Below are positions 1 to 64,000 of a stretch of DNA of 64,000 nt, piece by piece. The DNA comes from Basidiobolus meristosporus CBS 931.73 (lineage: Eukaryota > Fungi > Basidiobolomycota), in the NCBI GenBank assembly GCA_002104905.1, contig MCFE01000213.1, positions 62,001 to 126,000 on the forward strand, read 5' to 3'. A program made the position numbers and the translations under genes. Each line of letters opens with the position of its first letter. Position 1 is the stretch's first letter. The notes under the pieces are model-generated. The model saw nothing but the letters and a program-made list of their open reading frames with translations. It ran no database searches and had not been told where the DNA came from.

Positions 1-1684
1 TCAACATGAATTCTTGGTACATCCAAGCTGAGTTTTTCTATTGAAAGTGAAGCAGCCGGATCATCAAACGATGGCAAATCGGCAGACTTCGAATTTTCCT
101 CGGCAATCCGAGGAATGCCTGGGGACAATGAAGTCCGAGGGCTGGGACTAGGGCTGCGACTTTGACTCGATATGTCTCGACTCTCTACGCTCATAGAATC
201 TGAAGAACGGCTCCATCGTCTGCTCATACGGTTGACGATAGTAATTACCTCTACAGCTTTGCGAAGTGTACGACGAGGATTGAAATTTTCGCGTACGTTA
301 CTAAGGAGATCGACTTCATGCGCAGTTTGACCCGCCAACCATCGATGGTGTAACGCTTGTGCGGCAGTAAAGCGCGTGTCTGGATTAGGATCTAAGAGAT
401 GACTAATAAAATCCTTCGCTGGATGAAAAGCAGAGGCTCAGCTAAGCTGTGGACGAAGAGTCTAAATACAAAAAAGTACCATCTTCAGATACATTGCACC
501 AATATTTCTCATCGAACCTATATTTGGCTCTGCGCAGAGCATTTAGATACTCAGGGTGACCTTCCCATCGTTGGAATGGTAGATATCCACAGAGTCTGGT
601 GTTGGTATTCATCTAACTTAGTCCGAGTACGATGAGGGTCAATGTTCATAATGTGAACTTACAGGATGTATGTAATGACTCTACAGAAAAAAGACAAGCT
701 ATGAGCTGATGATTTCCTTAGGAAATTGAATGTAAATGAAATACCAACCCAATGCTCCACATATCAACTGGCTTTCCGTATCCTCTTTTCCAGAGAATTT
801 CTGGCGCTATGTTGGTAGGAACGTGGATGTTAATTGCACAGCCCGTTGCAAAGCATGGAATACATCTTGTCACCTGTGTATCCTCGCGACCCGCAAACAG
901 TTCTTAATATATCTTCATCGTCGGTTACGGATTTCGCAACTCTGAACATCAGTTAGAAAAGGAAGATCTCTAATAGTAAGTATGCATGGTCTCACCCGAA
1001 GTCTACGACCATCAGAGGAGCGTCAGGACTAGGATCCTTGAATAGGAGGTTCTCTGGTTTTAAGTCTACATCAAGGATTGTAGTTTCTCAGTATGCTGAG
1101 TAGTGCTGAAGTATGACCTGCGTAGAAATTACCTCTATGTACAACATTCTCTCGATGTAGATATGCGACGGTATCAATCAAAGTATGCACAACCTTGACG
1201 GCATCTTTCTCCGTGAATTTGCCTTGCTCGATGATTCGATCAAAAAGCTCACCTCCACGAACACTGTAAATTGGGAGTTACTCACCATATCTGACGAAAG
1301 GATCGCAGGAAAGGCCAGGGCAAAGATACTTACAGCTCGAATACCAAATAGAATTTTGTTTTTGATTCGAACCAGTCAATCAAGCCTACCACATTGGGAT
1401 GTTGGAGTTTTTTGACCGTCGCAAGCTCTCTATAAACCATATCCAGGCGATCACCTAAGCGTTCCTTCAGTATAACCTTGATCGCCACCAGTTGTCCTGT
1501 TTTAGTAACTTGAGCCTCCTTCACTTCTCCATAACTGCCAGAACCTAAGAAGAATGTATTTTGTGGGTAGGTTGATTTTACGGCCCTTGGTCTATTTCCA
1601 GATACCTAGTACTTTCCCGATCTTGTACTGCCTTTTTTTTTCGTGGCTAGCTGGTTGTCCTAGAAGTTTATCAACCAAGTTCAT
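1..1684 (-). CDS. cmk1: Ca2+/calmodulin-dependent protein kinase (fungal CaMKI / Cmk1-Cmk2-CmkA type), 3' end outside window
   Basis: Manual GT-AG splicing: exons 1684-1606, 1544-1334, 1263-1133, 1065-996, 941-874, 806-749, 680-663, 595-480, 418-<1; introns 54-70 nt. Translation starts MNLVDKLLGQPASHEKKRQYKIGKVLGSGSYGEV and contains VAIK, GGELFDRI, VHRDLKPEN, DFG, RTVCGSRGYTAPE, DMWSIG and AKDFISHLL. These are followed by NPRRTLRKAVEVITIVNRM (CaM-binding-like helix) and a Ser/Pro-rich tail with no stop before base 1. Confidence 0.92.
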
Positions 1685-2746
1685 ACTCGCTTATACTGGC
1701 TGGATATTTGTAGACAAATGACTAGCAAAGGGTGGAAGTAATAGCGTTATAATGGTATTGGCTATTCTAGTCATGTGGATACCCTATCACCTAACCCTCG
1801 GCGACCAAATCAAGCCAGTTTCAACTCAATGTTCATCAATGAGCTTAGCCAATGGACAGCAGGCTCGCACACAAGTATAATCAGGATATAGAGAGCATAT
1901 GTAAAACGATTGGTTTTGGCTAGGATTATAGAGACATCAATATCCAAGCCCATGTGCCTCTATACCCGGGTTTCATGGCCAGCATATGTATAGATAATCT
2001 AAGGGCTGATTTAAGATCCCTTATCATCCAATAGCTCCACTACCACTCCAGCATACAAGCAGGTAAATCTTAGCATCAGAGGTAGCGTGTAGAAATCGCT
2101 TCTCATAAATAAGTTGCGTAGCTTATGTGTAAGCATCTTGGTGAAAGGACGACTATTGCACAAGCGGGGCTAGTAATCAGTGCAATTACTCAATGTAGAA
2201 TACAAACAATCCAAAGATGGTGATTGGCTTCAGGCACATGGTCCTGTTCTTTGAATCGTAATCTGCCAATTTAATCATGAATAGATCAAGTGAATATCTA
2301 TATGCAAAATACTCAACGTGACCCCCTCCGCCATACCAGACCCCTGTTCTCTCGGTATTCGGTAAGAGTTTCGCATTAGGATCAAGAGATTCCCTCGATT
2401 GCTGAAACAGACGCATGATCAAAACGGCTTGAACGTTGTTTGTAACATATTGGCTTATATGCATCATCAGTAACAATACCTCATCGACAAGGAAATATAC
2501 CGCTTGTGAAATACGGAAGCCACGATTCTAACCGTTTCGGCTATAGAGATAAATGCTCAAAGGATCAATGTTCCGCCCATTCTATTTTCATTTCTCTTTT
2601 TCTATCAGAATATCTAACAGACATTCTGAGCCAAGATTCCTTCAGAATCACAGTGTTTCGAAGCCATACTTTTTTAGTTGACTGTTCTGGTGGGTGGTGA
2701 ATTGTTCCTGGAAAGCAGCATATTTCTAAGCAATACTATTGTAGCG

Positions 2747-3283
2747 ATGAGACCACATATGTTCCTCTGGGCACTGCTAGGCTTTGTTTTACCAAACGCG
2801 CCCTTAGGCTCAGCACGGTTAAGTAAGTTACCATCTTCTAGATACCGAGCACAATAGAATATCTTGATGCTACGCTTCAGGCCAATCATAGTCATCAACG
2901 TTAACCTGTTATTTTCTCAAGTCCATGGAACCCCACGTCAATCATACAAAGGGTTGGTGCTACTAGAGCCAAAAGCTTTAAATATCGAATATAAACACGA
3001 AATCCCGTTGGTAATTTCCGCGGAGGAGAAGCTTGAACAACCGCCCGTATGCTTGGCAACTCAGCATGCCTCGGCAATTGAAATCAAGACAGTAAGGCTT
3101 GACAAAGTGATTGGCAATGTATACAACTACACCATCATTTCCGAGGGAGAGCTCCCGCGTTCCGCCAGCGTTTCACTTACTTGTGAAGCGTTAACCAAGG
3201 GGGCCCAGCCTAGCAAAGTTACATTAAACCAGGATTTTGTATTTAAGCACTTCTCAGATACAAAAAAAGGAATCAGCAAATAG
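2747..3283 (+). CDS. Putative small secreted protein of unknown function (2 exons, ~145-157 aa)
   Basis: ATG at 2747 opens a signal-peptide-like MRPHMFLWALLGFVLPNAPLGSAR. One intron (either 2823-2921 with GTAAGT donor, or 2818-2880) joins it in frame to ORF 2864-3283 (HGTPRQSYKGLVLLEPK...TKKGISK*). No family recognised; the gene model is inferred. Confidence 0.35.
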
Positions 3284-3956
3284 ATTCAAATCCCTCGTGG
3301 AATAATAACATATTCTATAAAACTGCCAATAAACATTCGTAGAAATCAGCTTGGGTACATGTGTCTCTCGCACTGCACTATCCACTTGGTGATCAAGTGT
3401 AACATGTGGGCGACCAAGTGGCTTTCAGCCATACAGTCCAATACAGTCATTCCTTGGCCCGAATCTACCGTGGCAGATGGTTCGAGGCCAACCAAATTTA
3501 GCTGATATTCCCTTCTCCCAAGTTACACGCCAGATAGGTATATTGGTTGTTCCATGTTTTGTTTTCCCGCCTCAGATGATTAGCCTATATACAGGTTTCT
3601 GGTGGCTCACTGGACTGCGAATACGGTGTATTTGGATTTATTATCTCAAATAGTCAATGACAGAACCCAAGTATGAACAAGGCGGGTTCTGTAACAATGA
3701 TCGGGAAAATGGATATTTTCGTTTAACCAGCCTTGCGTTTCAAGCGGACAAATTGATTTGTACATAATGTGAAGTATCTGAAAGAGGGTTGCATTTGGCC
3801 TGAAAAGTGTCGGATGCCCGAGTAAAGGGTATAAAGCTTTGGTATGGAGGTGGGTGTCGGCAAAGAGGGATAGAAACAAAATACATGGAATGGGGCAAAA
3901 ATCTAACAAAAGCTTTTATACAAAATACCGGAGGGAATTTTCGGCTTGGCCACTTC

Positions 3957-5327
3957 TCAGCAGGGGTAGAAAGGATTTTCTCGACTCTGCGTCAAATCCA
4001 ACTGGTCATTGATAGGTAGACTGTAGGCACTTGACTGGGACAAACAATTATCAGAGTCGCTATAGTAGATATTCATGTCAGGCTCGCTGTTGAACCCTTG
4101 GTTGAGAGCCTGATAACTTTGGAGCTGGTTTTCCGCAAACATCATGTCAATAGAGCTTGATCTGGTAGGCGTCCAACCAATGATGCTGGGATCCTCAAAT
4201 GATGATTCCATCATGTTGGGTGTACACGGCGAGTCCATGCCAAAGTTTTCAGACATATCGTTCCCCAAAAGGTCAAGGATGGCATTTGGATCACAGCCTG
4301 AGTAGAACGAGGTTTCGGTTTCGGTGAAGCTGTTACTTGGGGTGAAGAGTTGGCCGTTGTAAAACGATTGAGGAGCATTCACGAATTTTGGTGTGAAGAG
4401 TTTAGCCTCAACGTTCATACTCATTTGAGGAGTAGCTTCGCCGGCTGGTGATGGGTTTGCACTTGGAATCGCCAACGGAGACTGCGAGGGTCGGGATGAT
4501 GCTTCGGGCAACTGAACCATCTGAGAATACGACCCAGCCTTTACTCGGGTACTGTTGTTGTGGCCAAAGCTTTTTCTTTTAGTTGATAGTCTATAAGACG
4601 ACTTCAGATTTTGGGGGGTATTCAGCTCCTCAGGAACAGCTTTCTTGATTTTCTTCTCATTGGAATTTTCGGTGTCTTCCTCCAGGTCACGCTTGTTCAC
4701 CCTTTCGCCTTTCTCGCATGTGGCGTTGCTTTTGGGCACCGAGGCACTATCTTTGTCGTGCTTCTTTTCTAGGTCGTAGCCTTTTGGAATGTCCAGCTGA
4801 CCATTTTTGAAGAACTTTTGGTAGTCTTCCTTCACAATCCAGTAGCTCCCTTTTCCAGGAGTACCCTTCTCCTTCGGAAGTTGTTCGAATGCTCGGTGAA
4901 GCGACAGATTATGGCGAATAGAGTTCTACACGAGAAGACCCCGGTTTAGTGTACATATACCAAAAACGCATTATTGCCACTTTACCTGCCACTGCTTACT
5001 GCAGTACTGATAGTATACGTAGTGTTGTTTAATGTAGGTATAAATATCTTGTAGGAGTAGGCGCTGTTCTGGTGAACTTAATATAGCCTGGGTGATGAGC
5101 GAAGCATAAGTGAAATCTGGCTCAAGCACCATGCCTTTCGGAGTAAAGGCGTAGTTGCGTTGTGAATTGTGGGAGTGAAATGGGATTTCGTATGGATAAA
5201 TATCGGTGACTGGGGTAGAAGGAAGACTAGAGAAGGAACAGTCGGAGGTAACTGAGGATTCTCTTGAATAACTAGGTAACGACATGACCTCATGTGCGAA
5301 ACCAATATAGTCTGTGAATTGTTGCAT
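3957..5327 (-). CDS. Forkhead (winged-helix) transcription factor, ~436 aa, no FHA domain seen
   Basis: Exon 5327-4986, intron 4985-4926 (GTAAAG...GTAG), exon 4925-3957. The joined domain EPDFTYASLITQAILSSPEQRLLLQDIYTYIKQHYVYYQYCSKQWQ|NSIRHNLSLHRAFEQLPKEKGTPGKGSYWIV matches the forkhead signature. A basic stretch and a low-complexity S/P/N-rich tail follow. Start codon chosen as the first in-frame ATG; the frame is open further upstream. Confidence 0.88.
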
Positions 5328-6976
5328 CGTTTGAATCAGTGGTGTGGAAGCGAATATAGGATGGTGGAAGTTGATGTGGTATGAAGGGGGAATGAAAGAA
5401 GACAAGCCAGCTAGGTCTGTGCTATTTTTGTAAACAGAAGAATCACCAGGACTATACGATCGCAAGTTTTGTTGGCCAGCATTGTTTGGAGTTTTATATG
5501 ATCGGGGTTTATCAGGGATTTACCACAGGGGGATCCCCTGGTCAGATAAGCGATGGCCGAGAATTCGATCCGAGAAGAGCTGGTGGTGAGACAGAATTTT
5601 GTCTGGAAGAGACCAACAGATTGTGGATGTAGCTGTTACAAAGCGGATAGCCGATTTTCCATTGTACGCGGTCTACTCTTGAGAAAGAACTGCCCATAGT
5701 CCATCCGTTCTAAAGAGTTGTGCTTATAGCCATTTTCTGGTAGACTATCGGCTTTGATGTAACACTATACATATATCAGTCGATCATAGGCTCTCGGGGG
5801 ATAAATTTGATACCTACCACTGACGAAGCCATCCACCTGGCATTATGAACCTGATCTGCTCAAAACGTAACTGCCCACTCATAGAGTAAACAAATCCGAG
5901 GCTCCATAGCCAATCAATGGTGTATCAACAAAGGGGGCAGGGGAATTTCTGCCAATCAGTGGGTCCCCCTATCTTTTGGGCGTAGTATTTATTTGGACTT
6001 ATGAGCGTGTCCAATCAAGTAGCAATGATCTTGGGTTAGGTTACTCCCATCCGTGGGCAGGGTATCTGGATAAACTTGTAAACTTGTACATATTATTCAT
6101 ATTTATGGAATGATGATTCGCCTTGACTCTGAACTGGTGATAGATTTGCCGACTGACTCTCCAAACGCTAGCATAAATGCAGCGTTGATTAATATGCCCG
6201 GTCCTGCATTAAGCAAGTAGGATTTCAAGTTAGCAGGCGGTACGATTATATATAGCTTTTACCATTGTATATAGCTCGTAATATCATAGTAATGCTTGAA
6301 AGGAAGCCTATAAACCACGGTTGTATCGAATATTAGGCACTTGGATGCCATTTTGAAAATCTCCACCTCTTCCAAAAACAACCACCATCAAAAGCTAAAT
6401 GGATATTAGCACGAAATCGATCCTTTTGGCCGAATCACTGACCAATAGATTCTTAGATACTGTATGAGAATATACCTTGCCATTGGGCTGTATATCTAGC
6501 ATATATAACCAGAGTAATATCTCAAAATTAGTCGCACACTGTTGAAAGGAATTCAACAGTGATCAACTTGAGTTTAAACATGTTTTTTACTCGGGTTGTT
6601 TGCCATATCCTCATAACAAAAGCTGGTATTATTCAACTTACGATATAAGAGGATTGCCAAGGCAAAGTAATATAGATATTTTGTGCCTGTGCATATACTG
6701 ATTATATAGATATAGATCACGCATTTCATATTAAGGGCTCAAATAAAGGTCCCTCAATATTTCAATTGTCTTGCTTGCTTCTAGGGCCAAGTATATACAA
6801 AGCGAATTAGTCTAGACCTGAAAGAACCTATGGATGCGTCTCCATCACTTATATAATACTCAAACAATACGGCTTGCAAGCTGTAGACTTTTGCTGATGC
6901 AAGCAGCAGATCTTCAATGCTTTGTAACAGATCAAATATTCTAACTTGCTCAAGTAAACAAAACTGTACAACATAC

Positions 6977-7437
6977 TGTTATAAACTTCATGATTACACC
7001 CGAATAGTTACCAAACTTAGTCACTTTGATTTCTGTCTACAAAGATTAGTGAATTCTGGTCAATTCCTTGTTGGGACTTACTTTGAATATTTTCACCCAA
7101 ACATCAAGTACCCAGAGCATGAGACATCTTAAGAATGACCAAACAGCCTCAATCTTTGCACATATGCTCTTGGGGCCTTCCTAAACTGAAATTTTCCATG
7201 TGATGAAAATTTGGATGGATCTAACTACACAGATCAGAGGTGAAGATGATGATGGTACTACATTAGCAAGGCCTTTGCTATATTCTTATGGGAGAAGATT
7301 GCCTTCCTAAGAATGTAGCAGTGGAAGCCTTAAAGTACTACAAAAAGAATAAAGTGCCTTCAACTGCATTTACCTTAGCATTTAAGACAAATTGCTAATT
7401 CAATGCTCAAGAGAAAAACAGCAAAGAATGTCTGGAA
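6977..7437 (+). mobile_element. Oldest Copia element (Copia-B), left part: truncated LTR plus decayed gag start
   Basis: TGTTATAAAC start; LTR motifs shared with other Copia LTRs here (GTTGGGACTTACTT..GAATATTTTCACC, AATCTTTGCACATATG); then a degenerate LDGSNY...KLLIQCSR gag. It is split by the Copia-A insertion at TGGAA. Confidence 0.7.
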
Positions 7438-7526
7438 TGTTGTAAAAATTTGTAATTCCACCTAGATATTCACCTAACTTAGTCACTTAGATCATAACCT
7501 TCAAATCCTAGGGAATACTGACCAAG

Positions 7527-8055
7527 TGTCATGATCACATGACAACCATGAACACCCATGCCAAGTTTCAGCTTCCCAGCTCAATTTCTAAGAGATTCCT
7601 TCCGGAACCTTCTACCACCTTCCAGAAAGTTCCTGACCATTCCAAACCATTGTTACACAATGGAACATTCCATGGAAGCTTTCCATTGTATTTTTTATAG
7701 TCCAGTACCATATATGGAAATACCAGGTCACATGACTTAGTCACATGATCAGGTGACCCAATCCATTTCCCCATCCTGTCTCAGTACCGTGTCATCTATG
7801 TCATTATCCCCAGCACCATTGCTGTGCCTCACCCCACAACCCCATTAGTATTAGCTAACATCTCTCGGCATCAATATAGCCAAAAAGTATATATAGTCCT
7901 ATCCCCCCTTAAGTATTCCTCAGTCTGATAAACACAGGTCTTGAATAAACAGCCTTGCCTTGGAAATCTGTCTTGCCTTGTTGATCCACACCTAAGTCCT
8001 TTCCTTGTCCTGCCTTGCCTTGCTCTACTCTCCTGCCTTGTGTCTATTCATAACA
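7527..8055 (+). repeat. Chromovirus 5' LTR (TATA 7888-7895, inferred start site ~7922, AATAAA 7944-7949)
   Basis: TG...CA ends, near-identical to 12916-13444; TATATATA and AATAAA read directly. Confidence 0.95.
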
Positions 8056-8057
8056 GT

Positions 8058-8068
8058 TTTATCAGACT
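8058..8068 (+). promoter_or_regulatory. Self-priming primer-binding site (non-tRNA, Tf1-like)
   Basis: TTTATCAGACT is the exact reverse complement of AGTCTGATAAA at 7922-7932, 34 nt after the TATA start. No TGG tRNA-type PBS is present. Confidence 0.8.
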
Positions 8069-8118
8069 CCCCTGACTTACCTGTGGATCCCTGCCTTCTG
8101 CCCAAAGTTTGAAGAAAA

Positions 8119-8438
8119 CTTGTAAAAGGAATACTCACCGTAAGTATCACCCATCATCTTTCCCTAGTCTTGTCCTATAAAGGCAAAGATACTTTATCTT
8201 TGTAAAACTATTGGTCAAAGCTGCATTCACTTTATTACCCTGCTGGTGGAGTTTACAGTTGTTACAGTATTGGAAGCTTTAGTACAATACTCTATCAAAG
8301 GACGTTGAAACCAGTACCTTCTGAAGTGACGCTAACTTATTTAAGTTGGGGATTGTGGCTCAATAGTTGTATTCTTGACATACTAGTGGCTTTACAAACC
8401 CACAACCTAGTTTAGTATATTCCAGTATTCCTTGCAAG
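8119..8438 (+). ncRNA. Candidate structured cis-acting leader RNA (also present in Gypsy-C U5)
   Basis: Identical blocks of 26, 17, 15, 15, 11, 10 and 9 nt shared in the same order with the reverse complement of 25349-25676, 55497-55824 and 62174-62501. The ends pair (AAGGAATACT/AGTATTCCTT). Function unknown. Confidence 0.65.
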
Positions 8439-8461
8439 TTCACCCGCCTTCCTCTGCTACC

Positions 8462-9394
8462 ATGTCCAACCTAGAGCTGAACTTTGCCCAGCTCATGGCT
8501 GCCTTTACCCAACTGCAGCAAGACCATGCAGACCTCAGAAACACTCTTGCTCAGTTCCAGAACCAAAGTGTCCAGCAAACTAGCCAGGTCCCAGTCTACC
8601 AAGAACCCAAGTATACTCCTGCTACCAAGTTCAATGGCTCTCAGAATGAATTCCGTGGCTTCATCAACATGGTGAAGAACAACCTTGCACTCCAGCCCAA
8701 CCGGTACCCCACTGACCAGGCCAAAGTTGGTTTCATCTCCAACCTGCTTACTGGTACAGCTCTCAAGTGGTTCTCCCCATTAGTGGAGACCAACTCTCCC
8801 CTACTCAGAGACTACCAAGCCTTTCTCACTGAAATGGAGCTAACATTTGGTAACCTTGACCAAGCCAGAACTGCTGCCAACAAGATCAAGACCCTCAAGC
8901 AAGGGAACAAGCCAGCATCAGTCTATGCCTCAGAATTCCGACAACTCTCCAGTGACCTCAGCTCCTGGGGTCAAGCAGCCTTGATTAGCCAATTTCAAGA
9001 TGGCCTCAATGATGAAGTTTGTGATCTGCTACTCACACTCCCAGATCCGGATACATTGGTTGAAGCTATGCACCAAGCAATCCGGTGTGATAACAGACTA
9101 TTCCAGAAGAAGCAAAAGAACCGTCAAAGACACATTCCTGTTGCATTCCCAGCTCCTCCTGCTCCCCAAGTCACTCCAGAAGATCCTATGCAGATTGATA
9201 GTGCCAAATACAAGAAACTATCAAAGAGTGAAAAGTCCAGACGTCAACAAGCCAACCTCTGTCTATACTGTGGCCAACCAGGTCACTTTGCCAAGTCCTG
9301 CCCCAACAAGAAGTCCAGCTTCAAGCTGATGCAGTCCTCCAGCAACCAACCTGATCCAGATCTGTTGGGAAACTCCAATGTCCAGTTGCACTGA
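8462..9394 (+). CDS. gag: Chromovirus Gag (PEG10/sushi-like capsid with CCHC zinc knuckle), 310 aa
   Basis: ATG at 8462; capsid-like [12 protein letters not shown]...[23 protein letters not shown]; zinc knuckle [14 protein letters not shown]. Confidence 0.95.
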
Positions 9395-9487
9395 CAGGCT
9401 TGCAACTGGACCCACCCATGAAAATCCAGCATATCCAAGAATCTTCCTTTGCCACAAAATCTATCCAGTCCTTGAGAATGCCTGTCA
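9367..9487 (+). promoter_or_regulatory. -1 programmed ribosomal frameshift signal
   Basis: G GGA AAC at 9367-9373 in gag phase; 7-nt spacer; perfect 10-bp stem 9381-9390/9401-9410; loop TGACAGGC complementary to GCCTGTCA at 9480-9487. Confidence 0.85.
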
Positions 9488-12400
9488 AAATCCAGATCCC
9501 TGACTCTGGTCCTGTCCCAGCCCTAGCTCTGATTGATTCCGGTGCTTCATCCTGTTTCATTGACCAAGCCTTTGTCCAGAAGCACTCTATTCCTGTTACC
9601 TTGAAATCCTGTCCAGTCCAAGTAGAAGTTATTGATGGAAGATCACTCTCCTCTGGTGCCGTTACCCATGAAACATGCTTACTCCAGCTGTCCAGTACTG
9701 CCCACCAAGAAAGAATTGCCTTCAACATCATCAACTCACCACACTATCCTATTGTGCTTGGAAGCTCATGGTTGAGCTACCACAATCCGAGTATTGATTG
9801 GAAATCCAAGATCCCGTCATTCACCAGATCCCACCAAGTCAACTCCATGAAATCTCCAGACCCTGATAACCGTGAAAAGACGGTTGCCAACAGTTCAACA
9901 GCCCAAGATACCTTGCCAGCTGAAGGAGCCCCCTCAGCAACTATACCAGCCAAGTACCAAGAGTTTGCCCATGTCTTTGACAAGAAGAAAGCAGAACTCC
10001 TCCCTGACCATTGGCCTTATGACTGCCCTATTGACCTTGAAGATGGAAAAGTCCCTCCATTTGGCCCAATATATAACCTCTCCCAGCCGGAGTTGAAAGA
10101 ACTCCATGGTTATATTGAAGAAAACCTCCAGAAGGGTTTTATTCAGCACTCCAAATCACCTGCTGGAGCCCCAATCCTCTTTGTCAAGAAGAAGGATGGC
10201 ACCCTCAGAATGTGTGTGGACTACCGTGCTTTGAATAAGATCACAGTCAAGAACCGCTACCCCCTGCCCCTGATCAACACACTGTTGGATCAGCTATCTG
10301 CTGCCCAAGTCTTCACCAAGATAGACTTGAGAGGAGCTTACAATCTTGTCAGAATCAAGCCTGGTGATGAATGGAAAACTGCCTTTTGCACAAGATATGG
10401 TCACTTTGAGTACAAAGTAATGCCATTTGGCCTAACCAATGCCCCTGCTGTGTTTCAACACCTCATGAATGATATATTCCGTGAATACCTTGACCAGTTT
10501 GTGGTAATCTACCTTGATGATATTCTCATATACTCCAAGAGCCAAGATGAACATGATGAACATGTCAAGAAAGTATTGAGAAAACTAGACTCTGCCGGTC
10601 TCTATGCCAAGTTAGAGAAGTGTGAATTTGACCAGAGAGAAGTGGAATTCCTTGGTTATCTCATCAGCCCTGAGGGAACAAGAATGGACCCAAAGAAAGT
10701 TGACTCAGTCCAATCCTGGAAAACTCCAAGCTCAGTCAAGGAAGTACAATCCTTCCTGGGATTTGCCAACTTCTATCGCAGGTTCATAGCCAACTACTCC
10801 AAGATAGTCACCCCTCTGACAAAGCTTACCCAGAAGAACACACCTTTTGCCTGGAATGAGGAGCAATCCAGCTCATTCAACCAACTCAAGAAATCTTTCC
10901 TGAAGGCCCCCCTGCTTGCCCACCCTGACCTTGAGAAGCAATTCATAGTGGAGACTGATGCTTCGGATTTTGCCCTTGGTGCCATACTCTCCCAGTATGA
11001 TGAGGACAATGTGTTGCACCCCATTGCATTCTACTCTCGGAAGTTTTCCCCTGCAGAGATCAACTATGATATCTATGATAAGGAGTTGCTTGCCATCATT
11101 GTAGCCTTTGAGCAATGGAGACACTACCTGGACGGTGCAAAACACAAAATCAAAGTCTTCTGTGACCATAAGAACCTTGAGTACTTTGCAACTTCCAAAG
11201 TACTAAACCGGAGACAAGCCAGATGGTCACTCTTCCTGTCCAGCTTTGACTTTACTATCACCTATAGACCTGGTGCAAAGCAAGGAAAGCCTGATGCCCT
11301 GTCCAGAAAAAAGGAATATGCCCTGGAAGAGGGAGATGATGCCTGTCGGCAAATGGAACACCCATTGCTGAGCAAGAAACATTTTGAGATTCTTGCCACC
11401 CAGTCCTCAAGTCTTGTCATCCCTTCATTCCTAGTAAGGATATCAGAATCCCAAGCCTCTGATATGACTTCCAGCACCATCAAGAAATATCTGGAATCCC
11501 CAGTTGGGCCCCCTCCCAAGTTCCCAAACATCCAGAACCTGCATTTGGTAAACAACCTCATCTACCACAAGCAGCAGCTTTATGTCCCAGACCTTGCCAC
11601 CCAGCTAGACATCATTAAGTCTCGGCATGATTCAATGGCTGCAGGCCACTTTGGTACTGCCAAAACCTTGAATGCTATCAAAAGAGATTTCTGGTGGCCT
11701 AGAATGATAACTCTTATCAAAGAGTACATTCTGACTTGTGATATTTGCAACCGTGCAAAACCAGCCAGACACCAGCCCTATGGACTTCTTCAACCCCTGC
11801 CTATCCCAGAACACCAATGGAGATCTATATCTATGGACTTCATTACTGACCTCCCTGAGTCATGTGGCTTCAATGCTATACTTGTAGTGGCTGACCGGCT
11901 GACCAAGATGGCTCACTTTATCCCTTGCTGTAAGAACACTGATGCAAAAGAAACTGCTGCTTTAGTCCTGAAGAATATTTTCCGCCTTCATGGTATCCCC
12001 AGTGATATTGTGTCAGATAGAGGCCCACAGTTTGTGTCCAAGTTTTGGAAACACTTCATGCAATACCTTGGTGTTCAAGTCAAGCTCTCTACTGCCTTCC
12101 ATCCACAGTCTGATGGCCAGACTGAAAGAATCAACCAGATTCTAGAGCAATACCTCCGGTGCTATATCAATTATCAGCAAGACAATTGGGTTGATCTACT
12201 CCCCATTGCTGAGTTTGCCTACAACAACTCAAGCCATAGTGCAACCGGTTTTACACCATTCTATGCAAACTATGGATTCCACCCTCAGTTTGATATCCAG
12301 ATTCCAACAAACCCAATGAGCCCACATGCAGCTGAACATGCCCAAGCAATCCAGGACATCCAGAACACCCTCAAGGAAGAGCTATCCTTAGCTCAGGAAA

Positions 12401-12915
12401 GCTACAAGAAATTTGCCAATCTAAAACGGCATCCCAGCCCTGATCTTAATGAAGGAGATTCTGTATGGTTGCTCAGAAGAAACATCAGCACCAACCGCCC
12501 TTGTGACAAGTTGGATTTCAAGAAACTTGGTCCCTTCAAGATCAAGAAGAAGCTTAGCCCTATAGTATATCAGCTACAGTTACCAGCAAGTATGAAAATC
12601 CATGATACTTTCCATGTGTCCCTCCTGGAGCCGTATTGTAGGAACACATTGCCAAACCGGCAAGAAGCAAAGCCCCAAGCTATCCAGATTGACCAACATC
12701 AAGAATTTGAAGTTAAACAGATTCTAGACTCCAAGTATATCCGGTCAAAGCTGTACTACTTAGTAGACTGGATTGGTTATGGCCCAAGTGACCAAACATG
12801 GGAACCAGCTACACATCTCACTAATTGTCAAGAACTAGTTACCCAGTTCCACCAACAATATCCTGCAAAACCTGCCCCAAAGGGAAACAGAGCTCCGCCT
12901 GGAAGAGGAGAATAG
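9367..12915 (+). CDS. pol: Chromovirus Pol (protease, RT, RNase H, integrase, chromodomain), expressed by -1 frameshift
   Basis: Motifs: ALIDSGAS (PR), YLDDILIYS (RT), [16 protein letters not shown] (RH), H-H-C-C and DFITDLP...DRGPQF...E (INT), [15 protein letters not shown]...[17 protein letters not shown] (chromodomain). The frame is -1 to gag and open from the slippery site. Confidence 0.95.
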
Positions 12916-13444
12916 TGTCATGATCACATGACAACCATGAACACCCATGCCAAGTTTCAGCTTCCCAGCTCAATTTCTAAGAGATTCCTTCCGGAACCTT
13001 CTACCACCTTCCAGAAAGTTCCTGACCATTCCAAACCATTGTTACACAATGGAACATTCCATGGAAGCTTTCCATTGTATTTTTTATAGTCCAGTACCAT
13101 ATATGGAAATACCAGGTCACATGACTTAGTCACATGATCAGGTGACCCAATCCATTTCCCCATCCTGTCTCAGTACCGTGTCATCTATGTCATTATCCCC
13201 AGCACCATTGCTGTGTCTCACCCCACAACCCCATTAGTATTAGCTAACATCTCTCGGCATCAATATAGCCAAAAAGTATATATAGTCCTATCCCCCCTTA
13301 AGTATTCCTCAGTCTGATAAACACAGGTCTTGAATAAACAGCCTTGCCTTGGAAATCTGTCTTGCCTTGTTGATCCACACCTAAGTCCTTTCCTTGTCCT
13401 GCCTTGCCTTGCTCTACTCTCCTGCCTTGTGTCTATTCATAACA
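12916..13444 (+). repeat. Chromovirus 3' LTR
   Basis: 528/529 identical to 7527-8055. Confidence 0.95.
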
Positions 13445-13692
13445 CCAAGTTCCTTGTTGGGATTTACTTAGAATATTTACCCAGAACATGAAAATCAGAT
13501 ACCCTGTCCAAACAGCCCCAAACTTTGCACACATGTTCTTGGGATCTCCCTTAACCAATTCTATGTGTTTGTTGTGCCATGACCATGTAGAAGTATAATT
13601 GCTACTTTTACATTCAATAAATCATTAAGTGAAAACCACACAGTCTACTTGTCCTCCCAAGCACTTCCAATATCTCCAAGACTCTTACAACA

Positions 13693-16608
13693 CATTATGA
13701 GCCCCAAGCTGTCACTCTCTGCAATATCTACTAATGCTATTACTGGAATTTGCCCCTCAGCTGAAAAATTGGATGGATCTAACTACCAAGTGTGGAAGGT
13801 GAAGATGAATATACTGCTACAAGAAAGAGGCCTTTGGGATATTGTTATGGGAGAAGAATGCCCTCCTCAAAATGTGAGAGAGGAAGCCTTAAAGTACCAG
13901 AAGAAAGAACATAGTGCCTTTAATTGCATTTGCCTTAATGTTGAAGACAAATTGCTAATTCAATGCTTAAGAGCAAAACAGCAATGAATGCCTGGAAGAC
14001 ATTAGAAGAAATCTACCAGTCATGTTCAGCTGCTAAGAAAATGTATCTTTGACAAAAATTCTTTCCTACAAAGATGCTGTCAGGAGAAGAAATGAAAAAT
14101 TCAATTAGCAGAATACCCTGCTGGCTGATGAGATGGATTCCATGGGTGTACCAACTACTGATCAGGATGTGATAGCAACCATCCTGAATAGCCTGACAGA
14201 CTGGCTTCAGGGCCTTGTATCAGTCCTGGAGTCCAGAACTGAAGACTTGACCATAAACTATGTATATGGAAGGCACCAGGATGTGTCCCAAAAAGAGAGA
14301 TAACCAGCAAAAGAGGCCTGAATATGGAAATGCTGCAACAACTGAAGATAGGCTATTCATATCTGCACTAAATAGGACCACAAACAAGGATTCTCAGATG
14401 CTTTATACTGACTCTGGAGCATCTCAACACTTTACACACCAAAAAGAACTTTGTACCCAATATCAAGAAATTCCAATTATGAAGGTTTCCATGGGTGACA
14501 ACAGAACACTTGATGCAGTGGGAGAAGGAACTATCCAAGTAAACCTTAGAAGCAGTGAAGGAAGCCATACACTGACCTATAAAGAAGTACTCTATGTACC
14601 AGAAATAGCCAAGAACCTACTATCTGTAAGCATGGTTACAGCAGAAGGACTCAGTTTCAGCTTTGACAATTCTGGATGCAGGATCACTGATCAAAATGGT
14701 GCTCATATGGCTTTGAGTATCAGAGATCAGAATCTGTATAAGTTAGCTTATATTCTATTATATCTGGAAGCCAATATAAGTAACTTTAATGAAGAAACAC
14801 CATTTCTTTGGCACAGGAGATTTGGACATATCAATTTTGATTATTTGCGCAAAATGATCAAAGATCAGCTAATTTCCAGAGTAAAAACTGATCCCCCAGC
14901 TAATTTGGTCCACTGCAAAGCCTGCATATATGGGAAACAAGCCAGACAACCAATAGAAAGCTCTTGGTTAATCATAATTAAGAAAAACTTGATCTAATTC
15001 ACTCAGATCTGTGTGGACCTATGCAAAATTTATCCTCAGGTAGGATGAAATATTTAATCACTTTTGTTGATGATTATACAAGTTACAGGTAGGTCTACTT
15101 CATGGAGAGAAAGGAAGAAGCTCTGTCTAAGTTCAGGGAGTTTAAAACCATGGTGGAGAGAGAAACTGGTGAAAAAATCAAGAAAATATGCTCTGAGAAT
15201 AGTGGAGAACATACCTCAAGACTCTTCATCCACTTCTGCAAAGTTCATGGGATAAAACAAGAGTCTACTGTACCATACTCCCCACAGCAAAATGGAGTAG
15301 CAGAATGTGCAAACAGATCAATAACTTATATGGCAAGATCTATGATCCAGGATGTAAAATTTTCCTGTGACTTTTGGGTGGAATTAGTAGCCACAGCTGT
15401 ATACCTTAAGAATAGGAGTTATAACAGAATACTTTGTGATTCTGCTCCATTTGAAGCATGGTATGAATACAGACTAAGAGCGGAACATTTAAGAATACCA
15501 GGGTGTACAGCATATGCCAAGACACTGCCTGGAAATCAGTCAAAAATTGAGCCAAAAAATATAAAATGCATATTTTTGGTCTACTGTAATGAGAGTTAAG
15601 CATACAGACTCTACAATACCAAAGCAAAGAAGCTGATCAAGTCCAGGGATGTGTTGTTTAATGAAAACTCAAAATTTTCACAAAATAGGATATGAGATGA
15701 TGACCAATATTTGATCTCAAGTCCACTAATAGTCAGCATTGAATCAGAGCAAAACAATGAAAGCTTTTCACTCCAGAGGACTCTACAACCATGGTTCAGC
15801 TTGAATCAGTGGCCAGAAATATCTCAGGAGTGATCATTCCAGTACCAAATGCGCAGAGATCCAACTGAACAAGAAATAGCCCAAATTACTATATCAAGAA
15901 GGGTACAAACTTAGCACCTATTCAGTCCATATTGGTGAGCCCCAGACTGTAAGAGAGGCCCTAAATAGCTCTCAGACAAAGTTTTGGAGATCTGCAATGA
16001 CTGAGGAATATCAGGTCCTAATGGAAAATCAAACTTGGGACTTGGTCAAATTACCAATCAACCAAAAATCAATTGGATGCAGATGGGTCTTCAAGACAAA
16101 ATACAAGGCTGATGGTGCAATTGAAAGATTCAAAGCAAGACTTGTGGCCAAAGGATACTCTCAAACAAAAGGACTTGACTGTACTGAGACCTTTGCACCA
16201 GCAGCCAAGTTTAACTCCGTCAGATTGATATTGGCTATTGCAGCCAAATATAGATTTTATACATCAAATGGATGTAAAAGCTGCATTTTTGAATAGAGAT
16301 CATGATGGGGACATGTATATGGACCAGCCTGATGGGTTTACTGACCAATATAACCCCCATTTGGTCTGCAAGCTCAAAAAATCTCTATTTGGCCTCAAAC
16401 AATCACCAAGAGCCTGGATTGCAAGATAGAATCTTATTTGGAATCTTTGAGTTTCATAAGAGGTAATGCTGACTATAGTTTATACTATAAGCCCAATAGA
16501 GCAAATCCAGTTCTACTAGCTCTATATGTGGATAATCTTATTATAGCTGCCAAGAACCTAGCAATATTGGAAGAGACTAAATCCAGCCTATCTAAGGAGT
16601 TCAAGATG
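13693..16608 (+). pseudogene. Copia-A gag-pol pseudogene, part 1 (gag, PR, INT, RT start)
   Basis: Fragments [72 protein letters not shown], with many stops and frameshifts. Confidence 0.9.
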
Positions 16609-16625
16609 TGTGGTAGTGGAAAGTA

Positions 16626-19600
16626 TGTTGTAATTATTAAGTTGTCACCAAAATATTCATGCTAAATTAATCACATAGATCTTATTCTTTGATTAGCATT
16701 CTGTCCTGACCAAATTTCTTGTTGGGATTTACTTAGAATATCTTCACCAAATTGTCAGGTACCCAGATTATTATTTTTCTCAAAGTTTTCCAAAAGACCC
16801 CAAACTTTGCACACATATTCTTGGGACCTTCCTTAGCAAACTCTACACATTTGTTTGCTCTACTTTATCAAAAGTATAAATACCATACTTTTGATCAATA
16901 AATCTACAAGTGAATAACATGTAATTCCTCTAGTCCTCCACATCACTTCCAGTACTCCTCAGAATATTGCAACAGGTTATGAGCCCCAAGCTTGCTGTCC
17001 TCTTGGTGTCTACTTTGCCTTGGATCCTTTTCTGCTAGTCTGGAGAAAGACTTTCCGCACTATTGCCCTGCCAAAGTTAAAGATGACTACCGCTGCTACA
17101 AGGACTATGTTCATGAGGATATTGCTGTGGAGAAGAAGGCCATGCCTTCAAAAGACTCATTCAGTTACTACTCAAGCTGGTTATGAAGGAGAGCCTATCA
17201 AGTTGACATGTAAATATGTCAAGAAATATAGTATGTTGGTGCTCTACCACTACTGAAGAAAATTGCATAATTCCAGCAATTGAGGGTCCAGACCTATAAT
17301 GAAGTATATTGCTATATGTATTTATATGACCTCAATTGACTGTTAGACAAGCTTTTGGATAGGATATTATCCTGAATTGCAAAAAAAAATAGATCATCAT
17401 TGAATGATTGCCGGAGGAAGATTTTACCAAATCTGTTGCCACTCAAGATAAGGCTGCAAATACAAATACTGGAGCTGTTAACCACCATTCTGGATTACCT
17501 ATTAATGGAACAAGATCTCAGAAACAAGCTCCCTAAATTGTAAGGATCCCAATGATATATAATACCTATATATCCCCCTGGAGTATGGATATGTACTACA
17601 CAATCCATTGGAAGAATGCTATATTTGTATTAAGTGTATTGATACTGCAACTAATGTATCAGGAGCCTAATATGGAGCTGTTAGTCATGCTATCACTCTG
17701 TTTTAGTCTCAATACAGTGTTTTATCAAGTGTTTTGATACTGAAACCAGTGCACCAGGAGCTAAAAATGGAGCTGTTAGACATGCTATCACTCTGGTTAA
17801 GTCTCAAAACTGGGAGAAAGTATTATACAAATTTAGCAAAATCAACTCAATATGATTCTACCACCAGCCAAAAAGAGTGAAGCATATAATTGCAAGCCTG
17901 ATTGGAGTATTCAACCAAGCAACAGTTGGTCAGTACACAGCTAAGAGCCACTCAGAAGATAACATAGTACTTTATACTTGTTATATATATATCACTTATT
18001 ACAGTGGGAGAAAACACTTGGTGATATTTAACTTCTCTGGATCAGATCAGAAGAATTTTGATTGATCAAATCACCGCCAAGCTCCGCAACTCAAGATATT
18101 GATATATTGGAGTCTGATACCAAAGTATTGATGAAGCTAGCTATCAAATGCAGTTTATTTGATCAAATTTGGTCAACTCTATCAAAAGTTATGACTGATC
18201 TAAGTGGATGCCGATTTTGATTATTTCACTCTCAAATAGTCAGATATTCTGGAACAATGATGTCATGGAGACTCTTGTGCTCAACAACACCATGGTACCA
18301 CCTGCAAGGAAGTCCAGAACCACCCCACAAAAGGAATTATCCCTGGGTCATCAGAAGAAAAAAGAAAAGAAGAAAAAATGGAAAATACTACTACCGCAAA
18401 CTAGGGTACTTCCCAAATGGAGCCAAAACTTATGTAGGCCACATTTGGACTGTCTGGCAATGCAGATATGCTCTATGGAGCCTCTTGTACAAAGCTCTCA
18501 AGCCAGAATCCCCAGAAGCGCCCTGAAACTTCAACAGGATCTGTCAGATATTGTAGTATATATTGGAACAGATTATTTAATGCAGAAGTCTTGATGTCTA
18601 CTGTCTATGGAGCTGAAAGAAAGAGGTGCAAGGATCAACCAAGATGGTTTTATGGATTCTGCAGACACTGAGAAGATCAGTTAGCCTTTCAAACCAAGCT
18701 CAAGGTTGAAAACAACTATCAGGAAAATAAGGTTGATCAAAGCCCTTGTTAAGGAGAATCTCACTTCTTAAAAGCGCCAATCTCAATTCTACAAGTATAT
18801 CCTGATAAGACAAAAGCAGCTGTATCAATCCAAATCAGTAGAAGCACTCTAAGAATAGCCACCAAACACCTATGGTGTTGTCCAGCACCAAACTGGGTAA
18901 ATCAAGAAGCAAATGGACTTTGAATCTACCGCATATGAAGTAATCAGTCCAAAGAAAGTTATTGCCACTTAAAGAAGACAAAGATGACCATTCTAGATCA
19001 TTTTTTGTGGATCCAAATCACTAAACAGACGTGGTTCAAGTGGGAGCAGGCCATCCCAGCTCAGAGTTGAGCAAAAACTTTTTTTTTGGCCATGTTTGTA
19101 TGTGCTGCTTGCCAGGAAATGAGGATTATCCGGATCAGGTGTAAATGACAAAACCTTAACTTGGCCCAATATAGGTCATTTCTTTTACCTCATATAGAGT
19201 CTATATGATGGAAGTAACTGTTCCCAAGCCAAATATGGACATACAGCAAAGTTGTCTAAGTGAATTAGACTTTTGGCTGGAAATAAGGAAACTCCAGATC
19301 TGCCGTAAATGACAAAACCTTAACTTGACCAAAAGTGGGTCAATTTTGCTCAAATAAGAAGCATTGGATAGCCCAGAGGCTATATACCATTATTCTGATC
19401 TGTCAATTAGACTCAGCTTATTATTCAAGCCTGTACAACTGATCAAAGTTGATGATCAGTATTATGATCAGATCATGCAGATTTTTTTTAGGCATACTAC
19501 CAAGTAGATATGCACATTAAGTTTCAAGTTACTTGTTCAATTAAGATGAACCCAAATGCACACACTTTTGGGTAATATATTAGTCCAGTATGCAACACAG

Positions 19601-20027
19601 TTAAAATCTTATATGCTATTACAAATTGCACACTCTCAATATGTATTTATTACTCATGAATATTTTGTTGAGTGGGAGTGTTGTAATTATTAAGTTGTCA
19701 CCAAAATATTCATGCTAAATTAGTCACATAGATCTTATTCTTTGATTAGCATTCTGTCCTGACCAAACTTCTTGTTGGGATTTACTTGGAATATTTTCAC
19801 CAAGTTGTCAGGTACCCAGATTATTATTTTTCTCAAAGTTGTCCAAAAGACCCCAAACTTTGCACACATACTCTTGGGACCTTCCTTAACAGACTCTACA
19901 CATTTGTTTACTCTACTTTATCAAAAGTATAAATACCATACTTTTGATCAATAAATCTACAAGTGAATAACAAGTAAATCCTCCAGTTCTCCACATCACT
20001 TCCAATACTCCTCAGAGTATTGCAACA
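16626..20027 (+). mobile_element. Non-autonomous Copia-LTR element (LARD-1) with 2.7-kb non-gag/pol interior
   Basis: 349-bp LTRs at 16626-16974 and 19679-20027 (~16 differences by eye); TSD AAGTA at 16621-16625 and 20028-20032; PBS GGTTATGAGCCC at 16975-16986; PPT GAGTGGGAG; no retroelement motifs inside. Confidence 0.9.
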
Positions 20028-20692
20028 AAGTATTCCATTACTAAAATATCTCTAAACCAATATTGCAATCATTTCTATATTTTGGTTTTTGCCATTGTAA
20101 CACACAAGTGAAGGCTCAAGAATTTCCAACTTTGAAGGACAAATGCTCTAGACCCTGACAAGCAATCCACCTAAGAATATTATGTCATACAGAACACGTA
20201 GTAGCCAACACATCTTTCAAGTTACAGCTCATTTGAAGCCGTACTTAAGGAATTATGACCAAAAGAGTCCAATTATTATGTATACCATGCCTTATTGCTA
20301 GGATTACTATGGTGACTTTGCTCATGTGTAGCTTTCATACCAGCCAATCAAATCACATGAAATTTTCACAGGTGCTGTGCCTATGTCCAATCTGCACCAC
20401 TGCAAAATTTTAGCTTTGTATCATGTGTATTGCTTGCGCAATTGCCCAAAAACTTTGATCCTTCAGAATTTCATATATATGACTTTCCCAGCTGTAAAAA
20501 TAAAGAGAGAGCCACTCTTTCCAGAATCTCCACACAACAATTAGAAGTTTAAAGGTTATAAGACCTCCCTGCATCACTTGCACTGTTGAGTATTCTGACT
20601 TTGATTGGTACTACATCAGTAAAGAGACTGCAAAGCTCACAAGAATGCAATCCAAGTTCTACAAGAAACTACCACTTTTCTGTTAGAAAAGT

Positions 20693-20913
20693 CCCCTTAA
20701 GAAACCCCTTGACTCTAAAGACACCCCTTTTGAAACCCCTTTAGTTCAAAGACCCTCTCAGAGATCCCTTTAAGAAAAACCTTTACTCTAAAGAAGCCCC
20801 TTTAGGCACCCCTTTAGTGTAAAGTCCACTTTAGAGACCACTACAAGAAGCCCCTTTACTTTAAGGACACCACTTTAGAGACTTCTACAACACACCCCTT
20901 TAGGTTAAAGGGG
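20693..20913. repeat. Degenerate CCCCTTTA-based minisatellite inside solo LTR D
   Basis: About 15 imperfect CCCCTTTA(G/A/C) units of 12-19 nt, with a higher-order [..AGAGA][..AAGAA][..ACTCTAAAGA] pattern. Confidence 0.75.
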
Positions 20914-21230
20914 AGTTCAGAGTTTCCATATTTGGAAATAATTTCTCAGAAAAGAAAGTGACTTCCAAATAAGGAAAAGCTACTATAAAAGTAAATAAGC
21001 CCATTAGTTGACAGAAGGTCAGAACACTGCTGTAGAAGTGATAAACACTGCCTATAGTATATTTTGAGCCTAAGATTGAGGAAATTAGTGAAAGTTATTT
21101 CTTCTATTGGTATATCAAACTCCCAATAAACTATTTCAGTATTAGCATACTGAAGGTTGTTGTATATTGTTGATTAGCCTCTACATTGTAGAACAAGCCC
21201 CAAACTAATCATACTACAACACAACAGATG

Positions 21231-22137
21231 TCCAATCTAGGAGAACTCAGTTACTACTTAAGGACAAAGTGCTCCATAGACAGTAGTACCCAGACTTTCA
21301 TCCTAAGCCAATCTAAGTATATTCAAAATATACTAAAATAGTACCAAATGGAAGATGGTAAACCAGTAGCTACCTTAATGGAGACAAACATCAACTTGGT
21401 CAAAACTCTACCAAATCCAGAGAGCTTGGTGCCATCTAAAAGCCCTGACTTTCCTTATCAAACTATGGTTAGCAGTCTGATATATATCATGCTTGGAACA
21501 TGCTCCAATATCTCATATTCAGTGGGAGCTGTCAGCCAGCATAATCAGAACTCTGGATCTGATCATATTACAGCAGTTAAGCAGATTTTTAGATACCTAA
21601 AAGGCACTGATGATATCTGCTTAAAATACACTTATAAGAGCTTATAACAGGATCTTGTAGAATACTCTGATGCTGAATGTGAACAAAATTTGGAAGACAG
21701 AAGATCTACTACAGGATACACCTTTCTTTACTGTAAAGAAGCAATTTCATGGAATTCAAGAGAGCAACCATCCATTGCAGTTTCCACAACAGAGGCAGAG
21801 TATATGGTAGCCAGTGAAGCTGCAAAAGAACCAATATGGCTAAGAAAGCTTTTTACAGATTTAGGTGTATGTAAAAAACGTATGCTACTCTATTTCAAGA
21901 TAATCAAGGATGTATACAAATAGGTAGAAGTCCAGCTTTTCATGTTAGAGCTAAGCACAGAGATATTAGACATCATTTCATACATGAAGCTATAGAGGAT
22001 AACTTAGTTAGCTTAGCTTACTGTCCTTCAGATGAAATGATTGCAGACATATTTACCAAATCATTAGCTAGAGTCAAGTATGAATATCTTAGGTCAAAAT
22101 TAGGACTAGTCAGTATGAGCATATAGCTGAGTGCAAA
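21231..22137 (+). pseudogene. Copia-A gag-pol pseudogene, part 2 (RT end, RNase H)
   Basis: PYQTMVSSLIY, AVKQIFRYLKGT, DRRSTTGY, STTEAEYMVA, KHxDIRHHF, EMIADIFTKSL fragments. Confidence 0.88.
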
Positions 22138-22488
22138 TGTTGTAAAATTTGTAATTCCACCTAAATATGCACCTAACTAGGTCACTTAGATGATTACCTT
22201 CAAATCCAAGGGAATACTGACCAAATTCCTTGTTGGGATTTACTTAGAATATTTTCACCACAATATCAGATACCCAACACATGAAAATTCTCAAAATTAT
22301 CCAAACAGCCTCAAACTTTGCACATATGTTCTTGGGACCTTTGTAAGCATATTTTACGTGTTGGTTTACCAAGTCCATGTAAAATATAAATACTACTTTT
22401 ACATTCAATGAATCATTAAGTGAAAACCACATAATCTACTTGTCCTCCCAGTCACTTCCAATATCCGCAAGACTCTTACAACATGGAA

Positions 22489-23661
22489 AGCATTAGAAGA
22501 CACCTACCAGTCATGTTCAGCAGATCAGAGAGAGTATCTTGGACAAAAATTCTCTAATACAACAATGCTCTCAGGATAACAAATGAAAAATATAATTAAC
22601 AGAATTACCCTGTTAGTTGATGAGATGGAATCTGTGGGCATACAAGCTACTAATACAGATGTGATATTTACCCTCTTGAATAGGCTGACAGTTGGACTTC
22701 AGGGCCTTGTATCAGTCTCAGAGTCCAGAACTGAAGATTTGACCTCAAATGTGCTACATGGAAGGCTCCTGGATGAGGATTTAAGAAAATCAATCACCAA
22801 AAAGAAAGAAGGGAAATATGCTTAAATTAGCAATAATAACCACCAAAGGAGGTACTGAAGACACATTAAAGGCAACTGCAACTTTTCTTGCAGCTACAGC
22901 AAAATGAATGGACAAACATCAGCTAGGTGTTTCAAAAAAAATACAATCAGCAGAAGAAGCCTGAATATCACAATACTGCAACAACTGATAAATGACTATT
23001 TGTATCTGCATTAAGCATGACCACAAATAGGGATTCTTACATGGGGTGTATGGACTCTGGAGCATCTTAACACTTTACACAAAAAAAAAATCTTTTGCCT
23101 AATATCATTAGATTCCAATCAAGAAGGTTTGATGGGAGACAACAGAGCACCTAATGCAGTTTGACAGGGAACTATTCAAGTAAGCCTCAGAGGTAGTGAA
23201 GGAAACCACAAACTTACCTTCAAAGAAGTATTCTATGAACCAAAAACAGCCAGGAGCCTACTATCTGCAAGCAAGGCCAAAGCAGATGGACTTGATTTCA
23301 GTATGACTATTCTGTATGCAGGTTTGGTGATCAAAAGTTTCCCATATTGCTTTAGGTATCAGTGCTCAGAATCTACATTAGTTCACCTATATTCCATCAT
23401 GTCTGGAAGCCAGCATAAGTAACTTAAATGAAGAAACACCAATGCACTAGTAAGGGTGATTTGGACACATAAAATCTGATTATTTAAGCAAAATAATCAA
23501 AAATCAGCTGATTGGTCAAAAAAAAATTAATCAACCAACTAATTTAAAGCATTGTGAGTCCTGCTTATATGGGAAACAAGTCATAGAACAGTTCAAGAGC
23601 TCTGGGCTAGTCAAAACTAAGAAAAAAGTGTATCTATTTTAATCAGATCTGTGTGGGCCTA
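22489..23661 (+). pseudogene. Copia-B continuation (gag, PR, INT start), heavily decayed
   Basis: Resumes WKALEDTYQS after TSD TGGAA; MDSGAS and SDLCGPM remnants; ends at an inverted LTR tip. Confidence 0.75.
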
Positions 23662-23727
23662 TGTAGTATTGTAGGACTTTTGGAGATATTGGAAGTGATT
23701 GGGAGAACAAATAGATTGTGTAGTTCT
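23662..23727 (-). repeat. Inverted 3' tip of a Copia-family LTR
   Basis: Reverse complement reads ...TTGTTCTCCCAATCACTTCCAATATCTCCAAAAAGTCCTACAATACTACA, like the 3' ends of the Copia LTRs. Confidence 0.55.
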
Positions 23728-26700
23728 TGTTGTAAAGATTTGTAATTCCACCTAAATATTCACCTTACATAGTCACTTAGACAATTACCCTCAAATCCTA
23801 GAGAATACTGACCAAATTCCTTATTGGGACTTACTTGGAATATTTTCACCAAAATACCAGGTACCCAGAACATGAAAATTCTCAAAGTTGTCCAAGCAGT
23901 CCCAAACTTTGCACACATGTTCTTGGGACCTTTCTTAACCTATTCTACATGGTTGTAATGCCAAGACAAGGTAAAAGTATAAATACCACTTTTATATTCA
24001 ATAAATCATTAAGTGAAAACTACACAATGTACTTGTTCTCCAAATCACTTCCAATATCTCCAAGACTGTTACAACAGGTTATGAGCCCTAAGCTGTCACT
24101 CTCTGCAATGTCTGCTACTGCTATAACTGGAATTTTTCCCTCTGCTCAAAAGCTGGATGGATCTAACTACCAAGTGAGGAAGGTGAAGATGGAGATGCTG
24201 CTACAAGAAAGAGGCCTTTAGGATATTGTCATGGGAGAAGAATGCCCTCCTAAATATATGGGAGAGGAAGCCTCAAAGTACCAGAAGAAAGAACAAAGTG
24301 CCTTTAACTGCATTTGCCTTAATGTTAAGGACAAATTGCTAATTCAATGCTCAAGAGCAAAAACGGCAAAGAATGCCTGGAAAGCATTAGAAAACACCTA
24401 CCAGTCATGTTCAGCTGCCAAGAAAATGTATCTGAGACAAAAATTCTTTACTACAAAGATGCTGCCAGGAGAAGAAATGAAAAATCTAATTAACAGAATT
24501 ACCCTGCTTGTAGATGAGATGGAATCTGTGGGCATACCAACTACTGATGAGGATGTGATAGTTACCATACTGAATAGTCTGACAGACAAGTTTCAGGGCC
24601 TTGTATCAGCCCTAGAGTCCAGAACTGAAGATTTGACCTTAAATTACGTATATGGAAGGCTCCTGGATGAAGAATTAAGAAAATCAAGTGCCAATAAGAA
24701 GGAAGAAGAAAATGCTTGAATAAGCAATGATAGCCAACAAAGGAGGTACCCAAGACCCTACAAAGGCAACAACAACCTGCTTTGTAACTACTGCAAAAGG
24801 AAAGGACACACATCAGACCAGTGTCTCAAAAAGAAAGATAATCAGCAAAAGAAGCCTGAATATGGAAATGCTGCAACAACTGAAGATAGACTATTCATAT
24901 CTGCACTAAATATGACCACAAACAGGGATTCTCAGATGTGGTATATTGACTCTGGAGCATCTCAACACTTTACACACCAAAAAGAACTTTTTACCAAATA
25001 TTAAGAAATTCCAATTAAGAAGGTTTTCATGGGTGACAATAGAACACTTGATGCAGTGGGAGAAGGAACTATTGAAGTAAGCCAATGAAGCAGTGAAGGA
25101 AGCCATACACTGACCTTTGAAGAAGTACTCTATGTACCAGAAATAGCCAAGAACCTACTCTCTGTAAGCAAGGCCACAGCAGAAGGACTCAGTTTCAGTT
25201 TTGACAATTCTGGTTGCAGGATCACTGATCAAAATGGTGCCCATATTGCGTTGTGGTGGTGTGTAAGTCCAAGGGAGAGATACGTCCAACACTTCTCAAG
25301 TGTTTTGAGTGTGGGGTGTTCACTGGGTGCAATAACCTCTGGCAAAAGCTTGCTAGGAATACTTGGGTTCTGTTTCTAATCTAATGTGAAGGGGAATAAA
25401 GCCACAAGCTTGTCAAGGGAAAACTATTGAGCTACAATCCCCAACTTAGTTGGCATCTTAACAAAAGTATGTGCTGGGTTCAGCGTCCTTTGAGATGACA
25501 ATGTACTAAAGCTTCCAAAGTCAAAACAACTGTAAACTCCACCAGCAGGGACTTGACAAGAATGCAGCTGTGGTCAATAGTTACAAAGACAGAAAAGTAT
25601 CTTTGCCTGTACAAGAACTAACTTGGGAAAGAATCAAATATAATAAAAGATACCTACTCTGAGTATTCCTCACAAGTAGTGCCTCCAAGGTCAGTTGGCT
25701 GTCAGCGCGGTTTCCTGGGAGTGTCCTGTGGTCTAGGGTTGGAAGTTCAGGTAGCAGCAGGTAGCAGTGATCACACTAATCAACAAGTCGGTATATTGAT
25801 AAAAGGGATGATGATTTATTGTTAAGGGATAGCCTCCCTTATATACTTTTCTCACTGGCTAAGTGATTACTAATCATAGTGTTCCAGAAGGTTCTGGAGA
25901 TCAATAGAAATCTTAATGACATCAGAATGACCTAAGAATGTTCTAAATAGGTGCCAAAAGGTTCTAAGAGGCACAGCACATCCAACCAATCAGGAATCAG
26001 TATTCTGAAACCTGTGTAACATGGGGATACCATATATGGTATGGAAATGGTAGGGATGGTGACACGGGCTGATCATGTGTAACGGGTACTGGCGCAGGTA
26101 CTTGCCTAATATAGAAGTACTTATAGCTAGTAATCTTACATAAAGTGAGGGGTAACTTATGCAATAAGGTAAGCAGGTGTGATAGTCAACCGGCTTATGG
26201 GATAGTACTGATTGGGTAAGACAAATGGGATAAAACTAAAATTAGTGTAGTAGAGATATAGGGAAATAGAAAATAAGGGAATGAGCACATCTGTCAGTGG
26301 GTGTCACTGTCACCCTACTACAGCATTGGGCATCAGAGATCAGAATCTATACAAGTTGACTTATATTCCATCATATCTGGAAGCCAATATAAGTAACTTA
26401 AATGAAGAAACACCAATGCTTTGGCACAGGAGATTTGGACACATCAATTTTGATTATTTGTGCAAAATGATCAAAGATCAGCTAATTTCTGGAGTGAAAA
26501 TTGATCCCCCAGCTAATTTGGAGCACTGTGAAGCCTGCATATATGGGATACAGGCCAGACAACCGTTCAAGAGCTCTGGGTTAATCAAAACTAAGAAAAA
26601 ATTAGATCTAATTCACTCAGATCTGTGTGGACCTATGCAAAATTTATCGTGAGGCAGGATGAAGTGTTTAATCATTTTATTGATGATTATACAAGATACA

Positions 26701-28244
26701 CATGGGTCTACTTCATGGAGAGAAAGTAAGAAGCTCTGTCTAAGCTCAGGGAGTTAAAGCCATGGTGGAGAGAGAAACTGGTGAAAAAATCAAGATAATA
26801 TGTTCTGACAATGGTGGAAAATATATCTCAAAACTCTTCATCCACTTCTGCAAAATTCATGGGATAAAGCAAGAGACTACTGTACCATACTCCCCACAGC
26901 AAAATGAAGTTGCAGAACAAGCTAACAGATCAATAATTGATATGGCAAGATCTATGATCCATGATCAAAAATTATCCTATGATTTCTGGGCAGAATCAGT
27001 TGCCACTGCTGTATACCCTAAATATAGTAGTTATAACAGAATACTTTGTGATTCTACTTCATCTGAAGCATAGTATGGATATAGACCAAGTGCAGAACAT
27101 CTAAGAATATTTGCGTGTACAGCATATGCCAAAAAACTGCCTGGAAGTCAGTCAAAATTTGAGCCAAAAAGTGTAAAATGAATATTTTTGGGCTACTGCA
27201 ATTAGTGTAAAGCATACAGACTCTACAATACCAAAGCAAAGAAGCTAATCAAGTCCAGGGATGTGTTGTTTGATGAAGATTCAAAATATTCACAAAAAAT
27301 GACATCAGATGATGACAAAATCTGATCTCAAGTCCACCAATTGTCCGGATTGAATCAGAACAAAACAATGAAAATTTTTTCACTCCAGAGGACTCTACAA
27401 CCGTGTTTCAGCCAGAACCAGTGCCCAGGAATATCCCAGAAGTGATCATTCCAGTATCAAATGCCTGGAGATCCAATTGGACAAGAAATAGCCCAAATTA
27501 CTATATCAATGAGGGTACAAACTTAGCCTATGCCTATTCAGTCCATATTGATGAACCCCAGACTGTAAAAGAGGCCCTAAATAGCCCTCAGACAAAGTTT
27601 TGGAGATCTGCAATGACTGAGGAATATCAGGCCCTGATGGAAAATCAAACTTGGGACTTGTTCAAATTACCAATCAACTAAAAATCAATTGGATGCAGAT
27701 GGGTCTTCAAGATAAAATACAAGGCTGATGGTACAATTGAAAGATACAAAGCAAGACTTGTAGCCAAAGGATACTTTCAAACAAAAGGACTTGACTATAC
27801 TGAGACCTTTGCACTGGTAGCCAAGTTTGATTCCATCAGATTAATATTGGCTGTTGCAGCAAAATATAAGTTTTTTATTCATCAAATGGATGTAAAAACT
27901 ACATTTTTGAATGGAGAACTTGATGAGGACATGTATATGGACCAGCCTGATGGGTTTGTTGACCAATATAACCCCCATTTGGTCTGCAAGCTTAAAAAGT
28001 CACTATATGGTCTCAAACAATCACCAAGAGCCTGGAATTGCAAGATAGATTCTTATTTGGAATCTTTGAGATTCAAAAGGAGTAATGCTGACTATAGTAT
28101 ATACTATAAGCCAGATAGAACAAATCCAGTTCTATTGGCTCTATATGTGGGTGATCTTATTATAGCCACCAATAACCTAGCAATATTGGAAGAGACTAAA
28201 TCCAGCCTATCTAGGGAGTTCAGGATGTCCAATCCAGGAGAACC
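23728..28244 (+). mobile_element. Copia-C: 5' LTR, PBS and decayed gag-pol truncated in RT
   Basis: LTR 23728-24076; PBS GGTTATGAGCCC at 24077-24088, whose ATG starts gag (MSPKLSLSAM...). Motifs CNYCKRKGHTSDQC, WYIDSGASQHF, LWHRRFGHIN, IHSDLCGPM, QMDVKTTFLNG; several stops. Interrupted by a solo LTR at 25252. Confidence 0.9.
25252..26322 (-). mobile_element. Gypsy-C solo LTR (1071 bp)
   Basis: Near-identical to 62077-63147; 4-bp TSD GCGT (25248-25251) / GCAT (26323-26326); Copia reading resumes across it. Confidence 0.92.
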
Positions 28245-28247
28245 TTA

Positions 28248-28730
28248 GTGCTGTGACAATAATTGCATGGCATTGTTACATTCTCAATGAGCTCTACAGC
28301 TATTTTGAATGAATCTAACTGGCCAGGACATCCAGTTGCCTTATATGGCAAAAAACATGATGATGTTTTGATGACCTCACTGCAACACTCTGATGGCATT
28401 ATTATGACAGTATAGCGGTCTAGAGCTGGTTCTGTATAATGCTATTGTACCAATTTGCCAAATAGTATTTCCTTTTTCTACCTCCCATTATGCAATTCAT
28501 ATATTTCACTGTTGAATCACCTCTCTTTATTTGCTTACCCACTACTACCTTGGGTATTCCACATATAATTTGAACCAAAAAATATTATAGCCTCCTGCTT
28601 ATTAACCTCTACAAACGTGCACACCTGATGTAATTGACATACTTCTATCACCTCAACTTAACAGCTTTTTAGTGTGATACTTTCAAAGTTGCCATATACC
28701 TTGTACTGCTGGTAACATACATCTTGCAAA
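28248..28730 (-). mobile_element. CACTA fragment (transposase C-terminus and downstream region)
   Basis: Colinear with 50597-51080 and 61897-62076. Confidence 0.75.
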
Positions 28731-29689
28731 TGTTACCAGTCTTGGTTTAAGAGTTGTAGAGGAATAAGGAGTTTAGCTGGCATTGTATTCATTAAAACTT
28801 GAACTGATTTCTATACAGGTTCCAGCAGCTCCTTATATATATTTTGCCAGATCAATTGCTGACTAATTGTATTTCCCAATGTAGGCTGTGGGTGATGACT
28901 CATTTGATTGCATCATCATCACCCAATAAGATGCTACTTAATATATCTATTTCTGTCTGATAAGGATTTGCTGATTCATTTGCTGACTAACACTACTTAT
29001 CTGATAGCTAACCCTGATATACTGATAGGCTAAGCATATAACCAATTGATTTGACTAAAAACCAATCTGACTTAAACATTCAAGTGGTGGATCATAACAT
29101 TCTCCCCTACTGAAGTTGGGAGGGTTCTCCTGAACCTCTTTTCTTGTGATACCAATATCTTGATGGCTCAGTATTGTTGGCAAGTCTTGCAAGTTTGAGT
29201 CTGTCTCTATGAACTAAATCTTCCTGGATATTCCCTAGTTTGTTCACTAGTTGGTAAGTTGCAAATAGAAAATCTCTGATGATCTTAAAAGGCCCTGTCC
29301 ATTGTGGCTCAAACTTCTTCCAAGTATTGTTTCTCAGCAATACAAAGTTCCCAACTGTCAATGATTCTGGTGATATAGTCTTGTCAAATCTCTGCATCAT
29401 ATTTACTGCACTTTGAGATACTTTGGCCTGTGCCTCTTAACGTCTTTGTTTCAGCTGCTGGTGTCTATTTGGCTGACTGAGCTCATCTTCTAAGGCACCT
29501 GTAAGCTTTGGGTGTGTGAGATCTCCTGGAATCCTTGTCTCACATCCATACATTACGTAAAATGGCAATTGTTGGGTGGTGTTGTGTACTCTAACTCTGC
29601 ATGCAAAAAGTGCTTGGTCTATATACTCATCCCATCTACTGACAACTCCATTTGCACACTTGGTCAGCATTCTTCCAAATAATCCATTA
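28731..29689 (-). mobile_element. Gypsy-B fragment: integrase C-terminus, PPT and 3' LTR (28731-29099)
   Basis: 369-bp LTR; PPT AGTAGGGGAGAA; VGNFVLLRN...QWTGPFKI and YIDQALFACRVRVH integrase fragments. Confidence 0.85.
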
Positions 29690-30072
29690 AACATTTTTTT
29701 GAGGTCAATGTTGTGCATGATGTGTAAGAGCAGAGAAGAACTGCAGATATGCATCTGGTACTCAATACCCATGGCACTCTGAATTTAGCTCCTGTGGCTT
29801 GTAACATGTCACAAAAGTGCATGGCACTAACTTGGTCCACTAGTAATAACTGGCACTATAAGTGCTTTGTATAGATCTTACTTTAGGGCAAATAATTGAA
29901 TATATTGCCAGTTGGTACTAGTGGACCAAGTTAGTGCCATGCACTTTTGTGACATGTTACAAGCCACAGGAGCTAAATTCAGAGTGCCATGGGTATTGAG
30001 TACCAGATGCATATCTGCTGTTCTTCTGTGCACTTATACATCCTGCACAGCATTGATCCACAAAAAAACATT
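29690..30072. repeat. Long inverted repeat (foldback / MITE-like)
   Basis: Perfect 103-bp arms at 29743-29845 and 29916-30018, 70-nt spacer, and ~50 bp of further mismatched outer arms. Confidence 0.9.
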
Positions 30073-30259
30073 AATAACTGGTTTTTCTCCTGCATCATTG
30101 ATGAAACACAGGGGCCGCTTTGCATGAAGATGCAGAGCTATGCTTCACACTCTGTGGGCAAGTATAGGTTCACTTGGCCTCTCTGGCACACTATGGCATC
30201 ATTTGGCTCTCATGGCTCAATGTGGCACTATCCAACTGAATAAGTCTAATATATCCCTA

Positions 30260-33200
30260 CTCCCTGCTGGATTCTAGTCCCCCTTATTGGTGCACTCTGG
30301 CTCTTGTTTGTATGAGTTCCATATTGAATGGTGTAGAAGTTGGCTAGTGACCATGAGAAATCTGGCATACCTTGGTAGAGTTTTCTTAATGGCAATTAGT
30401 TGCTTGTTGCACCCAACCCAACTTTGTATTACTTAACTGATCACCCATGCATTGGGGCTGCTTAGCTTCTTAATGCCATAGGCATAGGTGTCTCCATGTG
30501 CACATCTGTACTTAGTGTTTTCCAACTCTCCCTGGCTGTCCTCCATGTGCCAACTCATCATATCCATGCCAGAATTGAAGGTAATATTCTTAACAAGATT
30601 GGGAAATGGTTGTATCTGCAACTTTACTTGTCTTCCTGTGGCCACACACATCCACTCCATTGGAAACTCCCAAAAGGTGAAGCAAGGCCCAACATTCTCC
30701 ATACACCAAGCAAGGTGGATTAGAGATTGGATATAGTTGCAGCAGAGATATAGACATTCAGCTTTATGCTTGTAGTGTAGCCACTTGAATCCTGTCACAA
30801 ACTCCTTGCACAACAGCTATAGATTTGTCAAGTTGGCATTGGTGATCCAGTTCTGGATAAATATTCCTACATGTCCACATGCAACTCCCAATGCTTCCAA
30901 TGTACTTGTGGTAGGAATGGCTTTAAAACACCACTTGAATAAATAAATATCCAGTTCATCCAGTCTTTGCATTTGTATTGTTGCATATGCGTATGAATAC
31001 TAATTGGAGCTGGTGAGAAGTACTTAGGGTAGCAGATACTCTGTAATATCTTGCCAATTCTTTCAAATTTCTCCAGTATCTCAGAGGGCTCATTTATATT
31101 AAACTTTCCCATGTACAACTTAGTCATCAGTATAGGGATATTGCTGAAAAGTAAATGCATTGCTCCCAGTGGAAAGCTTTTGCTCCAGCAGATACCCTCT
31201 ATCTTACATATCTCTGGTTTCCAATTGATTCCATATTCCAGCCAATGACTTCTAGCTTGCCAACTTTGCGGCAATTGCATGCTGACTTCCGTACATTCTC
31301 TCTGTGGAAAGATGATGTTCTTAGTGCTGGTGTTTGGGTAATAAAAATGTGTGTAAGTTATGGAGTAAAACTCCTGGATCTCACATATTTGACAGCAATA
31401 CTGTCCATTATGCCTGGAAGAACCTGCTATCTTGCTGATGGCTGGGGTATCTTCAATGCTGATAATAATATGAGCTTCTACATGATTGCCATTTGCTGTT
31501 ATCCCGCAGGAAAGCATACAAAGCTCATCCAGCAATGGATACAGGTAGCTATCCAGGTTGAACACTGATTTAGGCCTAGATACTGGTGAGACTACCATCA
31601 GATTAATGCACTGTACCTTAAGATGGGTGGCAGATTCAGATTGATGAGAATCAGTGGCCAGCAGGATTCACTAGTGGAGTACTTGTTAAAAGAGAATCTA
31701 TCCAGTACTAAGGCAAAGGTATAGTCATACATACCTTCAATGTAGGCCTTGCTACTCAGCCATTTGTAATGATTGCCACCAAATGTATCTGATATATTTA
31801 GGTAATACTGGAATAAATCTGGAGTGTGGACAATATTTTCCCCTAATGGTGGTGGATTCCTGACAAGTTGGATACCTTGCAATGGTGGCATTTTTTGATG
31901 TGAGTGCCATGCAACTGTTAGCACATGCTGGTATCAGGATGGTGTCTGGGTCATATGTTGCCAGCCACAAAATGGTGGTCTATTTATATCATGTACATGA
32001 TAGGTTTCATCCCAGGATGTTTTGGCAAGAAGTTGTAGTAAATCCTCAATGCCCCCATTACCAATATTAGTGATACATGAAACTTCTCTAGCCACAACAT
32101 CACATTATTCACCAGTAGATGGATTCCTGGGCTCACCTGACTCCATAGAGTGTCCTTTTCCACAGGTATTGTGTCATCAAATAATGAGATTTTGCCAGGC
32201 TCATGCAGGGTACAGCTGTTAGGGAAGATAGGCTCACAATCCGTAAGTGTGCCTGCTTCTTCAGAGCTATTACTCAGTGTGCCATACTTGAAAGGCTGGG
32301 ATGAACTTAAAGGCATCACAAACTCTCCTAGCTCAGTTTGCACACGGTGACAAGTACAGCTACATGCCATTACAGAAGTATCAAGTGGCTGGCAAGATAT
32401 TGTTGGTACAGTACTGACTGGTGAATGGTCAAATATGACTAGTGTGGCAAAACTGGCCATGATCCTTGTAATACTTCCTATTCTGTCTGCATGCTTCATG
32501 GCTGAGAGTCTTGCTACAACAGCCACATAGTAATTTGTCTCTTCTTTTATAGTGTTAAATCAAAGTAGCCTTGGCCATGGGGCAAACAGTTTTATACTCA
32601 ACAATGTAATGCTAATATTACACTTTTTTGTCAGTACTCATGTGAATCCAAGACAGTCCTCTACTTGAGACAGTGCACCTACATGAATGTAAAATTCAAT
32701 GATGACCCACCATAGTAAGCATTATAAATGAAGTTGTGGCTGTTGCAATACTGTGAGGAGTATTGGAAGTGATGTGGAGATCTAGAGGATTTACATTTAT
32801 TCCCTTGCAGATTTATTGATCAAAAGTATGGTATTTATACTGCTGATAAAGTAGAGTAAGTAAACATGTAAAGTTTGTTAAGAAAGGTCTCAAGAATATG
32901 TGTGCCAAGCTTAGGGGCTTTTGGACAACTTTGAGAACAATCATAATTTGGGTACCTGATAATATGGTGAAAATATTCTAAGTAAATCCCAACAAGAAAT
33001 TTGGTCAGAGTGTTAATTGAATAATAAGAGTTATGTGACTAAGTTAGTATGAATATTTTGGTGACAACTTAATAATTAAAACACTCCCATGCAACAAAAT
33101 ATTCATGAGTTATAAATACACATTGAGAGTGTGCAACCTGTAAAAGTGTATAGGACTTAGCTGTGTTGCATACTAGACTAAAATATTATCTAGCAGTATA

Positions 33201-34899
33201 TGCATTTGTGTTTAGCTTATTTGAACAAGAAAAACTTGTAACTCAAGGTGCATATCTACTTATACCTATAAAATCAGAATGAACCAATCAAGATAGTAAT
33301 CATTAGTTTTGATCAGTTTTGCAAGAATGCATAATGCTCTAAGTCTAATTGTCAGATTATAATACTGATATATAGCCTTTAGGCTATTCAATGCTTCATA
33401 TTTGCGCAAAATTGACCCACTTTTGGTCAAGTTAGGGTTTTGTCATTTATAGCAGATCCGGAGTTTCCTTATTTTGAGGCAAAAGTCTCATTTAGACAAC
33501 TATAATGTATGTCCATATTTGGCTCAGGGACAGCTACTTCCATTATATTGACTTGATATGAGGTAAGAGAAATGACCTATATTGGGCTAAGTTAAGGTTT
33601 TGTCATTTACGCCTGATCTGGATTATGCTCATTTCTGGGCACAGCAGCACATACAAACATGGCAAAAAAAAGGTTCTTGCTCAGCTCTGAGCTGGGATGG
33701 CCTGCTCCTACTTGAGCCACGTCTGTTTAGTAATTCAGATGCAGTATCAATACACTTAAGACAAACATAGCAATCTTCCATTGGACTGTGTAGTACATAT
33801 CAGTACTCCAGGTGGATATATATACATTATATGTCATTGCAATCCTTGCAATCCAGGGAGCTTGTTTCTGCAATCCTTTTACATTAATAGGTAGTCCAAA
33901 AATAGTGGTTAGCAGCTCCAATACTTGCGTTCTCAGCCTTATTTTTGAGTGGCAGCAGATTTGGTAAAATTTGTAGATCTGGACCCTCAATTGCTTGAAT
34001 TACACAATTTTCTTCAGTAGTGGTAGAGCACCAACATACTATATTTCTTGACATATTGCATGTCAACTGCATAGACTCTCCTTCATAATCAGCTCAAGTA
34101 GTTATTGAATGAGTCTTTTAAAGGTAAGTCCTTCTTCTCCACAGCAATATCCTCATGAACATAGTCCTTTTGGCAGTGGTAGTTATCTTTAACTTTGGCA
34201 GTACAATAGAGTGGAAAATCATTCTCCAGACTAGCAGGAATGGATCCAAGGAAAAGTAGACACTAAGAGGACAGCAAGCTTGGGGCTCATAACCTGTTGC
34301 AATATTCTGAGGAGTACTGGAAGTGATGTGGAGATCCAGAGTATTTGCATGTAATTAACTTGAAGATTTATTGATCAAAAGTATCATATATATACCTTTG
34401 AAAGAATAGTGCAAACAAACATGTAGAGTTTGCTAAGGAAGGTTCCAAGAATATGTGTGCCAAGTTTGGGTGCTTTTGGACAACTTTGAGAAAGTTCATA
34501 ATCGTGGTACCAGATAATTTGGTGAAAATATTTTAGGTAAATCCCAACAAGAAATTTGGTCAGGCCCAAGTGTTAATTAAAGAATAAGATCTACATGACT
34601 AAGTTAGCATGAATATTTTGGTGACAACTTAATAATTACAACAGTGGCTCCACATACACATGTATTTGTTATACCATTTCCCCTTTGGTTTGACTCACTT
34701 TTGTTTATATGCTGCCAACAGATAAATCAAAGGTGTCTGGCTCCCAACCAAACCCCACTGCTGACTGCAGTAGAAGAACTGTTGGGCCACAGCTTGCTTT
34801 GACATTAAATGCCACAAACAGGCCTACAACAAAAATGCCCTGTGGACAGTGTGCCCACTGAATTTATTAATACAGACTCTTAAGATCCCATCAGGAGAC
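30260..34899 (-). mobile_element. CACTA/EnSpm copy D (transposase pseudogene ~30260-32641 on minus; ORF2 start at 34709 on plus), interrupted by LARD-2
   Basis: Transposase_21/tnp2-like motifs FALVLDRFS...CWPLILINLNLPP, LDSYLYPLLDEL, DTPAISKIAG, FPLGAMHLLFSNI, HLAWCMENVGPCFTFWEFPMEW; N-terminal CANSCMA..CPTC. Confidence 0.85.
32741..34643 (-). mobile_element. LARD-2, shorter sibling of LARD-1
   Basis: LTRs 32741-33083 and 34295-34643; PBS at 34283-34294; TSD GTGGC at 32736-32740 and 34644-34648; interior matches the 5' and 3' parts of LARD-1 but lacks ~17650-19015. Confidence 0.9.
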
Positions 34900-35052
34900 T
34901 GTTGAAATATTAGACTATTTGGTATCATTCAGCAGCTAAAAGCTTACTTAACAGCTCTAGACTAGTCTTGAGCACTGTAGACTAATTAGAAGTCCTAGTT
35001 TTGCCAGTTTCTTCAGATCTATGATCCTATGATTATTCCACTATGGTCAAGA
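34900..35052. repeat. Partial copy of the short TG..CA repeat at 42031-42236 (opposite orientation)
   Basis: TGTTGAAATATT(A/G)GACTATTTGGTATCATTC... shared between the two sites. Confidence 0.55.
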
Positions 35053-35242
35053 CCTTATGAAAAGTTATTGTAATGATCCCATCAAAAGGCCATCAAGAAG
35101 TAGAAGTCCCATAACTAAGAGGTACTAATCCCATCAGGACCATGTCTAGAGATTGTTAAAAAATAATTGCACTCCAGATTTTGCAAAAAACTTGGTCAAA
35201 AAAAATTCTTATCACAACAATGCACAAGGGGCCTTTGACAAG
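35053..35242. mobile_element. CACTA terminal fragment (ORF2-side TIR)
   Basis: CCTTATGAAAAGTTATTG start; colinear with 43668-43830. Confidence 0.75.
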
Positions 35243-37810
35243 TGTTACCAGTCTTGGTAAAAGAGCTGTAGAGGAATAGGGAGTTTAGCTAGTATTGTGT
35301 TCATTAAAACTTGAACTGATTTTTATTGAGGTTACAGCAGCTGCTTATATACATTTAGCAGATCAATTGTTGACTAATTGCATTTCTCAATGTAGGTTGT
35401 GGCTGATGACTCATTTGATTGCATCATCATCACCCAATAAGATGCTACTTAATATATCTATTTCTGTCTGATGAGGATTTGCTTATTCATTTGCTGACTA
35501 ACACTACTTATCTGATAGCTAACTCTGATATAATGATAGGCTAAGCATATAACTAATTGATTTGACTAAAAACCAAACTGACTTGAACATTCAAGTGGTG
35601 GATCATAACATTCTCCCCTACTGAAGTTGAGAGGGTTCTCCTGAACTTCTTTTCATGTGATATCAATATCTTGATGGCTCAGTATTGTTGGCAAGTCTTG
35701 CAAGCCTAAGTCTGTCTCTATGAACTAAATCTTCCTGGATATTCCCTAGTTTGTTCACTAGTTGGTAAGTTGCAAATAGAAAATCTCTGATGATCTTAAA
35801 AGGCCCTGTCCATTGTGGCTCAAACTTCTTCCAAGTATAGTTTCTCAGCAATACAAAGTTCCCAACTGGCAATGATTCTGGTGATACAGTCTTATCACAT
35901 CTCTGCTTCATCTTTTCTGCACTTTGAGATACTTTGGCCTGTGCCTCTTGACTTCTTTGTTCCAGCTGCTGGTGTCTGCTTGACTGACTGAGTTCATCTT
36001 CTAAGGCACCTGTAAGCTTTGGTTGTGTGAGATCTCCTGGAATCCTTGTCTCCCATCCATACACTGAGTAAAATGGCAATTATTGGGTAGTGTTGTGTAC
36101 TCTAACTCTGCATGCAAAAAGTTCTTGGTTGATATACTCATCCCATCTACTGACTGCTCCATTTGCTTACTTGGTCAGCAGTTTTCCAAATAATTCATTA
36201 AATTGCTGGGTGACTCCATTAGTTCTAGGGTGATATGCTGAGGTTTTCAAGTATCTAATGTGCTGCATTTCCAGGTAAACTTTTAATGCCTTTGCCATAA
36301 AGTTTGCTCCACTATTGGATAGAATCTCTACAGGGCATCCAAGCTTGATAAGGATCTCATGGTAGATGAAACTTGCAACTTCTTGCTCACTGGCTACAGG
36401 TACTGCTTTAACCACTGGCCTTTTGCTTGCACAGTCAATTGCTATTAGGAACCAACGGTTGAATTTCCTGGTAGTTGGCAGTCTCCTAATGGAGTCAATT
36501 CTCCATCATTTAAATGGTCTTCCAGGCTCCAAGGGAAAGACTTCAGCAATTATCTGTGGTTGGCCTTAGTTGATTTGGCAATTTGGGCATGTTTTCACTA
36601 GCTGCTCAATGTCTTGTTTCATTTTGGACCATCATGCTCTGGCTCTCACAAGGCTGTAGGTTCCTTCAACTCCAAGATGTCCATATCCATTGTGTAGCTT
36701 ATGTATTAAATCCAGGTAAGCAACATAAGGGCAATAGGCTATAGGGCTTCCATCAACAATTTGGTAGAGTGTCTCATCCTGTACCACAAAATTGCTGGCT
36801 TCATCCCAGATTATCATTGTGATCTCATCATCCACTGCATTAGGAGCAGCTTGGTACTCCAAGTACTTTGGTAATAGGTTAGACCAATCTGATTCATGCC
36901 CCAAGTTGAGTTGTGCAACTTGTTCTAATCTTGGTAAGGCATCAGCAACCTTGTTATTTTTACCAGGGCAGTATACAATCTCCAATTCAAATTGCTGAAT
37001 GTATTCACTCCGTTTTATCATTCTTCTACAGAGTTCCTTCTGAGTAAATATATACTTGAGGGATGCATGATCAGTCTCAGTAGAGTAGAGGAATCCTTGT
37101 GTAATACTGCCATGAGCAACATCTGGGTGCCTTTTATAAGTGCTCTAAAGAACTGTGTCTTGCTAAGGTCACTTGTTGCACACATACTGGAATTGACCAA
37201 GTTGCAGCATGCAGGTAACAGCTCATAGGTCTTGTCCTTCTGGATCTGAGTAGCATGGGTTCTCCAGTTGACTGATAGATTACAACAAAATAGCAGGTTT
37301 GTTCAGGTATAAGGTCAAGCTTGCAGTTCCCAAATACTTAGGCCTGTAGGTCTTCTTCATAGTCATTGTACTTCATTCTTACTGGCTGAGTACCATGGTT
37401 GATTATGTGAGAGTTCCCATCAGCTCTTGAGACTAAAGTAGATTTGGTGAGTTTTGAGTTGATTCCAGTTTTCAAAGCAAATTGCTCTGACATGTACTCA
37501 TGCAATGCTCCTGATTCAATCATAATCTTGGCAGGTACTCCATGCGTTACTCCATTCAAATATAATAGCTCTCCTGAGTTGGAGGTTATCTGGGATAGGT
37601 ATTCTTCTATCACTTGGAAGTTGAGTTCTGAGTCTTCCTCATGTTCATCCTCCAAGTGACTATGCTCAAGGGCTTCAATACAGTTGAAGGTTCTTGATGG
37701 CTGGTGTCCATTTTTCTATGGGGGCAGTACTTTGCAATATGTCCCTGCTGAATACAATTGAAGCAAAGTCCTTTCTTCTTACATTCTTCTGAGGTAGGAT
37801 AATCTGAATT
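35243..37810 (-). mobile_element. Gypsy-B deletion derivative: gag knuckle, PR, RH end, INT, 3' LTR (35243-35610); RT missing
   Basis: CFNCIQQGHIAKYC; LYLNGVTHGVPAKIMIESGA; EIVYCPGKNNKVADAL; LHNGYGHLG; AYHPRTNG; QWTGPFKI. Confidence 0.85.
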
Positions 37811-40800
37811 AAAGCCTAAGTCTTCGAGTAATTACCGCAGCCATAGAGCCTCCTTAGTTGTTTTGCAAGCATCCATATATTCAGCTTCAGTTGTAGCTAG
37901 AGTCACAGTTGGTTGTTTCTGGCCATTCCAAGTAATTGCTGCACCAGCATAAGGAAATGCATACCCAGTGATAGTGCATCTGTCAATCAGATCTCTACCC
38001 CAATCTGAATAAGTATAACCATGATATTCTGGCCTATTAGCGGCTTCAGAGTATTTCAGTATCCTATTCATGGTACCTTGTTGATATCTAAAAATCTGCT
38101 TAACTGCTGTAATTTGATCTGATCCATAATAAGGCATGATTTGACTGACTATTCTAGCTGTTACTGCAATGTCAGGACCTGTAAACACTATTGAGAATAT
38201 GAGGCTTCCAACTATAGATTGATGCAAGAAGTTTTGGTTCATATTTGATCCATTTTCTCATAAGATTGCCTGAGATTGGCTGAACTTTACACTATTGCCC
38301 ATAGGGGTAGCTGCAGGCTTGCAATACTCCATTGTGAAGTGTCTAAGAATGTCCCTGATGTGCTTAGACTGACTCTGCACAATATTCTGCGTAGTTATGT
38401 CAAATTCTCCAACAGTTCCAAGAATGTAGCTAAATTTTCCAAGATTTTTCATCTCAATCTTGCTGAAGAGATCTGATTTTGGCTGTTTAAGTGCCTCCTG
38501 GTCACTTGTGGCTATTATTATGTTGTTCACAGGAAGAACTAGGATGATCACACCCTTTTTGAGCTGTTTCACATACATACTATGATCTGCAGTGCAACAA
38601 ATGCACCTAAGTTAAGCCCATACAACAACTTCCAGATTGTGCCCACCAAATGGTGGCCTTTTGGATTGATCAGACCTTCTGGTAGCTCCATATATATAGT
38701 CTTGTGCCAATCCCCATTTCAAAAGGCTATTTTGCCATCCATTTGGTGTAGATCTAGACTGTGCTCAGCTGCCAGGGCTATAACTGTCCTAGCAGAGTTA
38801 AACCTGGCAACCAGAGCAAATGTTTCCTTAAAGTATAGTCCCTAGATTTGGGAATAGCCTTTAGTCATCAATCTAGCCTTGTATTTATCAACATTACCAT
38901 TTGAGGTTGTGTTGATCTTGTAGACCCATGTAAATGCTATTGACTTTCTCCCATTTGGTGAATCAACCAGTTCTCATGTTTTTGCTTTGATCAGTGATTG
39001 GAACTCCTCCTGCATGACTTTTTGCCACATAGTAGTATTGAACTTTGCATTACCTGTTCCAGATTCTGAAGTTTGACACAAAAGGCAAGCTAGGCTTCTA
39101 CATGATCATTAGATGTCTGCCAAAAGGATCCAGGGACACTTCTTATTGTGGTAGATCTCCTAGCTGGGATAATTAGTTCCAATCTGGAGCTGGTAGAATT
39201 ATCTTCCATATCTGGCTGAGTTTGGTACACATCTTCTTCATTAGTGGTGATTGCATCATCAGGCAGCTAGCCAATGATTTCTGTGGCTTTCTGATCTAAA
39301 TTCTCCTCAAATACAATGTCTCTGCTCTTGATCAGCTTCTGAATTCCACCATCATACACTCTATACCCTTTTGAATCATTGCAATACCCAAGAAAAATCC
39401 CTTTTCTACTGTTTGGCTCCAGCTTTGAGTATTTTTTATCAGGGATGTGAGAAAAGACACCAATGTCAAAGATCCTGAGGTGCAGGAGGTCTGGCTTTTT
39501 TGCCTGTATATGCTTCAAAGGGTATTGATTCATGTAGTGCTGTTGTTGGGCAACTATTCTAGATGTACACTGTGGTAGCAACAGATTTAGCCCAGAACTT
39601 GTAGTCAATTGCCCTATCATGTAGCATGGATCTTCCTATCTTTACTATTGTACTTTTGGCACATTTTGCTACTTCATTTGGCGGTGGAGTATGTTAAACA
39701 TTGGTCTGTTGAAGTATACCAGTATATGAGCAGTATTTTGCAAGCCCCTTTGTACATTAATCCCCTTCATTGTCACTTCATGGTACCTTCAATTTACACC
39801 CAGTTTGCGTTTCTGCCATGTTCTTAAAGAGTCTAAACAGCTTTAAAGCCTCATCCTTGGTTTTGAGTAAGTATACACATGTGTATCTTGTCTTGACATC
39901 AATAAGTGTCATAAATTATCTCTTGTCTCTAAAGGACAGTGATCTCATGGGCCCACACAAGTCTGAGTGTACAACTGCCAGAATTTTGATGATGCTGATG
40001 CCTCCTGAACTCCTGAAACATTACCTAGCTTGTTTGCCATATGGACATCCCTTTTAGGCACCCAATTTGATCACAATTGAGTATTTTGGCCCAAAACAAG
40101 CTGATTTTTCACCAATTGACTCATTTTTGGTTCTCCAATGTGTCCTAGCCTCCTATGCCATATCTGCCATATGGTTTCATCAATTTCATCAATGTTGGCA
40201 TACTGAGGCACAATGATCTTGCATTATAACTGGTATATATTGTGATATTTAATTCCCAAAGCTAATTCTTGTCCATTTTCACTCAATATTGAGCAGTTCA
40301 GCTTAGCAACACCAGAATTCAGTTCCTGAACAGCGCTTTACTGACAGAGAGTAGGTTGTTAGCTATTCCAGGTACAAATAGTATGTCAGTCAGTGTTGCC
40401 ATTGTGGCCCCTGAGATATAACTCATATTCAGTAGTATAGAGCCACTGGTGGTAGCTTCCAATGCAGAGTTGTCTCCCAGATAAGCCTTTCTTACAGGTA
40501 TAGTCTTTAAGTTGCAGAACCACTCCTTTATACCACAAATATGCTGTGATGCTCCAGCGTCAATATACCATTCATTACTTTGGTTACTTGCACTCTCTTG
40601 TACAGTTCTAAATAACAGCTCATCAGTAGTTATATGGCTTGCCTGCTCCAGCTTCTGTTTTTTGTCATCTTGTGTCTTCTTGCATTCTCTTGACCAGTGT
40701 CCTGGCTTCTTACATTAGATACAGCAATCATGTTTTCTGTGGTTTTGTTGCTTTCCCTTCATTTTTGTGCACCTTTCTGAGCTGCATAAAGCATTGTCTT

Positions 40801-40823
40801 CCATTCTCACTGCTTGATCATTA
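37811..40823 (-). pseudogene. Copia-F internal region (a second Copia family), no LTRs, decayed
   Basis: Minus-strand remnants CKKPGHWSREC, EWYIDAGASQH, WHRRLGH, HSDLCGPM, KGIFLGYCNDSKGYRVYD, TLATTEAEY, ALWLR. Confidence 0.85.
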
Positions 40824-42445
40824 TGTCTGAGTCTTGGTATAGGAGTAATAGAGGAATGGAGAGTTTAGCTAGTATTGTATTCACTAAAACTTGAACTGAC
40901 TTTTATTGAGGTTCCAGCAGCTCCTCATATACATTTTGCCAGATCAATGCTGACTAATTGTTTTTCCTAATGTAGGCTTTGATTGATGACTGGTTTGATT
41001 GCATCATCATCACCCAATAAGATCCTATGTAATAAATCTATCTCTGTCTGATAAGTATCTGCTGATTTATTTGCTGACTAATGCTACTGACTTGGTAGAT
41101 AACACTGATATACTTACAGACTGAAGATATGACCAATTGATTTGACTATGAACTGATCTAACTTGAACATTCAAGCTGTAAATCATAGCATTCTACCTTA
41201 CTAAGGTTGAGAGGGTTCTCCTTAATCTCCTGTCTTGCAATGCCAATATCTTGATGGTTCAGTGTTATCAGCAAGTCTTGCAAACTTGAGTCTCTCCATA
41301 TGTACCAAGTCTTCCTGGATATTCCCTAGTTTGTGCCCTAGTTGGTAAGTTGCAAATTGACATTCTCTGATGATCTTGAATGGTCCTGTCTGTTGTGGCG
41401 CACACTTCTTCCAAGTAATGTTTCTCAGCAATACAAAGTTCCCAACTGGCAATGATTCTGGTGATACGGTCTTATCAAATCTCTGCATTGTCTTCTCTGC
41501 ATTTTCAAATATTTTGGCCTGTGCCTGTTGACATATTTGTTCCAGCTGCTGGGGTCTACTTGGCTGACTGAGCTCATCTTCCAAGATGTCTGTAAGCTTT
41601 GGTTGTATGAGATCTCCTGGAATCCTTGGTTCACATCCATACACTGAGTATAATGGCAATTGTTGGGTGGTGTTGTATACTCTAACTCTGCATGCCAAGA
41701 GTGCTTGGTCTATATACTCATCCCATCTACCAATAGCTCTATTTGCATACTTGGTCAGTATTGTTCCAAATAATCCATTAAACCGCTCAGTGACTCCATT
41801 AGCTCTAGGGTAATTTGTTGAGATTTTCAAGTTTGTGATGTGCTGCATTTCCAGGTAAACATCTAATGTCTTTGCTATAGAGTTTGCTCCTCTATTGAAT
41901 AGAATCTCCACAGGGCATCCAAACTTCATAAGTATCTCATGGTAGATTAGACTTGAAACTTCTTGTTCACTGGCTACAGGTACAGCTGTAACACTAAGTA
42001 AGGAGGGTTTTTCAATGTTCAGGAGCATTTTGTAACAGTTTCAGGGTTAGTACACAATAGTTAGTATTAGTGCTAATCTGATCCTGACTATAGGGGAATA
42101 ATCATAAGATCATAGATCTAAAGAAAGTGGTAAAGTTAGAGCTGTGCATTAGTCCCACAGTAACCAAGACTAGTCCAGAAATGTTAAGTTAATTTTTTAG
42201 CTGCAGAATGATACCAAATAGTCCAATATTTCAACACCTAATGTATTAAATCCAGGCAAACAACAAAAGAGCAATAGGCAGTAGGGCTTCCATCAACAAT
42301 TTGGTAGAGTGTATCATCATGTACCACCAATTTGCTGGCTTCATCCCAGATTATCCTCTTGAGTGCTTCATCCACATTATTAGAAATGGCTTGGTCCTCA
42401 AAGTACTTTGGCAATAGGCTACACCAATCTGATTCATGCACCAAG
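40824..42445 (-). mobile_element. Gypsy-B fragment: degenerate 3' LTR (40824-41190), integrase, RH-INT linker
   Basis: ORF 41222-42028 carries AVPVASEQEV...YPRANGVTERFNG...QTGPFKI; 42238-42444 is colinear with 36700-36905. Confidence 0.85.
42031..42236. repeat. Short (206 bp) TG..CA LTR-like repeat of an unidentified family
   Basis: TGTAACA...TTTCAACA ends; second partial copy at 34900; no matching TSD. Confidence 0.45.
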
Positions 42446-43962
42446 TGTCATGATCTACCACTTAAATGTTTATGTTAGATCAGTCCTATGTCAAGTCAAT
42501 TAGTTATATGTTTGGCCTATAAGTAGATCAGTGTTTTCTATTGAATCAGTGGCATTAGTCAGCAAATGAATCATCAGATCCTTATCATACGGAAATAAAA
42601 GTATTACATAGGAGCTTTTTGGGTGGCAATAATGCAATAAAATCAGTCATCATCCACAGCCTACATTAGGAAAAACAATTAGTCAGCAATTGATCTGGCA
42701 AAATGTAAATAAGGAGCTGCTGGAACCTCAATACAAATCAGTTCAAGTTTTAGTGAATTCAACACTGGCTAAACTATCTATTCCTCTACAATTCTTATAC
42801 CAAGACTTGTAACATTAGTAGCAGCAATATCCAGAAACCTCCGTCCTATAGAAATAACAACCCTCTCTCAAGATGTCCAAAGATCAAGAATGGAAAAATG
42901 CTATGCTGCAAGTCCTGGCCCAGTAGCACAGTTACTCCAGATCCTTAGTCAGCTGCGACAAGAAATAACTGCAATGGCCCAAAGCCAGCAAAACCCTGTC
43001 AAGGGCAACTTTGGTGTGACAGCCAACTACACTATGGCAGAGTCAATGAAAACCTGTGAACTTTGCTCTTCCAAGCTGAAGTAGCTTTCAAGCCTAAGGG
43101 AATTGCACCAGAAAGCAGGCCACATTATGCAGACTCTTACCTGGAAGATGCAGCTTTACAGTAGTACCACAGCAAGATCAGGTCAGCCACCATGATGGGA
43201 TGCTCTTCAGTCTCAACCTGGGATGTGTTTGTGTTGGAAATTCAGGATGCAACTGAGTCCCACACCAACAAACACTAGTAACAAGAGAATTGAAGACACT
43301 CAGACAGAAAGGATGGTCCAAGAATATGTCTATGATTCTAGATGTCTATTTAGACAATTTAAAGAATGGACCCTCTGGATCAAGTTGAATACTTGATTGC
43401 TGGGTCAAAAGAAAGAACTTGTAAAGAAGTGGATTTTTGAAGACCTCAGACTATTGAAGAAGCCATCAAGATTCCCATTGACTATAGCTCAGCTATGTTT
43501 GGAGTTGGGAAACCCATAATAACTAATACAAGAGGCTACAATCACCATGAAAGAAGACAATCAGAAGCAGTGCCAATGGAAATAGATGCTATGCAGAAGA
43601 ACTCTACCTCAGAAGAACCTAAGAAGAAAGGACTTTGCTTCAGCTGCCACCAGCAGGGACATATTATCCCATGAAAAACTATTAAGATGATTACATCAAA
43701 AGGCCTTCACTAATTTAAAACCCTGTGACTAAGAGGTACTGATCCTGTCAGGACATGGTCCAGAGACTGTTGAAAAATAATTGCTCCCCAAATTTTACAA
43801 AAAATTGGTCAAAATTTTCATCACAACAATAAATAAATGGCTTTTGATTGCTTACCTTCCAATTTGCTCACTTTCTGATCCCAGACACTCTATTGCCTCT
43901 TTTTCACACTCCTTACTTCCTGACTGAACTGTTTCTCTGACTTGTCATGCATACAAATTGAT

Positions 43963-46146
43963 TTATTTCTGTTGAAACTTCAGTTGTACCTCAATTGTCA
44001 ATTTTGTTGACCTATAGAAGTCTCCATACTCTACACTAGCATTAAACCCAACCTTGCACTTAAAAGGTAACTCCATTAAAATCCACCCCTCAGTAAATAT
44101 TTCAGCTGTGGCGCTCTGATTCCACAACTTTGGCAAGAACCCTTCAAATTTGTGCCACTGCTCATTCACTGGTTCCCACACGTCCTGGTCTTCAGCTGGC
44201 ACTGCAAGGTCTAGCTCCTCATCTGCCAGTCTATGCAATTGATTCTTGCAATATTTCTGTCTGTTTCATTGAGCACTGGTCTTGAAGAAGTACTGCAACC
44301 TCTTGGTGTGCCTATTAATGTTCCAAAACTCCACTGAAGGCATTGTGATAGTCTTTTGAGCTCTTGATCTAATAGCTTTGTCTGTCAGTGGGATCTCCAC
44401 TCTGTTAACAATGGAGGCTGTTGAGGCTGTGGTAGACAAATTGCCTTTTTCAGTAAACTCATCTACCTTGGTGGAGCATTTCTCAACTGGCTGTGCTTCC
44501 AACTCTTGTGAAAACAGCTGCGTTCTTATTGGTAATTCTTCTTGGCTATGTTGGATTCAGTCTGTTCCTGGCTTACGGCATTAATTGGCAAGAACAGCAG
44601 TATTTTTTGCATGCCTCCCTGTCCCAGGCCTGGGTAGACATTTTTCCCTTTACCTTCTCCTTTATCACTGCCAGGTCTTTCACTGCTACTTTGTCTAGGT
44701 GCTTCTTGTAATGAAATATGTTTTCTCCTGGATAAATTCTGCTCTGATGCATCTGTTTTGGCCTGCTTGTCCCTTGCTGGCACTCTTCTGGCAACCTGAT
44801 GTTTCTTTTCTGCTTGTTTTGAGATCTCAACTGTGGTTGAGACAGGCTCATGTAAAAGTGGCTGGTTTATCACTGCCAAGTCCTTCCCTGCTACTTTGAC
44901 TGGGTGCTTCTGGAGTGGTACTATGTTTTTCCTTGACAAATGTTGTGCTGTTGCATCCATGTATGCCTGCTTGTCCCTAATTGGCACTCTTCCAGCTACC
45001 TGACATCTCTTTGATACTTGTCTGGAACTTTTGGCCCTGCTTGTAGCAGGTTCTTGAGGAAGCGGCTGGTTTTTAAACATGGTACCCTTGTTCTTCTGCC
45101 TTTGATAGTTTCTGCTATTCATAAGATACTTTCTCAGCATACCAATGTTGGCCCAGAATCTCATTGCCCACTTGAATCCAGGATAATGATCATTGAGTAA
45201 GTCAAGTGCAATCTGCTTGGCCATGAGTTCCTGATGGTCCCATGGTAAGCCAGCCTTAAGATGATGGCATGCTAGACTTCTGATGGCCTCTTGTATATTA
45301 GCCCACTTGTCATTATTGTACTCAACAGCTTCACAGATTTTCACTTTCTTTTGATGTTTAGGCTTTGGTATGAACACCACATTTACTCCCTCCCATGCTG
45401 TGATAGGTTTTTCTGTAGTCTTTATCTTTGGGCACTGTTGTTGTGCTTCAAAGACTGTATAGTGTACCTCTGCTGCTACATTGGGAAATAGCTCAATTTT
45501 TGGCTGTGACATTGAGCCACTTAGGTTCCTTCTTTGCAGTAAAGATACTGCTTTCTCTACCTGGTATATTAATTGTTCTGCGCATATTATCAGTTCATCC
45601 TGTTTCTAGGCTACTTTCTGATTTTTCTGGGCATTGTAGCTATCCTATCAGCCACTGCACCCAATTACTTCATAAATGCTAAGGGATGAGCTGACAGCAT
45701 ACTTGCTAATATGGGTAGTGGCAATGTAGTGACAGCCACTGGCTGGTTGTCAATTGAAGGTACTGCGTTTGCTAAATTCTCATTTACCTCATTAATGCTT
45801 TGGTATGAGCTGACAATATACTTGCTAATATGGGTGATTGTGATGTTATCATGGCCACTTGCTGCTCTTCAACTGAGGGTGCTGTGTTTACTACATTATC
45901 ATCTGCCTGAGCATAATGGTCAGCTTGCGGCTCCGCAGAGGTTGTTGATTGCTGACTTCACTGAGAGCCTGAGGAGTCCACATTATTACATTCAATTGGC
46001 ACACTGTCCACAGGGCCTATTTTGGGTGTAGCCCTGCTTGCTGTACTGAATTTTAAAGCAATCTGTTGTCCAACTGTTCTTCTGTTGCCATCAGTGGTGG
46101 GGCTTAGTTGAGAACCAGACAACTTTGCTTTATTTTTTGGTGGCAT
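43963..46146 (-). pseudogene. CACTA ORF2 (accessory protein, unknown function), copy B
   Basis: Fragments MPPKNKAKLSGSQ..., MSQPKIELFPNV...FKWAMRFWANIGMLRKYLMNSRNYQRQKNK..., MEAQPVEK...VEFWNINRHTKRLQYFFK, and ...WNQSATAEIF...EYGDFYRSTKL; homologous in copies C and E. Confidence 0.75.
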
Positions 46147-46303
46147 ATATAGGGAGTGAGTAAAACAAAGGGGAAATAGTGTTATATACACATGTGTATG
46201 TGGTGCCACAACTTTATTTATAATGCTTACTATAGTGGGTCATGAATGAATCTTACATTCATATAGGTGCAATGTCTCAAATACAAGACTGTCTTAAGTT
46301 CAC

Positions 46304-49150
46304 ATGAGTATTGACCAAAAAGTGATATAATAGTGTTATGTTGTTGAAGTTCAAACTGTTGGCCCCATAGACATGACTACTTTGACTCAACACTGCAAGC
46401 AAAGAGAAAAAAGACCATATGGCTATTGTGACAAGCCGCTCAGCAATGAAGCATGCAGATAGTGTAGGAAGTATTACAGAGATCACAGCCAGTGTTTTGC
46501 CACCCAAGTCATATATGACCATTCATTGGTCACTACTGTACCAACATTATTTTGCTGTCCAGTTGATACTTCCATATTGGCACCTGGCTGTCTTTGTCAC
46601 CTTGCACAAACTGAGTCAGGTGAATTTGTGACGCCCTTAGGCTCACCTCAGCCTTCTGAATATGGCACATAGAGTGATAGCTCTGACAGAGAAGGCTCAC
46701 TAATGGATTCTGAGCCTATCTCCCCTAACAACAGTACCACATGTGAGCCTAGTCAAATCCTTATATGCAATGAGACAACACCCATTGAAACAAATGCCAA
46801 GGATACTTTATGGAGCCAGGTTAGCCTAGTAATCCATCTACTGGCAAATGATGTAATGTTATGGCTAGAGAAGAGGTGTTTTTCCACTAATATCAGTAAT
46901 GGGGACTCTGAGGATTTGTTAGTAATTCTTGCCAATATCATACTGGGATGCAACTTGCCATGTACATGGTACAAGTGGACAACCATTATGCAGCTGGCAA
47001 CATATGATCCAGAGACTGTCCTGATTCCAGCATATGTTAACAGTTGCATGGCATTCACGTCCAAAAATGCTACCATTGCAATGTGTCCAAATTGTCAGGA
47101 ATCCACTACCATTGAGGGGAAACATTGTTGATGTTACAAATACATTCTGGTCCTACCCCATCTGAGGAAGCTCATGCTGTTCAACAAATACTGAAAAGCT
47201 ATACAGTACTGCACTCAGTATCAATCAAGCACAAACAAATCCAATGTATTCAATGGTAAACATTACAAACAGCCAAGCAGCAAGGGCTACTTTGAAGGTA
47301 TGCATGACCATGCCTTTGCTTTAGCACTTGATGGATTCTCATTAAAAAAGTACTCTACCAGCAAATCCGGCTGGCCACTGATTCTCATCAATCTGAATCT
47401 GCCCCCCATCTTATAGTATCTGAGTAATAATCCAATGGTAGTCTCACTGGTATCTAGGCCTAAATCACCATCCAACCTGGATAGCTACCTGTACCCATTG
47501 CCTGATGAATTTTGTATGCTTTATAGTGGGATGATGGTACATGGCCATCATGTAAAAGCATATATTTTATCTGCATTGGAGATACCCCAGCCATCAGCAA
47601 GATAGCCGGTTTTTCAGGGTATAATGGATGGTATTGCTGTCAAATGTGTGGGATCCAGGGGATTAACTCCATAACTCACACACATTTTTATCACCCAAAC
47701 ACCAGCACTAAGAGCATCATCTTTCCACAGAGAGAACATACAGAAGTAAGCATGCAATTGCAGCAAAGTTGGCAAGCTAGAAGTCATTGGCTGGAATATA
47801 GAATCAATTGGAAACCGGAGATACGTAAGATAGAGGGTATCTGTTGGAGCAAAAGCTTTCCACTGGGAGCAATGCATTTACTTTTCAGCAATATCCCTAT
47901 GCTGATGACTAAGTTGTACATGGGACAGTTCAATATAAATAAGCCCTTTGAGATACTGGAGAAATTTGAAAGAATTGGCAAGATATTACATAGTATCTGC
48001 TACCCTAAGTACTTCTCACCAGCTCCAATTAATATTCATACGCATATGCAACAATACAAATGCAAAGAATGGATGAACTGGATATTTATTTATTCAAGTG
48101 GTGTTTTAAAGCCATTCCTACCACAAGTACATTGGAAGCATTGGGAGTTGCATGTGGATATGTAGGAATATTTATCCAGAACTGGATCACCAACGCCAAC
48201 TTGACAAATCTATAGCTGTTGTGCAAGGAGTTTGTGACAGGATTCAAGTGGCTACACTACAAGCATAGAGCTGAATGTCTATATCTCTGCTGCAACTATA
48301 TCCAATCTCTAATCCACCTTGCTTGGTGTATGGAGAATATTGGGCCTTGCTTCACCTTGTGGGAGTTTCCAATGGAGTGGATGTGTGCGTCCATAGGAAG
48401 ACAAGTCAAGTTGCAGATACTACCATTTCCCAGTCTTGTTAAGAATATTACCTTCAAGTCTGGCATGGATATGATGAGTTGGCACATGGAGGATAGCCAG
48501 GGAGAGTTGGAAAATACTGAGTACAGATGTGCACATGGAGACACCTACGCCTATGGCATTAAGAAGCTAAGCAGCCCCAATGCATGGGTGATCAGTAAAG
48601 TAATACAAAGTTGGGTTGGGTGCAACAAGCAACTAATTACTATTAAGAAAACTCTACCAAGGTATGCCGGATTTCTCATGGTCAAAAGCAACCTTCTACA
48701 CCATTCAATACTGAATTCACACAAACAAAAGCCAGAGTGCACCTATAAGGGGGACTAGAATCCAGCAGGGAGAAGGAATATAATGGCTAAATATCAAGAA
48801 GTTCATTGCAGATATTCAAGAGGTATTCATGGTAGAAGTGGCCAAAACCAAGCATATGTTTGCAAGATGTATATGTTACCAGCAGTACAAGGTATATGGT
48901 TACTTTGCAAGTATCAAACTAAAAAGCTGTAAAGTTGAGGTGATAGAAGTATGTCAATTGCAGCAGGTGTGCATGCTTGTAGAGGTTAATAAGCAGGAGT
49001 CCATAATTTTTTTTGATTCAAACTATATTTGGAATACCCAAGTTAGTAATGGGTTAGCAAAAAACAGGGGTGATTTTACAGTGGAATATATGAATTGCAC
49101 AAGGGGAGTTTGAAAAAGGAAATACCATTTGGTAAATTGGTACAGTAGTA
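46304..49150 (+). pseudogene. CACTA transposase (tnp2/Transposase_21-like), copy B
   Basis: N-terminal C-x-Y-C zinc-like motif, YVNSCMAF..CPNC, FALALDGFS, PLGAMHLLFSNI, WEFPMEW and a C-terminal IQEVFMVEV segment; multiple stops. Confidence 0.88.
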
Positions 49151-50405
49151 TTATACAGAACTAGCATTATGCTGTCATACTGCCAATATAATGCCATCAG
49201 AGTTTTGCTGTGAGGCCATCAAAACACCATCAAGTTTCTTACCATATAAGACAATTGGATGTCCTGGCCAACTGGATCCACTTAAAATAGTTATAGATTG
49301 CTGAAAGACCGCAACATACTATGCAAATATTGTCACAGCACTGATAAAATATTGTTGAGTTTTAACTCTTTACTTGGTTGTGAAATAAGCAAAACACCAT
49401 TATGATTCTGTCACAAGATTGTTAGGAAGATCACTAGTTCCTAGCTGCTGTTATTATGATGGTCTCTAAACAGGATCTTGATGGCTGATCCAGATTGGAT
49501 CCACCCATAGGACCAAGTTGTTTGTGATAGGTACTGCCCTCAGAGAAGAAATGGACACCAGCCATGAAGAACCTTTAACAATATTGGAGCCCTGTAGCAT
49601 AGTAACATGGAGGATGAACTTGAATAAGACTCAGAACTCACCTTCCATTTCACAGAAGAATACCTATCCCAGATGACCTCAAACTCAGGAAAGCTATTTT
49701 ACTTAAACGGAGTAATCAATGGGTACCTGTCAAGAGCATGATTGACTCAGCAGCATTGCATGAGTACACATCAGAGCAATTTGCTTTGAAAGCTGGAATC
49801 AACTCAAAACTCACCAAATCAACTTCAGTCTTAACAGCAGATGGGAACTCTCACATAATCTACTGTATTACTCAGCCAGTCAGGATGAAGTGACTATAAG
49901 GAAGATCTACAGGCCTAAATATTTGGGAACTGCAAGTTTGACCTTGTACTTGGGAAAACCTGGCTATTTTGTGATTGAGGAAAACCCTCTCAGCTTCAGT
50001 AGGGGAGAATGCTACAATCTACTGCTTGAATGTTTAAGTTGGATCAGTTTTTAGTCAAATCAATTAGTTATATGTTTAGCCTATCATTATATCAGTGTTA
50101 TATATCAAATCAGTAGTATTAGTCAACAAATGGATCAGCAAATCCTTATCAGACAGGAATAGACATATTTGGAAGAATCTGAATTGGGTAATAATGATGC
50201 AATCAAATTAGTCATCAACCACAGCCTACATCAGGAAATACAATCAATCAGCAATTGATCTGGCAAAATGTATATAAGGAGCTGCTGCAACCTCAATAAA
50301 ATCAGTTCAAGTTTTAGTGAATACAATACTAGCTAAACTCATTATTCCTCTACAACTCTTATACCAAGACATGTAACACTGCAACCTCTGGGTGTGCCTA
50401 TTAAT

Positions 50406-53400
50406 CCTCATGAAAAATAATTTGGACCCACAGGTGGATCCAGTCTAGATCAGCCATCAGGATTGTGGCTATATACTAGCATAACAACAACAGCTTGGAA
50501 TTAGTGACCCTCTTATTGATCTTGTGATGGGATCACAACTGCATTTTGCTAATTTTACTGCCAAGTAAAGTGACAAAACTTAATAAGATTCGACCGGTGC
50601 TGTGAAAATAGTTGCATGGTATTGTTGCGGTCTTATTGCACTCTACAACTGTTTTAAATGGATTCAACTGGCCAGGATATCCAATTGCCTTATATGGCAA
50701 AATGTGACAGTGTTTTTACGTCCTCACAGTGAGACTCTGATGGTATTATCACAACAGTATGGTGGCCTACAGCTAGTTTGGTATAATGCTACCATACCAA
50801 TTTACCAAATGGTATTTCCTTTTTCTACCTCCCCTTTTGCAATTCATATATTCCACGGTAGAATCACCTCTCTTTATTTGCTCACCCACTACTACCTTGA
50901 ATATTCCACATACAGTTTGAATCAAAAAAATTCTATGATCTCCTGCTTACTAACCTCTACAAATGCACACACCTGCTGCAATTGGCAGACTTCTATCATC
51001 TCAACTTTGCGGATTTTTAGTGTGGCACTTGCAAAGTTGCATATACCTTGTACTGCTGGTAAAATATACATCTTGAAAAAATATGCTTGGATGCCACCAC
51101 TTCTGCCATGAATACCTCCTAAATATCTGCAAAGAACTTCTTGGTATTTAGCTAATGTATTCCTTCTCCCTACAGGACTCTAGATGCCCTAATAGCTGCG
51201 CTCTGGCTCTTGTTTGTATGAATTTAATATTGAGTGGTGTACAAGCTGGCTTGTGACCAAGTGAAATCTGGCATACTTTGGTAGAGTTTTCCTAATTAAA
51301 ATTAGTTGCTTGTGGCACCCAACCCAACTTTGCATTACTTAACTGATTACCCACACATTGGGGCTGCTTAGCTTCTTAATGCCATAGGCATAGGTGTCTC
51401 CATGTGCACATTTGTTGTCAGTATTTTCCAATTCTTGCTGGTTGTCCTTCTTGTGCCAACTCATCACATCCATAACAGACTTGAAGGTAATATTCTTGAT
51501 GAGATTGGGATATGGCAGTGTACCTGCAACTTGACTTGTCCTCCTATCTCCCCACACATCTGCTCCATAGGATACTCCTAAAAGGTGAGTAAAGCATAGT
51601 TTTCTCCACACACTGTGCATGATGGAGCAGAGAATGGATGCAGTAGTGGCAGAGATATACATGTTCAACTTTTTTGTTTGTAGTATAGCTGCTCAAATCC
51701 TGTCACAAACTCCATGTACAACAGCTGTAGATCCATCAAGTTGGCTTTGGTTATCTGCTTCTGAGTAAATATTCCTACAATGTCAACATATGACTCCCAA
51801 TGCTTTCAATCTACTCTTGGTAGGAATGGCTTCTGAACACCACTTGAATAAATACATATCCAGCTCTCCAGTCTTTGCATTTGTATTGTCACATATGTGT
51901 ATGATATTAGTTGGAGCCAGTGAGAAGTACTAAGGGTAGCAGAAAACTCTGTAATATCTTGCTAATTCTTTCAAATTTCTCTGGTATCTCAAAGGGCTCA
52001 TTTAGCTTGAAATGCCCCATGTACAACTTGGTCATCAGTATAGGGATATTGTTGAAAAGCAAATGCATTGCTCCCAGCGGAAAGCTTTTGCTCCAACAGA
52101 TACCCTATATCTTAAGTATCTCTAGATTTCAATTGATTCCATATTCTGGCCAATGGCTTATAGCTTGCCAACTTTGCTGCAATTGCATGCTTACCTCTGT
52201 ACATTCTCTCAGTGGAAAGATGATGTTCTTAGTGCTGGTGTTCAGGTAATAATAATGTGTGTGAGTTATGGAGTAAGTCCCCTGGATCTCACACATTCAA
52301 CAGCAATACCATCAACTGTGCCCAAAAAAACAGGCTATCCTGCTGATGGCTGGGCTATCTCCAATGCAGATAATAATCTGTGCTTGTACATGACAGCCAT
52401 TTACCATTATCCTGATAAAAAGCTTACAAAATACATCCAGCAAGGGATACGGGTAGCTATCCAGGTTGGAATGTGATTTAGGCCCAGGTACTAGTGAGAC
52501 TACCATCAGATTAATGCTCTGATACTGTTAGATGGGTGGCAGATTCAGATTAATGAGAATCAGGGGCCAGTAGGATTTGCTGGTAGAGTACTTGTTTGAT
52601 GAGAATCCATCAAGTGCTAAAGCAAAGGCATAGTCATGCATACCTTCAAGGTAGCCCTTGCTTCTTGGCTGTTTGTAATGTTTATTATTGAATATATTAG
52701 ATTTGTTTGTGCTTGATTGATACTGAGTGCAGTACTGTATAGCTTTTCAATATTTGTTGAACTGCATGAGCTTCCTCAGATGGGGTAGTACCAGAATATA
52801 TCCAGAGTGTGAACAATGTCTTCCCTCAATGGTGGTGGATTCCTGACAATTTGGACACATTGCAATGGTAGCATTTTTGGATGTGAATGCCATGCAACTG
52901 TTAACACATGCTAGAATCAGGACAGTCTCTGGATCATATGTTGCCAACTGCATGATGGTTGTCCACTTGTAACATGTACATGGTAAGTTGCATCCCAGTA
53001 TGATTTTGGCAGGAAGTAGTAATAAATCCTCAAAGCCCCCATTACTGATATTAGTATAAATGTACCACTTCTCAAGCTACAACATTACATCATTCACCAG
53101 TAGATGTATTACTGGGATCACCTGGCTCCATGAAGTGTCATTGGCATTTGTTTTAACAGGTGTTGTCTCATTGCATATAAGGATATGACCAGGCTCACAT
53201 GTGGTACTGTTGTTAGGGGAGATAGGCTCAAAATTCACTGGTGAACCTTCTTTGCCAGAGCTGTCACTCTGCATGCCATGTTCAGAATGCTGAGGTGAGC
53301 TTGAAGGCTTCACAAACTCACCTGACTCAGTTTGCGCAAGGTGATAAAGACAGCCAGGTGCCAATATAGAATTATTAACTGGCTGGCAAGATGATGTTGG

Positions 53401-56400
53401 AACAGTAGTGACCAATGAGTGGTCAAATATGACTAGGGTGGCAAAACACTGGCCATGATCCTTGTAATACTTCCTATGCTGTCTGCATGCTTCATGGCTG
53501 AGAGGCTTGCCACAATAGCCACATGGTTTTTTTTCTCTTCTCTTACAGCAATGAGTCAAAGAAGTCTTGTCCATGGGGTAAACAGTTTGATCTTCAACAA
53601 TGTAACGCTATTATATACTTTTTGGTCAATACTCATGTGAACTTAAGACAGTCCTGTATATGAGACATTTCACCAACATGATTGTGAGATTCAAAGATGA
53701 CCCGCCATATTAAGCATTACAAATAAAGATGTGGCACTACATATGCACATATATGTAACACTATTTCCCCTTTGGTTTGACTCACTTCCATATATATGCA
53801 GCCAAAAAAAACAGCAAACTTGTCTGGTTCTCAACCAAACCCCACTGCTGATGGCAACAGAAGAACAGCTGGACCACAGCTTGCTTTGACACTCAGTGCA
53901 ACAAGCAGGGCTACATCCAAAAAAGGGCATGTTGACAGTGTGCCCATTGAAGGTCATAATGCAGACTCCTCAGGCTCTCAGTCAAGTAGGCAATTGAGGA
54001 CCTCTGCGGAGCTGCAAGCTGACTGTTATGCTCTGGCATATGAGAATGTAGCAAAAGCAGTACCCTCAGTTGAAGATCAGCAAGTGGCCATGATAGCATC
54101 ACTACCACCCATATTAGGAAGTATGTTGTCAGCTCATACCAAAGCATTTATTACGCATTTAGGTGCAGTGGCTGATAGGATAGATGCAATGGCACAGAGA
54201 AATGAGGAAATAGTCCAGAAATAGGATGAGTAGATAATACATGTAGAGCAATCAATATCCCAGGTAGCAAAATCAATATCTTTGCTGCAAAGAAGGAGCT
54301 CAAGTAGCTTGATGTCACATCCAAGAATTGAGCCATTTCCCAACGTAACAGCAGAGGAACACCATACAGTCTTTGAAGCACAACAACAGTGCCCAAAGAT
54401 AAAGCCACAAAGAAACCTATCACAGCATGGGAGGAAAACAATATGGTGTTTATACCAAAGCCTAAGTATCAAAAGACATTGAAGATCCAAGAAGCCATTG
54501 AGTGCAATGAAGAAGAGTGGGCTAATATTAAAGAGACCTTTCAAAGCCTTACACACTAAGACCTTAACATTTATCAAGGAAAAAGCAAAGTGCCACTCAA
54601 GAAGCACCCAGTCAAAGTAGCAGTGAAGGACCTGGCAATGATAAAAACCAGTCACTTTTACAGGAGTCCATCACAACTATGGTTGAAAGCGCAAAACAAG
54701 CTGAAAAGAAATGTCAGGTTGCCAGAAGTGTGCCAGCAAGGGACAAGCAGGCCAAAACAGATGCGTCAGAGCAGAATTTATCCAGGAGAAAACGTGGTTC
54801 TTTACAAGAAGTACTCAGACAAAGTAGCAGTGAAAGACCTGGCAGTAATAAAGGAAAAGGTAAAGGGAAAAATGTCAACCAAAGCTTGAGACAGGGAGGC
54901 ACACAAAAAAAACTGCTGTTCTTGCCAATTAATGCTGCAAGACAGGAATAAACTGAATCTCATAATAGCCAAGAAGAATTACCAACTAGAAAACAGCTGT
55001 TTTTGCAAGAGTTGGAAGCACAGCCAGTTGAGCTATACTCCAGCAAGGTAGATGAGTTTGCTGAAAAAGGCAATTGGTCTACCACAGCATCCATAGCATC
55101 CACAGCATCCACAGCCTCCATTGTTGACAGAGTGGAGATCCCATTGACAGACAAGGCTACAACATCAAGAGCTTGAAAGACTATTGCAATGTCTTCAGTG
55201 GAGTTTTGGAACATCAATATGGACACCAAGAGGTAGCAGCACTTATTCAAGAGCAGTGCTCAAGAAAATGCACTGGAATATTGCAAGGATATATTGCAAC
55301 AACTGGCAGATGAGGAGCTAGACCTTGCAGTGCTGGCTGAAGACCAGGATATGTGGAAACCAGTGAATGAACAGTAGCATAAAGCTGTTGGGCTCCCACT
55401 GTGGTGGTGTATAAGTCCAAGGGAGAGATATGTCCAACACTTCTCAAGTGTTTTGTGTGTGGGGTGTTCACTGTGTGCAATAACCTCTGGCAAAAGCTTG
55501 CTAGGAATACTTGGGTTCTGTCTCTAATCTAATGTGAAGGGGAATAAAGCCACAAGCCTGTCAAGGGAAAACTATTGAGCTACAATCCCCAACTTAGTTG
55601 GCGTCTTAACAAAAGTATGGGCTAGGTTCAGCGTCCTTTGAGATGACAATGTACTAAAGCTTCCAAAGTCAAAACAACTGTAAACTTCACCAGCAGGGAC
55701 TTGATAAGAATGTAGCTGTGGTCAACAGTTACAAAGACAGAAAAGTATCTTTGCCTGTACAAGAACAAACTTGGGAAAGAATCAAATATAATAAAAGATA
55801 CCTACTCTGAGTATTCCTCACAAGTAGTGCCTCCAAGGTCAGTTGGCTATCAGCACAGTTTCCTGGGAGTGTCCTGTGGTCTGGGGTTGGAAGTTCAGGT
55901 AGCAGCAGGTAGCAGTGATCACACTAATCAACAAGTCAGTATATTGATAAAAGGGATGATGGTTTATTGTTGAGCGATAGCCTCCCTTATATACTTTTCT
56001 TACTGGCTAAGTGATTACTAATCATGGTGTTCCAGAAGGTTCTGGATATCAATAGAAATCTTAATGACATCAGAATGACCAAAGAATGTTCTAAGTAGGT
56101 GCCAGAAGGTTCTAAGAGGCACCGCACATCCAACCAATCAGGAATCAGTATTCTGAAACCTGTATAACATAGGGATACCATATATGGTATGGAAGTGGTA
56201 AGAATGGTGGCACGGATTGATCATGTGTCACAGGTACTGGCACGGGTACTTGCCTAATATAGAAGCACTTATAGCTAGTATTCTACATAAAGTGAGGGGT
56301 AACTTATGCAATAAGGTAAGCAGGTGCAATAGTCAACTGGCTTATGGGATGGTACTGATTGGGTAAGACAAATGGGATAAAACTAAAATAAATGTAGTAG

Positions 56401-56971
56401 AGATATAAGGAAGTAGAAAATGAGGGAATGAGCACATCTGTCAGTGGGTGTCACTATCACCCCACTACACCGCCAAAGTTGTGGAGCCAGAGTGTTACAG
56501 CAGAAATACTAATTGAGTGGTGGATTTTAATGGAATTACTTGTTGAGTGTGGGGTTAGGCTTAATGTTAGTGTACGGTATGGAGAATTGTATAGGTCAAT
56601 ACAATTGGCAATTGAGGTACAACAGAAGTTTCATGGAAATAAATAAATTTGTACACATCAAAAGGACGTGAAACAGTTGAGTTAGGAAGTAAGAAGTGTG
56701 AAAAAGAGGCAATAGCCAATTAATTCACACAAATGAAGGAAGCAATAGAGTGTCCAGGATCAGAAAGTGAGTAAATTGGCAGGGAAGCAATCAAAAGCCA
56801 CTTATATTGTTGTGATGAAAAATTTTGACTAGGTTTTTTGTCAAATATAGGATGCAATAATTTTTCAACAGTCTCTGTATTGTGTCCTGACAGAATCAGT
56901 ACCTTGTAGTCATGGGACTCTACCTTTGCGACTGCCTTTTGACTGGATTATCCCAATAATTTCTCATAGGG
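50406..56971 (-). mobile_element. CACTA/EnSpm copy C, both TIRs present (transposase ~50790-53636 minus; ORF2 53796-56646 plus, split by a solo LTR)
   Basis: TIRs CCTCATGAAAAATAATTTGG (50406-50425) and reverse complement CCCTATGAGAAATTATTGGG (56952-56971), 15/20 match; flanks do not give a clean TSD. Confidence 0.87.
55400..56469 (-). mobile_element. Gypsy-C solo LTR (1070 bp) in CACTA ORF2
   Basis: Homologous to 62077-63147; 4-bp TSD CCAC (55396-55399) / CCGC (56470-56473). Confidence 0.92.
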
Positions 56972-59900
56972 TATGGCAGCCTATAGCTAGTTTGGTACAA
57001 TACTACCATACCAATTTACCAAATGGTATTTCCTTTTTCCACCCCTCCTTGTGCAATATATATATTCCACTGTAAAATCACCCCTCTTTATTTGCTTACT
57101 CACTACTACCTTGGGTATCTCACATATAGTTTGAGTCAAAGAAACTATGGCCTCCTGCTTACTAACTGCTACTAACATATGCACCTGCCTCAATTGACAT
57201 ACTTATATCACCTCAACTTTATGGCTATTTAGTGTTATACAAGCCAAGTTGCCATATACCTTGTACTACTGGTAGCATATACATGTTGTAAACATATGCT
57301 TGGTTGCCACCACTTCTGCCATAAATACCTCCTGAATATCTGCAAAGAACTTTTTGGTATTTAGCCAATATAATCCTTCTTCCTGCTGAACTGTAGTCTC
57401 ACTTATAGGTGCACTCTGGCTCATGTTTGTGTGAACTCTGTATCAAATGGTGTAGAAGCTGGCTTGTAAACAGGAGAAATCTGGCATACCTTGGTAGAGT
57501 TTTCCTAATAAGTGCTTCTTGCTTGTTGCATCCAACCCAGCATTGCATTGTTTAATTGATAACCTATGCTTTGGAGCTGCTTAGCTTCTTAATGCCATAG
57601 GCATAGGTGTCTCCAAGTGCACATTGGTCCTCAGTATTTTCTAAATATCTCTGGCTGTCCTCCATATGCCAACTTATCACATCCATGATGGACTTAAAGG
57701 TAATATTCTTGAAGAGACTGGGATATGGCAGTACCTGCAACCTGACTGATCTTCCTATCTCCCCACACACCTGCTCCATAGGAAACTCCCAAAAGGTGAA
57801 TCAAGGCCCAATATTCTCCACACCTAGCAAGATGGAGTAGAGAATGGTTACAGTAGAAGTAGAGATCTACATGTTCAGCTTTATGTTGATACTATTACCA
57901 CTCAAATCCTATAACAAACTCCTTGCACAACAGGTGTTGATGTGTCAAGTTGGCATTGGTAATCTGCTTCTAGATATATATTCCTACAATGTTCACCTGT
58001 GACTCCCAATACTTCCAATGTACTCTTGGTAGAAATGGCTTCAGATTGCTTCTTGAACAAATACATATCCAACTCATCCAGTCTATGCATTTTTATTGTT
58101 CAAATATGTATGAACTTTGATTGGAGCCTGTGAGAAGTACTTAGGGTAGCAGATACTTGGTAATATCTTGCCAAATCTTTCAAATATCTCTACTATCTCA
58201 AAGGGTACATTTGGCTCCATGTACAACTTGGACATCAGTATATGGATATTTTTGAAAAGCAAACCCATTGCTCCCAGTGGAAAGCTATTGCTCCAAAATA
58301 TACTCTCTATCATAAGTATCTCTGATTCCCAACTAAATCCATAATCTGTCCAATGGCTTATATCTTGCCAGCTTTGCTGCAATTGGATGCTGACTTCTGT
58401 ACATACTCTCTATGTGAAGATGATGCTCTTGGCATTAGTGTTTAGGTAATAATAATGTGTGTGAGTTTTGGAGTACATCCCCTGTATCTCCCACATTTGA
58501 CAGCAATACCATCCACTGCGCCAAGAAATGCAGGCTATCTTGCTGATTGCTGGGGTATCTCCAAAACAGATAATAATATGAACTTTTACAAGACAGCCAT
58601 CCACTTTTATCTCATTGGAATGCAGACAAATTCATCCACTAATGGATACATGTAGCTATCCAGGTTGGATGGTAATTTAGGCACAGATACAAGTGAGACT
58701 ACCATCAGATTTTTGCTCTGATACAGGGGCCAGCAGGATTTGCTGGTAAAGTACTTGTTTAATGAGAATCCATCAAGTGCTAAAGTAAAGGCATGGTCAT
58801 GCATACCTACAAAGTAGCCCTTGCTTTTTAGCTTTTGTAATGTTTGCCATCAAATATATTGGGTATGTTTGCGCTTGATTGATACTGAGTGTGGTACTTT
58901 CTAGCTTTGCAATATTTGTTGGACTGCATGAGCTTCTTTAAATAGGGTGTTACCGGATTATATCCAGAGTGGGAACACTGCTTTCCCTCAATGATGGTGG
59001 TATCCTGATAATTTGGACATGTTGCAATGGTAGCATTTGTGGATGTGAATGCCATGCAACTGTTGACACACACTGGAATCAGGACAGTCTCTAGGTCATA
59101 TGTTGCCAGCTGCATGACAGTTGTTCACTTGTACCATGTACATGGTAAGCTACATCCTGGAATGCTTTTGGTAAGAAATAGTAGTAAAACCTCAAAGCCC
59201 TGATTTCTGATTTTAGTGGAAATATGCCACTTCTCCAGCCACAAAATTACATCATTCACCAGTAGATGTATTACTGGGCTCACTTGGCTTGATGAAGTAT
59301 CCTTGCATTTCTTTCAACTGGGGTTGTCTCATTGCATATTGGGATTTGACCAGGGTCATGTGTGGTACTGCTTTTAGGGGAGAGATGCTTGCAAGCCATC
59401 AGTGAGCCTTCTTTGTCAGAGCTATCACTCTGCATGCCATATTCAGAAGGCTGAGGTGAGCCTCAAGGTGTCACAAACTTGCCTGATTCAGTTTGCATAA
59501 GGTTACAAAGACAGCCAGGTGCCAATATAGAAGTATCAACTGGCTGGCATGTAATGTTGGTACAGTGTGACTGATGAATGGTCAAATATGACTTGTGTGG
59601 CAAAACACTGGCCATGATCCTTGTAATACTTCCTATTCTGTCTGCATGCTTAATGGCTGGGGGGGCTTGCTATAATAGCCACATGGTCTTTTTTCTCTTC
59701 TCTTATGGTGTTGAATCAAAGTAGTCTTGTCCATGGGGTAAACAGTTTGACACTCAACAACATAATGCTATTATGTTACTTTTTTGTCAATACTCATGTG
59801 AATTTAAGACAGTCTTATATTTGAGACATTGCACCTACATGAATGTAAGATTCAATGATGACATGCCATAGTAAGCATTATAAATAAAGATGTGGCACAA

Positions 59901-61707
59901 AATTTGCACATATATGTGACATTATTTCCCCTTGGCTTGACTCACTTCCATTTATATGCCGCCAAAAAATAAAGCAAAGTTTCTCAGCCAAACTCCACCA
60001 CTGATGGCAGCATTGCTGGGTAACAGCTTGCTTTGACATGCAGTGCAACAAGCAGGGCTACATCCAAAATAGGGCATGTTGACAGTGTGCCCATTGAAGG
60101 TAATAATGCGGACTCCTCAGGCTCTCAGTCAAGTAGGCAATTGAGAACCTCAGCAGAGCTGTAAGCTGACCATTATGCTCAGGCAGATGAGAATGTAGCA
60201 AAAGCAGTACCCTTAGTTGAAGACCAGCTAGTGGATGTCATAACATCATCATCATCCATATTAGCAGGTATATTGTCATCTCATATTAAAGCATCAATGA
60301 AGCAACTAGGTTCAGTGGTCAGTAAAATAGATTCAATGGCCCAGAGAAATCAGGGAATAGTCCAGAGATAGGATGAGTGGATATAAGGTGCAGAGCAATC
60401 AATATCCCAGGTAGAGAAAGCAGTATCTTTGCTGCACAGAAGGAAATCAGTAGCTCAATGACATATCCAAGAATTGAGCCATTTCCTGATGTAACAGCAG
60501 AGTAACACTTTGCACTCTTTGAAGCATAAAAACAGCACCCAAAGATAAAGCCAATAATTAATCAAGCACAGCACAGGAGGGAGAAGATTTAGTGTTTATA
60601 CCAAAGCCTAAAAATCACAAGACATTCATGATCTGTGAAGCTGTTGAGTGCAATGAAGAAGAGTGGGCTAATATTCAAGAGACCTTTAGAAGCCTAACAC
60701 ACTAGCACCTTAAGGCTGGCACACCATGGGACCATCAGGAACTCAAGGCCAAGCAGACTGCACCTGACTTGCTCCATGAGCATTATTGTAAATTCAATCT
60801 GGCAAATAGATTTTGGGCCAGCATTGGTATGCTAAGAGAGTATCTCAAGAATAGCAGAAGCTACCAAAGGCAGAAGAACAAGGGTGCAGTGGCTAACACC
60901 AGTGGCTTCTTCTGGAGTCCTCTACAAGCGGGGCCAAAAATCTATACAAGTATCACGGAGAAATCAAGTAGCCGGAATAGTTCCAATAAGGGAAAAGCAT
61001 GTAGACAGAGATACACCAGCACAGCAGTTACCATGGAAAAAGCTTAATCCTACACAAGAAGTACTCCGTCTACGTATTAGTGAAGGACCTGGTGGTGATA
61101 AAAACAAGCAGCTACCTCAGGAGCCTGTCACAGCATTGGCTGAGGGCTTGGAGCAAGCTGAAAAGAAGAGTCAGGTTGCCTGCAGAGCGCCAGCAAGAGA
61201 CAAGCTGGCCAAAATTTATACATCAGAGCAGTATTTGTCAGGGAGAATACATAGTTCATTACAAGAAGCACTCAGACAAAGTAGCAGTCAAAGACCTGGC
61301 AGCAAAAAAGGAAAAGGAAAAGGGAAAGGGAAAGGGAAAAATGTCAACCCAAGCCAGAGAGTGGGAAGTGTGAGAAAAAAGCTGCAGTTCTTGCCAATTG
61401 ATGCTGTAAGCCCATAACAGACTGAATCCCATCACAGCTAAGAAGAATAACAATAAGTAAACAGCTGTTCTCACAAGAGTTGGAAGTGCAGCCAGTTAAC
61501 CTACACTCCAGTGGGGTAGATGAGTTTGCAGAAAAAGGCATTTTTTCTACCACAGCCTCCACATCCCTCATTGTTGGCAGAGTGAGGATCCCACTGATAG
61601 ACAAAGTAACAACATCAAGAACTGAGAAGGTTATCACAATGCCTTAAGTGGAATTTTGGAGCACTAATAGGTAAATCAAGAGGTTGCCGCACTTCTTCAA
61701 GAGCAGT
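56972..61707 (-). mobile_element. CACTA/EnSpm copy E, both ends cut by other copies (transposase ~57000-59797 minus; ORF2 59956-61707 plus)
   Basis: Colinear with copy C; HDHAFTLALDGFS, CVNSCMAF..CPNY, FPLGAM motifs; bounded by the TIRs of copies C and F. Confidence 0.85.
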
Positions 61708-62076
61708 CCCTATGAAAAATAATTTGGTCCTACAGGTAGATTCAATCCAGATCAGCCATCAGGATCTTGTTTAGAGACTGTGATAATACCAGCAGCTTGG
61801 AATTAGCAACCCTCCTAACAATCTTATGATGGATCATGACAGTGTTTTGCAAATTTGACAAGCAAATAAAGGGACAAAACATGACAATATTTTATGGGTG
61901 CTGTGACAATATTTGCATGGTATTGTTGCGGTCTTTTGGTGCTCTATAACTATTTTAAGTGGAGCCAATTGGCCAGGATATCCAATTGCCTTATATGGCT
62001 AGAAACTTGATGGTATTTTGATGACCTCACTGCAACACTCTGATAGCATTATACTGGCAGTATGATGGTCCACCAC
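61708..62076. mobile_element. CACTA copy F terminal fragment (transposase-side TIR)
   Basis: CCCTATGAAAAATAATTTGG at 61708-61727; colinear with 50406-50770; cut by the Gypsy-C LTR. Confidence 0.8.
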
Positions 62077-64000
62077 TGTGGTGGTGTATAGGTCCAAGGG
62101 AGAGATACGTCCAACACTTCTCAAGTGTTTTGTGTGTGGGGTGTTCACTGGGTGCAATAACCTCTGGCAAAAGCTTGCTAGGAATACTTGGGTTCTGTCT
62201 CTAATCTAATGTGAAGGGGGATAAAGCCACAAGCTTGTCAAGGGAAAACTATTGAGCTACAATTCCCAACTTAGTTGGCGTCTTAACAAAAGTATGTGCT
62301 GGGTTCAGCGTCCTTTGAGATGACAATGTACTAAAGCTTCCAAAGTCAAAACAACTGTAAACTCCACCAGCAGGGACTTGATAAGAATGCAGCTGTGGTC
62401 AATAGTTACAAAGACAGAAAAGTATCTTTGCCTGTACAAGAACAAACTTGGGAAAGAATCAAATATAATAAAAGATACCTACTCTGAGTATTCCTCACAA
62501 GTAGTGCCTCCAAGGTCAGTTGGCTGTCAGCGCGGTTTCCTGGGAGTGTCCTGTGGTCTAGGGTTGGAAGTTCAGGTAGCAGCAGGTAGCAGTGATCACA
62601 CTAATCAACAAGTCGGTATATTGATAAAAGGGATGATGATTTATTGTTGAGGGATAGCCTCCCTTATATACTTTTCTCACTGGCTAAGTGATTACTAATC
62701 ATGGTGTTCCAGAAGGTTCCGGAGTTCAATAGAAATCTTAATGACATCAGAATGACCTAAGAATGTTCTAAGTAGGTGCCGGAAGGTTCTAAGAGGCACA
62801 GCACATCCAACCAATCAGGAATCAGTATTCTGAAACCTGTGTAACATGGGGATACCATATATGGTATGGAAATGGTAGGGATGGTGACACGGGTTGATCA
62901 TGTGTCACGGGTACTGGCGCGGGTACTTGCCTAATATAGAAGCACTTGTAACTAGTAATCTTACATAAAGTGAGGGGTAACTTATGCAATAAGGTAAGCA
63001 GGTGTGATAGTCAACCAGCTTATGGGATAGTACTGATTGGGTAAGACAAATGGGATAAAACTAAAATGAGTGTAGTAGGGATATAGGGAAGTAGAAAATA
63101 AGGGAATGAGCACATCTGTCAGTGGGTGTCACTGTCACCCCACTACATCCACCCCCCTCTCAGCTTTGAACTTGGGTCAAAGCAAACTAATCTTGATGTG
63201 CAAAATTCCTATGCTTGAATAACTTAAGTCGATTTCCAGCAACTGGTGCTCTCAACTGGGTGTTGTCAAGCTCAGATATGTAATAACTTCCATTTCCAAT
63301 CACTTTGGAAATGAGGTAGGGGCCAGTCCTTTTGTTGTCAAACTTCCGACTCCATTGCTTGTCCAAGGTAGAATCATAGAGTAATACTGGGTCTCCTAGT
63401 GATAGTGGTTTTGGCCTTGTTGGGTGTGATTTGTCAAAGGGCACCTTGTTCTTTAGTCGTGTGTCCTTAAGTTGTTCAGCAGCTCTGCTAATATTGAAGT
63501 CATGGTGATCAAGTTGCTGTATGCGAGTTGCAAGGAGGTCTTCAGTCTGCATATCGGATCTCCAATTCAATGAGTTCCAAGTGACTGTGTTTAACTCAAC
63601 TGGTAGTATGCAGTCATGTCCATAGAGTAGCTTGAATGGCAATAATCCAGTTGTTCTCTTGGTAGTAATTCTATCTGCCCAGAGTGCAAGATGTAATTGC
63701 TATGGCCACAGTGTTGTGTTATTCTCACAGGCCTTGACAAGAGAGTTCACCAATGGTCCATGTCCTCTCTCTATCATTCCATTGGCTTGAGGGTGGTAAG
63801 CTGTTGTGAAAGCTATGTGTATCTTGTACTTTGAGCACAACTCCTGGATCATTTGGGATGTCATCTCTCCTCTGTCAGCAACAAACTGTCGGATGCAGCC
63901 AAATCTGCAGATGATGTCTTCAAGTATAAATCTCCATATGGTATGGCTCTTGTTGTTGGGCAAGGCTCGAGCCTCCACCCATCCACTAAGGTCATCTCTA
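62077..64000 (-). mobile_element. Gypsy-C (non-chromoviral Ty3/Gypsy): 3' LTR 62077-63147, PPT and integrase; continues beyond the window
   Basis: PPT GAGAGGGGGGTGGA abuts TGTAGTGGGG; minus-strand TATATAAGGG at 62670-62661 and AATAAA near 62645; left flank CCAC. Confidence 0.92.
63187..64000 (-). pseudogene. Gypsy-C integrase core and C-terminus, with one in-frame TAG at 63700-63702
   Basis: EARALP...FVADRGE...TAYHPQANGMIERGH...LWP*QLHLALWADRITTKRTTG..PFKLLYG...TGPYLI...GSYYISELD. Confidence 0.88.

What the first reader, a model, noticed from the sequence alone, without database searches (positions are those of the whole stretch)
8119..8438. Candidate undescribed ~320-nt structured leader RNA shared by two different Ty3/Gypsy lineages
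Seen: the chromovirus 5' UTR (ending 24 nt before the gag ATG) and the U5 of Gypsy-C (minus strand of 25349-25676, 55497-55824, 62174-62501) share ordered identical blocks with dissimilar spacers, while the rest of the two LTRs and the integrases show no nucleotide similarity by eye. The blocks are AGGCAAAGATACTTT, CCCTGCTGGTGGAGTTTACAGTTGTT (26 nt), TTGGAAGCTTTAGTACA, TCAAAGGACG, TAAGTTGGGGATTGT, GCTCAATAGTT and GTGGCTTTA. Both versions can form: a ~15-bp closing stem (CTTGT..AGGAATACT with AGTATTCCT..GCAAG); A(A/G)GTATC with GATACTT; AACTATTG(G/A) with TCAATAGTT; a hairpin with different loops (CTAACTT-ATTT-AAGTTGG versus CCAAC-TAA-GTTGG); and a possible pseudoknot TGT(C/T)CT with AGGACG. 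Both carry GTA(A/G)GTATC just inside the closing stem, TAG(T/A)TTAG near the 3' end, and a palindrome of different sequence at the same place (ACTAGT versus ACAAGCTTGT). Two GACG CpGs survive in both families despite the strong CpG decay. Inference: a selected RNA module in the 5' part of both transcripts, moved between lineages or anciently conserved. Options are a packaging/dimerisation signal inside a 5'-UTR intron (unspliced RNA packaged, spliced RNA translated), an IRES, or a catalytic RNA. I do not recognise it as a known family.
Basis: partly seen in the sequence, partly recalled or inferred. Interest (0 to 1): 0.9.

Follow-up and report, generated by a model that had tools for sequence, protein, structure and literature searches.

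The report
Shared structured leader RNA of fungal retrotransposons
Two unrelated jumping-gene families of a Basidiobolus fungus carry the same ~320-base stretch near the start of their transcripts, and it folds into an RNA shape kept by matching mutations, so it is probably a new control signal of unknown job.

Summary
Window 8119-8438 (+) aligns with three minus-strand copies (25349-25676, 55497-55824, 62174-62501) at about 75% identity. Identity is block-wise, not uniform (longest identical run 26 nt, P=0.005).

- **Location.** In the Tf1-type self-priming chromovirus the module lies after the primer-binding site. In an unrelated, chromodomain-less Gypsy element it lies inside the 1071-bp LTR, probably in U5.
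- **More copies.** I found three further chromovirus copies on public contigs (L001, L002, L011; Gag down to 51% identity).
- **Structure.** A covariance model built without L002 and L011 finds both (E 2e-16, 7e-21). Of 40 modelled pairs, 15 change on both sides, against 0-3 in slid controls, and 92.8% of cells pair.
- **Strand and use.** G·U pairs favour the sense strand. The leaders hold no ATG (0 of about 8 expected), so the module stays in a scanned mRNA.
- **Known families.** Rfam gives nothing.

My reading is a selected, portable cis-acting RNA domain. Its function is untested; a Gag-recognised packaging or dimerisation signal is my best guess. An intron is a live rival, because no RNA runs were listed. 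IRES and ribozyme readings lack support.

First readers noted the same module on at least six other pieces of this genome. None was followed up.

The parts
8119..8438 (+). Whole shared module in the chromovirus leader (after the PBS, 23 nt before the gag ATG)
   Evidence: Alignments A1/A2; BLAST
8119..8135 (+). 5' arm of closing stem H1 (CTTGTAAAAGGAATACT)
   Evidence: 15 pairs with 8424-8438; 14 pairs in L001 and Gypsy-C; no 3' partner in L002/L011
8140..8148 (+). Splice-donor-like GTAAGTATC (GTAGGTATC in Gypsy-C; not kept in L002)
   Evidence: Alignment A2; matches the U1 complement through +8 (own knowledge of U1 5' end)
8162..8389 (+). Conserved core domain, helices H2-H11 (three-way junctions, long irregular rod)
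   Evidence: core present in five lineages
8184..8202 (+). Hairpin H3 CAAAGAT-ACTTT-ATCTTTG; variable loop; A-U to G-C swap in L011
8220..8359 (+). Apical domain (H5-H11) modelled by covariance model R1
   Evidence: 15 of 40 pairs with compensatory change, 92.8% paired
8238..8263 (+). 26-nt near-invariant block CCCTGCTGGTGGAGTTTACAGTTGTT, including the unpaired purine-rich UGGA/GGUGGAG
8266..8291 (+). Hairpin H10: stem differs in four lineages, loop GAAGCUUUAGUA (8273-8284) conserved
   Evidence: 7 of 8 pairs with both-side change
8408..8415 (+). TAGTTTAG, possible 3' splice-site region (only in the WIN/L001/Gypsy-C sublineage)
   Evidence: Alignment A2
8424..8438 (+). 3' arm of closing stem H1 (AGTATTCCTTGCAAG)
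62174..62501 (-). Module copy inside the Gypsy-C 3' LTR (LTR positions ~646-973)
55497..55824 (-). Module copy inside a second Gypsy-C LTR
25349..25676 (-). Module copy inside a third Gypsy-C LTR
62077..63147 (-). Gypsy-C LTR (TGTAGTGG...CACCACA), TATATAA at 62670-62664, AATAAA at 62645-62640; preceded by a polypurine tract and the integrase ORF
63190..63999 (-). Gypsy-C integrase C-terminal part (rve core, one internal stop, no chromodomain; 24% identical to the chromovirus integrase)
7527..8055 (+). Chromovirus 5' LTR (3' LTR at about 12916-13444, 99.8% identical)
7922..7932 (+). Predicted transcript 5' end AGTCTGATAAA, 26-34 nt after the TATA box, complementary to the PBS (Tf1-type self-primer)
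   Evidence: Sequence
8058..8068 (+). Primer-binding site TTTATCAGACT, 11-nt complement of 7922-7932
   Evidence: Sequence
8462..9394 (+). gag (Ty3 capsid-like, one CCHC zinc knuckle at residues 267-280)
9400..12915 (+). pol (protease, RT, RNase H, integrase, chromodomain)

Best explanation
The module is a cis-acting, sense-strand structured RNA domain of the genomic-RNA leader.

**Shown.**
- A ~230-nt core of about ten helices is conserved in a clade of Tf1-type self-priming chromoviruses (window copy, L001, L002, L011). The stems co-vary. A few loops and internal loops are almost invariant: the GGUGGAG bulge region, the apical loop GAA(G)CUUUAGUA, and UCAAAGGAC.
- One sublineage added a ~15-bp closing stem, with a splice-donor-like GUARGUAUC just inside it.
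- The same unit, in the same orientation and with homology ending exactly at the closing stem, sits in the LTR of an unrelated, chromodomain-less Gypsy element. It lies downstream of that LTR's TATA box and AATAAA.
- The module stays in an ATG-free leader.

**Inferred.**
- The module sits in U5 of the Gypsy LTR.
- The leader is a scanned mRNA leader.
- The unit moved once between lineages as RNA, by reverse-transcriptase template switching. Such switching pauses at the base of stable stems and keeps orientation.
- The module most likely marks the full-length RNA for the element's own use. My best guess is recognition by the zinc-knuckle Gag for packaging or dimerisation. The donor-like site may act as a U1-binding site.
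For: - **Homology and blocks:**
- **Independent lineages:** L001, L002 and L011. Their Gag proteins form a starred clade with the window's.
- **Out-of-sample test of the structure:** model R1 was built only from WIN, L001 and Gypsy-C. It scores L002 at 73.6 bits and L011 at 91.2 bits, and nothing else in 105 kb.
- **Covariation:** 15 of 40 pairs change on both sides against 0-3 in slid controls. 92.8% of cells pair against 30-43%. No shuffle of 500 reaches the observed values. RNAalifold recovers H5, H6, H7, H10 and H11 on its own. The basal helices H2-H4 also show swaps.
- **Strand:** 26 G·U cells, so 92.8% of cells pair on the sense strand against 83.5% on the antisense strand.
- **Retained in a scanned mRNA:** 0 ATG in the 541-nt WIN leader (expected 7.6, P=5e-4). 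0 ATG in the 396-nt L002 leader. 0 ATG in the 564 nt from the Gypsy-C TATA box to the LTR end.
- **Constraint:** the module is 90% identical between WIN and L001 against 81% for gag. The core is 68% identical between WIN and L002 against 60% for gag.
- **Gag:** it carries a CCHC zinc knuckle.
Against: - No expression, start-site, splicing or probing data could be obtained.
- Only five independent lineages are available, so no formal R-scape-type significance can be given. The alignment used for counting was fitted to the model.
- Single-sequence folding is only slightly better than shuffles (z -1.9 and -1.4).
- H8 and H9 never vary, and RNAalifold draws them differently.
- One pair in H7 is A·C in L002 and L011, and one pair in H2 is U·U in L002.
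- The AAGCUU palindrome in the apical loop is missing in L002 and L011. That weakens a kissing-loop dimerisation reading.
- The module sits on opposite sides of the PBS in the two families, which is unusual for a packaging signal.
- The direction of transfer is not resolved.
Confidence: 0.55

Rival explanations
1. The module is a structured spliceosomal intron of the 5' UTR. The closing stem brings GUARGUAUC and UAG(U/A)UUAG together. Spliced RNA is translated, and unspliced RNA keeps the structured core.
For: - A 9-nt donor-like block is conserved in an otherwise variable stretch just inside the 5' arm.
- UAG/UUAG lies just inside the 3' arm.
- CUAAC/CCAAC lies inside.
- The stem, the donor-like site and the acceptor-like site co-occur in the same sublineage.
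Against: - L002 and L011 keep the core but have no 3' extension and no good donor.
- The module is ATG-free, like the rest of the leader. That is not expected of sequence that is always removed.
- At about 270-290 nt it would be long beside the 76-nt host intron reported nearby (not checked).
- The branch-like motif lies 70-90 nt from the candidate acceptors.
Confidence: 0.17
2. The module is a portable element that recruits a host factor (export, stability, translation control or escape from silencing). It works with any retrotransposon, which is why an unrelated lineage kept it.
For: - It works in two contexts with different Gag/Pol, different priming and a different position relative to the PBS.
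- The invariant unpaired motifs suggest a specific binder.
Against: - No candidate factor or known motif was found. Rfam gives nothing.
- The Gypsy-C copies here are decayed, so selection in that lineage is not shown.
Confidence: 0.13
3. The module is a miniature inverted-repeat or foldback DNA transposon that landed in both elements and rides along neutrally.
For: - 15-bp terminal inverted repeats mark exactly the limits of homology.
- The overall shape is rod-like.
Against: - No target-site duplication flanks it (sequence).
- No free-standing copy turns up in 64 kb of transposon-rich DNA, even with filters off.
- Compensatory changes, conservation above that of gag, ATG depletion and sense orientation in every copy all argue against it.
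Confidence: 0.07
4. The module is an internal ribosome entry site or a self-cleaving ribozyme.
For: It is a large multi-helix fold next to the gag AUG in the chromoviruses.
Against: - The leaders are wholly ATG-free, as expected for scanning.
- The distance to the AUG varies: 0-30 nt in the chromoviruses, and beyond the LTR end and PBS in Gypsy-C.
- No ribozyme family matches even at E up to 10.
- No conserved hammerhead-type core is visible by eye.
Confidence: 0.05

Closest known systems
Retroviral 5' leader packaging/dimerisation domains (HIV-1 SL1-SL3, MLV Psi) - from my own knowledge
   Same: Sense-strand multi-helix domain between the transcript start and gag. Exposed G-rich unpaired motifs (GGUG/GGAG-like). 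A splice-donor-like site sits in the same region. The partner Gag has a CCHC zinc knuckle.
   Different: No sequence or model similarity. Gag binding is untested. The loop palindrome is not conserved. The module lies upstream of the PBS in one family and downstream in the other. It is shared by two unrelated lineages.
Ty1 and Ty3 cis-acting leader RNA structures and the Tf1 self-priming fold (own knowledge; Tf1 context in PMC4600332 and PMC5341516, listed)
   Same: Fungal LTR-retrotransposon leaders with functional RNA structure. The host chromovirus shows the Tf1-type 11-nt self-primer/PBS complementarity.
   Different: The module is separate from, and downstream of, the self-priming fold. 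Tf1 has no comparable long leader. Relatives L003 and L004 lack it.
Cassandra TRIM elements, with a 5S-rRNA-derived module in the LTR, and retrozymes, with hammerheads in the LTR (own knowledge)
   Same: A discrete structured-RNA module sits inside an LTR.
   Different: No cellular RNA or ribozyme source was detected (Rfam and ARAGORN negative).
Mosaic LTR retrotransposons made by template switching between co-packaged RNAs (e.g. BARE-1/BARE-2; own knowledge; BARE RNA pools in PMC3735527, listed)
   Same: Sense-oriented exchange of non-coding leader or LTR sequence between elements.
   Different: Here the partners are different Gypsy lineages (integrases 24% identical), and only a stem-bounded unit was exchanged.
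Fungal introner-like elements / MITEs (own knowledge)
   Same: Stem-bounded ~300-nt unit with GU...AG-like ends and terminal inverted repeats.
   Different: No duplications and no free copies in the window. Strong covariation and ATG depletion.

Membership tests
Any Rfam 15 family | Covariance-model match at or near the gathering score | tested here: not met
   0 hits at gathering score in the window. Only chance hits at E of 1 or more for the WIN, Gypsy-C, L001, L002 and L011 versions.
Spliceosomal intron | Conserved 5' splice site GURNGU | tested here: inconclusive
   GUAAGUAUC in WIN and L001, GUAGGUAUC in Gypsy-C, but GUUAAGUCC in L002.
Spliceosomal intron | Conserved branch point and 3' splice site | tested here: inconclusive
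   UAG(U/A)UUAG is present in WIN, L001 and Gypsy-C. The whole 3' extension is absent in L002 and L011.
Spliceosomal intron | Exon-exon junction in RNA | not testable with these tools
   No RNA run was listed for this stretch.
MITE / foldback DNA transposon | Terminal inverted repeats | tested here: met
   14-15 of 15 positions are complementary.
MITE / foldback DNA transposon | Target-site duplication | tested here: not met
   The flanks of the WIN, L001 and Gypsy-C copies share no direct repeat.
MITE / foldback DNA transposon | Free-standing copies outside retrotransposons | tested here: not met
   Only the four leader/LTR copies in 64 kb with filters off. The whole genome was not searchable.
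Retroelement packaging/dimerisation leader element | Sense-strand location between transcript start and gag | tested here: met
   Positions relative to TATA box, PBS and ATG. ATG-free leaders. The transcript start is inferred, not mapped.
Retroelement packaging/dimerisation leader element | Conserved secondary structure | tested here: met
Retroelement packaging/dimerisation leader element | Self-complementary loop for kissing dimer | tested here: inconclusive
   AAGCUU is in the apical loop of WIN, L001 and Gypsy-C but absent in L002 and L011.
Retroelement packaging/dimerisation leader element | Specific binding by Gag/NC and requirement for packaging | not testable with these tools
   Only the presence of a CCHC knuckle in Gag is shown.
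tRNA-derived SINE / tRNA-like element | tRNA fold | tested here: not met
   ARAGORN finds no tRNA in the window. The GGGGAUUGUAGCUCAAUAG resemblance to a tRNA 5' half is by eye only.
IRES | Cap-independent initiation | not testable with these tools
   Indirect only. The total lack of upstream ATG fits scanning.

The most novel reading that the evidence does not exclude
The module is a self-contained, stem-bounded RNA that has been passed horizontally between unrelated retrotransposon lineages because it carries a transferable function. One version: it is a packaging tag that lets the Gypsy-C RNA enter chromovirus particles (cross-lineage parasitism). Another: it is a structured leader intron that sorts transcripts into translated (spliced) and packaged (unspliced) pools.
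Probability: 0.2. Interest if true: 0.8.

Novelty: new variant of a known kind. Interest (0 to 1): 0.6.

Why it matters
Cis-acting RNA signals of fungal LTR retrotransposons are known in detail only for Ty1, Ty3 and Tf1. This would add a covariation-supported RNA family from an early-diverging fungus.

It is also a rare case where one discrete RNA domain is shared by two unrelated Gypsy lineages at different places relative to the primer-binding site. That makes it a natural experiment on which leader functions are portable. It also gives a handle on RNA-level recombination between retrotransposon families.

The covariance model gives a direct way to census the element in fungal genomes.

Tried and rejected
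**Searches that found nothing useful**
- RNA evidence: the look-up of sequencing runs listed no run.
- Metagenome scans: the 20-mer gave 0 hits. The two-block pattern gave one contig, L010, which the model rejects, so it is a chance match.
- Viral and prokaryote genome collections: 0 hits.

**Relatives without the module**
- Gag and Pol relatives L003 and L004 have short leaders without the module.
- L005 and L006 have long, ATG-free leaders of unrelated sequence.
- L007 starts inside gag.
- L012 has no module.
- Relatives of the Gypsy-C integrase (L008, L009; about 50% identical) have no module.
- The DNA between the Gypsy-C LTRs at 56470-62072 has no pol similarity.

**Readings I dropped**
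- tRNA-like reading: ARAGORN negative.
- AAGTATC/GATACTT helix and TGTYCT/AGGACG pseudoknot: not kept in L001 or L002.
- K-turn and hammerhead cores, checked by eye: absent.

**Weak or unresolved**
- Thermodynamic z-scores of single sequences are too weak to count as evidence.
- The direction of transfer could not be rooted. Gypsy-C is the closest sequence to every chromovirus version and shares the 3' extension with WIN and L001.

Full report
**What is there.**
- Window 8119-8438 (+) and the minus strands of 25349-25676, 55497-55824 and 62174-62501 align over their whole length. BLAST gives 74-75% identity over about 245 nt.
The 26-mer occurs four times, against none in 100 shuffles.
- Identity is clumped. 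For WIN against the 62-kb copy the longest identical run is 26 nt (P=0.005), and 127 nt lie in runs of 9 or more (P<2e-4).
- Homology begins at CTTGT and ends at GCAAG. These are the two arms of a 14-15-bp inverted repeat.

**Context, chromovirus.**
- The first host element is an intact chromovirus. Its LTRs are 7527-8055 and about 12916-13444, 99.8% identical.
- gag is 8462-9394 and carries one CCHC knuckle. pol is 9400-12915 and ends in a chromodomain.
- Directly after the 5' LTR lies TTTATCAGACT (8058-8068). It is the exact complement of AGTCTGATAAA (7922-7932), which sits 26-34 nt after the TATA box. This is the Tf1 type of self-priming.
- The module therefore lies after the primer-binding site, in a 541-nt leader.

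**Context, Gypsy-C.**
- The second host is a 1071-bp LTR present three times: 63147-62077, 56469-55396 and 26322-25252 on the minus strand.
- The 62-kb copy is preceded by a polypurine tract and an integrase ORF. The ORF has an rve core and no chromodomain, and it is 24% identical to the chromovirus integrase. This is a different Gypsy lineage on the same strand as the module.
- The module occupies LTR positions about 646-973, some 140 nt downstream of TATATAA and AATAAA. It is therefore probably in U5. That is inferred, not mapped.

**Relatives elsewhere.**
- A Gag search and contig look-ups gave L001 (Gag 80% identical), with a complete module.
- They also gave L002 (Gag 51%), with a diverged module.
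- A search from the L002 Gag gave L011 (62% to L002). That contig starts inside the module.
- The Gag proteins of WIN, L001 and L002 form a well-supported clade.
- Other relatives have either short leaders (L003, L004) or long leaders of unrelated sequence (L005, L006).
- In L002 and L011 the gag ATG follows the core directly. The 3' arm of the closing stem and the UAG..UUAG stretch are missing.

**Structure.**
- RNAalifold on the window copies and L001 proposed a closing stem, a basal helix, a hairpin and a long branched rod.
- I fixed an apical-domain structure (H5-H11, 40 pairs) on WIN, L001 and the three Gypsy-C copies only, and built model R1 from it.
- R1 then found L002 (73.6 bits, E 2e-16) and L011 (91.2 bits, E 7e-21). 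It found nothing else in the window or in ten other loci, even with filters off.
- On the seven-row alignment, 92.8% of cells form standard pairs, against 30-43% when partners are slid. 15 of 40 pairs show changes on both sides, against 0-3. No shuffle of 500 reaches the observed values.
- The alignment is fitted to the model, which favours the structure. But L002 and L011 played no part in deriving it.
- RNAalifold run freely on that alignment recovers H5, H6, H7, H10 and H11.

**The clearest helices.**

| Helix | WIN | L001 / Gypsy-C | L002 | L011 |
|---|---|---|---|---|
| H10 | AGUAUUG/CAAUACU (also L001) | UGACUUUG/CAUUGUCA (Gypsy-C) | CUUGAUUAAA/UUUAAUCAAG | UGAUCAA/UUGAUCA |
| H6 | UCACUU/AAGUGA | UCUUA/UAAGA | CCU/AGG | CCU/GGG |

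- The four H10 stems all close the same loop, GAA(G)CUUUAGUA.
- H11, H5, H3, H2 and H4 each show at least one swap or a redesigned helix.
- H8 and H9 never vary and remain unproven.
- Blemishes: an A·C pair in H7 of L002 and L011, and a U·U pair in H2 of L002.

**Strand and use.**
- 26 cells are G·U. The fold therefore pairs 92.8% on the sense strand and 83.5% on the antisense strand.
- The leaders are free of ATG:
  - 0 in 541 nt for WIN (7.6 expected, P=5e-4);
  - 0 in 396 nt for L002;
  - 0 in the 564 nt from the Gypsy-C TATA box to the LTR end (8.2 expected);
  - 0 in the unrelated 630-nt and 814-nt leaders of L005 and L006.
- This fits a leader that ribosomes scan. It argues that the module is present in the translated RNA. 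It weakens the IRES reading and the reading of an intron that is always removed.
- The module is also better conserved than gag. It is 90% against 81% identical between WIN and L001. The core is 68% against 60% between WIN and L002.

**What it is not.** Rfam gives nothing at gathering scores and only chance hits at E of 1 or more for all versions. ARAGORN finds no tRNA. No target-site duplication flanks the module.

**How it probably works.**
- Shown: it is a conserved, co-varying, sense-strand fold in the leader, and it is shared by two lineages with homology ending at a stem.
- Inferred: it is a cis-acting signal of the full-length RNA.
- The near-invariant unpaired GGUGGAG region and apical loop, together with a zinc-knuckle Gag, make Gag recognition (packaging or dimerisation) my first guess, at roughly one in three.
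- The AAGCUU loop palindrome is not kept in L002 or L011, so a kissing-loop role is doubtful.
- The donor-like GUARGUAU matches the U1 5' end through +8 (own knowledge). It occurs only in the sublineage that has the closing stem. It may be a real splice donor, or a U1 site that suppresses the promoter-proximal AAUAAA. Neither could be tested.
- The sense orientation and the stem-bounded limits fit template switching by reverse transcriptase between co-packaged RNAs. The direction is unresolved. The Gypsy-C version is the closest to every chromovirus version (80%, 77% and 72%) and shares the 3' extension with WIN and L001. That fits capture from that branch by an element whose copies then decayed slowly.

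**Earlier notes.** First-stage readers recorded the same module on at least six other pieces of this genome, and the self-priming signal many times. None was followed up. The organism name (Basidiobolus) comes from one such note, and I did not check it.

**Verdict.** The function is open. I found no described family that matches (Rfam, and three literature searches).

Noticed in passing
window 7922-7932 and 8058-8068: An exact 11-nt complementarity links the predicted transcript 5' end and the sequence just after the 5' LTR. This is Tf1-type self-priming with no tRNA primer site. L001, L002, L004, L005 and L006 show the same ACAGTTT(G/T/A)A... PBS type.
   Followed up: partly
L005:60-690 and L006:80-894: Related chromoviruses from other metagenomes have 630-nt and 814-nt leaders after the PBS with not one ATG. 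Their sequence is unrelated to the module. Long, scanned, probably structured leaders may be a general trait of this group.
   Followed up: partly
window 55396-63147: The 62-kb Gypsy-C LTR has a polypurine tract and integrase upstream, so it is a 3' LTR. Yet DNA downstream of it (61501-61718) resembles DNA downstream of the 55-kb LTR (55033-55268). The 5.6 kb between the two LTRs has no pol similarity, only a weak Transposase_21 hit at 58607-58804. This could be a tandem or nested arrangement rather than one element.
   Followed up: partly
L001:352-489 versus window 8220-8359: L001 matches the Gypsy-C version, not its close relative WIN, in both arms of helix H6 and the spacers beside them. 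It matches WIN in helix H10. Either WIN replaced both arms together, or patches were exchanged between modules.
   Followed up: partly
window 8242/8315 equivalents in L002:193-348 and L011:36-185: The second pair of helix H7 is G-C in Gypsy-C, G·U in WIN and L001, and A·C in both L002 and L011. This may be a tolerated or protonated A·C pair.
   Followed up: no
window 7944-7949 and 62640-62645: In both elements AATAAA lies within about 25 nt of the predicted transcript start, so the 5' copy of the poly(A) signal must be ignored. The donor-like GUARGUAU lies 165-195 nt downstream in both.
   Followed up: no
window 9392-9400: The gag stop codon (9392-9394) is followed within a few bases by the pol ORF in the -1 frame. 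How pol is expressed (frameshift or other) was not examined.
   Followed up: no
window 35759-37072 (-): A further Gypsy pol fragment, 24% identical to the chromovirus pol, belongs to another element of this transposon-rich window.
   Followed up: no
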